Part shown: positions 1 to 63,946 of the stretch, piece after piece
Layout: each line of letters starts with the position of its first letter
Numbering within the stretch: the first letter of the stretch is position 1
Assembly (NCBI GenBank): GCA_003427395.1
Contig: BFEA01000013.1
Location: 6,559,038 to 6,622,983 of the forward strand
DNA: 63,946 nt
Direction: 5' to 3'
Source of the DNA: Chara braunii
Lineage: Eukaryota > Plantae > Charophyceae
Program-made: the position numbers and the translations under genes
The notes under the pieces: generated by a model
What the model was told of the DNA's origin: nothing
The model's database searches: none
What the model saw: the letters and a program-made list of their open reading frames with translations, nothing else

Positions 1-433
1 TGTTAGCGTTGATCAGAACACAACGATGTTATTAGGTTAGCAACCAGTCAGGTTTCAGAGCAGCAACCAGATCAGCAAGTAATCAGTCCAAGCAGCCAGG
101 ATCAAGTGTTCTGCCCAGTGGTAATCAGAAAGGCAATCAGATCAGTAAGAAATTTTGCAATCAGTTCAGTAAGCAATTTTGCAATCAGTTAAGTAAACAA
201 TTTTGCAATCAGATCAACAATAGAATCTGCAATCGAATCGGTAGTCGGTTCGGCATACATATCATTAATTAATTCGGCAAGTGATTCAGTAGTCAGAAAC
301 TGCAGTTGGAAACGACAATCTGGAACAACTATTCGAAACAGCCATCAACCCAACAGTCTTTTCACACCTATATTGTCCAAAGGTCACCCGTCTTGGGTTG
401 GGTGAACTGATGTAGGGGGAGTTCGGTAAGGAT

Positions 434-688
434 ATGGAGGATAGCAACACAGTTAGAGTCTCCTGCTCTCTGTATCAGGACGCTGCAGAGACCTAGAGGG
501 AGAGTGCAGTTGAGGAATACAACCATCAGACTGCTATGATGATGGAACACGCACTGACCCTCGTGAGGAATCATACAAAAATCGAATACACATACTACTT
601 GCATGATAAGAATGACAGACTATGTGCCACCATAACTTCTGTGGGTACTATTGAGAAAGCAAGGAGGACTGTTAGCAACCACCAGTGA
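434..688 (+). pseudogene. LTR-borne small ORF (family B), TGG>TAG stop in this copy
   Basis: Copy of open ORF 19125-19379; weak similarity to 4038-4304. Confidence 0.45.
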
Positions 689-964
689 GCGTTTTGTCTC
701 TGAACAAGTACAACTCACTTATCCGGACAACCAACAATCTAATCAGCAGTCAATCATCAGCAATCAGTTATTATTAGTGATCAGTTTCCAGCTCAGTCTT
801 CAATATTAATTTTCAGCATTCAGTCTTCAGCATTAGTCTTCAACACTCAGTTCTCAGCTTTCAGTTGTCGGCATTCAACTTTCAACAAACAATTTTTTTT
901 GCAATCAATTCAGGTAACCAGCTCTCCAGGACCATCTGGTCAGTTTGCACTGCCAAGAGTACTG

Positions 965-1627
965 ATGAGCACAGTTCAGTCTACGCCGGTCAGTGAGTCA
1001 GTGCTGGCCAACCTCAACCGGTTTTCATGCAAAGAGGCATTCCGTTATCGGTATGTTAGTGCCATTGGTTTAAGACAGGGAGATCTGTCAATCTTCGTTG
1101 TCCAGACCAGTTTTGCTGATGACACTATCCACGATCTGAGGCCTTATCTGAAGAAGGGCAAGGAGACTCATGAACTTTTCGATCCAGTCTGGATCTCAGC
1201 CACCGAATACCTTGAGCAGAGAGAGAGGGAGCTCGATGAGAATGGCACTACGTTGATTCGCAGCTTCGGGCCAATGCTTTATACCGTCTATCCTAAGCCT
1301 CTAGTCCCTTTTCCTCTCACTGATGGCACGAGTTGGCTGGATGTGATTGGTTTGGCAAAAAGGTACATCTCTCTGGCGGTGATCGACGTTGAGGCGCTGA
1401 CCGAGCCCACCGAGTATCCCTACCTGAAACGAGGAATCTTTTCTGTGAACGTACTGCCTACTTTGTGGGAGGAGTTTTGCTCCATGGTTAACTACCGTGT
1501 CATTTGCTTCGGATGGTCGTGCTCAGAGCTTGTTGGCTACAGGTGGCATTTCGTCACGAAGCCTCAGTCTCAGATTGTACGTGGGCGTGGGTCTCGACAC
1601 CAGAGAAGATCAGTGAAAAGAGATTGA
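965..1627 (+). CDS. LTR-encoded protein of unknown function (family A, F-x6-DLRxY motif)
   Basis: 220-aa ORF from ATG 965, also open in the 3' LTR copy; paralogous to three ORFs in the leader. Confidence 0.7.
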   Translation: MSTVQSTPVSESVLANLNRFSCKEAFRYRYVSAIGLRQGDLSIFVVQTSFADDTIHDLRPYLKKGKETHELFDPVWISATEYLEQRERELDENGTTLIRSFGPMLYTVYPKPLVPFPLTDGTSWLDVIGLAKRYISLAVIDVEALTEPTEYPYLKRGIFSVNVLPTLWEEFCSMVNYRVICFGWSCSELVGYRWHFVTKPQSQIVRGRGSRHQRRSVKRD

Positions 1628-2417
1628 GAGAGACTAACCAGAGGGATGAGTGAGGACTCTTGAGAGGTGCTGACCATGCTTGTTTATGTGTACTTTCTGA
1701 GATTATTATGAGTTCTCATTTTTCCCTCATTCATTTGATTTTGCCTTTGCTCGAGTCAGTCGGTCTTGCTTCTTGCATTGTTCTTATCTGAAGATTGCTA
1801 TCGTGGATGATTCTATCACAGTTCTCAAAATCAGATTGACATAATTTATGCATGCATAGCACCCCATAATTTTATGATTATTATTTGCATAATTTTTCGC
1901 TGTTCTGAATCAAAATAAAAGATTCCTAAGACCGGGGACCGGCGAGGACCGTAATTGAAGGGTCTCGCTCGAAGTCGGACGCACACAAAAGGAAGGGATT
2001 TGCATTATTTAATTTATTTTATTTACTACAATCACATACAAAATCCTGCTTGACAGCCTGTTAGCTTTCCGGTCGGCCGAAGTGCCTCGGCTGGAAAAAA
2101 TGCGACAAAAAAGATTTTTGTGTCCGGAACGAGCCTGGGTCATCATCATCTTTGAACTTTGATTAAGACGTGAGAACTGTTGACATTTCTGTGAGCTTCA
2201 TGTTAATTTTGTTATTGTCGATTGAGTTTCTATTCTCTTGAGAATTACGACTGCTAACTGTGATTTATTTCTTCCTTGTGTGAGGTACCACACCGGATCG
2301 GGAAAGGAGATTGATATTATTGACTGGAGAGAATCGAACTTGACACCAGGTATGACCAATTATCGTCCAACACACTGAAAGGAATTGAAAGGAAGAGAGT
2401 GAGACGGATCGAGACAA

Positions 2418-2831
2418 ATGTTGGTCGACGGTCTTCTGAAAGAATTATCTAAATTTACTACAAGAGGAATATTTCCTTACAGATATGAGGTTTATTGGAG
2501 CTATGACTCTTGTGGCTCAACCATCTGCGTAGTGCTGACTCACTTCTTGGAGGGAGATATCTATGATATCCGCCCCTATGTCAAGGAAGAAGGCAGTAAT
2601 GATGGTGAAAATTTTAATTGGTTATAGGAGATCGTGATCCAATTTATCTATGATGAAAAGACAGACCTCATCAAGCAAAAGAGGAAAGTGGAATGGGGCA
2701 TAATGCCAGTAACATACAAGATTGTCCCAATCCCGCCTATACCTGACAGCTATTGTGATGGGACTAACTGACTGCTGATAATCAACATAGTATTGACAAG
2801 AGAAAAAAAGAACGGTGGTCATGAGAGCTGA
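2418..2831 (+). pseudogene. Family A paralog 2 (two in-frame stops)
   Basis: LSKFTTRGIFPYRY...FLEGDIYDIRPY...NWL*...PIPPIPDSYCDGTN*LLII aligns with LNRFSCKEAFRYRY...FADDTIHDLRPY...PKPLVPFPLTDGTSWLDVI. Confidence 0.75.
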
Positions 2832-2835
2832 ATAG

Positions 2836-3315
2836 ATTTCAGCAGAAGTAATCAGACAAAGAAGGTCAAATTTTGGCAGAGGTTCGGGTCCAAGTCAAGA
2901 GAAGATTGAATGTCTCCTAAGGTCACTAAATACTCTGAGCAAGAAAGAGGCATTTCCATATAAAGTTGTCGGGTATGAGATGGTCGAGAGCGGATGGGAG
3001 CAGGAACGATTATATGTATTGACTTTCTATTTCACAGATCTGAATGTGTATGATGTGAGAATCTATATTCCAAAAGAAAGAAGCTCTGATGCAGTGTATG
3101 GGAGATGCTGGGGATTTGCTGAAGAGGTAGTACTGAGAGAGAAAAAGAGAGTTGAGAGAGAGAACAAATGCTTCACTGGGTCGACTCGATTTATTGTCTT
3201 TGATGGATTTTCAGTCCCTCCCTTACCTGATATCAATCTATCTGAAAATAATTGGTATGCCATGATAAAGTTTGCATGGAAAGTAAAGAGAGTCCAAGAA
3301 AAATACTCTCAGTAG
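2836..3315 (+). pseudogene. Family A paralog 3
   Basis: LLRSLNTLSKKEAFPYK...FTDLNVYDVRIY...CWGFAEE...PPLPDINLSENNWYAMI; the upstream ATG at 2821 is followed by a stop. Confidence 0.75.
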
Positions 3316-3824
3316 CCAAGATACCTACTGTGAGGGGTATACTCTATGAGGTGATAGGGTATGGTAATCCTTTAATGATCCTGAGGTACGAGACTTGTGA
3401 GAGAGGACCCAAAAAATTTCGCATCCAAGTGGTCAAATTCTTGAGTACTGGCAACTTGGACGTACGGATTTATGTACCATCAGGCCTAGAAAAGGAAGGT
3501 GAGTACTTGAAGTGTTAGACATGTGCTTATATTAGTCTCATAAGAACCAAAGAGTGCCTTGAAAAGTTAAAGAGAAAAGTAAATTGGGGAAAAAAAGTAA
3601 GACAATTCGAGAGGCTCCCTGAGTTCTCAGTTGCTGAGGGATTTGAAGGCAGGAGGGATTGGATGCCTCTGTTAGAAGCTATTGCTGAGATTGGTAGAGC
3701 AAGAGAAAAAGACTCTACTGTGAGGATAAAATCCCTACTTTTGAGTACCTTTGAACACAGATTCGAGATCCCTAATTGTGTCGAACCTGAGATCTACCTT
3801 TCAGATGTTGCTTATGATGATTAG
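3252..3824 (+). pseudogene. Family A paralog 4 (one in-frame stop)
   Basis: VVKFLSTGNLDVRIYV...KC*TCA...KRKVNWG (paralog 2 has KRKVEWG)...RRDWMPLL. Confidence 0.7.
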
Positions 3825-4037
3825 CAATGTCCAGTTTGACTGAACAACTGACACTAGGAGTTGTGACAGCCTTTCTTAGATCGCATGAGAGATTCTGCTC
3901 TGAGAATTATCACTGACCAGACTGAGATAAGCTATCTGTTGAAAGTGGTGAAAGTAGAAACTATTGAGAGAGTACCATATCACACTTTTCAGGAACGGGT
4001 CTCTCTTGCAAGAATGATCAACAGTAGGCTGTAAACG

Positions 4038-4304
4038 ATGCAATTTGATAATGAGATTATAGACCAGACTCGATATTTTATGATTCGAGGTACTATAAAG
4101 GGGTATGACAGAAGACTGAGTAGGGATGATGAGAGAGAGTTGATTGAAGATTACATTGGAAGACTGAGAAGGATTGCACTGCCTTTGATCACTACCCAAT
4201 CTATTATTGCTTATACCGTATATGTACAGAACTCTCAAGGGGTAGAGCAGACAAGTGAAGAAAGAAACGAGTCTGTATCCCTTGCTAGAAGAGTGACAGA
4301 CTGA
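4038..4304 (+). CDS. Small ORF upstream of gag (family B)
   Basis: ELIEDY...ALPLITTQSIIAYTVYVQN resembles AVEEY...ALTLVRNHTKIEYTYYLHD of 19125-19379. Confidence 0.4.
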   Translation: MQFDNEIIDQTRYFMIRGTIKGYDRRLSRDDERELIEDYIGRLRRIALPLITTQSIIAYTVYVQNSQGVEQTSEERNESVSLARRVTD

Positions 4305-4366
4305 GGGGCAAAGAAGAAAAGGACAAGAGTGACAGAAAGAGAGAAGAGAATATCTGGGGAAAATGT

Positions 4367-5838
4367 ATGGTCAAGATGGCAGGACGAGGAAAGCCGAGTA
4401 CATTAGCAGGGACTAATGAAGAGGTCCTGGTTGGAGTTATACGGGAGTTGGTTGAGAGAGTTGATACCATCAAAGGAGGGTCAGACATTGCAAGAGCAAA
4501 GAGGTCAAATGAAAGAATTCCCTGCTTCAGAGGACCTCAGGTTAATGACTTTTTGGATGAGTATGAATTATTTGGGCTCAGTTATGGCTGGACAGATAAG
4601 CAACGGCTTAAGCACCTTCTATCTTATTGTGACACTGATTCGAGACTGGCAGTTCAGGAACTAATGGAAGTTGCTACCACCTGGGAAGAAGTCAAGGAGA
4701 GACTGAAAAAAGAATTTGGGAAAGATTCAGTTCCAACCACAACTAAGGACTTACTCAACATCAGAAGAGCTAAATATGACACTTTCAATGTTTTTCTTCA
4801 GATCTTCATCCGAACAGCAAGAAGAATTCCATATTTGGACGAAGCTCGGAGATGCCATATATTTTTGATAAATTTTACTGACACTAAAAGGCAAGCAGTT
4901 CTTAATCAAGCTCAACATTATCGTCTCAGATGAGATGAAATCGTCGCAATCATAAGAACTCTACCTACTTCTCCCATAAGAAATGGTCACTGGATCAGAT
5001 CAGTACTTTGGCCAAGGATTGGGAGACTGAGAATGGAATGAATAGAGGAAACAATCTGACTGCTGAGAATATTCTTCAAAAAGTGATGACTAACTTTATG
5101 CCTGCAAGGCCTGCAACGTATGCTGTGGATGACAGGGGAAAGAAAAAGGCTGAAAGTGAGGAAGATGACGACGATGATGATGACAACGAAAATCATGGTA
5201 AGAAGGGGGATTCGTCCATAACCAAAAGGAATGGGAAGAATGGTGATGGAGGAAACAGAGAGAAAAGAAAATATGATAAGCGTCCTAAGAGGAGTTTTGT
5301 CTGCTACTATTGCGGTGAACGAGGTCATACTACCACTTATTGCAAGCCTCTTGAGGAAGATGTAAGGAGTGGGGTGACAAAGAAAGATGCAATGGACCAT
5401 GTCTGTGATAGTTCATGGAATAAGTTGGATCCCAGACATCTGGTAGGTATGAAACTTCTTATACTTAAACATGATGAAAAGATGAAGATTAAGAAGAAGA
5501 GAAAGACTAATGTGAATGTTCATTTTCTCATTGAAGACTTGCCTAATGAGCTAGTAAAAAAAGCAAGTGACCCTTATACCACGATTGAACTGCCTCTGCA
5601 GTCCTTAACACTGACAGAATGTGAGCCTAGCGAGACATCAACAAGTGAGTCTTCATTGGGAGAGAACCCTACTTTTCAGAATCCTTCTGGATTAGTAGAG
5701 TCCTCTTCCAATGAAATGACTCATCTCCCGGCTAACATGATGTCATTCCATGATGATTTACCCCCAGAACTTATCATGGAACCCAGTGTCAGGGTTGGTG
5801 AAGTGAGGAACCATCAAACCCGTATGACACCTCAATGA
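4367..5838 (+). pseudogene. gag: Gag (capsid + CCHC zinc knuckle), disrupted
   Basis: IPCFRGPQVNDFLDEYE...W capsid-like motif; CYYCGERGHTTTYC knuckle; stop at 4933 and a frameshift. Confidence 0.9.
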
Positions 5839-5978
5839 TATAAGAAAATAAAAGAAAGAAGGTTGAGGAGTCACTTATTAACATCCTTGATGACCCTAAA
5901 CCGGAACGTTCACAGGAAAAGAATGAACAAGGGAGAAAGATAAAATTTATTCTCAAGAGTGATTTCGATGATGAGACT

Positions 5979-6524
5979 GTGATTTCTGATATAATTGCTA
6001 AGATGCTGGAAGAAACTGAAGTGACACTGTCTTTCAACGAAGCAATGACACTAGCACCCAAAATGACAGAAAAGTTGAAAATTTTAATTGAGAAGAAGAA
6101 AATGAAAGTTAATTATTTGGGGTCAATCTTTCCCAACCAAGTGAATAGATCACTACCAGGTTGCAAGATGAGATTTGCAACCATGGGTTGTGGGCATCTT
6201 ACAATTCGCATTAATCAGATGAAGATTCTAACCCTAGTAGATTCTGGGGCAGAGATGATACTTCTTTCACGAAGAACGATGGAAACATGTAATTTATCTA
6301 TTGACAGACCTGCACAAAATGTACTGAGTAATATTGCAGGAGAACTGTCCGTGGTTGGATTTATTGATAATTTGCCTATCAGGGTTGGGACAATGACTGT
6401 GGAGTTACTGGGTTTTGTGGTGCCAGATATGGATCATGACTGTATTTTGGGAACTCCATTCTTGCATAGGATGAAGGCAGTCCAATTTTTCAGTCATGAG
6501 GGGTCATCTTGGATCAGTCTATAG
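5979..6524 (+). pseudogene. pol: Retroviral-type aspartic protease
   Basis: LVDSGAE active site and ILGTPFL motif. Confidence 0.92.
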
Positions 6525-6923
6525 GATTCCGAGACTGCCCCAGAGCAGACTTTTATGGTCAGTACGAAAAATGACTTCAAGCACCAACTATCTACTAATT
6601 CGATCAGGAGGGAAGAATTTGCTGAAAGGATTAAGAAACTAAAGGAGGAAGGAAAACGAGAAGTAAAAGAAGAGATTTCAGTGGGAATCAATCAGGTTTC
6701 GAAAATGATAAAAGCCCTTGGTAAACTCGAGGATGAGAACGAACAAATTGAAGACTTCAAGAAAGCTGTAGAGACTGCTAAGGGAGGAAAGATGGAACTG
6801 AGATTTGCACCGACTCACCTTTTTTTAGGAAAATAGTCACTGGGTCAAAAAGAAAATATAAGCCTAAGGGGGTGAAGAAAAACCCAGTGGCAGTCTTGAT
6901 AGAAAAAAAATTATGATGAAGCC

Positions 6924-8480
6924 TTGGAAAAGGAAAGACAAATTATAAGAGCATTGAGGGAATCAGCAAAACTGGAGAATAGGGTCACCAAAGAGAGGTT
7001 TGACACAATGAAGATAGGCTCAGAACAGTTTATCCTGCCTAAAGAGAAAAAATATATCTTCAAAGTGTGTCAAAAATTCTCTGGTGCTTTCTCCTTTAAT
7101 GATGAAGAGAGAGGGCGGTTGGACATGGACATGATCAAGATGGCCAAGATCTGGACAGTTGATCATGTTCCATGGAATGATAGACCAACCAAGTATGCCC
7201 TAAAGGAAGAAGCGGAAGTAGCAAAGTACCTTAACAAGAAGATTGCATCTAATGTTGTTGAACCTGCTGATGAACCGTATGCTAACCACTGATTTTGTTT
7301 TTGGAAACTAGGGGGCGGACTAAGATGGATACAGAATCTTCAGAAGCTCAATTCTGTGACGGTACGTGATGCAGAGTCTTCCTAATGCTGATCTCCTCGC
7401 TGAATCCTTTGCTGGTCGATGTATTTATTCTCTAGTTGACCTGTATTCTGACTATGATCAGTTCCCTATTGATTCCACTAGCCGGCCAATGACTGCCATG
7501 CACACACCAAGGGGGTTTGTTCAGATGTGCGTGGTACCTCAGGGCTGGACTAACGGAGTGGCAGTGGTTCAAAGGGATATGATCAAAGTCATGCAGGATA
7601 TTTCTTCTGAAATAACCATTCCCTACATTGATGATAATCCTGTAAAAGGACCCTTGGTAAGTGATGAAACTTTGGTCGCAGGGGGAGTCGGAAAGTTTGT
7701 CTGAGGACATGCTGAAAGAGTAAAGACAGTCCTAGAGAGACTTCAGAAGTATAATCTGACTGCCAGTGGGTCAAAGTCCCTTCTCTTCCAACCAGAAGTG
7801 ATAATCTTGGGCTTCAGATGCTTCTCCAAAGGTAGGAGTCCAGATCCCAAGAAGATAGACAAGATCTTGAACTGGCCTCTGCCTCTCAAGAGAGTGACAG
7901 ACGTCAGGAGCTTCTTGAGAACCTGTGGATTCTGAAGAATTTTTATTTCTCATTTTGCTGCCCTTGCAAAACCTTTGAGGGAAATGGTAAGGCAAGGTGC
8001 TAATTTAGCATGGGATGATAAAAGACAAGCTGCAGCAGAAACGTTGCAAGAAAAACTAAGAGATGGTGGTGTAGTGCTGGGAGTGTCATATTATGATGAT
8101 GAGGAGACAAGACCTTTCATCATTGAGGCGGATGGAGGACCAGTTGCTCTGGGTGGAGTGCTTATTTAGAAAGATGAAAATGAGAGAGAAAGACCTCTGA
8201 GATTTGAGAGCAGAACCCTTAATTCTACTGAAAGATGTTACACCCAATTTAGGAAGGAGCTACTGTCAATCATCCATAGCCTCAGGTGTTTTAGGCACTG
8301 CGTCTTAGGAAAGAGATTCGTCTTGAGGACTGATGCATCTGCTGTGATAGGTGCCATTAAAAAACGCCAACAAGTAGATCCAACAGTTAGCAGATGGATC
8401 GCCTTCATCTGGACATATGATTTTAAGCTGAAAAAGATCCCCACTGAGAAGAACAGAGCGGATGGCTTAAGCCGGATTGA
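6924..8480 (+). pseudogene. pol: Reverse transcriptase and RNase H, disrupted
   Basis: DLYSDYDQ, PQGWTN and YIDD motifs. RNase H motifs: FIIEADGG, RPLRFESR, RTDA, NRADGLSR. Several stops and frameshifts. Confidence 0.95.
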
Positions 8481-8939
8481 GTGGCGAGAAGAAGAAGAAG
8501 ATGTGAATGGAACAATTGAAGAATTTGCCTATGTTGATAATTTCCTTAACGAAAAAGATGATGAGGATTATGAGGCACCATGCTCCTACAAGTGGAGTCT
8601 GTGGCCTGAAGAGAGAGACAGTTGGGGAGAAATCTCAAGTGCATACGTTTATGAATCGATTCTCGGGAAAGAAGAAGAAGATGAACCGAACGATTGGTAT
8701 GCAAGAGTTAATGCAGCAGCAGTGGTTGTTCATCACATTGGGGAAAGTTCAGGTTCAAAGGAAGAAGAAAAGAGTGAAAAGAAGAAGGAATATGTATTTT
8801 TTTTCTTTGAAGAATATGATGAAAATTATCAAGAGATTGGCAGGAAGATGGAAAGGGAGCAGCTAAAAGAATATTATTGTAAAGATTCAAGGAAGAAATT
8901 CAGATTAAAGAGAGTACATCTCTTTGTGGATGGTAAGGG

Positions 8940-10087
8940 AGGCTTACCTCCACTAAGAGTGGTCTGTGGTAAAGAGAGGCAGTTAGAGATAATTGTTGCC
9001 CTACATGAGGGGGCCATTGGTGGCCACAGGGCTGCTGAGGCTACCTACTCCAAGTCTGCCAAACTCTACTTCTGGTCTGGCATGAGAGACATGATTTTCA
9101 AATACTGTAAATCATGTGTCTTAGGATGATTGAGCCCTTGTTCCCTACAATTCTGGTAGAGTCAGGTAGTAGAGTTCAGCTGGATCTCATCACTATGCCT
9201 CCAGGCAAGGGTGGGATGAGATACATATTAAACATTAGAAATAACTTCTCTGGATACGTTGAGGCAAAAACTCTGAAAAAGAAGACATCCGAGTAAGTGG
9301 CTGATTGGATAGAGGAAGTCTATCTCAGGTATCCTTTTATCAGAGAATTTGTCTCAGACAGAGGATCAGAATTCAGAAATGAGGTTGTCAGAAGAATTAC
9401 ACTCAGATTGGGTGTCAGAATTCGGTATGTGACTTCTTACCATCCTCAAGCGAATGGACCTGTTGAAAGAGACCACAAAACTCAGAAAGATTCATTGGCC
9501 AAGTGGTGTGAAGAGAAACTCAGTAACTGGCCAAAGGTGTTAAGAGCTGTTGTATATGCTGATAATATCACAGTCAAGAGAACTACTGGTTATGCACTTT
9601 TTATACTGTGGTATGACCGTTATGCTACGTTACCAATTGAGAGTATTGTCAAGACATGGTCAAGTCAAGAGAGTGACAGGGATTATTCTATTTCAGAACT
9701 CCTTCATATCATAATGAGGCAGGTATCTGAAGTTGATCAGGCAGTGATGGATGCATCAGAGAGAATGGCATCCAGTAGGCTATCAGATCAAGAGAGATGA
9801 AACAAGAAAAGGTATATAAGAAAAGAGAAATTGAAGATTGAAGATGTTGTTCTTCTGTTTGACAGTTCTCTTGAGACATGACTAAAAGATTGGAGCCCAG
9901 ATGGCTTGGTCCTTACAGAATCATATGAGAAGCAGAAAACAAGGTATATGAGATCTCGGAAATGGACGAATCCAGAGTACACGATATGGTCTCAGGGTCA
10001 AGACTTGGTAAGTTCATCTTCAGAGACCCTGACTTGATCCCTACAGTGACTCCAAAGAGAGGAAAGAGAAGTCAACCATCCAAGTAA
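8940..10087 (+). pseudogene. pol: Integrase (HHCC, DDE core, GPY), no chromodomain seen
   Basis: HEGAIGGH...CKSC; QLDL, SDRGSEF, YHPQANGPVER; WLGPYRI near 9900. Confidence 0.93.
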
Positions 10088-12195
10088 GAGAACGGTCAAA
10101 GAGGACTGAGAAAGAGCACAGTAAGACACTGAGACAGTGAGGCTCAGTTATCGGCAGACAATGATCATTCTTGCATAGTCAATTCAACATTTCAGTTTCA
10201 GTATTTCAGTTTCAGTACTTCAGTTTCAGCATCTCAGTTTCAATGTACCAGTTTTCAGCAAGTCATTTTATTATCTATTTCAGCAAGCAACTAAGTTAAT
10301 GAGACTATATCTTTGATGCATTGCTGCAGTCGTTCCATGAGTGTTAAGTCATGAGAGTGGGGAGTAACTGTGAGTACAGTTCTGGGAGCATTGACACAGT
10401 GTTAAGAGCTGTGAAACCCATGGCTGTGGCACGTCAAATGATATAAGCAGTTTTATTCTTATCACAAAGAGAAAGCATGATGGGCATAAAGAAGTTCAGT
10501 TCTGTCTGATTGAAAGTTATCAGCAGAAGGACTTCGTGTCTCTAACTAAGTTGTCAATCCAAGAGATTCGGATGAGGGCATGCATAAAGAAGTTCAACTT
10601 TACTTGAGTGAGGGTAGTAAGTAGAGGGACTTCGTGCTTCTTGGTTAAGGACCTGTTTTTACTCAGATGAGGGAAGGGACCTCTCTTAGATCAGAGTTTC
10701 AGTATTTCCTTGAGACTGACTGGACGTCTCTTGGAAAAATAAATCCCAGTTGAGGGAAGAAACCTCTCTGGGGCTAACACAAAGTTTTTGCTTGTGACTG
10801 AAGGGAGGTCTCTTGCAAACTCTTAGTGTTGGCTAGCATGTTATTGTTCAAGTGTCTCTTGAGACTGACGGGACGTCTCTTGAGAGATGTTTGTTCTGTT
10901 ATGGGACGTGGGCAGTCTGCTTGTGGGGTTATGATATGTTTGCCTGACTGTCTGTGTCTGGGGTTTTCTTCTCTAACCTAAAAATGCGTTGATTGTCGGG
11001 GTCAGCCAGAGTCTTACCGCAGTAGGTTGCAATCTGGTGGGGTCAGCGGGTCCCCGACGCGAGTGTCGAATTCCATAGTCAGCTGAGGCTAAGACTCCGG
11101 GGGTCTGGCCTATGAGGTTGAAAGGGGTCAGCTGGAACCCTACCGCAGTCAGAGGATGCAATCCAGTGAGGTTAGCCAGAGCCTGGAACTATGGTTAGAC
11201 CGGGTCCTACGTTCAAAAATCTGGGCGGGGTAGCCAGCGCCCTTGGCCAAAAACTGGTAGGTGAGTCAGTCCCTCACCGCAGTGGTCAAATCCGGGTTCG
11301 GGACAGTTTGACTGACGGGACGTCTACTGTCATAGAGTGACCAGACCCGCTATAGTCTGGGTGTCCTGGCGAGAGTGCCAAAGGGCTGTCATACTCGAGT
11401 AGTGGGTATGATTGGTCCTGGCATGGAGGCAAGTCAAAAGGGCTATCAAGACAAATGGTCTGACTAGTCCTAGCCTGAGGCGGGCCGAATGAGGTATGTC
11501 AGACTAACGGGACGTCGGACATTCCTGGCCAGTGGTAGACCGAAACCAAGGTAATCAATAAATCCTGGGTATGAAGAGCTGTTATGTATTAATTGTTATT
11601 TGTTATTTATTATTTTATTTATGGGTTTTATTTTAATTTATTGATGCTTGGCTGCTGGTTGTCAGAGGGTCTGCTTGGTGGGATATGGTTGTTGTCTGTG
11701 GGACTTGCTGGTTTTGCAAGTACGCAAATACTTATTTGAAGTTCCCAGACCAGGGAAAAGAAAGAGGGTTTGGTATCCCCTCCCTTTTGTCTGAGAAGTT
11801 GAGAAGACGCCTCACTTGGACCAGAGAAAGAAAACAAGGGTTTGGTATCTCCATCAAGTGAGGAGCTGAGAAGATGTTTCTCAAACTGGAGAACAGAAAA
11901 GAGGGTTTGGTACACCCTATTTCCAGCATGGCAGATAGAGTGAATACCCCCCGTTATTGTGGTCGTTCCTGGCATAGATGCCTGATCAAGAACTAAGGTA
12001 ACCTCCATGAGAAGGACCAACAGTTGAACAAGTCGAACAAGAAGACAAAATCCTTCTTAAAATTTTATTGGGTGGCCGACAAGCGACCTGGTTTACGAGG
12101 AACCGATGTCCCTGGCCCAAGGGAGGCAAACTCTCAGGCCTGGGACGCTATGAAGTGGATGGGAATGAGAATTTTTTGTGAGCCAGAAATCGGAT

Positions 12196-12660
12196 TTAAA
12201 AGGCTGAGAAGAAGCCGCGTTTATATAGGACATAAAAGACAACCATAAGTTCAAGCTGGAAAAAGAAGAGAAGGAAGAAAATGTTGAAGAGAACACAGTG
12301 ACTGGGGTGATGAGGAGATGAGGCAGTGCATGGAACAGCAGGAGGCGGAGCGGGCACTATAGCCTTGCTTACGGCAGGGGTGGAAGGAGCTCTTGGGATA
12401 TAAGGAGGGGAAGAAGCACTTTGCGCGCCGTAGCGCGCGTCAAATCTCTTACGAAGGAACTCCATCCTGTCAGGGGATGGAGTCCTTTCATACCACTCTG
12501 CTAATGGATAACGGGGGTATGATTTTGGATGGTCATAGCCTCGTGGCTCATCCTCCTCCTCAGAACTGTAATCACGCCGCGCCCGAGCCGGCGGTTCGTC
12601 TTTAGCCTTCCCTGCTCTTCCTCCCCTTCCTCTACCCTGACCGCGGCGTGCCTCAGGCAT
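12196..12660 (-). CDS. Antisense ORF in 3' internal region, unknown function
   Basis: 154-aa ATG ORF (RGG-rich N-terminus, acidic and Pro-rich parts) between integrase and the 3' LTR. Confidence 0.35.
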   Translation of the reverse strand: MPEARRGQGRGRGGRAGKAKDEPPARARRDYSSEEEDEPRGYDHPKSYPRYPLAEWYERTPSPDRMEFLRKRFDARYGAQSASSPPYIPRAPSTPAVSKAIVPAPPPAVPCTASSPHHPSHCVLFNIFFLLFFFQLELMVVFYVLYKRGFFSAF

Positions 12661-14788
12661 GGTGCACGAGAGGTGGGTCTAGCACCAAAGGCTACGACTG
12701 AGAAGGCTGTGCGAGCAAAGATTATGATGAAAGAGATGGATCAGGAAAAGCAGAAGTAGAAAAATACTGGAAAAAAAATAGGGAAAATAACTGCACTAGC
12801 TAAGGAGGACTACAACATGCTATGTGAAGCTTAGTGCAGAGAGAGATGGGTGGCGCAGAGAAGACAAAGGACCGAAGGTAGGAAAGAAAACTCCGCACTA
12901 AGAGAGGGGGCGAGTACTAGAAGAAGAAGTGAGTACCGAGGGAGAGAGTGAGCGCTAAGGAAACACAAAGAGACGAAATGGCGCAAAGTCGCCTTAAGAG
13001 TTTTGACGTAGGTCACAACAAGAATGAATGAAAGTGTTGGTAGTCACTGTTACTTTATACTCCCTGAGCAACTCGTTTTAACCCAGCCGGGACGCTGGGT
13101 CGGGGTTTGGTATTATGTCGGAGGGCACGGTGGCCGGCCCTCCTCCGTGTACCAAGTCCCTGCTTGGTACAGTCCCTCGCGTCGGTGCCTCGGCCTATAG
13201 ACGTGCCTTGGGATTTCGTTGCCGATTAATGCCCAGGCTGTGCTTCGGCTCAGACCAGTCCTGGTGGTTGTATCCCTAACAAAAGGGGTGCGCCACAGGA
13301 CTTCCATTGGTCCACGCAGGCTCGGCGCCCTGGTGTACAACAGAGCACAACCGATTTGTGGTCATGGTAGCCGCCGGGTTCGCCCTGGGACGCGAAAGCG
13401 AAGAACTGGCGCGGTCTTTTCTACTGCGCGCCGAGTGCCCCGTGGCCAAGTTATGGGTTAGGTGCGTGGAAATGACTTGCTGACGGGAAAGGAAAAGCTG
13501 AATGAGAGAGATAAAAGGGGAAAACAAAAATATAAAAAACAAAGAAAAGAAAGTAGAAAACCTGATCAGCACGTGGATCAGGACCGTTGCTTTAGTCCAG
13601 AATGATTCAGCGACGATCGCCTACTGCATCGTTTGAGTTTTCCCTTTTCTCTTATTATTACTGTTACTATTATTTTTATCATTATTAATTCACCGATTCT
13701 CAGATGTGATTTCCCCTATTGTCGGGATCCTGTCACTTCGCGGGGGAGGCCATCGGTCCTGTTTCCAAGNCGTGGTCGCCGTTAGTTTAGACTGAGCCTG
13801 CATGGGGCTTAAAGGACCGTCTGGTCCTAATGGTTGTGATCTGGGCCAGGTGCAGGGACGGGATAAAGGTAACCCGTGTGGATGATCCAACCACGCACTG
13901 GGGCCTAGTAGCTGAGTTTAGGGGTAGATACGACAAAGACTGAGAAAAGGGGAGGTAGGGAAAAAAAAAAAAAAGAGGAAAAGGGGCGAAGGTTGGTTTT
14001 AGTTTTGAGCGAGGACCTGTACCACTGTTCAGTCGGAGCTGCTGTGCAGGATGAAATCTGAAGCGCCTTATTNCTATTGTTATTATTATTATCATTACAA
14101 TCATTATTAATTCTTTTTTTTTGTTTTCCATTGGTCCATCGCTTCGCGAGAAGGCCAANGGTTCAAATTTCGAGTTCAGCGGTCCACAGCCTAAGTAGGC
14201 CGACCTCACGTATACCGTCTGTNGGCTGGCTCTGATTTGACGCCGTGAGGTAAGACCCCAAAAAGGAGGGCAAACCGCGGTCGCATCGGTAAGAGACTTA
14301 TCACCCACCCTGTGGAGGGTCATAAGTCCCCTCCTTTCCATCGGACACGGGCACCCAGCAGAGACAGTTCGCTGCTCTCTTTTGAGGTGAAAACCTGGGC
14401 GGTCGGGATCCCGTTATGGGACCACCACCTCGGAATAGTAGTCACGTCTCAACGAGACGAAGCGACAGGGACCGATGGCAGAAGGGCTGTGGATATCGAG
14501 GCCATAAGCTTCTTTTCTTTTCTTTTCTCTTCTTTTCTTGAGTGTTCTTTTTTTATAAAATCACAAGTTAAAATATATATATATATTATTTTTGTTTGCT
14601 TTCAAGTTTTTACTGAGCCGTGAAGCCTTTCGCTTAGAGCACACTGGGGTCATCGCCTGGAGCTTTATAAAACGAAGGTTATCCCTACTGCGCAGAAGCT
14701 TGATTCCTGGCACTCGGGGCTCAGCCTGGCTAGGTGCTGCGAGCAGGGATAGTGCGGACTGAGCATTGGCACAGACCGTTGAGAAAGA

Positions 14789-15016
14789 GTGGCTATGACA
14801 CTACATGGCTATAGGCCTGACTGTTGGCGACACACGGTACGCTGGGTTCCAATGTCGGATGAGGGCCCTCAGATCACTACGGTCCTGAACTACAATGGGG
14901 GAGAGGTAGTCCGACCAAAGGTCTGCATAGAAGGGGGGGGAGAGGAGGAGATGCGAGGTGACCAGAGGCTGCAGACTGCCATTTCCGAAGCGCGCGACAG
15001 GGAGGAACGGAGGTGA
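14789..15016 (+). pseudogene. LTR-borne ORF remnant conserved in the related LTR family
   Basis: LHGYRPDCWRHTVRW...EGPQITTVLNY versus LRGYRPRYMRYSWMW...KGTLVETILSY read on the minus strand at about 50800-50930. Confidence 0.55.
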
Positions 15017-16754
15017 AGACGAGACGGGGTGACCGTGGGCTTGAGGGTGTCGGTCATCTACCACGAGACCGAGTCATCAACTGGGACCGAGACAAGGGAG
15101 GAACAACACAACGAGANAGACTCTGGTGGGGAAAGCGAAATGAGTGAGGCAGACCGAGAGACGGATCTCAGNTCCTGGAACNGGCCTGGTGAGATCCANC
15201 ANCATCATCGAGCCGCAAACCGGGTNGAGGAGGGACCCGAGGCCAGCTCTCGACAACCGACGCCGAGGGGCCGCGGGAGAGGAGAGANGCAGAACAAAGG
15301 GAAAGGACGTGTGTGAGGCGTGGCATCGAAGGTTAGCGTTTTTGTTTTTTTCATTATGAGAAACGGGGTATNAGCTACGAGGCGGTTACATGCGTACGCG
15401 TGGCACAGTCGAAGTGTGTGTGAAGCTACTGAGAGGGGTTGAGATAGACAGCGGGGTCGAGGAGAGGTGATCGAGTAGTCAATGCGCNCGTGGCACGCTC
15501 GTGTGGGAGGAATGAAGCATCGGCGAGATGCACGAGTGATCAGNCAGCGAGAGAAAAGGATGCGCTCTCGAAATGCAAGACGCGCGGGCAAGAGGGTGGA
15601 CGAGACTGAACCCGAAATGGGGAGGCTGAGACAGGTAGCGAAGGGGGGCGAGTTTGCAAGGTGGTGACGACAACTGTTTTCTTGGGAGGCACTGTCTCGC
15701 CAACGAGCACTGGGCAACTCATGCAAGCTGAGCAAGGTTGATGTCAACACCAGCGTTGTGGACTGCTCCGACTTTCGTTCCTCTGGCAGTTAATACTTGT
15801 ACGAGCACGATGCACTCCTCGAGAGCTCTGCGCTGACTCGAAGAAGAAGAGGAGGGGGCGCGTGACGGTGACGCGTGGATTTGGTCTCNAGTAGCTCACT
15901 CCAGGGGAGAAGGAGGAGTGTGGAGAGAACATACATAGCCAATAGGCGAGCGCTTCTGGAAAAGGGGTACAATGAGAAGGCCAAAAGGGCGTAGTGGTTG
16001 ATGTTATAATTACTCGGCTTGGAATAACCAGGACTTCGTCACATAAGGGACCCAAGACGTCACTTCTAGGTAGTAAACGAGATGTTAGGGGAAGACTCGT
16101 GATGACCAGCGCGCTTTCCATGAAACGGTTCCCTCATGATGTTGTGGAAACAGACCTCCTCATTACTCATCGGAGCTTGTGTGATCTGCTCGACCAAGAA
16201 CCAGCTGTTGAGAGAGCCTCGTTTCTTTTGGAGACAATCTTACTCACCACTTATCTTGCTACCTCTGAGTGACCCTCAATTTGTGACGGGTACTGTTGTC
16301 AGAGGCTGTTGATGCGCTTCTTTGTGGCCGCTCAGTCTGGAAATTTTCAGATAAGATGGTGACTATTGCAAGATAATGTTTTTTGACTCATAAACTTCAA
16401 TTTTCTCCCCTTCTCTCTTATTTCAGTTAATTAAACCAATTGATCATTGTTAACCGATTACGTGTCATCTTGATAGGGTTAAGCTCGCAGTAGATTGCGA
16501 GAATAAGTGAACAAAAAGGGGGGGGAAGCCCCAACTCATAACAGTAGTTCGAGATGTGCAGGCTATGAAAAGAGTCCAATGTACGACTACTATCCTAAGG
16601 GATTTAGCAAGGTCGAAGTGGTTGGGTAATTTTGGTATTGACACTTGCCTATTGGGTGTAATCCCCTGCGTAGAGTGGCCTATCTGATCGTATGGAAAGG
16701 TTAAGAAAGACGAGCAGCCTTTGTATTCGTGGGTCCTATGCCATGTGTTCACAC

Positions 16755-17160
16755 CATGCGGCTGTCCCACGCGGCTACACCGTGCAGTTATGCCAAGTGA
16801 TTGCACTGTGTGACTGTGCCGTGCAACTGTGTTACGTGACCGCACCGTGTGGCTACATCGAGTGACTGCGCAATGTGCCTGCATTGCGTGATTGCTCAGT
16901 GTACCTGCAACGCGTGACTGCGCAATGTGCCTGCATTGCGTAATTGCTCAGTGTTCCTGCAACGCGTGACTGCGCAATGTGCCTGCATTGCGTGATTGCT
17001 CAGTGTTCCTGCAACGCGTGACTGCGCAGTGTGCCTGCATTGCGTGGCTGCATTCTGTGCTAGTATCGTGTGTCTGCACCGTGTGACTGCATCGTGCTTT
17101 TNCATCGTGAGNTTGCACTATGTGCCTGCACCGTGAGACTGCACCGGGTGACTGCACGGA
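16755..17160 (+). repeat. Tandem repeat inside LTR (52-bp unit built from ~13-bp subunits)
   Basis: GTGACTGCGCAATGTGCCTGCATTGCGTGATTGCTCAGTGT(A/T)CCTGCAACGC at 16862, 16914, 16966 and a partial copy at 17018. Confidence 0.9.
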
Positions 17161-19124
17161 TACGTGATAACGAAGGTTTGCANGTGCTCACCTGATTGAA
17201 TGGTTACCCATAATGGTGTGAGTTCGTTCGTGCCTTGAGATACACCGGGTGCGTGACTACAGCCCTACAGGTGCGTGTGTGTGTGGGTGAATGTTCGGCT
17301 GAATGCACTTNTTGGCCTGGTGGTTACTNNCAGGTNCTTGGTTGAATATTCTAGGCTTATTCCNCGCCAGAATGTCAAAAANGGAATGTGGAGATGATTT
17401 CTATTGGCTNGTGCTCTGTGCTTTGACTTTGATTAGATGGGGAAAAGAAAGGCAGCTCTAAGAAAAATCTTCTATGTTCTTGCAAAGTTCCTACTTGATG
17501 GTGACTAAGAGTCTACTTAGCAAAGATAAGACGAGATTTAATTCGGAGAAAAGTTGTCTGTATTACCCGTCACTACCAACGTGGCCTTGATTATACCGCG
17601 ATAATGCAACTAGCAAGTCCCTACGAAGTGAAGGATCATCAACTGACCCTTATAAGTAAGAATCATTAGTGAGGAGTGGCCCGAAGGCCCTAACTACGGG
17701 TTACGACAGACGCTATTACCACCGCATTAAGGAAGTAAGCAACTCGGTAGAANTGCANATAAGAGACGAGNGANANTAGGTNGCTTCAACNNACGGGACA
17801 GTCCNTTTAAACACATTAATCNCAGGCCTGGGAAGGAACGGGTCCAGTCAAGGGATGTGGGAAAACTGGGAGTGAGTCAACTCTCGAAAAGAGAATGCAG
17901 TATAATATAGCTCTCTGAGTTGTTGATTGGTCGTTTTGTGTTGGACGCCGCCATTCAGTCTTTATTAGGCCGTCCCCGACAGTCTGCCACTATTATTTGA
18001 GTAGGCCTGATTGCCAACAAAGTTCTATTCCATAGCCGGGTTCCAGCAAATAACTCTAAGAGAGCCACACTCCATAGTTCGAGTGGAGACTCACTAGGGG
18101 AAACATGAGCGACGCTGAGATATTGGTAGTCAAGGGCTCTATCTATCTGGATAAGCTTGAGGGTTGGGAAATAGGGGCTATCCAAGACATGGAATCGCAC
18201 AGACAGGAGCAGCGAAAACAAGCTGTCAAGATGGTCATGAGATAAAAATATATAGAATATGTGCTATATTTTTATAGTCACGATGGTAAACTACACAGCA
18301 CTGGTTCATCTCTGGAGACCGTGGAAACAACCAGGGCAAAACTCGATTGAGGCCAAAGGAGCCTGGGCTCTTTATCGGAAATCACAAGCCAGCAATATCC
18401 GAATAGCACTTAGTTTTCTCAGAACAGTGTTCAGCAATCAACCAGTGTACGAACTGCACAGTGCTAGCTCCCGGTTTGAGACGATCTAGTGAGCAAGAGT
18501 AAAGGTTGAACAACAAAAATTTACTAGAAAAACACTCAGATAACATTCGAGCGATGCACTCAAGACAATTAGAAGACGAACTCAGACAATCAGAAGACGG
18601 ACTTAGACAATGAGAAGGCGTATTCGGACAGTCAGAAAACGAACTCAGATGGAAACCAGATTTTGCGACACATGACCTTGGTACTCAGTATTGTTAGCGT
18701 TGATCAGAACACAACGATGTTATTAGGTTAGCAACCAGTCAGGTTTCAGAGCAGCAACCAGATCAGCAAGTAATCAGTCCAAGCAGCCAGGATCAAGTGT
18801 TCTGACCAGTGGTAATCGGAAAGGCAATCAGATCAGTAAGAAATTTTGCAATCAGTTTAGTAAGCAATTTTGCAATCAGTTAAGTAAACAATTTTGCAAT
18901 CAGATCAGCAATAGAATCTGCAATCGAATCGGTAGTCGGTTCGACATACATATCATTAATTAATTCAGCAAGTGATTCAGTAGTCCGAAACTGCAGTTGG
19001 AAACGACAATTTGGAACAACTATTCGAAACAGCCATCAACCCAACAGCCTTTTCACACCTATATTGTCCAAAGGTCACCCGTCTTGGGTTGGGTGAACTG
19101 ATGTAGGGGGAGTTCGGTAAGGAT

Positions 19125-19379
19125 ATGCAGGATAGCAACACTGTTAGAGTCTCCTGCTCTCTGTATCAGGACGCTGCAGAGACCTGGAGGGAGAGTGCAG
19201 TTGAGGAATACAACCAGCAGACTGCTATGATCATGGAACACGCACTGACCCTCGTGAGGAATCATACAAAAATCGAATACACATACTACTTGCATGATAA
19301 GAACGACAGGCTATGTGCCACCATAACTTCTGTGGGTACTATTGAGGAAGCAAGGAGGACTGTTAGCAGCCACCCGTGA
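19125..19379 (+). CDS. LTR-borne small ORF (family B)
   Basis: 84-aa ATG ORF with a probable paralog at 4038-4304. Confidence 0.45.
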   Translation: MQDSNTVRVSCSLYQDAAETWRESAVEEYNQQTAMIMEHALTLVRNHTKIEYTYYLHDKNDRLCATITSVGTIEEARRTVSSHP

Positions 19380-19660
19380 GCGTTTTGTCTCTGAACAAGT
19401 ACAACTCACTTATCCGGACAACCAACAATCATCTAATCAGCAGTCAATCATCAGCAATCAGTTATTATTAGTGATCAGTTTCCAGCAATCAGTCTTCAAC
19501 ATTAATTTTCAACATTCAGTCTTCAACGTTAGTCTTCAGCACTCAGTTTTCAGCATTCAGTTGTCGGCATTTAGCTTTCAACAAACAGCTTTTTTTGCAA
19601 TCAGTTCAGGTAACCAGCTCTCCATGACCATCTGGTCAGTTTGCACTGGCAAGAGTACTG

Positions 19661-20314
19661 ATGAGCACAGTTCAGTCTATGCCGGTCAGTGAGTCAGTGT
19701 TGGCCAACCTCAACCGGTTTTCATGCAAAGAGGCATTCCGTTATCGGTATGTTAGTGTCATTGGTTTAAGACAGGGAGATCTGTCAATCTTCATTGTCCA
19801 GACCAGTTTTGCTGATGGCACTATCCACGATCTGAGGCCTTACATGAAGAAGGGCAAGGAAACTCATGAACTTTTCGATCCAGTCTGGATCTCAGCCACC
19901 GAATACCTTGAGCAGAGAGAGAGGGAACTCGATGAGAATGGCACTGCGTTGATTCGCAGCTTCGGGCCGATGCTTTATACTGACTATCATAAGCGTCCAG
20001 TCCCTTCTCCTCTCACTGATGGCACGAGTTGGTTGGATGTGATTGGTTTGGCAAAGCGGTACATCTCTCCGGCGGTGATCGCGCTGACCGAGCCCACCGA
20101 GTATCCCTACCTCAGACGAGGAGTATTTTCAGTGGACGTACTGCCTACTTTGTGGGAGGAGTTTTGCTCCATGGTTAACTACCGCATCATGTGCCTCGGA
20201 TGGTCGTGCTCAGAGCTTGCTGGCTACAGGTGGCATTTCGTCACGAAACCTCAGTCTCAGATTGTACGTGGGCGTGGGTCTCGGCACCAGAGAAGATCAG
20301 TGAAAAGAGATTGA
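19661..20314 (+). CDS. LTR-encoded family A protein (3' LTR copy)
   Basis: 217-aa ORF; differs from 965-1627 by substitutions and an in-frame 9-bp indel. Confidence 0.7.
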   Translation: MSTVQSMPVSESVLANLNRFSCKEAFRYRYVSVIGLRQGDLSIFIVQTSFADGTIHDLRPYMKKGKETHELFDPVWISATEYLEQRERELDENGTALIRSFGPMLYTDYHKRPVPSPLTDGTSWLDVIGLAKRYISPAVIALTEPTEYPYLRRGVFSVDVLPTLWEEFCSMVNYRIMCLGWSCSELAGYRWHFVTKPQSQIVRGRGSRHQRRSVKRD

Positions 20315-20814
20315 GAGAGACTGACCAGAGGGATGAGTGAGGACTCTTGAGAGGTGTTGACCATGCTCGTTTATGTGTACTTTCTTAGATTATTACGAGT
20401 TCTCATTCTTCCCTCATTCATTTGCTTTTGCCTTTGCTCAAGTCAGTCGGTCTTGCTTCTTGTATTGTTCTTATCTGAAGATTGCTATCGTGGATGATTC
20501 TGTCACAGTTCTCAAAATCAGATTGACATAATTGATGCATGCATAGCACCCCATAATTTTATGATTATTATTTGCATAATTTTTCGCTGTTCTGAATCAA
20601 AATAAAAGATTTCTAAGACCGGGGACCGGCTAAGACCACAATTGAAGGGTCTCGTTGGAAGTCGGACGCACACAACAGGAAGGGATTTGTATTATTTAAT
20701 TTATTTTACTTACTGCAATCACATACAAAATCCTGCTTGACAGCCTGTTGGATTTTCGGTCGCCCGAAGTGGCTCGACTAGAAAAAGTGCGACAGCGTGC
20801 GCGCACGCGCGCCC

Positions 20815-21655
20815 GAGAGAGAGAGAGAGAGAGAGAGAGATGACACGAGCATACTAGTAGTTATGGATGTGCATCGACATGTGCATGTGTCATCATCATC
20901 CGTTCAACACAACTCCACAAAAAAAGTCTGACCATGACAGACTATTTATATAGCATCCTTGTGACGGATATATTTAACTCGCCACCTTGAAGTTGCCCGA
21001 AGTGAGCGAAACCCTAGATAGAATTGGTTGATTCTACTCACTCCAACCTTATTACCCTACCGACACTGACCTGCGCACTCGACAGTTTGAGAGAAACAAC
21101 AATGAATGGAGATCCACGACACACTTTCATCTGCAGGAGAGTGATTAATCGAAACTGACTGCTGACTTGCGAAATCGATAGTCAAAAACATTTAGTATCG
21201 GACGTCTTCTCCCCTCGAATAGAACACACAATCATTACAGTTGTATTTGGGGCCACATTCATTCTAAACAAATACAACAATAATGACCATAAGTCCAATT
21301 CGTGGTAGGAGTAAAATCATGCCCAGGGCTTTTAACTTCTTGCATGAGCCAGGACAATCAGTCGTAAGGTAACAAAAGGGTGCACGACGGGGGGGACGAG
21401 AAGGTCGGGGTGTCGAGGGTTGTAACCAATGTAATAGTTAGAATCTGACCACACATTGCGCACAGATCAACGACCACAAACGGGGAATCCGGGTAAGTAG
21501 GACCTCTCCGCAAGAACAAGATAGATTCAATGATTGTACTTGTTTCGAGACATTATCACTAAATACGTCTAGGTTCATCTATTTCCACGCACACGTCTCC
21601 AATTTATTTTCTTTATTGAGTTGAACACACTACACATTCTTTCTTTATCTCCCTT

Positions 21656-21688
<33 letters not shown>

Positions 21689-22300
21689 GACACACAGACA
21701 CAGACACACATACACACACACAAACACAAACACACATACATACACACGCGCGCTCACACACGCATACACACACATACACACCCGCATACAAGAAAGGTCT
21801 TTCTACTTTCTACGACACTTGTTTACCTCCCTCCTTTCTGGCGTCACGTGTATTATATACAAAATTTTTCTTCTTTGAGTACGGTTCCCCATCCTCTACT
21901 ACTCTAGTTCTTCTTTATCTCATATTACCCCTACTTATACACAATGTCTGCAAGAAAGAGAGAGAGAGGACACGGGCATAGTTCTGGATTTGCATCAATA
22001 TGTGCATTTATCATCATCATCCATTTAGCACAACGCCACAAAAAAACATGATTGTGACAGACTGTTTTGCGAGGCGTTTTCCCACTTGGCAGCTTATCAA
22101 GGATCAATGTGACGGGTGTGTTTGACTCGCCTTGTTCCCCGAATAGAACACATGTTCATTATAATTGTATTTGGGGCAACATTCATTCCAATTCATGGAA
22201 TTTACGTACTGATAAGCAATCAGCCAAGCATGAAGTCAGAATGCCAAAAGAAAAACGTACAAGTGAGTGCACCTTAAATTGCAGTTATTATTTATTTTAN

Positions 22301-22365
<65 letters not shown>
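20815..22365. repeat. Degenerate duplicated module flanked by (GA)n/(CT)n/(CA)n microsatellites
   Basis: 20830-20950 resembles 21960-22070; 21210-21265 resembles 22135-22190. Confidence 0.65.
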
Positions 22366-24174
22366 NTCGGTTNTTTGCGAAACACACACACAAAGACAAA
22401 CAAACATGTAATGTGTGATATTCTTTGTACAATGGTCAACTGTTCACAACCATGTGTATCTCCTTTAAGCAATCAATTAAACATCTGTTTTTTAGCTTCA
22501 AAGTTTTTGATATGCCCCTTAAATTTTAATTTATTTGCCATGCGCGCATCTGTTGACCAATCTACCCAGTCGTGCCTCTTTGGCAAGGATTGAAGTTTTC
22601 GACTAATATGTTTAACATGTCATTTTCATAAATTTATTTGAAAGACTCTAAGTGAAAGTCGCCATACATTTTCTCAAAAGTTAGTGGCTCTATGTGAAAG
22701 TCATATGAAATGACACTTTTCTAAAGTCAACGAACAAACCATAAGCGAAAACCTAACTACACATGGCCCTAAGCGAAGGCCAAACTACACGTATCATTTG
22801 AAACAGTGAATATGACCCTAAATGAAGGTCATAATCAATCATAAGTTTTAAGTAAAAGTTAATTTTATTGACAAAAATGATAATGTGGAAAATAATAATG
22901 TCATAACCTATTAAAATTATTTTCAAAATATTATAAGAAATTACACGTATTACGTATTTAGAAAACACATCTCCACTAACAAATTAATGTTAAACAATTT
23001 GTGTTTTGTTTTGATGTATTATAGATTATTACTTAATTATTTATGAAAAACACAACTTTAAAAATTTTGATGAAATGACTCAAATTCAGTAGTCGACATC
23101 AATGAACAACGATTTGCAACATTTATCTTGTCATCACAAATCACATATCAAGCCACATTATACGACCACAAAAAAAAAGATTGGGAAACATTCTCAATTA
23201 ATTTTTGTATTAAAAAATAAAGTTACAATTTATTTTTTAGATTAAATAACAAAAATAAAATAACATATATGATTCATTAATAAATTAATTTTTACATTCT
23301 TCCCTACTTGTAGTAATAATCATAAAAATTAAATAAAAAATTATTAAAAATATATTTATTTCAATAACTACTAGGGGACACCAATATCAAAGATTATATA
23401 TAAATCAGTCATCATAAAATTATTAGTTCCTTGTATAGTTAATTATTTATTTTTAGCGATTTCTTTCTCACTTTACAATGACAATACTTTTCAGATACTA
23501 TCATCCAATTTTCTATCATGAACTAATTCACAATACTTGTTTATAAGTTATAAATTTAAACTCAAGTGCGTATTTCAATAGTAAAATGTACCGACTAACC
23601 TAACTCCATTAGTTTCTATCAATTTTAGTTTTTTTCCCTCTCCATCTCTCTCTCTTAGTCTCTTTCTCACTCCAATTTTTTACTTTTTTTTTTTTTTTTT
23701 TTTTTTTTATGAAACTCTTTTTATACATTTACTTCTTCTTTATAAATTTCTCATCTTTCAGATCCTACCTTTTCTTGTGAAGGGAGTCTAGTTAAAAAAA
23801 AAAAAAGATCACTCATAACTCATCAACTAAACGTTCATGTCACAAGTTTCAACCTATCGTTTTCTTATTTCAGTTGCAAGCCTTCGTTAAGTGCTAGTTG
23901 CTAATTTTACATATTTCATAAATACAACATTTTTCGTATCGAAACTCCACTTATTCTTGACGCATCAGTACTCCTTTAACTCTAAAATATATTATCCATT
24001 AATACATAAATCTTTGATATTTTTTTTGAATGCAATAATAATAATAAAATCAAAAGAAAAATCAAACATTGTTTTTATAATTAATGAATGACCACAATAT
24101 CAAAGACTATATATAAAATAGTCATTATGAAAATAATATATATATATATCGTCACAAACAGAACTGCCTATATA

Positions 24175-24374
24175 CAGGGTTGTCAGGCCGAACGTACGGA
24201 GGCCCCTTAGCTGACCCCCGAACGTATTTTTTCTCGGTTTTGTTTATTTTTATTTCATTTTTTTTGTATTTCATTTTTATTTCAAAATTTGTAAGGGACT
24301 CGGATGTAATTCTCAAAAAAATCTTGTTTAGTTTATTTTTCTCCATAACATTTTTTTTTTCAGATTTTTTTGAT

Positions 24375-24410
<36 letters not shown>

Positions 24411-24569
24411 AGTCCGCGTTCGGCCCGAACGAACGAACGCATCCCCAAGGGGTCCCATACGTTCGGGCATTCGGGTTCGGGCATTCGGGTTCGGGCATTC
24501 GGGTTCGGGCATTCGGGTTCGGGCATTCGGGTTCGGGCGTTCGGCCCATCCCCAACGCCGGTTACCCTG
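24175..24569. mobile_element. hAT-type MITE
   Basis: Termini CAGGGTT...GGTTACCCTG; subterminal TTCGGG(CA) repeats; interior homologous to 58380-58610; TSD degenerate. Confidence 0.75.
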
Positions 24570-25264
24570 ACTAGAACAATATATTCCCAATAAAAACCAC
24601 AAGTAATACGAAAAAGAAATTAAAAATATAAAACAACAGAAAAAAAAATATATATATATATAATAAACAAAATGCACAACATTATAGAAAATAAAAAAAT
24701 ATTATCAACGACATTTTTACTAGCCGTACGTGCGAAAGGCTTCGGGGCCAGCCCCATACGTGCAGGCGTTCGGGGGTTGAACGACGTCAGGTTCGGACCC
24801 TGCCAAACCCCGGAAGGCGACACAGACGTGTTTTTTTTTTTTAATTATTTCTTGTGAGTGGCGCAGGGTCCGAAGAAACCCCCTGAATTTTTCTTTTTCC
24901 AAAACTAAACGACAAAAAAAAAAAAAAAAAAACAAGAGCCAATCAGCGCAAGCCACGTGGAATATGGGTTGAACGACGCCACGTCTGGCTGAACGCCGAA
25001 CCAGCCGGCGGGACCCGTTGGCGTTCGTCCGGACACAAAAAATAAAAAACAAAACAAAAAAGGGGGCCTCGAGTTCGGCCGGTGGAAGACTATCTATGCC
25101 GAACTCCTCTGGTCAATTTGAGCGGACGCCCGCAAACGAGCACTGTCTAGGAACGCCAGAGGAGGGTGAGTCTCTTTTTTTTTCCATTCTTTCTTTCTTT
25201 CTTTCTTTCTATCTTTTTTTTTTTTTTTTTCTTTTCTTTCATTCAATTTTTTCCTTGAGTTCGA

Positions 25265-25299
<35 letters not shown>

Positions 25300-25439
25300 C
25301 CTCCCTGCATTTTGTTTCTTACATTCCTTGAGTTCGGATCCACCTCTTCCCCCCCTTCCCCGACTTTCTCACCACCTTTTTTCATTATTTTTTTGTTGTT
25401 TTTTGTTTCATCTTGAAATTTCGAAATTAGTAAATCACT

Positions 25440-26230
25440 CACTCACTCAATCAATCAACCAACCATTCAATCAATTAATCAATTGATCTGATTGATTGAT
25501 TGAATCAATCAATCAATCAATCAATCAATCGATAGCGCCCACCCACTGTCCTTGTGTGTTTGTGTGTGTGTGTGTGTGAGAGAGAGAGCGAAAGAGAGGT
25601 TCATCCTGCTCATCTTCCTTCCTCCACCTTCCTCTTCTTTCCTCCTCCGTCCTCCTTGTCTCCTCTCGTTCATCCTTCCTCCTCCCTCCTCCTTTCCCCG
25701 CGTGCCACGTGCCACATCAGCACGCACGACACACAAGTTCTTATCAATCTTTACTCCTCCTCCTTTCTCTTTGTCTCCCGTCCTCCTGCTTCCTCCTCCT
25801 TCCTCCTCCTCTCTCCTCCTTCCTCCTCGTCTCCTCTTCTCCTTCTTCCTCGTCCCCCTTCCTCCTCCCTCGTTTTTCCTCCTACCACGTGAGACAACGC
25901 CACACGTTTTTCCTTCTGACACGGAATGTCGGGGCCGATGACTACCAACATTGGTAACCGGAGCCGCGCAGGGACAGAGGAACCCCATGGTGATGCTGGA
26001 CACTTGCGAATTTCGCTCACCTTCTCTTCGATCTCCTGTGTTTCGTAGCCTGTCTGTTGCAGACATTCACTGAGCGGACATGTTGAGATCCGGGACGATC
26101 CAGATTCATACACACACACACGCATACACACACACACACACAGAGTACTAGTTGATAGTACTTAATACTAACTACTGATTGCCCAACTGTTGCAGAAGCG
26201 GACATGTTGAGATATGGGACGATCCAGATT

Positions 26231-26262
<32 letters not shown>

Positions 26263-26752
26263 TAGTACTAGTTGATAGTACTTAATGCTAATTACTCATT
26301 GCAAAAGCATTCTAATTTCTAACGCTTCAGTGCAGCTGAACACAAACAATGCCGTCAACAACCTCCAGAGGCAGCCGCTGGACATTCTAGAGTGATGTCC
26401 CCAACACAATTGATCCATTGATTGATAAAATGATTGAGCGGTTGATTGATTGATCGATTGATCGGATCAATCAACCGATTGATTGATTGATTGATTCAAT
26501 TGACTGACTGGTTGAATCACTCAATCAATCGATCGATTGATTCAATCCTTGGCCATTCAATCAACTAATTAATCAATTGAATTGATTGATTGATTGATTG
26601 ATTGATTAAACAATTCAATCATTGGCCAACTGTTTCTTTGGTAGTAGGAGGAGCTGGGATAGGAGTAACCGCTCTATCAATCAATCGATTGATTGATTGA
26701 TTGATCGATCGAGAGAAATTTCGAAATCAATTAATCAATCAATCAATCAATT

Positions 26753-26828
<76 letters not shown>

Positions 26829-27050
26829 ACCACTCAATCAATCGACTAACCAACCAGTTAAGTGGAGTCAATCAATCGAATCAATCGTTCAATTCATCAA
26901 TTAATCAACCAATCAATCAATTATTTGAAATGATCAATCAATGAATCGATCAACCAATCAGTAAACCAAGTCCAATGATCGACCATCGAATGAGCGAATG
27001 ATGGATCGATATACAAACTCATCGATCTGTTGATTGGTTGATTGATTATG
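25440..27050. repeat. (AATC)n/(GATT)n degenerate arrays, CT-rich tract and a ~120-bp tandem duplication
   Basis: Visible tetranucleotide arrays in both orientations; GCGGACATGTTGAGAT... unit duplicated at about 26073 and 26198. Confidence 0.85.
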
Positions 27051-27197
27051 CATGTCTGTTCTCGCATTTCGTCGGCATCGGTTCAGTCACGATCGAGGGA
27101 ACATACGTCGTTGTCCATTGTCGTGTTTCTTCAATCGCACGCGCCAGGTCGCAGGCTTGTAGGGCCAGGTGGGTAGAGGCAGGGAGAGAGCGCCGAC

Positions 27198-28808
27198 ATG
27201 GCGCGTTGGCTGGAGTTTGTGCCCAATGAAGACTTCGAGAACGACCCTAGGGCAAAGCACGTCATCTGGTAGTACGTGCAGAAGGGTCAATTGTGAACCA
27301 ACTCTTCGGAAGCGGACCCGAAGGACAATCACGAGTTACGTTGCAGATTGTGTGGTCACCAGTGAGTCAACAACCAAACCAAGGCCACCCAACACTTCAA
27401 CACCTCACGCGAGCATGACAGGTGCCCGCACTCGTGCGTGAACATTCTTAGGGAGGTGCAAACTTGAAGGGCAAACATAGCCTTGAAGGGTTCCCTACTT
27501 GTCTATGTGCGGGAGGCTGACAGGGATGGTGAGCTCGATTTTCGAGCATCCCCTCAACTGCAGATTGCCTGGCGGTGTAGCACGACAACCCCCCTCTGGT
27601 CCCTGTGCGTGATTTGGCATAGGGACGAGGGCGGGCGGAGTGAGAAGGCCCCGCACTGGTGGTACGGTAGGACGGAGCGCGCCCCTTCGAAGGAGTGGGC
27701 GCCTCTGGAGCAGTGGGCCCATCTAGTGGAGGGTGAGAGGGAGCAGAAGAGAACCCGTCAGGGGTAGAGGGGGCAGGAGAGGGCTCGTGTGGGGGAGGGG
27801 ACGAGTGGGACGAGACAGAGCATGTAGAGCACGTAAGGGCGAGACGGTTTGATCCGGTGAGGAAGTGACCGTATGGTGCTTCGCATTTGCAGCCAGGGAG
27901 GAGACGGTGTGTGCTTGAGGCGGCTACTCGCGCTCCGCAGGACGAGCAACAATGGTGGAGGGAGAGGATGCTCCAACGAGCGAGAGATGAGGGCATACAT
28001 GTCCCTGCCGACCTCGAGGAAGGGCTGGCAGGAGACCCTGCAGAGCGTAGACAGGCTCGACACCAAGTGCCCAGAGTAACCCAGACTCGTCTTGATAGTT
28101 GGGTCGAGCACCCCATCCAGTACGACCTCGACATGGAGTACATTAGATTCTTCGTGGGTTGTGGTATGTCGTTCAACGTCGCTAGATCAGAATGGTATTT
28201 GACTTTACACGACGTCTAACTTAGTCAGTTCAGGGGTCCGTACTGACCTCATGAACCAGGGTCTTAGTTACTTCGCAGGACTATTGTCCCTGTTGTACGA
28301 GGAGCTCGGTGAGCGTTTGCGGTATTATCGCGAGTCGTGGTCTGAGGGGGTCACTTTCATGATGGGCGGCTGGTCGACTCAGGCCAACCGCCCTCTCTGC
28401 AACTACTTGGTTGAAGGGAGGTTGGGTGCATCCCTACACCGTGTTGAGGATATGTTTGGTAGGGAGTGGATCGGAGCAGGTTTGTACCTCATATGAAGGG
28501 AACTCATTCTAGAGATTGACGCTCAACATGTGGTAGCGATATGTACGGACAACGCGTTGGCCGACAAGGAGGCTTACTGTTTGCTCCATAATGATCAGGG
28601 TCTTTCATTGCGAAAGATCACTTCGATCCCTTGCTCAACCGACTACTGCAAATTGATGCTTACACACATCGCCATACATCCGTTGGTAGCGTATGTCATT
28701 GCAGAGGGGCGAGATATTACTTTGTTTTTTCGGCGGCTCTCACGGGCAGCGTACCTCCTAAGTCAACAGTCTCCAACTGTGTCCTTGATCCGCCCGGGGG
28801 AGACGTGG
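27198..28808 (+). pseudogene. hAT transposase N-terminal half (BED-type zinc finger + DUF659)
   Basis: IW*YV...CRLCGH...QHF...C; FFVGCGMSFNVA; GVTFMMGGWS..RPLCNYL; ICTDNA; SLIRPGET. Confidence 0.9.
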
Positions 28809-29140
28809 TGTCGCATTGTTTGGAGTCGGGCCACTTCTGGCGACCAGAAAGCCAACAGGCTGTCACGCAGGATTTGGATGATGTTTGCAATAAAGAAAAT
28901 AAATAAATTAAAGCAAATCCCTTCCTATAGTGTGCGTCCGACTTCGAGCGAGACCCTGCAATTGCGGTCTTCGCCGATCCCTGGTCTTAGGAATCTTTTA
29001 TTTTGATTCGGAACAACAAATAATCATGCAAATAATAATCATAAAATTCTGGTATGTCATGCATGCATCAACTTTGCCAGTTTCCTAATTTGAGAACTGT
29101 GACAGGATCATCAGGGAACATGATCATCAAACAAAGGCAG
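28809..29140 (-). repeat. LTR 3' terminus homologous to about 1800-2107
   Basis: Reverse complement matches the LTR end, e.g. GTGCGTCCGACTTCGAGCGAGACCC and GGTCTTAGGAATCTTTTATTTTGATTC. Confidence 0.9.
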
Positions 29141-29170
29141 AGTAGACGGTGCAATGAGTTGCACAAATCC

Positions 29171-29815
29171 TTTAGACCGCGCAGACCGTTCGAAGGACTG
29201 AACCGGGATCAGATTCACAGATTACCGCTCGGTACCAGGGAGTTCGCGATACAGAACGAAAAGGAGTTAGCCACTGTTGTTGAGAACCTTAGGAAGGCCC
29301 AGCACAGAATGATAGAGCAGGCTAACAAGCACCGTCACCCATCACAGTTTCAAGTAGGCGACTTAGTCTGGGTCAAGGCAAAAGAGTTTGCACCGGAAGA
29401 AAACATCTCGCAGAAGTTACTGCCTGCATATAGAGGACCGTGACCGGTTCTAGAAGTCAAGGGCGGAGAGGATGGACCGTCCTACAGCATTGAGATTCCA
29501 GCACACCTCCACACATACCCTGTGTTNCATGCTTCNAANCTGCNGCCGTGTGTCACTAGTCAACAGTTCCCTTCCAGGAGATCCATGATCCCACCGGATA
29601 TGGATGGGAGCTATGACATNGAGGGCATTGTAGAAGAGGATGTGTTTAGGACAGGAGGTAGAGGTCGTCCCCANAAACANTATAAAGTCCGGTTTGCCTA
29701 TCAGGAACCGGAANACGACCGCTGGTTCACGAAAGCAGAACTTCTAGAGACTGCTCCCGACATAGTTAGAGCCTATGAGCGTGACAAGAAAGGTAAAGGT
29801 CCCGCCTTGGACTGA
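29171..29815 (+). pseudogene. Chromovirus integrase C-terminus (GPY/F region + chromodomain)
   Basis: KAQHRMIEQANKHR, FQVGDLVWV, KLLPAYRGP, PVFHAS; YDxEGIVEE...YKVRFAYQEPExDRW...L...PDIVRAYE chromodomain. Confidence 0.9.
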
Positions 29816-29853
29816 AATTTTCTCGGAGGACCTCGAAATTAGGACGGCGGGAG

Positions 29854-30669
29854 TGAAACGGTTTTCATCTTTTAGCAGTGGCGGATGCAGTATGCAGGGT
29901 TCGATCCCTAGACCTCACCCTACCCATGTACAGTATCTGTGCGAGAATTGAACCTGTAACCTGTGCATTCGTAGGCAGTTGGTAGGCCTGTCGTAGGTCC
30001 ATAGGCAGCAGGGGTTCTATCTGTAGGTCTATAGCGTAGGAGTCTTAGTGAGTTCGGGAAGCTTAGCTGTAGACCTTCTAGAAGGTAGGCAAGTGGGCAA
30101 GTGGTCAAGTGGAGAGGCAAGTGGTGGACTAAACCGCAGTGCAACAGCAGTACAACGTCGGTAGGATAGCGGTGAGTCCACAGTCAGTCAGCGGAAGGTC
30201 CAGTCAGTCCCAGTCCGGTCCAGCAAGTACCACAGGAGGACTGTGAGCACCAAGGGCCGATGGCAAAGGGCAGACCAACGAGTTTCTGAAGTATAAATCA
30301 AGAGGCAGCGCCCAGCCATTCATTCGTTCTTACGTGAGCCATGCGGAAGCGCTGCCACAGCCACTTGTGCAAGGAGGTCTGCAGATGAGCCCGGAGGACG
30401 CAGTGGGCTAGAGAGAGGGAGTTAGCATAGCGATAGGGTAGATGCAGTTGACAGCTGCCATAGCTGTAGTTAGTAGTGAGTGTGTGTGTGTGTGTTGGAG
30501 TGTTAGAGTGATGCGTGTGGGATATCCAGGGTGATCCAGTGTATGTGAACAGTGAGATGTTTGGGCGTTGAAGTCGCCATAGCTAATTGAGAGTGAACTC
30601 GTATCTGAAAGCCATATCTCCGAGTTTTGAGTGGGCGCATGTCGCCAGTATGCTGCGTTGCTGTTTACA
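29854..30669 (+). repeat. 3' LTR of the chromovirus fragment
   Basis: Purine-rich AGGACGGCGGGAG followed by TGAAACG at 29854; likely end GTTTACA at 30669. Confidence 0.65.
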
Positions 30670-30699
30670 TGCATGAAAAGTGTGTTTGAGAACGAGTCT

Positions 30700-32600
<1,901 letters not shown>

Positions 32601-32933
32601 TTTGCCTATTATCGAACCGGTAGGCCGTCTAACGAGCAGTTCAGTGTTTTTCTTGCTGTTTCCAACTGCTCACGGCCCAATCTTGCAGTGGACTATTATT
32701 TCTGCGAATTCTGAACTGTGCAGCGGTCACAGGCGCAGTTGTCTCTGAAAAAGTATTCCGGCTTTCCGAATTACGGGAAATAAAAAGGAAATCAAAATTA
32801 TTCCGGATTTTCAACAACGACATTTCAAATTCTCAGAAGAAAAACGAAAACGTAAATTTCAGGCACTAAAACCCACTCTACACACCCACTGATCCAGGGA
32901 TGTGGATGTGTGTGTATGGGGGGGGGGATGTGG

Positions 32934-32993
<60 letters not shown>

Positions 32994-33117
32994 AAGATTC
33001 TTGTTTTTCTTTCTTCTCAAAAGTAATTTCGTTACGTGCACTGGGAATGGACAGGAGGAGTAAGTGGAAAATGAAAGTGTGATGACCCGTCCAAACATGG
33101 ACTGAAACACACAGCTG

Positions 33118-34130
33118 ATTTCTGAGTTTTGCTCATAGACTGAATGCCTTGCTGAGTTTCCCGCCTGCTACTAAGTCTGTGTGTGCATGCTTGTTGACTG
33201 CATGTCTGTCTGAGTGCTGGTTGGCTTGAGTATGTGTGTGACCATGCCTGTCTGAGTGCTGGTTGGCTTGGGTGTGTGTAACCGTGCCTGTCTGAGTGCT
33301 GGTTGGCACGGGTATGAGTGTGGCCCGTCAGGGCACTTGCTCGTTCGTTGGGCCCTCAGGGCCGGTACTTACCTGTGGCTGTGACATTGAGGGGTTGCAG
33401 CGGGGAAAAGCACTCAAGTAGCGGGTAGTCCGCTACCGCACCTGGAAGGGGTAGATGTGCGGGTACCGGAGGCCGAGCAGAAGAAGACAAAAGTGGCAGT
33501 TTTAGAGGCCCAATAGTGTAGGCTAGGTCTAGGCGGGTACCAGTCTGAGTCTAGGGCCTGCACGGCCAATATCAGAGTCTTGCAATGATGTTTCCCTCCG
33601 AAAAGGAGGAGGTACCGGTTGCTTGGAAGGCCAAGCGGCCTGGGAGTCACCGCCCAGGAGGCAAAGCAGGCCGCCATATCTTCGGGCCGGGCGAAGAGTG
33701 CGGCCTCTTTTTCGGTGTGCAAGTTTGGCGACACACTGGTTGGAGCGTCGGCTGGAGCAGCGCTACCCGGAGCAGCGCTGGTGGGGAAGGAGGACACGGG
33801 GGAGGAAGAAGGAAGGAAGGGGGAGGAGCGCCAGGGGTACTTACCTGGCTATGGTGGCAGCCATCTTCATCACCTTGGCGGGCGCTGCAGCAGGAAGGCC
33901 CCAGCGGAGGTTTAGCCACACCAAGAAGCTTGGAGGCAGGGGTTGGGCATGGCGGCCTGAGCTAGGGCAACCATAGCTGCTTTGGGTTGTCCGATGGACA
34001 TCGGGGCCAGGCCCAGTAGTCCACCATAGCCTCGGCCTATGAGGGTGAAGGTTGAGGGAGGCGGCCATGGCTATAGTGGACCTCATGTGATACCAGCAGT
34101 AGGAGAGGGACCCGGACATTGATTCTGGTT
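33118..34130. mobile_element. Unclassified ~1-kb GC-rich insertion
   Basis: Flanked by CAGCTG on both sides; three tandem TGTCTGAGTGCTGGTTGGC units; 127-codon minus-strand ORF with no recognised domain. Confidence 0.35.
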
Positions 34131-34454
34131 CAGCTGCTCAACATTGCACTATTATTTATTGTGTGAATAAGAGAGGAGGAGATAAGAGGGAGGAGATTGC
34201 TGGGTGAAGAAGAAGAGCCTTGTCTTTGCCTATGCTGCTGTGCATCATCTTCTTCTTCATTCTTACTTCTTCTTCTTCTTCCAACCCTCTTTNTTCTCTC
34301 AAGTTCATTCACTTCTTTTTGCAATTGGGCGGCATTGTACCATCTGATGGATGTGCATCTCGAAATTGGCCAAGGTCATAACAAAAGTGTGTAAAAGGAA
34401 ATAACAGAGCCCGACATAACGCCTGCATACACAGTCACACAGAAGACGCACACA

Positions 34455-34504
<50 letters not shown>

Positions 34505-34569
34505 NNNNNNNNNNNNNNNNNNNNNNNNNNNNNNNNNNNNNNNNNNNNNNNNNNNNNNNNNNNNNNNNN
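34505..34569. other. Assembly gap
   Basis: Run of N. Confidence 1.
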
Positions 34570-36113
<1,544 letters not shown>

Positions 36114-37272
36114 TGGTATTCTGGATAAGAACAGAAAGGTAGATGAGGGTTCTATGGAGGGAGGCAGCTACCATGGTGACACAGACATAGACAATGAAAG
36201 GTCAAATGACAAAAAGAAAAGTTCAGGGGGAACCGAGGAGGGCGCTTGTTATCCAAACAAAGGCTGAGTTAGAACATTATTTTCCGATTCTGCTATGTGA
36301 AAAACTGATATTTGTTAGCAAGGGTGTAATAGTAATTGTGTACACAATCCTCCAAATGATGAATGTTACAACAAAATGTCGTAAAAAGATTATACATCAA
36401 AGAATACACGGACAGAGTTTTTACCGGACCCTTCAGAATAGTTATTGTATTATGGTATGTCTTTTATGAAAAACATTATGCATTATTTGTTTCATATTCA
36501 TTTGTTGCATAGCCTATTAATGAAACTCAATTCTTTTATGAGAAGGCTACAAAAAATATAAATGACATTTATATTTTTTATTTTCGTCTTGTCAACGACT
36601 ATCTTAACGATGTAATGAGTGTTGTATTGACAAACATACTTTCATACGCTCTTTTGTTTTAGGGGAATGAGACCAAGACATAGCCATACAGAGAGAGGGA
36701 GAGAGACACACTATCCCTATATATAACGAAAACTCAATGACATATTTTGTTTTCAGCGCAATGAGAGTACTAAGAGATGCAATACACTTGTCTATGAACA
36801 TTATTTTATTATATGCAATAGTCCATGATACATATATAAATACATATATATATATATATATCGTAAATAAATATATATATATATGCATATATATATATAT
36901 TATTTACGATTTATTATTATTATTATTATTTTAATTTATATTCAACATTGCTCAAACATTCCATGATGTTTTCTAACAATCTTTCCAACGTTGTCGAGTG
37001 TTGAAAATGATGTTGAATCAACATTTGGCGAACAGTTAGTCGAACACTTGCAAATTGTTGAAGGAATGTTGTACAAGTGGTTGGTTCATGGGGCTCTCCA
37101 ACATATATAACGTTTAATGAGTTGAAGCAACGGTCCTTCATTGTGTGTTTATCGGTCAACGTGAATGAACCTTAGAATATTAAAAAATTGTGTGTTCACG
37201 ACTTAGGCAACAGTTAAATAAGGCAAAAATGTTAAATATCATAATTTATGAAAAATAATTATTTTTCTGTTG

Positions 37273-39026
37273 CGCTCTTCTGAACCTCCTGTTGTCCCAC
37301 AGCCTCTTCCTGAGTTGTAGGTGGAACCTCTTCAATTTTTATGGCCTCAGCTAGTGGTCTCTCTCCTGACATTGTTGGCTCTTGCCCAAGTGTCAGGTCG
37401 GCCGACATCCTCCACTCAAACTTTCCATCCTCTGCATCCTTCTCAGCTGATGCCCCTTGTGGTTCCAACATTTCCTTGTCTATCAGTGGAACCTCCTCAC
37501 CCTCTTGCATGTCCGCCTTTTCCTCTTTCTTCTGGCTTTTGAAGACTTCTTCTATTGGCCGTCCCCTAAGCTCAAACCCCTGGACCTCTATCCAGTCCAC
37601 CACTGCAGTAAGGGTTTGTTGTGTACACCTGACCTCAAGGTCTCGTATTCTCTTTTCCCATTCAGCTTCCTTTGCTTGGAAGGAGACCTTCTGTGCCTGT
37701 AGATAGGCCCTCAGGACGTCATTGACCTTATTAAGGGTTTGGTTGACCTGCCTGACGGCCTCGTTCTCCGCGCAGATCTTCTCCATGCCTGCTTTCACTG
37801 TCTCCATCTCTTTGCTTTGTCTTTCCAACTCCTCCTTCAGGTCTTCAACTTCTCTTTCTCATTCTACCCTCTGGCCATACGCTTTCTGTGCCACCTTTGT
37901 TAGCCTCTCTCCAACCTTCTGATCTGAAGCTCTGGCTGCTGCGAAGCCTTCCTTTATCACGCCCCTCAGGTTGAGTAGGTCTGCAGAGACTAACTTGACC
38001 CCCATCCCCTGATGATGCCCTCCGGACCTCCCTGCAGCGCCCATCAGCTTGTCAAAGTTGACCCAGACCTCTGAAAATAAGGACAGGTCCTCTTCCTGAG
38101 TGCGAGTGCCCTTTCTACTTTTGTCATCCACCTCCTCAGGCTCTTTTCCCTGTTGCATCCTCTCATGCAGCTCTGCGAGGTTCTTCATTCTGAGTTGAAC
38201 CTTGATCTCTTGCTCCCTTGCTGCTCTCTCCTTCCTGTCCAATTCCCTCACTTTGACAGACTGCTCCTCCCTTTGTTCCTGCACAGGTGGCTCACGAGGC
38301 ACGTCTGGTTCTTTGTCTTGCATAGGACAATCCACCTCCCTCTGAGCAGGCTGTGGAGGCACCTCTGGACCACCTGACCCTCCCGCTCTCTCGTGCCTAT
38401 GGGATCTGTGCTCCTTTCTCCTGTCCTCCCTTTGAGTCCCTGATGACATGCCTCGCTCAAAGGTTCTCCTCTTCTCTGCTTCTAGCTCCCTCCTTCTCTT
38501 TTTCAGACTCCTTCGTTCATCTACCTGACGTGCTGGAGCATAGTGGCCCCAGAGCAGCTTCTTACAGTGTCCCCAATTCATGGCCGGTGTTACAATAGAT
38601 CTGACAAAGGACCTGATATGTCGCCTCACATATAGGAGGAAGTTCCCCATCCTCTGCTCTCCTGAAATATTGAGATCATCTGCATACTGGTCAGGAGTCA
38701 AATCGAATGGGTTGTCCATTTCTCCCTATTGACGACGGGCGCAAACCCTCCATCTTCCTCTCAAAATCCTGCCAGGTCAGGGATTCCCTGACAAGGTTGG
38801 CAATGGGGTCTGTCCACTCGCCTGTGCCTCGCACCTCTCTCAGCATCCTGGTGCCATCCCATCCAAACTCACGAGCATGCCTCTCAAACTCAATCAGGAA
38901 CAACTCAATGTTCCCTCCCTGGAAAACCGGAGGCCTGTCCTCTCTCCTGGTGCTCATCTGTGTCCTCCGTCTGGTCGCCCCTAGAGGGTTTTCCACTGGC
39001 TCTGCCCCTCCCCTCCCTCTTGGCAT
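37273..39026 (-). pseudogene. Extra ORF after integrase: Gag-capsid-like domains + charged coiled coil
   Basis: PPVFQGGNIELFLIEFERHAREFGW...LTWQDF resembles IPCFRGPQVNDFLDEYELFGLSYGW...TTWEEV of the gag at 4367; followed by E/K/R-rich heptad-like segments. Confidence 0.7.
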
Positions 39027-39286
39027 GGCTGCCCCAATCTGTGTCAAGCCTGCACAACGAGGAGACAAACAGGAGCACACAGAGGGTAAGCAGGTTGGGA
39101 AAACACAACAGGAGACAGACATAGCCCTCCCACAACTATCCCAGCTATCTGCCTATCTACATATGCATATATACATACACGAGTCTAACCAGGAAGTCAC
39201 AACCTGTCACGTCATTTTACTGAGAACAGTATCCCATACATTCTACTTGTACTATCACTCCTATGCAAATTAGTCAAAGGATGATT

Positions 39287-40380
39287 CTAACTTGTGAGGT
39301 TCATGCTCATCTCGTCTCGAGCCACTAACTTCTTTAGCCTCGAGCCTGACACCCAGTCTTTCCACGCCGTCTCATTCAACTGCTCAATCTGGTAGGCTCC
39401 GTGCTCACCACACCTGGTGACCCTGTACGGTCTCAACCACCTCTTGTCCAGCTTCCGCGACCACTGCTTCTCCAGGGATGAGTCGTATAGCAACACAATG
39501 TCTCCCACCTTAAGAGGTTCCTTCCTTACCCTCGCCATCTTATCCCACCTGAACTTGTCCTTGGTACGGCTGTCAGCCGTCCTACTGGCCACCTCCTCAA
39601 TCCTGTCCTCTACAGCGCCAATCTGACGTGCCCTTGAGTCAAGCAGTTCTTCAAACGTCAGATTAGTCTTGAGGTCCTGCCGCCTCCAGGTCTTTAGGAA
39701 ACTTTCGATAGGAAACGTTGCATGCCTGTCATACCATAGCGTGGCCGGTGCGTAGCCGGTGCTTCTTCGGACGGTGATATTATCCACGAAGAAAGCGACC
39801 CTTAGAAAATTCGACTACTGATTGGGTCTGTTATCGGTCGACTTAGCAAGAAGATTTGTGATGGTGTTATGCCCTCTTTCCACCGGTGCATTAGCTTGGG
39901 GGTGCGCTGCGGTAGTATACTCGGCGATTACCCCATACCTCTTCAGAAGTGTCTTCACTTCTGCACATGTGAATTCAGACCCTCTATCCATCACAAATCT
40001 GGAGACAAAGGGGTAACGCAGGTAATACTCTTCGATGCATCGGACTAGCGTCTCACCAGTCTTTGTGCGAATGGCCCTGCCATCCACAAATCCAGAGAGG
40101 TTGTCCCGTGCATCAAAGATAAAGTTATAACTCCTTATTCCCAGCGGCATTGCCAACAGATCCAGGTGCACGATCCCGCCAACTTCACGAACATATCTTG
40201 GGTGAAGCGGCTCCCTAGGTCTAAGAGAGGATCGGTCCTGGCATGGTACACAAGATTTACAATAATCATCGATCATCTGCCCTATGACATCTCAATAGTA
40301 CAGTTCATGTATCTTGAGGTAAGTCGTATCCGTGCTCTTGTGGCCTCCTGCCGTACCGTCATGTAGTGCCGCCATAACGT
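39287..40380 (-). pseudogene. pol: Integrase
   Basis: YCKSCVPC, VHLDL, MDRGSEF, HPQANAPVERGH, KLDKRWLRPY. Confidence 0.93.
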
Positions 40381-40384
40381 CAAT

Positions 40385-41422
40385 CTAGCGAGCGACGCCG
40401 CAGACTACTCTTCTGGGAGCCCTCTCTTTGCTTCTCATGAACAGATGGTCATCCCTTACTAGAAAACTTGGCCTCATCTTCAGAACTTTTGCGCAAGCGT
40501 CCCTTTCCCCCATCTCACACGACAGAAGCATTCCGAGTTCAAGGTATATTCCCTTATATTTCTCTGCTTGAAACGCTTCTTTAATCTCACATTCCTCAAA
40601 ATCATCATCTTCCCTCTCGTGGATCATGTTATCACCCTCTTCCTGATCTTGCACCGTATTCCTGACCACCTCTTCCTGAAGCTGCGCATTTGCCAGCAGG
40701 TACACCCCATCTACCACTTTCTCGTGCTTGCTCACCTGCAGCGCCCCATCCTCAATCGTGAGCAAGTCCTCATGTAGGTGGTACTTGCCTGCTAAAGCCA
40801 GCTCCATCATCCAATCCACACCTGGCGTTCCCCATGAGTCTTCTTCAACATAGGGCTTAAGGACTAGGTCTGGTCGTCGTACATGTCCTGGTGGTGCAAG
40901 CCACACAGGTCGCCCCAAAGTAACATAGTTACCTACGACCAATGACCAGGAGTTAATGTGAAGTCTCACATCCTCCTCACTGTCCAGGAATCCGTCAACT
41001 GGTGGAGTATCCTCGATCACTCCTTGGTGGTTCTTGTCCCAGTCGACTCGACACAGCCCGTCTGCTCTATGCTTGTTCCACGGAATTCGCTCCAACTCGA
41101 AGTCGAATATCCAGATGTATGTTAACCATCTAGCGATAGTTGGATATGAAGGAGCGAAGTTTTTGAGAGAACCAGCTAGAGCAGTTGGGTCCACTCTTAG
41201 TACAAACCTGCTGCCAAAGAAGTAGTTTCTGAAAATCCTCAAGCAGTGAAGAACAGTCAAGGTTTCACGCTTAAACTGAGAGTGGTTCCTCTCAGTTGTA
41301 TTAAGCGTTCGACTCTCAAACCTTAGTGGTCGTTCTTCCCCATTGAGGTCTTGCTGGATCAACACACCTCCTAAAGCAGTTGGCCTTGCGTCCGTTTCAA
41401 CAATGAAAGGTCTGGTCATCAC
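40385..41422 (-). pseudogene. pol: RNase H + acidic linker
   Basis: FIVETDA, RPLRFESR, LRVDP, HRADGL. Confidence 0.93.
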
Positions 41423-41607
41423 CGCCGCATGATCTTCAGACCTTCTATCACCGACTGTTGCTTATCTCCCCACTCCCAATCTTGGCCCTGACGCACAAGC
41501 TTTCGCAATTGCTCAGTTTTCGCCGCAAACCCCTTTATGAAGATCCTTCAAAACCCACACGTTACCAAGAAGCTCCTTACCTCCGTGATAGTCTCGAACG
41601 GGGTTGG

Positions 41608-42678
41608 TCATTCGAGAATCTTGTTGGTCTTCTTAGTATCTGGCCGACGACCCCTCTCGTCGCACACAAATCCTAAGATAGTGGCCCCGCTCATGCAGTG
41701 CCTCGACTTTGACTCACTAACAGTGAGGTTATGCTCTTTCAGAAGGTCCAGCACCTCGCATAAGTCTTGCACATGATCCCTGACAAAGCGCCTGATTCCC
41801 GGCATCACCTCCCGCTCATCCTTCTCCTTAGGCCCTTTCACGGCCAGATCATCAATATAAGGCTGCGTAATGTGAGGACTTATGGGCTGCATTGCCCTCA
41901 CCATGTGCCTCTGGACCATGGCAACCACATTCGTCCACCCTTGCGGTGCGACGTTCATGTGAATCAACCCTCGAGGGGTATGCATAGCCGTCATGGGTCT
42001 GTCAGATGCGTATACAGGAAACTGGTCGTAACCCGAATACAAGTCTATGAGAGATATTACGGCTCTTCCAACGCAGGCCTTTGAAAGCGCATCAGCGTTG
42101 GGGAGACCACCTGCGTCCCTCACTGTTACAGCGTTCAAGCGCTGCAAATCCTGTACCCACCTCAAAGTCCCATTGGGTTTGACAAAGCAAAACCAAGGGG
42201 AGGCATACGGCCCACTCGAGTAGTCTGCCACATGCGTGCGGATCTTCCCATCAAGGTATTTAACTACCTTCTCTTCGTCAGCTGGATTAGGATATCGCGC
42301 GCCTTGCAAGTTCCATAGCTCGTGAGGTACGGTGTGTATCCTAATCATGGGGATTATGTCCACGTCCAGACGACCTCTCTCATCATCACTGAAGGCATAC
42401 ACAGCGTGCCTTCCTCTTACGGTTTCCATCACAAGCTTCTCTTCCTGCGCTGTAAGGAAGCCCGACTCCCCTATAATCAGCGCTTTCTCTGTTTCAGGGT
42501 TGATACTACACGACCCCTTTTCTGCGTCTTCTCGCATCTGCCGTATCAACTCTCGTTCCCGCTCGTAGTAAACTTCTTGCTCTTCAGCCATGAGTACGGG
42601 AACAGGGGGGCACTTCTGATCTACCCTTTTGTACCGCCTTTGTGACCCCTGCTTGAGCCCACCCCTAAAAAATGTCAA
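41608..42678 (-). pseudogene. pol: Reverse transcriptase
   Basis: YASPWFCFVKPNGTLRWVQD, DLYSGYDQF, PQGWTN, YIDD. Confidence 0.96.
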
Positions 42679-42761
42679 GTTGCGCTTTGGGGTTGGACTC
42701 CAATTGCTCCACCTATCCTTCCCGATGTCCGGTATATCAATTTCATTTCTCCCGCTCCCAT

Positions 42762-43349
42762 TTATTCCACCACCTTCTCTCTCAAGGCTTCCACCGCCTC
42801 TGGATCTGCTATCCCATAGGTCGATACTATGTCCATAGCATCACCTATATTTGTTGGGCTAAGGGTCAGTGCGTCTGGCCTTCTTTCCTCTTCGAACTTA
42901 CTGCCTTTCAGTCTCAACCTCTCCTCTTCTGATTCTTCTATAGTGAAAGAACCAGGGTTGGGCCGGTTTCTTATACTCCTAGGTCCTGTGTTCTTGCAAG
43001 TGGTAACCTCATAATTTTCGCATACTGGATCGCACAGGACGAGGAACATGGTCCCGTCATGCTTGTTAAGTATGACGGTCTCTGTTCGACTTAAGAACGA
43101 CCTACCAAGTAGAATAGGGTGGTCAAGGTCAGGCATCACGAAAAAACAACTTCTTACTTTCACCTTTCCGATTTCCAGAATCACCGATGATGCGGTCCCT
43201 ATGAAAATCGACCGACTGTTCGCCCCCATTAAGACCCCGTTGTCAGAGCGATCTATCTCCATCCCTAAGCGCACAGCATGCTCCTCTTTTATAAGGTTCA
43301 TCTCTGCGCCACTATCCACCATGGTCGTGCAGGTCTTCCCTTTTACCAC
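42762..43349 (-). pseudogene. pol: Aspartic protease
   Basis: MVDSGAEMN and LLGRSFL. Confidence 0.93.
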
Positions 43350-43670
43350 TACATCAAGGCACCCACATGCGACGGACTTTCAATCTATCTTTGCTCCGGT
43401 CTCAGCCCATTCTGCCTCTTTAGGGATTATGGTCCCTAATCGTACACTGGCCACCATTTTTCTAGATAATCGCGCTTTTAACTCATCCCTGAGCCTTGGC
43501 GCCGAAGCCAGAACGTCCTTTAGGTTCATAAGATGATTATGGCCCTCAAGGATCTTGTTCATTATCTCCTCTACGTCAAACCCTTCCTCTACTCGGACAG
43601 TGTACTTCTTTTTCTTTACTTCTGAGGCCTTGACCGTATCGGGTTTGGCGCCTCTCTTTTTGACCCTTTG

Positions 43671-45213
43671 CTAAGCCTTCCCGTCCTCTTCTTTTCTCAA
43701 TCTATCATCCTCATCATCCTTTCCCTCTGGAACATCTACAACCTCTTTCTCCCCACTGGGCTCAGGAACATCCTTTGCCAGTTCCTCGGGGCTCACCGGC
43801 CCCTTGGCCCTTGTCCTAACAGCATGTGGTACTCTCCCTGATCTGGAGGGTGGCCTATAAGCCATACCGGACCGAGGCGTCGGTCCTGAAATCATAACGC
43901 CTGGTAAATTTCCAGACCCACCTTGCGACCCTGGACCCATATCGTAGAGGTACACCAGTGGCTCCTTACCTCTCCACTCTTTAACCTCTTCACACATATC
44001 GGTCAACTTTTGCTGGTACCTCCCGACTTTATCCACTAAGTCCTCCATTCTCTCCATCGTTTGTCGGACCTCCCTCCAACAATTTTCCCCTATCTTCGCG
44101 TTTCGTGGCTCATTCCAACAATCCTGCTCTACCTCGTCATCAGACTCTACTATGATTGGCTCTTCTTTGATGGTGCTGGCTTTCCTTTCTTGTTCCACTT
44201 CCTCGTTTTCTCGTACTTCTTTCACCCTTATGTCACAACGGACCTCCTTCTCTTGCCAAATCCGGAACATAGCTGGAGGAGCGGGTGGCGCACCGCCCTC
44301 GGCCCTTCGTAGGGCCTCCTTCCTTGTTCTGCCAGGGGTCTTTGGGTCAAGGTAGTACCCAAATTTATCGTACATATCCCCATCATAGTTGGTGTCTGAT
44401 TAAACCTTCATCCTCATCGTTCCTCCGGACGTGGGAGGACTTGATAGTGTGGCCTTTCTGCCCACAATGTCAGCAAATGACATTCCTCCAATCTATCATT
44501 CCTCTACCAAAGCCTCTTCCACCTTCTTGACTACCCTGACTTCCTTACGCATTCCAGTCCCCATTTCCTCCTCCTGTGGAGTTACCACCACAATTTCCTC
44601 TTCCATTTCCCCCGTGGCCACCATTGTCTTGCCCTCGGCCCCATCCTTGATTTTGTCCAAGTCTGCCGCCTTGGTTTCCTTACGATCCTTTTGGTGCCGA
44701 TTGTTGAGGTTGGCTTGGCTGCGGGCTCGGGTGGTTTACTTGCTGGGACTGGGGCCCTGGATATCCACAGGAAGCCGTGCTCAATGGTGCTCCTGCGCAT
44801 GATCCATGCGACCCACTTACCGGTCATGGCATGTAGGAACAGTGCCCAGGCCAAGGACTTGGAGGTCCATAACCCGGCCACGGCCCATAGGGCACTGGCG
44901 CGGCCTGACAATGCGACTCCGGGGGTGGTAGTGTTACTGCTTGCGGGACCTGCCCCCTTCCTGAACCTTACCCCTCTTGAGTCAGATTTTTCGCCTTTCT
45001 CTGAGCCTTTGTTAGCTTTAGGGGTTCAGGCTCCTCTTCCTCACTCTCTTCCTTCTCTTGCACCACCGCCTTCTTCGCTTTTCCCTGGGTCTGTGGTGCC
45101 GCCATAGCCTTTCTTCTTGCCTTTGCCTCTTTCGCCGAATCGAGTTGGGCAACCGCATCCTCTAGTGGAAGATTCATTTCCAGTTGCCCAGATACGGGCA
45201 CAGCAACAAGCAA
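43671..45213 (-). pseudogene. gag: Gag C-terminal region (Gly-rich, degenerate zinc knuckle)
   Basis: IC*HCGQKGHTIK near 44440-44480, preceded by G/Q-rich sequence and upstream of the protease. Confidence 0.75.
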
Positions 45214-45431
45214 ATTTATACTCGATGTACCTTCTCGTGTTTTAGGGAAAGATTCATTTCCTTCTGTTTTGTCTCTCTCTTCATTTCTTTAACTTTTTTC
45301 CTGTTTTCCTCATTTCTACCTTGATTCTTAGGCTTTACTGGGAAGCGATGTACCTAGTAGTAATCTAGTAAAATGTGCCTTCTCGATATACGTATGAGCT
45401 CTTCATAATTATGCCAGAAGGTCCAATCCCG

Positions 45432-45691
45432 CTGTCGAGCGCATCGGTCCCGCACGGGGACCCTCCCGGCCGCGTCACGCAGGATTATGCAGGACTTGTT
45501 GTGGAGAGCGTTTGCCTCTCCGGCCGAGTGCGCCAGCCGTACCTCTCGCGAGCCCCTACGACAGGACAGGGTCACGCGAGGCACCACTGGCGCACTCGGC
45601 CGGAGAGGCAAACGCTCTCCGCAACAAGTCCTGCATAATCCTGCGTGACGTGGTCGGGAGGGTCCCCGTGCGGGACCGATGCGCTCGACAG
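45432..45691. repeat. Long inverted repeat (105-bp arms, 50-bp spacer)
   Basis: 45432-45536 is the reverse complement of 45587-45691 with 3 mismatches. Confidence 0.95.
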
Positions 45692-46160
45692 GTGGCGTCG
45701 TTGCCGGGGATCTCGGCTGCCTCCTAATCTTCGTCGTCCTTCTCGGCATCCTCCCCCTCCTCCCCAACATCCTCCTCCTCCTCCTTCTCCTACTACTACT
45801 ACTACTACTCCCCCTCCTCCCCGACATCCTCCGCTTTTATTGTCTTTGTTATTTTTTTAGTGTTTTTTTTTTCAGACAATCAATGACTGAAAAAAAAGTA
45901 CACAGCAAGCTTACTCCTCCTCCTCCTCTTCCTCCACCTCCCTCTCCCCCTCCTCTTCCGCTTTTATTGTCTTTTTTATTTTTTTACTGTATTTTTTTCA
46001 GACAATCAATGACTAAAAAAAAAAAAAAAAAACGAACGAAATAAAAATATCCAATCGAACAAATAGATTCGATTGGATCTTGATTTCGAAAACGAGATCC
46101 AATTCAATCGATTTCTTCGATTAGATATTTTTTTCTTTTCTCCTCCTCCTCCTCCTCCTC

Positions 46161-46603
46161 NNNNNNNNNNNNNNNNNNNNNNNNNNNNNNNNNNNNNNNN
46201 NNNNNNNNNNNNNNNNNNNNNNNNNNNNNNNNNNNNNNNNNNNNNNNNNNNNNNNNNNNNNNNNNNNNNNNNNNNNNNNNNNNNNNNNNNNNNNNNNNNN
46301 NNNNNNNNNNNNNNNNNNNNNNNNNNNNNNNNNNNNNNNNNNNNNNNNNNNNNNNNNNNNNNNNNNNNNNNNNNNNNNNNNNNNNNNNNNNNNNNNNNNN
46401 NNNNNNNNNNNNNNNNNNNNNNNNNNNNNNNNNNNNNNNNNNNNNNNNNNNNNNNNNNNNNNNNNNNNNNNNNNNNNNNNNNNNNNNNNNNNNNNNNNNN
46501 NNNNNNNNNNNNNNNNNNNNNNNNNNNNNNNNNNNNNNNNNNNNNNNNNNNNNNNNNNNNNNNNNNNNNNNNNNNNNNNNNNNNNNNNNNNNNNNNNNNN
46601 NNN
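46161..46603. other. Assembly gap
   Basis: Run of N. Confidence 1.
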
Positions 46604-46784
46604 TATGTGCCACCGTTTTAGCATCAGATTCACACTCGTTTTGGGCGCAACAGCTAGAAGAGTTGGTAGTGTATCTAGTTCAACTCCGACAATTGGTTCA
46701 TCGTCATACTCCATACTCCATGCTGATCGTGGTCATCCCCATTGTAGGTGCTCGCCATCACCGTAACCAACAACAGGGATAAAC

Positions 46785-47040
46785 GGAGGAGGAGGAGGAG
46801 GAGGAGGAGGACGATAGTGGAGGAGGAGGAGGAGGACGATAGTGGAGGAGGAGGAGGCGGAGGCGGAGGCGGAGGCGGAGGAGCAGGCGGAGGAGGAGGC
46901 AGAGGAGGAGGAGGCGGAGGAGGAGGAGGAGGAGGAGGAGGATGTCGAGGAGGAGGAGGAGGAGGAGGAGGAGGACGAGGACGTGGAGGAGGAGGAGGAG
47001 GACGAAGAGGAGGAGAAGGAAGAGGAGGAGGAGGTGATGC
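46785..47040. repeat. (GGA)n low-complexity tract
   Basis: Visible trinucleotide repeat. Confidence 0.95.
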
Positions 47041-47551
47041 AGGCGGGTGAAGTGGGAGGACGACCTCACCTGGACGAGGCCGGGTATAGTGAGTAGCGGC
47101 AGCGGCGGCAACGTTTGCGATGGCTCCAGCGGCAGCGGCGGCAGTGGCTGGGGCGATGGCTCCAGCGGCAGCGGGGGCAGCGGTTTGCGACGAAGGGCAG
47201 GAGGGCAGTCCGTGGCGAACGCACGTTGTGGAATGGCAGCGGCGATGTCAACACATCGACACATATACCGACAAAAAAAAAAAAAAGACAAAACCACGGG
47301 AGAGTCAGGGTTCGAGTTTGTAACAGGGTTTGGGGAAAAAGGGCCGGTAATGGTGAATGTACATGACCTACGTATCGGGTCCGGGGGGGGTCTTGTGGGG
47401 GGGTGTTGTATTTGGGGGATTGCCCGAAGTGCAATTACAAACTGTTTTCGTGACTACGCCGAAGTTAACCCCCAAAAAAACAGTGGCCGCGCCTTTGTTT
47501 TCACTGTCGTTTCTTGTGCACCACGCCAGTTGTTGATACGGGGCCCTCGAT

Positions 47552-47626
47552 CCAGCGGCCTAGCGCAGTTGGTGAGGCAGGCAAGTGGATTTCAGGAGGT
47601 CTCGGGTTCAATCCCCATTGGCCTCA
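47552..47626 (+). other. tRNA-derived sequence (SINE head or tRNA pseudogene)
   Basis: A-box TAGCGCAGTTGG (47561) and B-box GGTTCAATCCC (47605) at tRNA-like spacing; no clean cloverleaf seen. Confidence 0.55.
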
Positions 47627-48753
47627 CGTACCATCCTCGCCGAAGCCTGGCGCCCGCCACGTTGAGATATGCCGTTGGTCCCCCCGACTGGCAATGACAA
47701 GAGACTGCTGATGTTCAAAGGGGGAGGCGACCGGAGAGGAGGCACAGTGACATGGGGACTCGGCGGTTGAGTTTTCATTGAAGTGCCTGACGCGTGCCTT
47801 GTGTCGCCCGTGCTGCTGGTTTTCCCGTAATAGTGTAATGACAAAAAAAAAAGTGATGTCAGGCCGCCCTCTCCAGATTCATGAGGCAATTGCATTGGTT
47901 GTACGTCAAGCGAAAATACCCATCGATTAAGAATATATATATCTATACGGGGTCCCAGCGACGCACAAACCCCACGCGAATTCAAATCGCGGTGGTCTGG
48001 CCGGTGGGCAAGATTATGCCCAAAGTCTGCTGAAGTTCACCATGTTCAACGCGACTCCCCACTTGTCGACGACCACGACAAAACGATCAAGTACATCCCA
48101 GGTAGTCGAAATTGGGACACCGACAAAAAACACTGGGATAAAAAAATAATTCCCTTAGTGCGGGCCAAATAACACCACAACAAAACGCATTGTCGCAGTA
48201 CTGGCCCGCAGTACGAAACCATGTTGGAAACGTGTTGGTTCATGTTGGAGGCCTGTACAAAACCATGTTGGAGTCGTTGACTAAAAGTTGGAAACCTGTT
48301 GGAGAGCATGTTCAACCCGTTGAAAATAAGTTGATCATGTTGATAACTAGTTGAACACAGCACAAGACCCTCGTTCAACAATTGGTCATAGCCCTTGCGG
48401 CGTGCATAAGTTCGACAGCGCTGCGAAAATAAGTTGGAAGTCGACAACAATTTTTCTGTTGTAAGAGAACGAACCCAGGTTAAGTGCAGACTGATGATCT
48501 AGGCAAAATGATAAAGCTTATGGTTTGGATTGTCTTATATAAGAGGATTGTGCATGAGATAATAATAAGACTAAGTGATTAGAGTGCGACTTAAGGTTGT
48601 ATCTGAGGTTTCGAATAACTAATAATAGAGTGGTTGGCTGAACCTAGAGGTGAAACGGCTAGATAGGACTTAGGACAATTCCCTTGGAACTTGACAAGTT
48701 GTCTTATGGGTTATCTTTATTCCTACCAGGTTGACTAGCAGAAGGATATAAAG

Positions 48754-49226
48754 ATGCCAAACGCTGATGGAATCGAGCGAGGCCCGGCCGCTACGCCGGA
48801 GGACTTCGTCAAGGCCATTGAGAAAAGAGAGCTGGCACGACTACAAGTACCGAAGGTTGACATCTTCTGGTTTGAAGGGGAAAGGGTGTCTAAATGGCCA
48901 GAGTTGTTGGAACAGGTTATAGGCGAGGTATCGGATGAAGACAAGTTCAAATTCCTACCCAAATACGTCTCGTGGGAAATCCGACCCGAAATAATGAAAG
49001 TGGCTGCTGGAGCAGGAGGAGATTGGGCCAAGTTCAAATAAGAGATGCAAAGGCATTTCAAGTTAGGGGATGTTCTGCTAACAAAAGCAGACCTATAAAT
49101 GTTGCGGCGCGATGAGTTCTCCACTGTGGGGGCTTTCGCAACGACATTCGAAAAGATGGCAAGAAAAGTCCCAAGGATGGCTGAAGAAGAGCAGTGTGCC
49201 ACCTTCCTCGGGCACTTCAAGAATAT
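48754..49226 (+). pseudogene. gag: Gypsy Gag N-terminal fragment
   Basis: VPKVDIFWFEGERVSKW...W..FK...TVGAFATTFEKMARKV...QCATFL capsid-like pattern; one stop; truncated. Confidence 0.75.
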
Positions 49227-50499
49227 GGCAATGGCCACCACTGAAGTGAACTCCTCTCCTCTCCTCCCATATTCGTCAACCTCCTGTTACCTTCCTCTTC
49301 GTCTTCTACTAACGCACACATTAGCACTTCTCCCGATACTCTAGTCTCTCAATCGAAACTTCTCACTGTAAACCGCATTGTCTTATAGCTATGTTCGTTG
49401 GTCGAAACAGACTCGGCCAAAAACAGCTATTCCGAATCTTCGTCGGGTTCATCAGTAGGGACTGCTACTTGGGCCTTCGTGCAGGAACCATGGTAATCCT
49501 TTCTGTATATAGTTCCAGTTTTTAACAGATGTCCCGAAGGACTGCTCTGTCTGCCCGCCCCAAGGTACCACCACAGAGATGACCGGCCCTACGCAACTCA
49601 CAAGTCTTTGGTTTTACTCATCCACCGAGTTCCATCATCTGCACCCGAACACGTGTTTGTATTTCAACAGCTCATGGGTATACCCACCGAGCTAGGCTCT
49701 TGGGTCCGACGCTGGTACAGAAACCTCGTCTCAAAATGAAAGAATATTAACAAAAGTAATAAAAGTTAGAAAAATATGAGAAACGGCGACGGGAAGGGTA
49801 GGACCGTCAGAACCCGACCTTCGGTCTTGGCCAACAGTCCCGCGATCGAACTCCCTGAGAAATCTAAGGGGGATAATTTCGCGGGACCCTCGACCCCTCA
49901 GTTTCGTTCATAAGACGCTCCTCCGCTCCTTCGCTGTCGGCTGCTATTCTCGATTCCCAGATTTCCGGAGTGTCATTCCAAAGTTGTAACCTATAGGGCT
50001 AAGCGTACCAAAATTATAAATGGTTTCTACATCGTACGCAAGCGTACCAAAATGCCCCAAGCCCATATCTTGGCCTGCAACCATACCCATGGCCACCGAG
50101 GTGCAGTCACTCACCATACAAAGAGCTCGGCTCCGCTCACCACCGCCGTACGCACCACTCCTTTCCTCAAGCCCACGCCTTTTTCTTCCTAGCGGTAGAA
50201 AGCTCGAACTTTTATCTATATCAATCTTTGTACTTGCGTACGCGCCATATACAATTTCACCGATGAGGAGAAAAAAAATCATTTAGTCCTGATTAAATCA
50301 AAATCAAAAGTTGGTCGGCAACTTTGTCGATCTTATCATATCAAAAAAAAAAAAAATTGCGCGCCTCAAAACTTGTGCACCCACGCACTTCCTACTTCCT
50401 TCAAACAGTCTCACATTCTTAGTCACAAAAGGAAATTCAGTCGCGACTCGCGCAACGTCCCTAACTTTCAAACCGAAAAACCCTTTTCTATCACTTGCT

Positions 50500-52220
50500 A
50501 AAACCAGGGCGGATACCCTTATAGACACCATGTCCTCTCTCCCTCTCGCTCTCTATTGTAACCGCCCCGTGTCGCTAGTCTCGTCGTCGCGAGTCGTCCT
50601 CAGGGCCGCTCTCCACAAGCTCGGTTGGCGACCGGTCCCTTCGCCACTGGTCCCACCCGTGCCAGGACGGAGTCCCGATCGACGAGCTGCACCTCTCTAG
50701 TCATGGCCCAGTCGACGAGTCATCCTCATGGTAGGTGACTGTCACTCGCATGCCCGCAGTTACTCCATTTCACGTGCACCTGAGGCCACAGACGTTAACT
50801 TTTAGCCTCGCCTCCCCCATAGGTTTTCCATAGGACAGTATGGTCTCCACCAGGGTACCCTTCTCATCCTCCCGCTCCCACATCCAGGAGTATCTCATGT
50901 ACCTTGGCCTATAGCCACGTAGGCCATTTCGTTATGCAATAACCGCTTTCCTCTTAGTAATAGCCAGTACCTCAGGCAGCCAATTTCTCCCCAGTACACT
51001 CTAAGTGCAAACAGCGGACTCCCACACTCAGCTCCACTCGCGGGTCGAGCTCACTGTTGCGACCGCAACTATCTAGACCGCTGAAAACGCTCCGGCCGAC
51101 CAGTAGCAACCCGCGACCATTTCCCCTCTTTGTAAAGCCTCCACATGCTGAGTTACCGATGTTCTAATCAGACACTTAAGATCACTCTGAGACATGCTAA
51201 ACTAAAATTAAAAATAATAAAAAAGAAGACTGAAACTGAACCACACTGGAATACTTCAATCTTATAATAGCATGAATTAACGATTACTCTAAGTAGCCAT
51301 TCTCCACAGTCGGTCCCATAATGGGATACCGACTGTTGCACTCCTCTCTTCAAAGAAAGTCATCGAGCCACCCCTGATGGGTAACCGTGTTCGATGGCAA
51401 GGAGGGGGCTCATGACACCCGCTCACGGGGGTGATGAATCTCCTACCGATGTGGTCACTCATGCTCCTCTTTTGAAAACCTTGCGAAGAAGTGTTTAGCA
51501 GACCACGCATGCGGTGAACGGAACTCGAAGGGTTGGGCCAGTCTAGGCCACGCGCTAACGACTCTCAATTTCAAAAGCAAACCGTTCACCCTCCTCGCGA
51601 AATGACCTGAAGGGGACTAAGTTTGAAGTTATACAATGAAAATTTAAAATCCTTATAACCCGTATCATCACAGCAGCCTAAGACCTTTAGACCAATTAGA
51701 ACTAAAAGGACAGTTTAGATCGGGGTGCAGACTTGACATGCGACCTTTTCCCCATTTCCCTTTTTCTTTAAATTCTTCCTTTTCGCTTTCTTTCTTTAAC
51801 TTCTTACTTGATATGACCACCCGTCCTATGCACTCATCCCATAACCCCGACTAAAGGGCACTTGGCATGCAGTAGAAAAGACCACGCTGGTCTCTCTCCC
51901 ATTGTGTCCCTGAGCGAGCCCGACGACTACCATGGCCACAGGCCAATCGTGCTCTGCTGTACAGCAGGGTGTCGAGCCTGTGTCGACCAAAGGAAAGTCT
52001 ACTGGCGCACCCACCTTTTTGCCAGTGGGTGCGTCTACTGGATCTACCCCGATGCAAGACTAGAATGCCACAGAGTTCCTGAGGTGATCCATAACAAAAG
52101 TATACGAGCAGACGCCTGGTACGCAGGGGTGATGAGTGAGCGGACGCTTGGTACGCAGTGGAGGTGAGTGAGCGGACGCCCGATACACAGTAGAGGGTTG
52201 GGACACCGCGCCCTTCGACA
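50500..52220 (-). repeat. LTR 5' portion homologous to 13116-15100
   Basis: Shared blocks on reverse complement: TGTCG.AGGGC.CGGTG, GGGTGCGCCA, GGTCTTTTCTACTGC, GTCGG.ATCCC.TTATGGGACC, TGGCTATAGGCC. Confidence 0.85.
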
Positions 52221-52224
52221 GAGG

Positions 52225-53192
52225 TACGACACCAACTTAATCATGTTGACGCACATGTTGGAGTTGCGTGCATTTTTGGATTGTTGTGTAAGCACCGGTG
52301 CCTAAGCGACGACCTAGTGGCTCCCCGCATTAAGGGACGACGCACGCAGGTGCTTTGAGCTTCTTCACGATCCGCAGTGGTGGCAGCACGCGGAGCTCGT
52401 TGCCACCATTATGGGGCCCATTTACAACCTCCTTCAGCAGGTGGATTCTGACGGGCGCAAGGTCAGCGATGTGTGGGGTCTGCTGGAGAGGCTGCGGATT
52501 ACGGTCGATCGACTATCTCTTAACGAGGCTTGTCACGAGCCCATCAAGAAGATAGTCAAGGAGAGGTCAGATATGCTCCTCACCCCCATTCATTGCGCTG
52601 CATACCTGTTGCACCCCAAGTATCGCAACATCGATACCTTGATGCGAGGGGCAGTACAGGAGCGCATTCTCCACTCAATTACATCGTGAGCCAGATCGAG
52701 GGAGGCCGAGGGGGCTACGAGATGACTGTCGTATGGGGTTCTTTGCAAGACTTTCACGGCAAGTATCCCACACCAGGTCATTGGGGGGGAGGAGGTGCAG
52801 AGATCGAGGAGCCTGACTTTGATCCTCTGAAGTGGTGGAGATTTCAGGGGGGTAAGTATCGGATATTGCGAGATGTCGCCATGCGCTGCTTGGGTACGTG
52901 GACCATTGCCTCTCCCTGTGAGAGGAATTGGTCCACACACGACTTCATGCACACTAAGAGGCGCAACAGGCTGGGTGTTGAGCAATTGGAGAAGCTTGTG
53001 TTCTGTCACTGGAACCTTAAGCTTCTCCAGAGGAGTCACTCGCGCAGTGGGTTCATAGGGGCAAGCCTCCAAGGGGTCGGATTGACTGATGTGGAGAGGA
53101 GGGATGAGGACTACTCCCATTTCGAGCCAGACGTGATGACCCCCACGAACATACGACCCGACGGAGATCGAGATGGAGGCCAATCACCTTAG
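52225..53192 (+). pseudogene. hAT transposase C-terminal half with dimerisation domain
   Basis: YDTNLIML, PIYNLLQQVD, PIHCAAYLLHPKY, WW...CERNWS....HTKRRNRL...KLVFCHWNL. Confidence 0.93.
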
Positions 53193-54816
53193 GAGGCAGT
53201 TGAGGGGCAGACGCTTGGCGGGGGCTATAGTAGCGTTGGCCCATAAGATTCGCCAACAGGGTGGTGACACGACCAGCGGGGAGGCCCCTGCGACTGTGAG
53301 CCCTGCAGGTCGGATGCTCCCACCATGCGCCCCGGTTGATGATGGAGCCCCCCTTGCTAGCACACCTGCACCCGAGGCAGACTCGCACAACATTCGTGGA
53401 GACAAGTTTCCTGCCGTCTCGGCCGGCGCCGGTGCAGATGATGGCATCGGGGGAGATGGTATAGGGGGCAGCAACTGCCGCACCCGAGGAGTCTCATCAA
53501 CTGAGGGAGCCCGCTACTCGATCCCCCACTCTGGCAGCCCTTGAGGGCACACTTCAGTCATCTTTCGTGGAAGGTACTGTCGAGGGCACGTCGTCTGAGT
53601 GCCTCGTCGTGGCTGCTGCCACCTTTTCCAGCCCCCACTGTGCAGTAGAGTACGACTCTGAGGGGAGGCTCAAACGACGAGCGGGTTTCAGAGGTCCGCC
53701 AGACTTGTGGACAACATCGGTTGTCTGCCACGATGCCAGAGGGATTTGGCGGCATACTTGCGTAGACCGTTGTCGGATCTGCCACAAGTTGACCCTGATG
53801 CGGAGACTGGCGGCGTGGACTGTAGAGAGCCCATTGGTGGGGAGGCTGTTGTTGGGGAGGCTACCGCCAGAGAGGGAAGCGCAGAGAGAGAGGATCACGA
53901 CCTGGTGGCCACTCAACAGAGGATATCGAGCAGGTATTGGCAGGGTACCCCGGAAGACATAGACGAGGCACGTCGCAGCAGGGGATGCGCACACGCCACT
54001 GGGCAGATGAAGGCACTTAACGCGTTTCTCCCTCACTTCCATTGCCACGTCCAGATCCTTCTTTGGCACTGGGGATCGTAGGGCCCTCCCCTGGGCCACC
54101 TCCCATGGTGGATACACAGCGTGCCAGTGGACAGAGCAGCGGCACAGGGGAGCATGACTCCCCAAGCACTGGTCTTTGTCGTGCAGTTCCCACCGAGGAT
54201 TTCGGCACACGGGCGACGATGTCGTTGCCGCCAGAGACCCCTTAGTCATCATCGAGCCGATTCGACCATTCCTTGGTCGCAAGCGGAAGTCAGAGAGTGT
54301 CGCAGGACAGAGGTAAGGGGAGCTGCGGGTTGTGGCGGAGGTCGAGGCCAACCATCAGGATAGGGGAGGGGCGAGGGCGAGAGGGATATGTCAAGACAAG
54401 TACGCGGGAGAGGAGAGGGACGTTCCAGAGGCCGACCACCCGGACGGGGGAGAGGAGAGGGACGTGCCACGACACAAGTGGGCGGTGCACCACGAAGGGG
54501 AGTCCTTGCAGATGGAAAAGGCGTTCATGTGGACGCAGCGCCTGTCACATCATCGAGCACCGAGGGCGAGGAGGGCATAGCGCTGCGCATCACCAAGAGG
54601 CGCAGGGGAGAGGCAACGCCGAGGGCAGCGCTAGCATCCGTGGCCGCATCAGGCTCCAGCACATCGGCATCATCGGTCGACCCTGATTTCGAGGGGTGGT
54701 GTTGAGGAGGACGACGAGATGGCATAGGTCACTGCAAACATTGCGGCGGGAGAGGGTGATACATCAGGATAGTTTTGTACATTTTTCGTTTTGTGTTTGG
54801 GTGTGTGGAGTGTGAG

Positions 54817-54869
<53 letters not shown>

Positions 54870-57867
54870 GTTATGTCGGGCTACGGGGGCCAGGATCTGA
54901 TTCGATGCCACAGGGCAAACATTGATTGGACATTTGGCAGGGAGAATATTTTGGAATTTGCTATAGCAATCTTGACCTTCTCCCTCACCCCAATCCTCAT
55001 CTTGCTCTCCCCCATTTCCTCATCCTTGATTCTCCTCATGTGCTCGATCAAGGAGGGACCTTTCTTCCATGTGTCCCAAGTGTGCTTGTGTGTTTGTTTA
55101 TGTATGTCCCAAGTGTGCTTGTGTATTTGTTCCTGTCTCTGTCTATGTCCCAAATCTGCTCGTGTGTTTGTTTTTAAATTTGTCCCAAGTTCGCTTGTGT
55201 GTACCGACTGACCCAGCTCAACTGGCACACCAACGGGCTGTTGAAATACAGACTCCAGTTTGCTTGTGTGTTCATTTCTGTATCTGTCACAACTTTGCTT
55301 GCGTGTTTGTTGCAGTCTCTGTATGTTTGTTTCTATCGTTGTGCCGCCAGCCTTGTCCTTCTGGTAAACCGAGCCCACAACTATGCGGTGCGTTAAGGAC
55401 GGCGTTAGAACAAAAATGGGTGGGAAAGGGACTGGTGGTATCACACTTATTATTCTGGGCAGCAGAGTCGGGGGAACTGGTTCAAGTTTAGGGGTCAGTA
55501 AATCTGCACGTGTGTTTCTGTTGATCGTTATTTGTGCCTCCTCCTCCAATTAGGTGGGAGCATTGCATGATCGAGTAGTGTAGTGTTTATTGTGGGTCAG
55601 GTAGATATAGCCAATGTGCAGATCATTATAAGGTATCGGTTTTTGTTCAACATCAGATTGATGGAAAAACATGCCTTTGACAAGGACTGGTAGTGTGTGC
55701 ATGTGTCGTGCCCTGCGGTCATCTTTGATAGGCAGCTATGATAAGAGTTGTAGGTTCAATTGGTCTACAGTGGAATGCTTGGAGCATGGGGACAACAGGG
55801 TGATGTCTTACAGCTCCTACTAGTTGCCATTGCTACTGCCTCCCACCCCCCTCCCCTCCCCTCCCCTCCCCCTCCCTGGTATGCCATGCACATTGTTAAC
55901 AACATCGAACTTTGGACCCCCCCACCCACCCCCAACCCCTAACCCCCTTTTCACACCGTCCTGCCACCACCACACACGAACACCCCCAGTTACAGCAAGC
56001 TGCCTACCTGCTGGTGTAATCATAAAAACTCCAGTATAGTGGGTCTGCAGCAAGCTTACCCAACTTGTGAAATTATGTCTCAGCTCTATGTTTATAATAC
56101 TTTATATGGATGAGTCTGTGATGCCGACCTGGTAAGTCAGTTGCTGTCAGCATGGCGTGGTGTCAGCATCTGCTAAGTGAATCTGGCTCCAACGCCCTTC
56201 CGGGAAAAAAAATTGGGCAGGATTTGTGAGTGTTGTTCTTTGTACTGCAAGAACATATGACGATGGGTAGCTTGTAGGGTTTTGAATACACCATCCAAGT
56301 GTTCAGTCAGGTTAAAGAAGTTCAAGTGCATCAAGTCAAGGTGAGTGTTGAGGTCCAAGCTTCTCGCCTCAGTGTTTTTGTTACGTACATGATGAAATCC
56401 GTATCGTAATCCACGCTTGAATTAAGAGTAATTTAAGTAGTGGCTTGATGCATGTTAGGTGTAGGCCGAATGATTGCAACAGAATGGAAAACCTATAGGA
56501 AATGTTGTAAATCGCAGGAAAAAAAAAATGGCCATAGTAACGGAACGGAATAGAGAGTAACCAAATGGCCACAGTAACGGAATGAAATGACAGAAAGGAC
56601 TAACCGCAAAATATGCACCTACCCTCTCAAGGACACACACCGTTAGGGATTGGGATCATTCAGGGGGCTCGCCGGGGGGGGAGGGGTGATTTTATTTTTT
56701 TTTTCATTTTAAAGTTGCGCAGACACATGGGGGGAGGGGACCTCCGCAAGCGATCCCCTATTTAAAAAATTAAAAAATTCATCTGTTCGGGCGCAGTGTT
56801 CGGCCCGAACGCCTGGTCGACGGGTCCCATACGTACAGGTCTGGGCGTTCGTTCCATTCCAAACGCTGGTGACTCTGGTCAACGATGAAAAAACATTAAT
56901 GTGCGAAAATAATTTATTTCACACAACTGAATGGTCAAATAGCAATAATATAAACGAATACATGAATTTAATCATGCAAAACTACAAATTAGTACTAACA
57001 GCTGATGATTTACACTTGTTGCATACAACAAAGTGACTTAACAACAACACAATAATCTCTTACAATAAGAATGAACAATAAACATTTATCCACCTTCCAC
57101 GATTTTGTTTTCCCATGTCATATCACTGACAATCATTGGACATTGGGACACATTAATTTTACTACAACCATTCATAGCATATTATGATCGTAAGAATATA
57201 ATAATAATACTAATATTTTGAAAAAATACAAAGATGGTGTTATAAACATAAATATAAGTAACGCACACTTTGTATTGACGGACCTCTACAATACAATTAA
57301 TTTGATTGTGGACTATTTACATTACTAATGATACGATATTTGCTACTTTCAAATCTACAAAAACATATTAATGACTTCACTGAAAAACAAATATATTATA
57401 TTACAAATCTTTCTTACATAACAAACTACAAACAAACCAACTACAAGAAATATACCCACACCCACATAAAAAATATACACCACAAAAATATGATTGTAAA
57501 TTATTTATGCATATAACAAATATAATAAAACACAAGCAAATTTATTTAAAATAACATAAAACATTTTACTAACCTCTATTTTACAATATTCATCAAAACA
57601 ATAAAAAAAAAAAGAAAAAAAACAACAAACAATAATAAAATAAACAGTCTTTTAAAAGTTATCGTGACTTTCCATTCAACCACGTACAAATACTTGCTAC
57701 AAATTTTTACTTCAATAAGTTTTCTAACCACTAATGAAAAACATGCCTTTATATTTTACGATACGTTTAACAAAATAGTTTCAATAAACATTTATGCATT
57801 ACACAAAAAATAATGTTAAATACCACAACGAATTTTATTTAGTTCTTTCTTTAAAAATAATAATAAT

Positions 57868-58611
57868 CAGGGTCACCAGCCCGTACGTACGGAAGTCCCT
57901 GGGTAGACCTCCTTATGTACGGGGGTTCGAGATCCCGTATAGGATCCGAACCCGACGGTGTTCGGCCCCCGCCAAAAATTATTTTGGAGCCTAAACATAT
58001 TTATTTTTTTCTGAATTTGTTTTTGTGAGTTCTCTATGATGTGAGGTACATGCCTGTAAATTTTCAAGTCATTTTGCTAAGCCAAATAATAATTAAAAAT
58101 CGCCAAAGATGGCGGTGCCAAAACGTGCTGGCCCACGTATTTTTTCACTTTTTACTTTTTGTTTTCACTTTAGTTCGGGAACTAAACAATTTTATTATTT
58201 TTTGAAACGTTTTTAGTGGGTTGTGTATCATGTGAAGTACACATCTATAAATTTTCAGGGTATTTAGATGTGCCAAAAAAAAAAAAAAAAAATCGCCAAA
58301 GATGGCGGTGTCAAAAACATGCTCGCGCACTCACTAAATTTAATTCTCTTTCTATTTTTATTTTTTTTATTATTAGTATTTATTTTCCGTATTTTATTTT
58401 TATTTCAAATTTGGTAAGATACTTGGATGCAATGCTCAGGCAAATCTTGTTTAATTTATTTTTCTCCATAACATATCTTTTTTTCAGATTTGTTTTATGA
58501 ACTTTTTTTTTTTTTTTTTTTTGGTCCGTCCAAATCATCCCCAAGGGGTCCCATACGTTCGGGTGTTCGGGCGTTCGGGCGTTCGGCCCGTCCCGAACGC
58601 CAGTTACCCTA
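57868..58611. mobile_element. hAT-type MITE/non-autonomous element
   Basis: TIR CAGGGTCACCAG / CCAGTTACCCTA; 8-bp TSD ATAATAAT (within an AAT repeat); internal duplication AATCGCCAAAGATGGCGGTG. Confidence 0.85.
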
Positions 58612-61239
58612 ATAATAATAATAATATATTTTTGTTTTTGTATTTTTTGTATCTCATTTTTATGGCATTTTGGAAAATGGACAAAGATCTTTAAACCAAA
58701 AACAACCAACCAAACAATAATAATATTATTATAATACTTAATAAGTATTCGTTCATATTTTTATCAAAAAACATATTTTTTCATAAACTATAACAATCAT
58801 AACAAAAACAAAACTAAAAATATAAAAATTACAAATATTTATCTTTAAAAAAAAAATCATCTTCATAATTTCATACACAAACAGTAAATAAATATCATGT
58901 TTAAAATTTCATACTCATATTTATCACTTCTATTTTTTTTTTTACAGGTCTGATATTGAAGCACTCAAGAGGAAACTCTATTAAATCGACATAGACATAC
59001 AACAAGTTCGAGATGTTTCACAAACAATTTTCACAACATTTGACAGTTGCAGAGACTGGATGACAGAGACACAAGGAAACACCTTTTAATATGTCTATTT
59101 AGCAGACACATATTTATTAAACACATCAACACTCAACAACATAGTATTAGTCAAAAATATTGACAATGCAATAAAAATGATATTCAAATACCTCAGAAAA
59201 ACAATAGTCTGACACATTAAAGAAAATTATAAACTACCACCAATTAAAACCTTCTTATATTAAAAAAAAAATAACATGTCATAATTACAGTGATTTTTTA
59301 AACAAAGAAATATCAATATTCAACATAAAATAAAACAATCTAACACCGCCACTAGCAATAGAAAATATGACATCTCATGTCATATATCCCACACCTCACA
59401 AAAACGCCACAACCACTATCAATACCACCACCACCAGCACAATCAACAACAACAACAACAGAGACAAGAAAAAACTAGCTTCATCACTACGGCTACATCA
59501 TAAAGCAAAGAGGATCTGGACCATGCACATAATGGAGGTGACATTGACCAAATTATCTCGAAATTTTGTGAAGAATGACTACGAGGAAAACAAACGGATT
59601 AGATCGCCGAGATAAGATGGACGGAGTAGTCAACAAACTGATGAGGCGGACATGGTTAAAGACTATCGCCTGCATTTCCACAAGCAGATAGCAACAGACT
59701 CCAGAAAACGTTGAGACGGGTGCAACAGTTTGCAAACCTATTCCCCACCCACCCTCTACCTCTAGTCGAAAGACTGCCATGAGCGGCATCAACATTCATT
59801 CAGGAATAATTGGAGAAGAAGTACCACTCTAGCACCACTCCACATGACTCTCACGGAACGAAAGGGGGAAAGGAGGACTATGATAGACAACCTTGTAAAA
59901 GAGCAAGGAAAATTGCAATAGAGTTTAAGTATGTCATGATCTACGACTGCCATCCCTACAAGAGAGCAACTATATCTATGTATACTTGTAAATGTTAGAG
60001 GTGCCCCCTACTCTTTCATCATTCCAATCATCATAACAAACCACAGAAGCAATAACCTACAGAACAAAGAAGGACAGTTTAGAGACCGGCGAGAACACGC
60101 GTCGCCTCACTGGTGCCACATAGTGGTCTCATTGTGTCTCCATGCCAAAAACTCGAAGCCTGACCTCCAACGGACGTCAACAACATTTTTTAGCATCCTT
60201 CTCAATTAATCCTCTACAATCCAAAGAAATGCAAAGTAACCAAAGTTAGCAAGCTTCTTACATATATTTTCTTAATCCTTTTGCCAAGTTCTCAGTTAAA
60301 AATATATGTATATCGTCAAATAAAATTGCCCGGTAAACCGTAGGCAGAGAGGGAGAAGAGGACAACAAACGAGGGGCTGTGACAAACTGTTTCGTCGGAG
60401 TTTCACCGACTCATCAGGAGGATATATATATATATATAGATGGGATGTTCGACCCGGTTTCCAGTAGGTGTCGCTCCCCACCAATAAAAGAAGCAACGCG
60501 ACAGATAAACCCTCAATTCGGATTCAAAGCCATTGGCAACATTTGTTTCTCCAACTGCATTATAATTTTCTATAACTATATATAATTATGGATTTCTTAT
60601 ATGCATGACTCTTTCTTTTTGTTGCTTCTGCTGCAGTTGCTCTCATCATGTATCTGTACATTTGTCAGTAACTAAGTGACTTCAGATACTTTATCCAATC
60701 TCCCAATTCACAATCCTAATGCTCTAATACAACCGCTTTAAGCATTCATGCTTGCAATATAGGGCGTACACCAAAAGTGAAAACATAAGTACCCCACTTC
60801 GCTTTCTCTCTCTCCATCACCACCACAACCCACATCAACAACGAACACAAGAAAAAAAAAACTTAAACCACTGGTACATCTCCCAAATTTTTTTATTTTT
60901 ATTTTTTTCTCTCTCTCCCTCTCCCTTCCCCACCGACATGGGGCAAAACCCTCACATCAATGCAAGTTACAACAATGCTTCAAAATATGTATCTGACCAA
61001 TATATCAGAACCATAACAATTTTCACAACAAAGAAATCGACTATGATCTCACTCAAACATCAACCTATCTCCTACAACCACGGATAAAGCATGAACAATG
61101 TCACGATGATTTTCACCTACAACAACGACATTTGTACCATCTCCACGCCTAATCGACTTCAAGAAAATGTGAACAAATCAAAAAATTGCAGAGCTCGTAA
61201 ATTTTGTTGACATTTTTCCCTATTTGGTACCATTTGGCA

Positions 61240-63146
61240 ATAACCTTTTCATCCCTAAGGCTCCAATATAGTGGGCTTCAACGTACGTGTCAAAGTGATA
61301 AAAATCACCAAAGTTCCCTCTTGTAAATTGCAGGACTGGATTTCCCGGTATTGTCCGCCTTCGATAGTTTGCATATAAAACTTCAGACAATGCCTTTGCT
61401 TCTAACTTCGTTTTGGGGTGACCAAGGTGCAAAGTAGATTCTTAGAAGGCAAAAGTTTTGGGGGAATAAATAAAATCATTGTTGTTGTAGCGAAAATATC
61501 AGAAAAATTTCAAAAAACCATTCAGACCGCAAAACAATCATAACGCTAATTCGACATTAAAAATTACCGAGCTCATTTGAATGCATGGTAAGACCACAAA
61601 ATAATTATCACACGGATTCAACACATTTTCCATATTTCTCACTCAACTATGTATGGTCCTGCGGAAAAAGTACTTCAAACTTCAATAATTTTTTTTTTTT
61701 TTTTTTTTTTTCTCTCTCTCTCTCTCTCTCCCCCTCTCTTTTTCTCTCCCTCTCTCTCTTTTGCACGCATGCACGTAGTCTCATTGCTTTCGTTACCTTA
61801 AGGTTGCCTTCCCCTCGCCCAAGTGATAACGGCCATTTCATCAAAATAGCCATTTTTTAGTGTTTGAACGAAATTGAAACATAATTTTTTAGCCGCAAAC
61901 TCCTTAAAATTTACTGTTCCTGAGGGTCCAGCGTTTGTGAAACGTTGGACCCCCCGGCTGTACATGGACCTACCTTGAGAACAAGCACCTCCAGGCAGTC
62001 CTGCTTAGAGGTGCTTGTTCTCAAAGTAGGTCCATGTACAGCCGGGGGGTCCAACGTTTGACAAACGCTGGACCCTCTGGAACAGATAATTTTAACGACT
62101 TTTCGACCAAAAAACTCGGTTTCAATTTTGTTGAACAAATAAAAGATGTCCTTTTTGACGAAATGGTCGGTTGGTAGACAACTCGCAGCCCTTAGGCTGC
62201 GGAATAGTGGGCTTCGAGGTCTATATCAAAGGTGTCGCATTTTTGGTAGCGGGCGACCAGGACGCAAAGTGGGTTCTTAGGGGGCAAACAACTTTGGGGA
62301 TCGGTCCTTGCCAAAATTGCAAATTACGTTCAACTAGCTCTCGTAGATCCCGGACTTGTGGAAAAAGGAAGGACCCATCCTCGGGTGGAAGTGAACCCCA
62401 AAAAGAAGTGGGGGGCATTGGACCGCCACTCGGGTAGAAAAGGACCCCAAAAAGAACTGACGGCATGTGAACTGCAGAAGGGCCTGAGGACCCACGAGTT
62501 GAGACTCGTCGTCTCCGAATAGGAAGGTTAAGCACAACGAAAAAAAACTTTTGCAAAAGGCAACTTTGACGATTTTTTGTGCTCGGACAAACCCGCAGAA
62601 AAATCTGCAATTTTCAAAATCCACAGATGAGATCGTGTTCTTTCCAGGAATAATATTATAACATTTACGATTTTTTGTGCTCGGACGAACCCGCAGAAAA
62701 ATCTGCAATTTTCAAAATCCACAGATGAGGTCGTGTTCTTTCCAAGAATAATATTATAACATTTTTAAAAAATCACTCAGACTGCGAAATAATTATCCCG
62801 CCGATTCAGCACATTTTCCATTTTTGTCACTCAGCCATGTGTGGGCCAACTAAAAAGGTACTCCAAATTCAGTGAGTTCTTGTGCTCAGAAGAATGAGTG
62901 AAAAAACCTGAAAATTGGAGTTGTCGTAAATTCAGTGAGATCTTTCCAGAAATAAACACTCAATAAATTAAAATAAATCATTCGAACTATGAAATAGATT
63001 GCCATCGCAATTTGATCCATAGTTCAAGTTTGGCATTCAATATCTCTCTCTCTCTTTATGGTAGCCCCCCCCCTCTCTCTCTCTTTCTCTCTCTCACTCT
63101 CACTCTTTGTCTCTCTCTCACACCCATAATAATAAATGGAACAAAA

Positions 63147-63185
<39 letters not shown>

Positions 63186-63946
63186 GTAGCCCCCCCCACT
63201 CCCTCCCTCTCTGTTCTTCTCTTGCGCTCGTAACAATAAATGGAACAAAACTCTCTATCTCTCCCTTAGTGGAAAGCAACGTCACGTGTGTCGGCACCAG
63301 ACCCCACCTCAATGTTTGTCCCCGCCTCCGCTTTTCTTTTCGGGGTCCGCTCCCATTCGAGGACCGGTCCTTCCGTTTTCCAAAAGTCCCGGTTCTACAA
63401 GAGCTACATGTAGGTTGTTCGCAATATCTTAAAGGACCGGTCAACCCACTTGTGTTCTGGTCGCCGGCTGCCGAAAATGCGATACCTTGACACAAACGCC
63501 AAGGCCCATTATAGCGCTGCCTTAGGGCTGCAAACACAAAAGGGACACCGACGGGTGCAGTCCCTTATAGACGATTTTTTGTGCTCAGACGAGTTTGCAG
63601 AAAAATATAAAAATTTGAAAATCTATACATCAGGTCATGATCTTTCCAGGACAAATATCAGAAAAAAAATTATAAATCTTAGAGAACCGCGTAATCGTCG
63701 CACCGATTCTACATATTTTCCATTTTTGCAACAACCATGTGTGGGCTAAGGAAAACGTACTCCAATTTACGTGATTTTTTGCTCTCGGCAGGATGCGTGA
63801 AAAAACCTGAAAATTGGGTTCCTCGTAGATTTTGTTGTCATCTTTCCAAGAATTATAACAAATAAATTAAAAAAAAAACAATTTTAAATGTGAAATAGAT
63901 CCCAGTCGCTATCTGAACCATATTACAATCTTGCCATGCAGCTTCA
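61240..63946. repeat. Modular repeat region with direct and inverted blocks
   Basis: GATTC..CA.ATTTTCCAT block at about 61615, 62803 and 63705; 98-bp tandem duplication at 62569-62764; 62185-62420 is inverted relative to 63330-63530. Confidence 0.75.
61914..62085. repeat. Near-perfect 172-bp palindrome
   Basis: CTGTTCCTGAGGGTCCAGCG...GCAG tc CTGC...CGCTGGACCCTCTGGAACAG; looser symmetry extends from about 61830 to 62170. Confidence 0.95.

Follow-up and report, generated by a model that had tools for sequence, protein, structure and literature searches.

A cassette of four diverged copies of one small domain in the LTR and leader of a Ty3/gypsy retrotransposon of Chara braunii

The DNA analysed here (the window) is a stretch of 63,946 nucleotides from Chara braunii. 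Its left part is occupied by a forward-strand LTR retrotransposon that can be classified as Ty3/gypsy, as TG...CA LTRs flank gag and a protease, reverse transcriptase (RT), RNase H and integrase. The 5' LTR (1 to 2107; 2107 bp, AATAAA at 1914) starts at the window edge and so may lack part of its U3. The gag gene (4367 to 5838, first Met at 4367) is broken and is recognized by Retrotrans_gag and a weak zinc knuckle (E-values: 6e-4 and 0.03-0.1, below the curated cut-offs). It is followed by pol (5844 to 10000), in which the Ty3/gypsy order of protease, RT, RNase H and integrase with a GPY-type end is preserved despite stops and frameshifts. For the RNase H-integrase frame, 20 relatives were returned, all of them proteins of Chara braunii (34-85% identity). 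The chromodomain that marks the chromovirus branch was not found after the integrase (all frames of 9700-14100 lack a Pfam match at E ≤ 0.01, the decay of this copy lowering the sensitivity of the search). Neither a TGG-type primer binding site after the 5' LTR end at 2107 nor a polypurine tract directly before 18692 was found; the left flank of the element falls outside the window. Positions 2114-2122 are complementary to LTR positions 575-583 (9 exact bases, near the chance level), a pairing that could possibly serve as a self-priming site.

The 3' LTR (18692 to 20794) is 94.7% identical to the 5' LTR (K2P 0.048). Divergence between the two is higher over 800-2107 than over 1-800, and the differences within the ORF that they carry (ORF A, below) show a synonymous excess. 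This suggests that the two LTRs derive from different family members or templates, and the distance of 0.048 is for that reason unfit as a clean insertion age. Between pol and the 3' LTR is a region of approximately 8.5 kb (10300 to 18691) without Pfam matches. In the Chara gene models P0001 and P0017, the 14.8-15.3 kb segment is fused to ORF A or to gag/RNase H, and therefore at least part of this region belongs to the family. This segment, a decayed coding-like stretch (14765-15346, +) with a distant copy near 50700-50900 (-), is possibly a further accessory ORF. The region also contains a 26-bp tandem array (16835-17157, 10 copies) and a 21-bp TCAG-containing array (18558-18649).

Other traces of related elements are present in the window. 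A second Ty3/gypsy element (39300-43600, -) has a pol 44-54% identical to that of the first; the domain described below is absent from its surroundings in the window. An assembly gap lies at 46161-46603. An ARAGORN tRNA-Asn call within its pol, on the opposite strand (43027-43107, +), is probably spurious. A related LTR end fragment at 28809-29112 (-) is 83% identical to 1806-2107 and closes with the same terminal bases.

The element encodes four diverged copies of one small domain: one (A) inside the LTRs and three (B, C and D) ahead of gag, as the initial annotation had placed them. ORF A (965 to 1627; 220 aa) is intact and lies wholly inside the 5' LTR. The shared domain covers its residues 10-132 approximately, while the C-terminal part is unique and ends in an Arg-rich tail. 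The further copy reported at 19661 exists, but it is ORF A of the 3' LTR (19661 to 20314; 217 aa, intact, with one in-frame 9-nt gap relative to the 5' copy) rather than a separate member. ORF B (2418 to 2831) consists of the domain only and is broken by stops at 2625 and 2769. ORF C (2821 to 3315) has an Arg-rich N-terminus and a stop at 2833, followed by 159 open codons. ORF D (3276 to 3824), the most diverged paralog, carries a C-terminal extension and a stop at 3516. The starts first assigned to A and B (965 and 2418) hold; those of C and D likely move from 2836 to 2821 and from 3252 to 3276. The remaining gap up to gag is filled by an ORF remnant, E (3827 to 4304), which is made of two related halves (internal duplication score 63, reached by 0/2000 shuffles) and has no similarity to A-D and no Pfam match.

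The leader ORFs are closely packed. ORF B ends at 2831, 8 nt past the ATG of C (2821); the first ATG of D (3276) is inside C; and an ATG at 3827, 2 nt after the stop of D, opens the E remnant, which runs to 4304 ahead of the gag Met. From its sequence, this arrangement resembles a polycistronic leader. In one DNA run, contigs (30,998 placed) span all of 1-10200 and cover B-D about as deeply as gag-pol, although depth is not a copy number; the cassette is therefore a regular part of a multi-copy family.

That the four ORFs are homologous at the protein level, as first proposed, is confirmed by several tests. In pairwise local alignment, five of the six pairs exceed all 1000 shuffles (z: A-B 17.7, A-C 13.8, B-C 13.1, C-D 13.1, B-D 6.6), the A-D pair alone not being significant (z -0.2, 1000 shuffles). 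ORF D is nevertheless joined to the others by a profile built without it (51.9 bits; maximum of 500 shuffles 4.6), and leave-one-group-out profiles score 65, 97, 79 and 52 bits for A, B, C and D, respectively (500 shuffles each, at most 9.5). The similarity disappears in the two other frames, where each shifted frame contains 6-15 stops. At 12-25% protein identity, the paralog frames have been kept almost gap-free. The DNA is less completely diverged than had been thought: four of the six pairs still beat all 200 shuffles. Across the six frames of the window, F-x6-D-[ILV]-R-x-Y is found at five places (1112, 2544, 3031, 3438 and 19808; 0.07 expected by chance), exactly at the ORFs for which it was claimed, and its F, D, R and Y are invariant in 13/13 rows of the domain alignment. 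The hydrophobic residue said to precede the F is in fact S, H, Y or K. The N-terminal pattern L..[FL][ST].[KR]..F.Y is present in the three copies A, B and C. Only 3 of 10 branches are starred in a phylogenetic tree of the domain, which resolves just the A and C groups, and no duplication order is therefore claimed.

Relatives were sought with HMMER, the five window sequences being run against the full set of 1.84 billion representatives; 11 proteins were returned at E ≤ 0.001 and 7 at 1e-10. P0001, P0003 and P0005 are Chara gene models fused to RT fragments and appear chimeric. Four others are intact or near-intact small proteins of 121-161 aa, encoded on ENA contigs of 556-667 bp: P0002 is C-like, P0006 is B-like, and P0004 and P0007 represent a further type. 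ORF C is related to P0002 (57% identity, intact) and P0005 (69%), and the closest stored relative of ORF B is P0006 (38%). One of four weak matches, P0010, is a real relative (45.4 bits, leave-one-out). It is a Chara model with a weak match to a Mutator-like transposase (PF20700; E-value: 0.0016, below the cut-off) and may be chimeric. The other three (P0008, P0009 and P0011) were excluded as repeat-inflated noise (best domain ≤ 2.1 bits). Aside from the ENA-contig proteins, all true relatives that carry a name are from Chara. A word-based search with ORF A alone gave no match at 121-385 aa, the 13-row profile matched only P0001 and P0005 among 7995 longer proteins scored, the Atlas feature searches gave no usable match, and the viral contigs searched contained no locus. 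Metagenome contigs yielded one decayed LTR piece (L001). A Ulp1/C48 protease frame on that contig (L001:600-1150; E-value: 1e-21), approximately 1.5 kb upstream of the LTR piece, suggests that the piece was inserted into another transposon. The domain has no match in the family libraries searched, and the cassette was previously unassigned.

The cassette copies show signs of being kept by selection. For ORF D, the classification covers 40 variant rows out of 67, all taken from one contig set. Those private to this copy (share ≥ 0.9) comprise 4 synonymous and 17 other changes, compared to 11 synonymous and 8 other changes among variants common to part of the family (p 0.0085 against a transition-weighted expectation of 0.29; Fisher 0.02). 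With two two-allele sites moved to the private class, the synonymous fractions become 11/15 for shared and 4/23 for private variants (p 0.0005; Fisher 0.0009). The 5' and 3' LTR copies of ORF A differ at 15 synonymous and 19 non-synonymous positions (pN/pS 0.38), a signal with a p of 0.005 unweighted that weakens to 0.05 with the transition-weighted expectation. L001 compared to the 3' LTR copy of ORF A gives a dN/dS of 0.38 over 93 codons; the comparison with the 5' copy (dN/dS 0.53) was set aside because its alignment hits a frameshift. Identity by codon position between the paralogs (0.41/0.45/0.30) was discarded as evidence because codon-shuffled controls gave the same pattern (0.40/0.46/0.29), albeit with approximately 15 times more gaps than the real alignment. 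The stop at 2625 in B is not common to other copies, that at 2833 in C is absent from nearly all others, and that at 3516 in D is not common to most. Both B stops (2625 and 2769) fall in Trp columns, in agreement with the proposal that Trp codons had turned into stops. This proposal fails for the D stop, where the first base of the codon is different in other copies (92% of depth) and a former Trp therefore does not fit. The cassette is real and, by these signs, selected. The broken state of B, C and D in this copy and the lack of convincing expression would fit a passive load of non-functional relics left by old internal duplications. This reading is highly improbable and already largely refuted: gag-pol is equally broken, the frames are kept at low identity, the shared variants have a synonymous excess and intact relatives exist.

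The expression data consist of three RNA runs with the same label (42, 2314 and 58 reads). These reads come from both strands, track the DNA depth and, among the splice joints listed from them, include none within the cassette; they cannot be told from DNA carry-over and provide no convincing expression. The CpG observed/expected ratio is 0.30-0.39 in B-D, in gag-pol and just after the integrase (0.32-0.39 over B-D and gag-pol), whereas ORF A, the LTR end and the leader have values of 0.75-0.93. This suggests that the family was methylated in the past and that its control region was protected, although the ratio is also near 0.78 over 10.7-18 kb and the rest of the window.

Candidate cis sites are found upstream of ORF A. 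The LTR segment at 1 to 964 is built of short tandem repeats (24-, 13/14- and 27-mers) rich in TCAG, which occurs 29 times on the forward and 3 times on the reverse strand, or 30 per kb as opposed to 3.3 per kb outside the element (approximately nine times). A second TCAG-rich tandem array lies just after the integrase (10150 to 10300); over 9901-10700, TCAG occurs 16 times on the forward and 4 times on the reverse strand, approximately six times the rate outside the element. TCAG is frequent in gag-pol as well (49 forward, 35 reverse). The arrays may be slippage products.

Plant Ty3/gypsy elements are known to carry extra ORFs, some of them 5' of gag, and the function of most is unknown (PMC6317226, PMC7264820, PMC11963269, PMC9289625, PMC6431247, PMC5408684). 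Ogre, Tat/Retand and Athila, which are plant non-chromovirus Ty3/gypsy elements, resemble the Chara element as these sources portray them: they are large, have long LTRs and a long tandem-repeat-bearing region between pol and the 3' LTR, and carry extra ORFs of unknown function that are kept in most copies (PMC6317226, PMC7264820, PMC11963269, PMC6431247). Unlike them, the Chara element has four paralogs and an unrelated fifth ORF, in sense orientation and before gag, with one paralog in the LTR. None of the five has a Pfam match to plant mobile, TRP28 or Athila ORF1 domains. All are shorter than 250 codons and would therefore have been missed by a plant extra-ORF survey that used a 250-codon limit. 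LTR-overlapping ORFs include HIV nef and MMTV sag. CERV of Cer1 is a retrotransposon accessory factor for RNA export (PMC10309623). The Chara ORFs are likewise small and presumably regulatory, as are these factors of expression or RNA export, and one is located in the LTR. However, no homology to CERV, nef or sag was found, and here a whole 220-codon ORF is inside the LTR and is accompanied by three leader paralogs.

A functional parallel may be VANC of the Mutator-like VANDAL elements, which binds short motifs accumulated by tandem repeat formation in non-coding regions (PMC5735166). The features in common are a transposon-encoded accessory protein, fast divergence and a short motif in the non-coding tandem repeats of the element; the TCAG arrays, as candidate targets, show such motif accumulation. 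A plant mobile domain common to Gypsy and MULE elements has also been reported (PMC5418596), and the Chara domain is similarly found both in a Gypsy element and in P0010, with its weak Mutator-like match. In contrast to both, the Chara proteins belong to a retrotransposon, form a small alpha/beta domain and come as four paralogs. The DUF1985, DUF287 and PMD profiles matched neither the 13 members at E ≤ 10 nor the full ORF A. In the titles and abstracts searched, in which subscription journals are thinly covered, neither the domain nor a Chara Gypsy lineage that carries it was found described, nor a paralogous cassette of which one member lies inside the LTR; an unnamed entry may exist.

The predicted monomers (two models, pLDDT 74.6 and 83.9) consist of a helix, three strands, a helix and then short strands, and also carry extra N- and C-terminal elements. 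The proposed model for the cassette, to which a probability of approximately 0.4 is given, is as follows. A-D would be element-specific regulators that, by analogy with known systems, bind the element's own DNA or RNA and thereby promote its expression or shield it from silencing. Their overlapping start and stop codons suggest that they would be translated through reinitiation or leaky scanning on the genomic RNA. Binding would rely on the invariant F, D, R and Y, which sit on two adjacent strands of the predicted three-stranded sheet and together would make up the contact surface. On the example of VANC, which has tandem-repeat targets, the TCAG arrays of the LTR and of the stretch after the integrase, with their strand bias, are taken as putative targets. 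Divergence of the four copies could have widened their specificity, or updated it in an arms race with host silencing.

Structural searches allow other readings. Foldseek against the PDB and viral models gave nothing at E ≤ 0.001, and there was no significant match to a known DNA- or RNA-binding fold or to the VANC/PMD families. This and the uneven charge of the domains (pI 4.6-9.4, with A and B acidic) weigh against the proposed binding of nucleic acid. An unlikely alternative is that the domain is a protein-binding adaptor for host proteins, either gelsolin-like and actin-binding (so that particles would travel along actin cables in the giant cells of Chara) or Crl-like, linking to the transcription machinery. 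A dsRBD reading of the helix-three strand-helix order was rejected (Foldseek E-value: 0.36-0.38 at best).

The initial annotation had suggested a PC4 fold, and a related, quite unlikely reading is that of a degenerate PC4/PUR-type single-strand module, acting as homo- or heterodimers of A-D to chaperone ssDNA or RNA during reverse transcription. The spacing F-x6-D-x-R-x-Y is real in PC4-type chains; it is a feature in common with PC4/Sub1, PUR and Whirly, as is a predicted strand meander followed by a helix, and the models may fit PURA in part. However, PF02229 matched 0/13 members at E ≤ 10 (control T5 protein, E-value: 8e-8), hhalign of the family to the T5 protein gave 0.2%, and the G-[IFLV]-[ST] motif that should follow the spacing is present in 0/13 rows. 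PC4/Sub1 chains do not appear among the structural matches listed, though they may rank lower. The PC4-like fold (PC4/PUR/Whirly) is defined by four strands and then a helix per repeat (PMC7549692); the predicted monomers have three strands before the helix, with an extra helix and strands. Nor is the domain consistently basic (pI 4.6-9.4, with A and B acidic). It should not be filed as PC4; by function, a sheet-faced nucleic-acid binder is possible. The initial interpretation is partly supported: the coding accessory cassette is upheld, and the PC4 fold is not supported.

A further, improbable reading is that one half of an EEP (DNase I/APE-like) nuclease, such as a LINE endonuclease, was captured and, being catalytically dead, was reused for binding as this domain. 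The Atlas model that bears on this has a pLDDT of 0.56 with all rows under the naming bar, Foldseek E-values are 0.19 or worse, no Pfam EEP match was obtained, and EEP chains are not in the best 50 rows of a wide structural search. The invariant D and R also do not fit the corresponding EEP strand.

The model of element-specific regulators can be extended, although this extension is unlikely: a Chara transposon-specific domain, common to Ty3/gypsy and Mutator-like elements, would constitute a sequence-specific anti-silencing system independent of VANC. The LTR copy would be supplied even by solo LTRs, and the three pre-gag copies would each recognize a different form of the TCAG arrays.

[quoted passage not shown] In this family, a compact and confidently modelled domain, four of whose residues are invariant, comes in four natural specificity variants per element. 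With its candidate cis sites and intact natural copies, the family opens retrotransposon-encoded counter-silencing or trans-activation to direct testing. A gene that is intact and lies entirely within the LTR would travel along with each solo LTR. The host belongs to an algal lineage that is closely related to land plants and has a large genome rich in Gypsy elements, and the system may bear on the growth of such genomes.

What the first reader, a model, noticed from the sequence alone, without database searches (positions are those of the whole stretch)
13116..20794. About 7.7-kb LTR, implying an element of about 26 kb
Seen: TGTCG at 13116 and CGACA at 20794. Both termini are independently matched by the two ends (52220 and 28809) of a related insertion that cleanly splits a hAT gene. 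Inference: LTR = 7679 bp and internal region = about 11 kb, so the 5' LTR should start about 5.6 kb before the window. Known: most LTRs are under a few kb, and the largest plant LTRs (Ogre type) reach roughly 5-6 kb. Standard LTR finders could miss or mis-bound this element.
Basis: partly seen in the sequence, partly recalled or inferred. Interest (0 to 1): 0.78.

Follow-up and report, generated by a model that had tools for sequence, protein, structure and literature searches.

The report
Gene-carrying giant LTR in stonewort retrotransposon
A broken jumping gene, likely from a stonewort alga, has an end-repeat of at least about 4.9 kb and likely 7.7 kb that carries small protein-like genes of no known family; at full length it would exceed the plant end-repeats in the surveys read here and the size limits of common search settings.

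Summary
Largely confirmed. A decayed Ty3/Gypsy element (closest named relatives: Chara braunii) has its 5' LTR tail at 1-2107, an 11.0-kb interior with gag-PR-RT-RH-INT, and a 3' LTR ending at 20794 (94.7% identical). The start at 13116 matches the end of a second insertion that splits a hAT gene, and homology runs on for 2 kb. New evidence from gene models at other Chara loci: one places the 14795-15310 segment upstream of this family's gag and RNase H; another joins that segment to the LTR's far end. About 4.9 kb is therefore supported as LTR. A 2.8-kb core (15311-18104) has no second copy and lies in a low-quality stretch, so 7679 bp is likely (about 0.7), not shown. The LTR holds three unrelated small ORF families; one has 30 homologues, including a Chara vulgaris transcriptome ORF. 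No PBS or PPT was found. Not Ogre, not Phygy by structure. The second insertion has no LTR pair; its gag-pol is another clade. The scan has noted genes inside giant LTRs in other genomes before. New variant of a known kind.

The parts
1..2107 (+). 3' part of the 5' LTR (cut by the window edge), ends TGCGACA
   Evidence: 94.7% to 18692-20794; three-way end alignment
434..685 (+). ORF A, 5' LTR copy (84 codons, one stop)
965..1624 (+). ORF B, 5' LTR copy (220 codons)
   Evidence: no Pfam family
2108..4288 (+). 5' leader with three B-family paralogues (2418-2768, 2872-3312, about 3315-3722) and a two-unit ORF C (3867-4301); no tRNA-type PBS found
   Evidence: first TGG at 2136
4289..10084 (+). 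broken gag, protease, RT, RNase H, integrase (Ty3/Gypsy order); no extra RNase H or chromodomain detected
   Evidence: Pfam; stops and frame changes
10085..13115 (+). 3' non-coding interior with short repeats and an antisense 160-codon frame (12199-12678); no purine tract before 13116
13116..15310 (+). 5' part of the 3' LTR, supported by other copies; holds an old duplication of about 410 bp
14795..15313 (+). ORF D (173 codons, one stop, several N), small protein family of Chara
   Evidence: 30 homologues at E<=0.001; 19 C. braunii models and 1 C. vulgaris transcriptome ORF among 20 looked up
15311..18104 (+). unverified core of the 3' LTR (2794 bp), with a 26-bp tandem array at 16835-17157 and 22 isolated N sites
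   Evidence: no second copy; no nested-insertion marks; element-like composition
18105..18347 (+). ORF A', diverged paralogue of ORF A
   Evidence: ungapped score 89 against background -78 +/- 19, next unrelated 20
19125..19376 (+). ORF A, 3' LTR copy (84 codons)
19661..20311 (+). ORF B, 3' LTR copy (217 codons)
20601..20606 (+). only AATAAA in the LTR, invariant in three LTR ends; predicted poly(A) signal
18692..20794 (+). 3' part of the 3' LTR, matched by the 5' LTR
20795..20798 (+). right flank GCGT, candidate 4-bp target-site copy
   Evidence: left copy outside the window
28809..52220 (-). second insertion of a related LTR family (ends 28809-29150 and about 50600-52220 kept), filled with nested elements and gaps; splits a hAT gene

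Best explanation
13116-20794 is likely the single 3' long terminal repeat, about 7.7 kb, of a decayed Ty3/Gypsy retrotransposon predicted to span about 26 kb, and it is likely this long because it took in and duplicated small protein genes and short tandem arrays. Shown: the two LTR ends, the gag-pol order, three ORF families inside the LTR, paralogues of one of them in the leader, a 410-bp duplication and several arrays. Inferred: the element copied itself by the ordinary LTR route. The one conserved AATAAA lies 193 bases from the end, so U5 would be short and ORFs D, A', A and B would sit in U3 or R, at the 3' end of a genomic RNA of about 18.7 kb plus R, and be copied to both ends at each round. 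Inferred: these ORFs were kept by selection as proteins, probably expressed from their own promoter or spliced RNAs; TATA-like words lie just upstream of D. I guess that they are accessory factors acting on the host or on the element's own RNA; no function is shown. How reverse transcription is primed is unexplained. This copy is dead.
For: Termini and collinear homology to the second insertion. Only one 5' terminus and one 3' terminus lie in 13116-20794. The flanks ATTA and GCGT differ, so the stretch is not a free-standing insertion with its own target copy. P0034 (CBR_g2670) has D (61%), then this family's gag (82%) and RNase H (91%), so D lies upstream of gag-pol in that copy, while it lies downstream here. 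P0037 (CBR_g30998) has D (62%), then B (86%), then another RT. A' extends native sequence back to 18105. The core has no inverted termini with a target copy, no internal LTR pair and no match to other window repeats, no microsatellite, and the element's G-rich skew in 6 of 7 tiles. Codon-position identity is 2>1>3 in 6 of 6 diverged ORF pairs.
Against: 2794 bp has no second copy: 0 of 31 D-bearing proteins match 15290-18691 at E<=0.02, and similarity to the second insertion is not above shuffles in 9 of 9 tiles from 15101 on. 33 isolated N sites lie in 13770-17822 and none in the interior or the LTR's 3' part, so this stretch is of lower quality. No tRNA-type PBS, no self-priming match and no purine tract were found. 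Gene models are machine predictions: they give order and strand, not distance; only 1 of 31 joins D to this family's own gag-pol and 1 of 30 joins D to B. The codon pattern rests on protein-guided alignments, which lean that way. The left target copy is outside the window.
Confidence: 0.7

Rival explanations
1. Both termini are right, but the family's LTR is only about 5-6 kb; part or all of the core 15311-18104 is a later insertion into this one LTR or was put in by gap filling from another copy.
For: No second copy of the core; 22 isolated N sites in it; the neighbourhood is full of nested insertions.
Against: No inverted termini with a target copy, no internal LTR pair, no coding match; composition like the element and unlike the flanks (a weak test).
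Confidence: 0.22
2. 13116-18691 belongs to a second, truncated copy of the same family joined to the true 3' LTR by recombination, deletion or misassembly, so that the 7.7 kb is a chimera.
For: No purine tract before 13116; D is only 61% identical to P0034 where gag and RNase H are 82-91%; low-quality stretch.
Against: No extra LTR terminus in between; P0037 shows D followed by B at another locus; A' and A form a paralogue pair across the 18692 line.
Confidence: 0.06
3. These are not LTRs: the unit is a non-LTR-style element bounded only by TGTCG...CGACA, as the second insertion looks, and two copies happen to flank a gag-pol.
For: The second insertion has both termini, a gag-pol in the same orientation and no LTR pair.
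Against: That gag-pol is another RT clade, 55% identical to element 1's RT while the LTR ends are 83% identical in DNA; B paralogues tie the LTR to the leader of element 1; P0034 ties D to element 1's own gag.
Confidence: 0.02

Closest known systems
Ogre (OTA/Tat) Ty3/Gypsy elements of dicots (PMC6431247 passages; PMC6317226 passages and supplementary table)
   Same: Giant size (16-25 kb), very long LTRs (1.9-6.5 kb), 11-13 kb interior, extra ORFs upstream of gag, tandem arrays.
   Different: No extra archaeal-type RNase H between RH and INT, no tRNA-Arg PBS, a 4-bp rather than 5-bp target copy in the related insertion, ORFs inside the LTR itself, LTR likely longer than 6.5 kb, charophyte host. 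Resemblance of layout only; descent not tested.
Phygy non-chromovirus lineage of Physcomitrium (PMC6317226 supplementary table)
   Same: 4-bp target copy; element 1's flank GCGT fits the NCGN preference (3.7% of window 4-mers do); no extra RNase H or chromodomain.
   Different: Phygy elements are 7.7-10 kb, have no extra ORFs and mostly a tRNA-Trp PBS. The related insertion's flanks (GTGG/GAGG) do not fit NCGN. No Phygy sequence was at hand for a tree.
Burro/GYPSM1 of planarians (PMC6431247 passages)
   Same: Giant Gypsy-like element with accessory ORFs.
   Different: Burro is giant through a 25-kb interior and a huge polyprotein (over 30 kb in all); here the interior is 11 kb and the LTRs make up most of the length.
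'Chabys', the roughly 20-kb Gypsy-like repeats said to lack LTRs in the Chara braunii genome paper (recalled; paper not held; 0 papers with the name plus Chara)
   Same: Same genus, similar size class, Gypsy-like gag and RT.
   Different: This element has LTRs. Whether it belongs to that set could not be checked; its RT lies apart from most C. braunii RT hits.

Membership tests
Ty3/Gypsy LTR retrotransposon | gag-PR-RT-RH-INT order on one strand | tested here: met
   Pfam hits in that order at 4289-10084; integrase core weak (E 0.007-0.015), zinc domain E 3e-11
Ty3/Gypsy LTR retrotransposon | direct terminal repeats ending TG...CA | tested here: met
   2.1 kb at 94.7%, both ending TGCGACA; TGTCG start seen for the 3' copy only
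Ty3/Gypsy LTR retrotransposon | target-site duplication | not testable with these tools
   left end outside the window; related insertion has GTGG/GAGG, 3 of 4
Ty3/Gypsy LTR retrotransposon | primer binding site after the 5' LTR | tested here: inconclusive
   first TGG is 29 bases out; self-priming best duplex -14.2 kcal/mol, reached or beaten by 5 of 15 shuffles; no host tRNA set to test against; copy is decayed
Ty3/Gypsy LTR retrotransposon | polypurine tract before the 3' LTR | tested here: not met
   8 purines in the 15 bases before 13116; nearest purine run of 10 or more is at 12938
Ogre/Tat | extra archaeal-type RNase H domain | tested here: not met
   no such Pfam hit between PR and RT, RH and INT, or after INT; none in the related intact pol P0036
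Ogre/Tat | 5-bp target copy and tRNA-Arg PBS | tested here: not met
   4-bp copy in the related insertion; no TGG-type PBS
Ogre/Tat | RT-RH-INT tree position | not testable with these tools
   no reference sequences came back from the searches
Phygy | 4-bp NCGN target copy | tested here: inconclusive
   GCGT fits; GTGG/GAGG is 4 bp but does not fit
Phygy | compact element (7.7-10 kb) without extra ORFs | tested here: not met
   at least 20.8 kb in the window with several extra ORFs
Phygy | RT-RH-INT tree position | not testable with these tools
   tree holds only Chara and unnamed metagenome rows, no outgroup
Chromovirus | chromodomain after integrase | tested here: not met
   no chromodomain hit in three frames of 9800-10401

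The most novel reading that the evidence does not exclude
Chara carries a lineage of 26-kb Gypsy elements with 7.7-kb LTRs, longer than any plant LTR in the surveys read here, whose U3 is a cassette of selected accessory genes; such elements were missed by capped LTR searches and may account for part of what was described as LTR-less giant Gypsy repeats in this genus.
Probability: 0.3. Interest if true: 0.72.

Novelty: new variant of a known kind. Interest (0 to 1): 0.55.

Why it matters
If 7.7 kb holds, it passes the 6.5 kb given for Ogre LTRs, and the 26.4-kb element passes the 24.1-kb maximum of a 13,566-element green-plant survey, in a lineage that seems to have become giant independently, in an algal relative of land plants. 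That survey capped LTRs at 6000 bp, and a charophyte genome study used the same cap plus a 5-bp target rule, so such elements would be invisible to them. Pieces of the LTR's ORF D are built into at least 19 C. braunii gene models, fused to hAT, protease, dynein or Clp exons, which matters for gene annotation in this genome. Protein genes kept inside an LTR raise a testable question about what they do for the element.

Tried and rejected
Upstream DNA: no genome held; the sequencing-run search gave no answer, so no reads were laid. Two motif scans of metagenome contigs: 0 matches each. ORF B: 0 of 164 candidates at E<=0.001, no usable Atlas hit. ORFs A, A', B, C, D: no Pfam family above cut-off. 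Folds: model of B (pLDDT 64.5) and of a D homologue (64.5) both read strand-strand-strand-helix-strand, but no Foldseek match reached E 0.001 and the best VIA Z for B was 6.0 (gelsolin-type, rmsd 3.6, 73 aligned), which that tool calls common; the VIA search for D had not finished. One ancestor for D, A and B: rejected for now, hhalign probability 0.1-0.3% in 3 of 3 comparisons. ORF C as an A relative: weak only (z 3.7). Self-priming and junction hairpins: not above shuffles. Rfam on 1-21000: one weak hit on the tandem array, taken as chance. Selection between the two LTR copies: ORF B 14.5 synonymous to 19.5 replacement changes, not used as evidence. The nested gag-pol as the second insertion's own: rejected. 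In the tree 16 of 37 candidate rows were kept; 9 were dropped as shorter than 120 aligned residues and 12 had no hit. Literature: ten searches found no description of this family or of a longer plant LTR; subscription papers are not covered, so this is weak. Supplements of the bioRxiv preprint were not seen.
Full report
Host and layout. No genome is held for the window. An RT from the window finds 25 proteins, 22 of them Chara braunii gene models at 42-81% identity, and element 1's RT-RH finds 13, 12 of them C. braunii; the host is therefore likely C. braunii or a close relative. Self-comparison shows 1-2107 repeated at 18692-20794 (94.7%; 69 transitions, 28 transversions, K2P 0.048). Between them lie gag, protease, RT, RNase H and integrase in Ty3/Gypsy order, broken by stops and frame changes. 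So the window opens inside a 5' LTR, and a 3' LTR ends at 20794.

The 5' end of the 3' LTR. A second insertion on the minus strand (28809-52220) splits a hAT gene exactly: one hAT protein aligns up to residue 458 on the left and from 459 on the right, with flanks GTGG and GAGG. Its 28809 end matches 20493-20794 at 83%. Its 52220 end aligns with 13116 through the terminal TGTCG, and collinear blocks continue to 15127. A sensitive scan finds three copies of the 3' terminus and two of the 5' terminus in the window, with one of each in 13116-20794. The four bases left of 13116 (ATTA) differ from those right of 20794 (GCGT), as expected for a 3' LTR and not for a lone insertion.

Evidence from other loci. 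P0034 (CBR_g2670) begins with 173 residues matching 14795-15310 (61%, E 1e-50), then matches element 1's gag (82%) and RNase H (91%). In that copy the segment lies upstream of gag-pol; here it lies downstream. A profile of this ORF D found 30 proteins at E<=0.001 among 1.84 billion; 29 of 30 match D in the window by tblastn. Of 20 looked up, 19 are C. braunii models, on 18 contigs of different length, and one is a Chara vulgaris transcriptome ORF. One of the 30, P0037, runs from D (62%) straight into ORF B near the LTR's far end (86%) and then into another RT, which links the two ends in a third copy. These are machine-made gene models: they show order and strand, not distance.

What remains open. 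Supported LTR sequence is 13116-15310 and 18105-20794, about 4.9 kb; the second block reaches back to 18105 because ORF A' there is a paralogue of ORF A (score 89, background -78 +/- 19), and I count the 344 bp between A' and 18692 as native without separate proof. The 2794-bp core has no second copy (0 of 31 proteins; not above shuffles against the second insertion). It shows no marks of a nested insertion, no microsatellites and the element's strand bias, but it holds 22 isolated N sites, with 11 more in the 5' part and none in the rest of the element. I put 0.7 on about 7.7 kb being the family's LTR, 0.22 on 5-6 kb with a later or artefactual core, and under 0.1 on a chimera or a non-LTR reading.

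The LTR codes for proteins. It holds D, A', A and B; three more B paralogues (22-26% identical) and a two-unit ORF C follow in the leader. In 6 of 6 diverged pairs identity is highest at codon position 2 and lowest at position 3, which suggests past selection on the proteins, with the caveat that the alignments were protein-guided. No family, fold or mutual homology was established. An old duplication of about 410 bp (score 65, shuffles at most 35) and arrays of 26, 21, 24 and 13-14 bp add length.

How it likely works. The single AATAAA (20601) is invariant in three LTR ends, so U5 is predicted to be under 200 bases and the ORFs to lie in U3 or R. They would travel at the 3' end of a genomic RNA of about 18.7 kb plus R and be copied to both ends, as nef and sag are in retroviral LTRs (recalled). 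TATA-like words at 14554-14666 precede D. The start site is unknown. No PBS, self-primer or purine tract was found; this is unexplained and counts against a textbook reading.

The second insertion is a decayed relative. It keeps about 1.6 kb of the 5' end with a diverged D (33%) and about 340 bp of the 3' end, has no LTR pair, and is filled with other elements and three gaps. The gag-pol inside it groups with the common C. braunii RTs (100/99), while element 1 groups with an unnamed metagenome protein (99/95) in an unrooted tree of 17 rows.

Comparison. PMC6431247 (passages): Ogre LTRs 1.9-6.5 kb, elements 16-25 kb; Burro over 30 kb. bioRxiv 10.1101/835561 (passages): cap 6000 bp and 5-bp targets only. 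PMC9915684, PMC6947507, PMC11899658 and PMC9258317 (passages) added nothing on this family. The element works like Ogre in layout but lacks its extra RNase H, and it fails Phygy's compact build; tree placement against either could not be tested. I recall that the C. braunii genome paper describes roughly 20-kb Gypsy-like repeats lacking LTRs; it is not held, so any link is a lead only. Earlier notes of this scan describe genes inside giant LTRs in other genomes; none covers this sequence.

Verdict. New variant of a known kind, interest 0.55.

Noticed in passing
window 37259-45290 (-): A second decayed gag-pol of the common Chara clade, followed after integrase by a gag-like frame (38694-39152) and coiled-coil frames; no LTRs found around it. 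It may be the LTR-less type recalled from the literature.
   Followed up: partly
window 29165-29812 (+) and 48739-49341 (+): Integrase end and gag start of a third Gypsy family, in swapped order, each abutting a remnant of the second insertion's LTR; points to deletions or scaffolding across gaps.
   Followed up: partly
window 45432-45691: A 260-bp near-perfect palindrome (89%) whose arms begin with TGTCGAG, just upstream of the nested gag.
   Followed up: no
window 61830-62169 and 31660-31887: Further long palindromes (84% over 340 bp; 81% over 235 bp), probably MITE-like.
   Followed up: no
window 34570-36113: Array of 150-250 bp units separated by (AG)n and (AC)n runs, each unit holding a short inverted repeat.
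   Followed up: no
window 30706-32582: Three copies of a 260-300 bp repeat, one of them inverted, flanked by microsatellites; MITE- or SINE-like.
   Followed up: no
window 24238-24488 and 58361-58586: Two copies of a repeat (75%) with GTTCGGGC-type subterminal units on either side of the hAT gene; possibly related DNA-transposon ends.
   Followed up: no
window 12199-12678 (-): Antisense 160-codon frame in the 3' interior of element 1, proline- and charge-rich, no Pfam hit.
   Followed up: partly
window 10183-10260 and 19474-19582: Similar TTCAG-rich 14-bp arrays after integrase and before ORF B; could be arrays of splice acceptors.
   Followed up: no
window 43027-43107: ARAGORN calls a tRNA-Asn inside the nested protease frame; probably chance.
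   Followed up: no
P0037-P0066: ORF D pieces are fused to hAT, Ulp1-type protease, dynein and Clp exons in C. braunii gene models, so scattered LTRs distort the annotation.
   Followed up: partly

Follow-up and report, generated by a model that had tools for sequence, protein, structure and literature searches.

The window that we analyzed, 63,946 nucleotides of Chara braunii contig BFEA01000013.1, contains a decayed Gypsy element whose 3′ long terminal repeat (LTR) carries several open reading frames, and a second, diverged copy of the family on the minus strand (Table 1). Pfam domains occurred at 4289-9800 in the order gag-PR-RT-RH-INT, as in Ty3/Gypsy, with gag being weak (E 6e-4, below the cut-off). 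Also as in Ty3/Gypsy, the element is bounded by direct terminal repeats with TG...CA ends, 94.7% identical across 2.1 kb; the two LTR copies (1-2107 and 18692-20794) share a GCGACA terminus. The Pfam output contained no second RNase H between RH and INT. No chromodomain was found after the integrase, and all that matched in the three reading frames of 9801-10138 were SH3-like and integrase C-terminal domains, weakly; this copy being decayed, a chromodomain may have been lost.

Direct LTR-LTR alignment covers only 18692-20794, and 13116-18691 was assigned to the LTR through homology to the second copy. Because 18692-20794 aligns to 1-2107, B2 (19125) and A (19661) lie certainly within the LTR, and with the LTR start at 13116 the stretch 14640-18691 is intra-LTR as well. 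Read depth did not mark this start. No TGG-type PBS was found after 2107, and the best self-priming match that might have placed the transcript start reached 9 nt and was unusable. A tRNA-Asn call at 43027 was discarded because it falls inside the other element's coding region.

Table 1. Features of the first element and of the diverged family copy, in window coordinates. TCAG counts are given as sense strand versus other strand.
Feature	Position	Strand	Remarks
5′ LTR	1-2107	+	Truncated by window start; 94.7% identity to 18692-20794
Family-A paralog, leader	2418-2831	+	Two stops
Family-A paralog, leader	2821-3315	+	One stop near start; close to P0007/P0008
Third family-A paralog, leader	3276-3824	+	Most diverged; one stop
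Two short ORFs, leader	3885-4034 (remnant), 4038-4304	+	Mutual paralogs (z 9.4)
gag-protease-RT-RNase H-integrase	4289-10138	+	Disrupted by stops and frameshifts
Third TCAG array	10150-10330	+	Directly after pol; 9 vs 0
3′ LTR	13116-20794	+	7,679 bp; TGTCG...CGACA
ORF C	14795-15316	+	173 codons; in-frame stop 15014-16 private to this copy
15994 frame	15976-16272	+	98 codons stop to stop; no gene support
Tandem repeat array	16835-17157		13/26/52-bp units, intra-LTR
ORF B1	18105-18350	+	81 codons; stop at 18243-45; B2 paralog
Spacer before B2	18351-19124	+	TCAG 21 vs 2; donor-like site 19117
ORF B2	19125-19379	+	84 codons, open
Spacer before A	19380-19660	+	TCAG 13 vs 1; single ATG; donor-like site 19610
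ORF A	19661-20314	+	217 codons; 135-residue family-A domain, then tail ending Arg-rich
Diverged copy, LTR end	28809-29112	-	83% identity to 20493-20794; adjoins DUF659 hAT-like gene 28203-28808
Diverged copy, LTR start	50478-52220	-	Decayed ORF C ortholog at 50922-50704

Conserved frames in the LTR and leader

Judged from the sequence comparisons, the LTR carries four protein-conserved frames, C, B1, B2 and A, of three protein families. The first-pass annotation had proposed five same-strand ORFs, at 14789, 15994, 18259, 19125 and 19661. Those at 19125 and 19661 stood as B2 and A, and the one at 14789 proved to be a conserved frame whose true bounds run from an ATG at 14795 to 15316 (C). The 18259 ORF was rejected as a gene, being a +1 shadow frame over the conserved frame of B1, and the 15994 frame had no partner at z>3 among 15 other peptides and no match to the A, B or C profiles.

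ORF A was open in both LTRs, as the same annotation had stated, with 217 codons in the 3′ LTR and 220 codons in the 5′ LTR (965-1627), the difference being one in-frame 9-nt indel at 20081. An ATG ORF of at least 217 codons occurred in 1 of 300 simulated LTRs. Alignment of 10 family-A sequences, about 20-25% identical and among them six open ORFs from ENA contigs that stand alone and encode 131-164 aa, revealed invariant residues L14, F50, D57, R59 and Y61. A and B2 were present in both LTRs and in L001, one isolated B2+A fragment that is adjoined by an unrelated Ulp1-protease gene. The copy of B2 in the 5′ LTR (434-688) contains a stop at 494-96. B2 and B1 gave a translated score of 90, compared with at most 39 in 35 other frame pairs.

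The peptide encoded at 14801-14893 matched 11 of 31 residues at 50922-50830 on the minus strand (z=17 against 300 shuffles), and the frame pair resumed beyond an in-frame gap at 15026/50766, which upheld the earlier claim of conservation at about 50800-50930. Identity between C and an open copy, residues 1-174 of P0001, was 108 of 173 residues. The C frame was preserved in copies that are 62% and 42% identical to it. The expected preservation within the family was likewise borne out: the C stop was missing from 94-98% of family depth and no indel in C reached a 25% share. P0001, a Chara gene model on another contig, contains C followed by A, the order found in the LTR. The Chara 'genes' P0001 and P0002 are accounted for as fusions of LTR ORFs with RT fragments of unrelated origin.

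Between the 5′ LTR and gag, the leader holds five paralogs arranged head-to-tail, three of A and two weak ones of B. A19661 scored 112 against A2418, and no other frame pair exceeded 33. The third leader paralog failed the direct frame test against A19661 (25 vs 34) and was linked only via other members, and the short ORFs at 3885-4304 were weakly family-B-like (best z 3.5). The ATG of the 2821-3315 ORF overlaps the final 11 nt of the 2418-2831 ORF. No leader paralog of C was found. Because A and B paralogs also occur in the leader before gag, the ORF array straddles the LTR end; the proposal of a multi-ORF LTR cassette therefore holds for the several protein-conserved frames within the LTR, not for their confinement to it. 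On present comparisons, C, B1, B2 and A are likely to form the leading portion of an accessory array of nine ORFs that continues past the LTR end as far as gag. From the position of the ORFs in the LTR it follows, as had been suggested, that solo LTRs would scatter these genes.

Tests for selection were small. For A versus L001, dN/dS was 0.47 (p=0.009), compared with 1.61 and 0.72 in the other two frames. Pooling A and B gave a pN/pS of 0.53 (p=0.004), or 0.60 at non-CpG sites (p=0.029); B alone gave 0.56, which was not significant (p=0.14). In one non-coding control, with 8 differences, the value was 0.24 (p=0.05). Within the C family, 11 of 20 differences fell at third positions (p=0.038). 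Mismatches by codon position were 5/3/11 in the second C block and 15/13/17 in the 14789 motif block; the ratio for the first C block was 1.06. Thus the predicted third-position bias appeared as a synonymous excess for A and for A+B and was absent from the 14789 motif block. This excess arises between copies about 12-13% apart within coding frames. In the B2 and A frames of the 5′ LTR, 15 of the 17 listed family differences were non-synonymous; 11 of the 17 were private to the 5′ LTR, and five of the six common to both LTRs were non-synonymous. We conclude that genuine selected genes very probably reside inside the LTR.

The three protein families had no database match. Neither A nor C matched Pfam or PDB, matches of B2, 15976 and 18259 to Pfam were only sub-threshold, and no clear fold match was obtained for A, B or C. 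Among proteins of near length, neither a single-protein search with A nor a family-B profile search returned relatives, and no locus was found in viral contigs. The predicted fold of A (pLDDT 75, pTM 0.71) gave a best match at Z 5.2 (rmsd 2.9, 85 aligned), no Foldseek match at E<=0.001 in PDB or BFVD, no usable match in the ESM Atlas, and a TDP2 match at E 0.17 and TM 0.28. The weaker model of B (pLDDT 70, pTM 0.48) gave a best match at Z 5.6 (rmsd 3.3, 72 aligned). As far as these models can tell, the fold matches of A and B reflect only common alpha/beta arrangements. The invariant F-x6-D-x-R-x-Y of A resembles the motif of the PC4/Sub1 single-strand-binding domain; this assignment found no support, there being no Pfam or PDB sequence match and no PC4/Sub1 entry among the 50 fold matches listed. 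An EEP nuclease half-fold was likewise unsupported: the Atlas neighbours of P0003 were EEP clusters at TM 0.52-0.59, below threshold, from a model with pLDDT 0.56. A single superfamily of A, B and C was rejected, hhalign probabilities being just 0.07-0.2%. An alignment of C to A covered 58 columns in plausible register, with E=0.3. No transmembrane segment was predicted; the top 19-residue hydropathy was 0.34-1.24 in 8 ORFs, unlike an env-like aORF. The tails of A and C are Arg/RG-rich. In C, a folded-looking N-terminal half leads into an acidic central part, whose net charge is -7, and then into the basic RG-rich tail.

Expression and possible function of the array

The TCAG arrays are biased to the sense strand, and their counts exceeded those of all 1000 shuffles in three of the four regions tested. 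An acceptor scan identified two strict sites in the LTR, neither of them within a TCAG array. RNA set X6 had 62 reads over 14 kb. X7 had 3,372, which showed no preference for either strand and roughly tracked DNA in their profile, and X8 had 2 reads on C; these reads provided no support for expression of the LTR ORFs. None of the 15 joints listed, out of 489, had RNA support, and no RNA data were listed for 17700-20794.

With moderate confidence, we favor an explanation that combines four LTR genes, an accessory array, spliced expression and nuclear proteins that regulate RNA. Tandem duplication within the 5′ leader would have enlarged the array, part of which then fell within R/U5. A promoter at 13.1-14.2 kb would drive the array, so placed that the LTR genes would, somewhat more probably than otherwise, lie downstream of it in R/U5. 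Donor-like sites at 14250, 14289, 19117, 19610 and 2350, together with the TCAG-rich spacers, could make each LTR gene the first in an mRNA, so that C, B1, B2 and A would come from alternatively spliced transcripts of the LTR; the leader ORFs, which abut one another, may be translated through re-initiation. Control might then resemble that by Rev or CERV, with splicing or export of long unspliced RNA governed via sense-strand UCAG arrays. Nuclear proteins acting on the strand-specific TCAG arrays next to the genes are our tentative candidates for such RNA regulators. It is doubtful that the LTR is a self-contained four-gene transcription unit, in which a promoter close to the LTR start and a poly(A) signal at 20601 would enclose C-B1-B2-A in an R region kilobases in length. 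If it were, the family being abundant, each of its solo LTRs would be a mobile operon whose novel regulatory proteins act in trans, and replication of the element would involve a terminal redundancy of several kb.

The selected genes might instead act on DNA, as VANC-like or foamy Tas-like, sequence-specific anti-silencing or transactivating factors with the TCAG or 26-bp arrays of the LTR as their binding sites. The arrays do resemble VANC targets as far as these are described, being short one-orientation motifs that are dense in non-coding parts (PMC5735166), and both the charge distribution of C and an expansion of paralogs at about 20% identity, which suggests an arms race, would suit such factors. 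However, our searches found no DNA-binding family or fold, and the arrays directly precede ATGs or follow pol rather than occupying the putative promoter. We consider this reading unlikely.

Less likely still, the ORFs could be vestiges, formerly functional leader ORFs that were duplicated by a shift of the LTR border and are now passengers, so that the synonymous excess would record past selection. Such an origin fits the leader paralogs, the stops in C and B1, the weakness of dN/dS values of 0.5-0.6 and the predominance of non-synonymous changes among the six lineage-shared differences. It fits poorly with C, which lacks a leader paralog and yet has kept its frame at both levels of identity, in-frame gap included, and whose stop is private to this copy. 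Moreover, post-insertion decay alone drives pairwise dN/dS toward 1, and the excess is seen between copies that are already some 12-13% apart.

That the LTR is much shorter, 13116-18691 with C and B1 belonging to the 3′ internal region or to a nested insert and only B2 and A being LTR genes, is very improbable. Homology to the second copy starts at 13114/52222, with none before, exactly where TGTCG opens both copies. The second copy interrupts a DUF659 hAT-like gene, and both its ends adjoin one hAT-like frame, the halves of which are presumably joined across the copy by a motif; in addition, P0001 joins C and A at another locus. These points outweigh the facts that the window cuts the 5′ LTR and only 2.1 kb is seen twice, that the polypurine candidate before 13116 is a G-rich mixed tract rather than a purine-only one, that the second copy lacks an equivalent of 15370-18100, that the 4-bp flanks of the second copy (ends 52220 and 28809) agree at three of four letters, the 5′ flank of the first element being outside the window, and that no database match was obtained for the right-hand part of the hAT-like gene. 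For A, B and C, the idea of chance ORFs in a long repeat, conserved only as shared DNA, is largely refuted by frame-specific paralog similarity where blastn gave no DNA-level pairing and by the open stand-alone relatives, although the number of ATG ORFs of at least 70 aa in the LTR equals expectation (4 observed, 3.6 by chance) and this reading does hold for 15994 and 18259.

Comparison with known systems

LTRs are usually viewed as non-coding, and surveys of plant retrotransposon ORFs cover the internal region and long ORFs only. Our literature search on LTR-internal retrotransposon genes found no description of a four-gene LTR, and that on Chara Gypsy elements found none of these elements; the Chara genome paper and its supplements lay outside the search and may describe them. 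Genes encoded in or overlapping the LTR exist in retroviruses, among them MMTV sag, HIV nef and foamy-virus tas/bet. As in those viruses, the coding sequence here lies inside the terminal repeat and would be duplicated at each replication. The retroviral cases involve one gene, in U3, of enveloped vertebrate viruses, whereas here there are four genes, possibly in R/U5, and no env-like protein. No sequence similarity of the LTR ORFs to retroviral LTR genes was found.

Plant Ty3/gypsy elements with an aORF or eORF include Ogre, Tekay/Retrosat2 with 5′ ORFs, Athila and Retand (PMC7264820, PMC6317226, PMC11728184, PMC11963269, PMC3485330). They share with the Chara element family-conserved, function-unassigned ORFs beyond gag-pol, some of them 5′ of gag, and the pairing of tandem arrays with very large LTRs in elements that are not chromoviruses. 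The plant aORFs described there are internal, usually one or two per element, whereas here the LTR itself holds four ORFs of 81-217 codons, and paralogs are found to either side of the LTR end. Set against 'internal region' as an aORF criterion, the four ORFs are in the LTR and the five paralogs in the internal leader. The plant aORF survey counted only ORFs of at least 250 codons. At 7.7 kb, the LTR is longer than the approximately 5 kb given in PMC6317226 and the 6.5 kb given for Ogre in PMC6431247. It also exceeds the 6-kb maximum LTR stated for an algal LTRharvest run (10.1101/835561), so that such elements may escape detection in at least one such run.

The planarian giant Gypsy elements Burro and GYPSM1 likewise combine giant size with accessory coding capacity; they differ in that their additional domains, of recognisable fold, sit in one huge polyprotein or in an upstream ORF, and in having env (PMC6431247). 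VANC proteins of VANDAL transposons are fast-evolving anti-silencing proteins whose binding has been shown (PMC5735166). They resemble the present case as fast-evolving element-encoded factors next to oriented short-motif arrays; VANDAL is a DNA transposon, and binding by the Chara proteins is hypothetical. Our working model is CERV of C. elegans Cer1, an accessory protein made from a spliced mRNA and needed for export of unspliced genomic RNA (PMC10309623); the abstract gives no LTR location for CERV, and function here is proposed by analogy. If the four genes in the LTR are indeed under selection, a non-enveloped Gypsy lineage would bear a load of accessory genes like that of complex retroviruses; the family is highly repeated, and its algal host is close to land plants.

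Extent of the LTR

Because the window cuts the 5′ LTR, the first-pass claim that the LTR itself is a multi-ORF cassette needed an outside anchor. Self-comparison of the window aligned the two LTRs over 1-2107 and 18692-20794 (94.7% identity, both ending in GCGACA). The coding region between the LTRs follows the Gypsy order (gag, protease, RT, RNase H, integrase) and is interrupted by stops and frameshifts. In an nhmmer comparison of 12800-15500 with the rest of the window, 13114-13610 matched 52222-51687 (E 4e-35) and 14095-15370 matched 51658-50478 (E 3e-30), with no homology upstream of 13114. TGTCG opens both copies, at 13116 and 52220, and the DNA preceding them is unrelated. The family has a further LTR end at 28809, and 3 of the 4 letters flanking it agree with those flanking 52220. 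On the left this flanking DNA is a DUF659 hAT-like frame, which can be read on into the right flank through a presumed joining motif; a database search with the right half gave no match. On the basis of this homology start, the shared TGTCG, and the ends and hAT-like flanks of the second copy, 13116-20794 was taken as the 3′ LTR. Its middle, 15370-18100, was seen once only and may contain additional sequence.

An insertion of 23 kb, which has LTR ends of the family as its borders and further elements nested within it, appears to interrupt the hAT-like gene. No TGG-type primer site follows the LTR end in either element (2108-2145 and 48440-48480), and in both a GAACGA-CC-GGT-like motif, which may pair with a tRNA T-arm, lies about 20 nt downstream. 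The family is highly repeated, since about 41,000 and 46,000 contigs from two DNA runs of one sample match the first 14 kb, contig totals not being equal to copy number.

Features of the element and its surroundings (window positions)
Feature	Position	Remark
3′ LTR	13116-20794	7,679 bp
ORF C	14795-15316	read through one stop
ORF B1	18105-18350	
ORF B2	19125-19379	
ORF A	19661-20314	217 codons
Leader paralogs of A	2418, 2821, 3276	
Leader ORFs	3885, 4038	weak resemblance to B
Further donor-like sites	2350, 14250, 14289	14289 kept in second copy
Only AATAAA in LTR	20601	in part conserved in diverged copy
Non-coding blocks	13281-13548, 14284-14423	69-73% conserved between diverged LTRs; donor-like site in second block in both copies
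Antisense ORF	12196-12660 minus	154 codons, RG- and P-rich, between pol and 3′ LTR; no match in Pfam search
hAT-like halves	28203-28808, 52222-52770	
Related Gypsy element	37-45 kb	RT block 65/108 identical
Its long sense ORF	37262-39030 minus	after integrase; gag-like start, coiled-coil part; intron-like stretch precedes

Reading frames in the LTR and leader

The LTR holds four ATG ORFs of at least 70 aa, a chance number (3.6 expected in simulations), and only A is too long for chance (1/300 simulations). Its similarity to the leader paralogs is frame-specific, with z of 16-19 for the first two; the third is linked only via other members. Six stand-alone ORFs of 131-164 aa also belong to this family, whose alignment has five invariant columns across 10 rows, and A has its nearest named relatives in two gene models of Chara braunii (84% and 58% identity), which makes this species the likely host. 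B2 is paralogous to B1. C is identical at 108 of 173 positions to an open copy in gene model P0001, and 42% identical, across an in-frame gap, to the copy at 50922. Three of the five ORFs named in the first-pass annotation thus stand: those at 19661 and 19125, and that at 14789 with its span corrected. The frame at 18259 is a +1 shadow of the conserved one starting at 18105, which replaces it, and the frame at 15994, which found no partner in protein comparison, falls. We conclude that the retrotransposon carries putative accessory genes, of which the LTR holds four and the leader at most five more.

The gene models P0001 and P0002, named as RT proteins, start with C, A or both, fused to fragments of RT, and are probably annotation chimeras.

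A was modelled as a small alpha/beta domain (pLDDT 75, pTM 0.71); the fold of B is less sure. Arg/RG-rich tails end A and C. For A, B and C, sequence-family and structure searches gave no family or fold match above threshold, no transmembrane segment was found, and profile-profile comparisons did not unite them. As leads we note a resemblance of the F-x6-D-x-R-x-Y of A to PC4 and, in the Atlas, neighbours with the EEP fold.

Selection on the LTR frames

A scan of a metagenome collection, with 1 of 65 pattern matches confirmed, supplied B2 and A in a third copy (fragment L001). Against it, dN/dS was 0.47 for A (p=0.009; other frames 1.61 and 0.72) and 0.56 for B2 (p=0.14). Six tests on non-coding controls from two diverged stretches gave 0.70-1.54; a third stretch, with only 8-9 differences, gave 0.24-1.31. 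Pooling A and B gave a pN/pS of 0.53 (p=0.004), or 0.60 (p=0.029) with CpG sites removed. In L001 a Ulp1-type protease ORF (465-1154; Peptidase_C48, E 7e-25), typical of a DNA transposon, adjoins the truncated LTR fragment.

The frame of C is kept in family copies: over 14760-15116, two DNA runs contained no common indel, and another letter replaces the stop in 94-98% of depth. Twenty DNA rows were scored of 27 listed, 19 reaching 25% in X2 or X4 and one in X4 only; third positions held 11 of the 20 differences (p=0.038) and 14 of all 27 (p=0.036). The motif block that had suggested conservation with about 50800-50930 minus has no third-position bias (15/13/17), whereas the next block does (5/3/11).

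The 5′-LTR frames speak against selection: 15 of the 17 listed differences, a ranked subset of more than 2,200 rows, were non-synonymous. Eleven of the 17 were private to the 5′ LTR, which is what decay predicts, but five of the six common to both LTRs were non-synonymous. Overall, the LTR frames are real and purifying selection acted on them in the past, though its strength is uncertain.

Between its two LTR copies (965-1627 and 19661-20314), ORF A has a synonymous excess (0.49, p=0.037), which is odd for purely post-insertion drift; the LTRs may stem from different parent copies.

Proposed expression and comparison with known elements

Among the leader ORFs, one ATG overlaps the last 11 nt of the preceding ORF and another lies 3 nt after a stop, an arrangement that would suit re-initiation. 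The spacers before B2 and A are rich in sense-strand TCAG (21 versus 2 and 13 versus 1), and a donor-like site also precedes each gene; a third array follows pol (9 versus 0; control region 8 versus 6). Together with the AATAAA, these features fit transcription from a promoter in the early part of the LTR, with a ladder of splices that would place each LTR gene first on an mRNA. RNA reads numbered 62 in X6, 3,372 without strand bias in X7 and 2 in X8; X11 gave one diverged contig, RNA by guess only, with its match starting at the start of C. None of the splice joints listed had RNA support.

The products might manage long unspliced RNA, by analogy with CERV, which does so for Cer1 (PMC10309623). 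The main rival is a role on DNA resembling that of the VANDAL anti-silencing protein VANC (PMC5735166).

The antisense ORF occupies the same slot as those of Retand/Grande, a likeness of position. LTR-encoded genes are known from retroviruses (sag, nef, tas/bet). The literature searched, with the Chara genome paper and supplements outside it, yielded no multi-gene LTR and no description of these Chara elements. Plant Gypsy elements often carry extra ORFs, but these are described in the internal region (PMC7264820, PMC11963269), whereas here four lie within the LTR itself.
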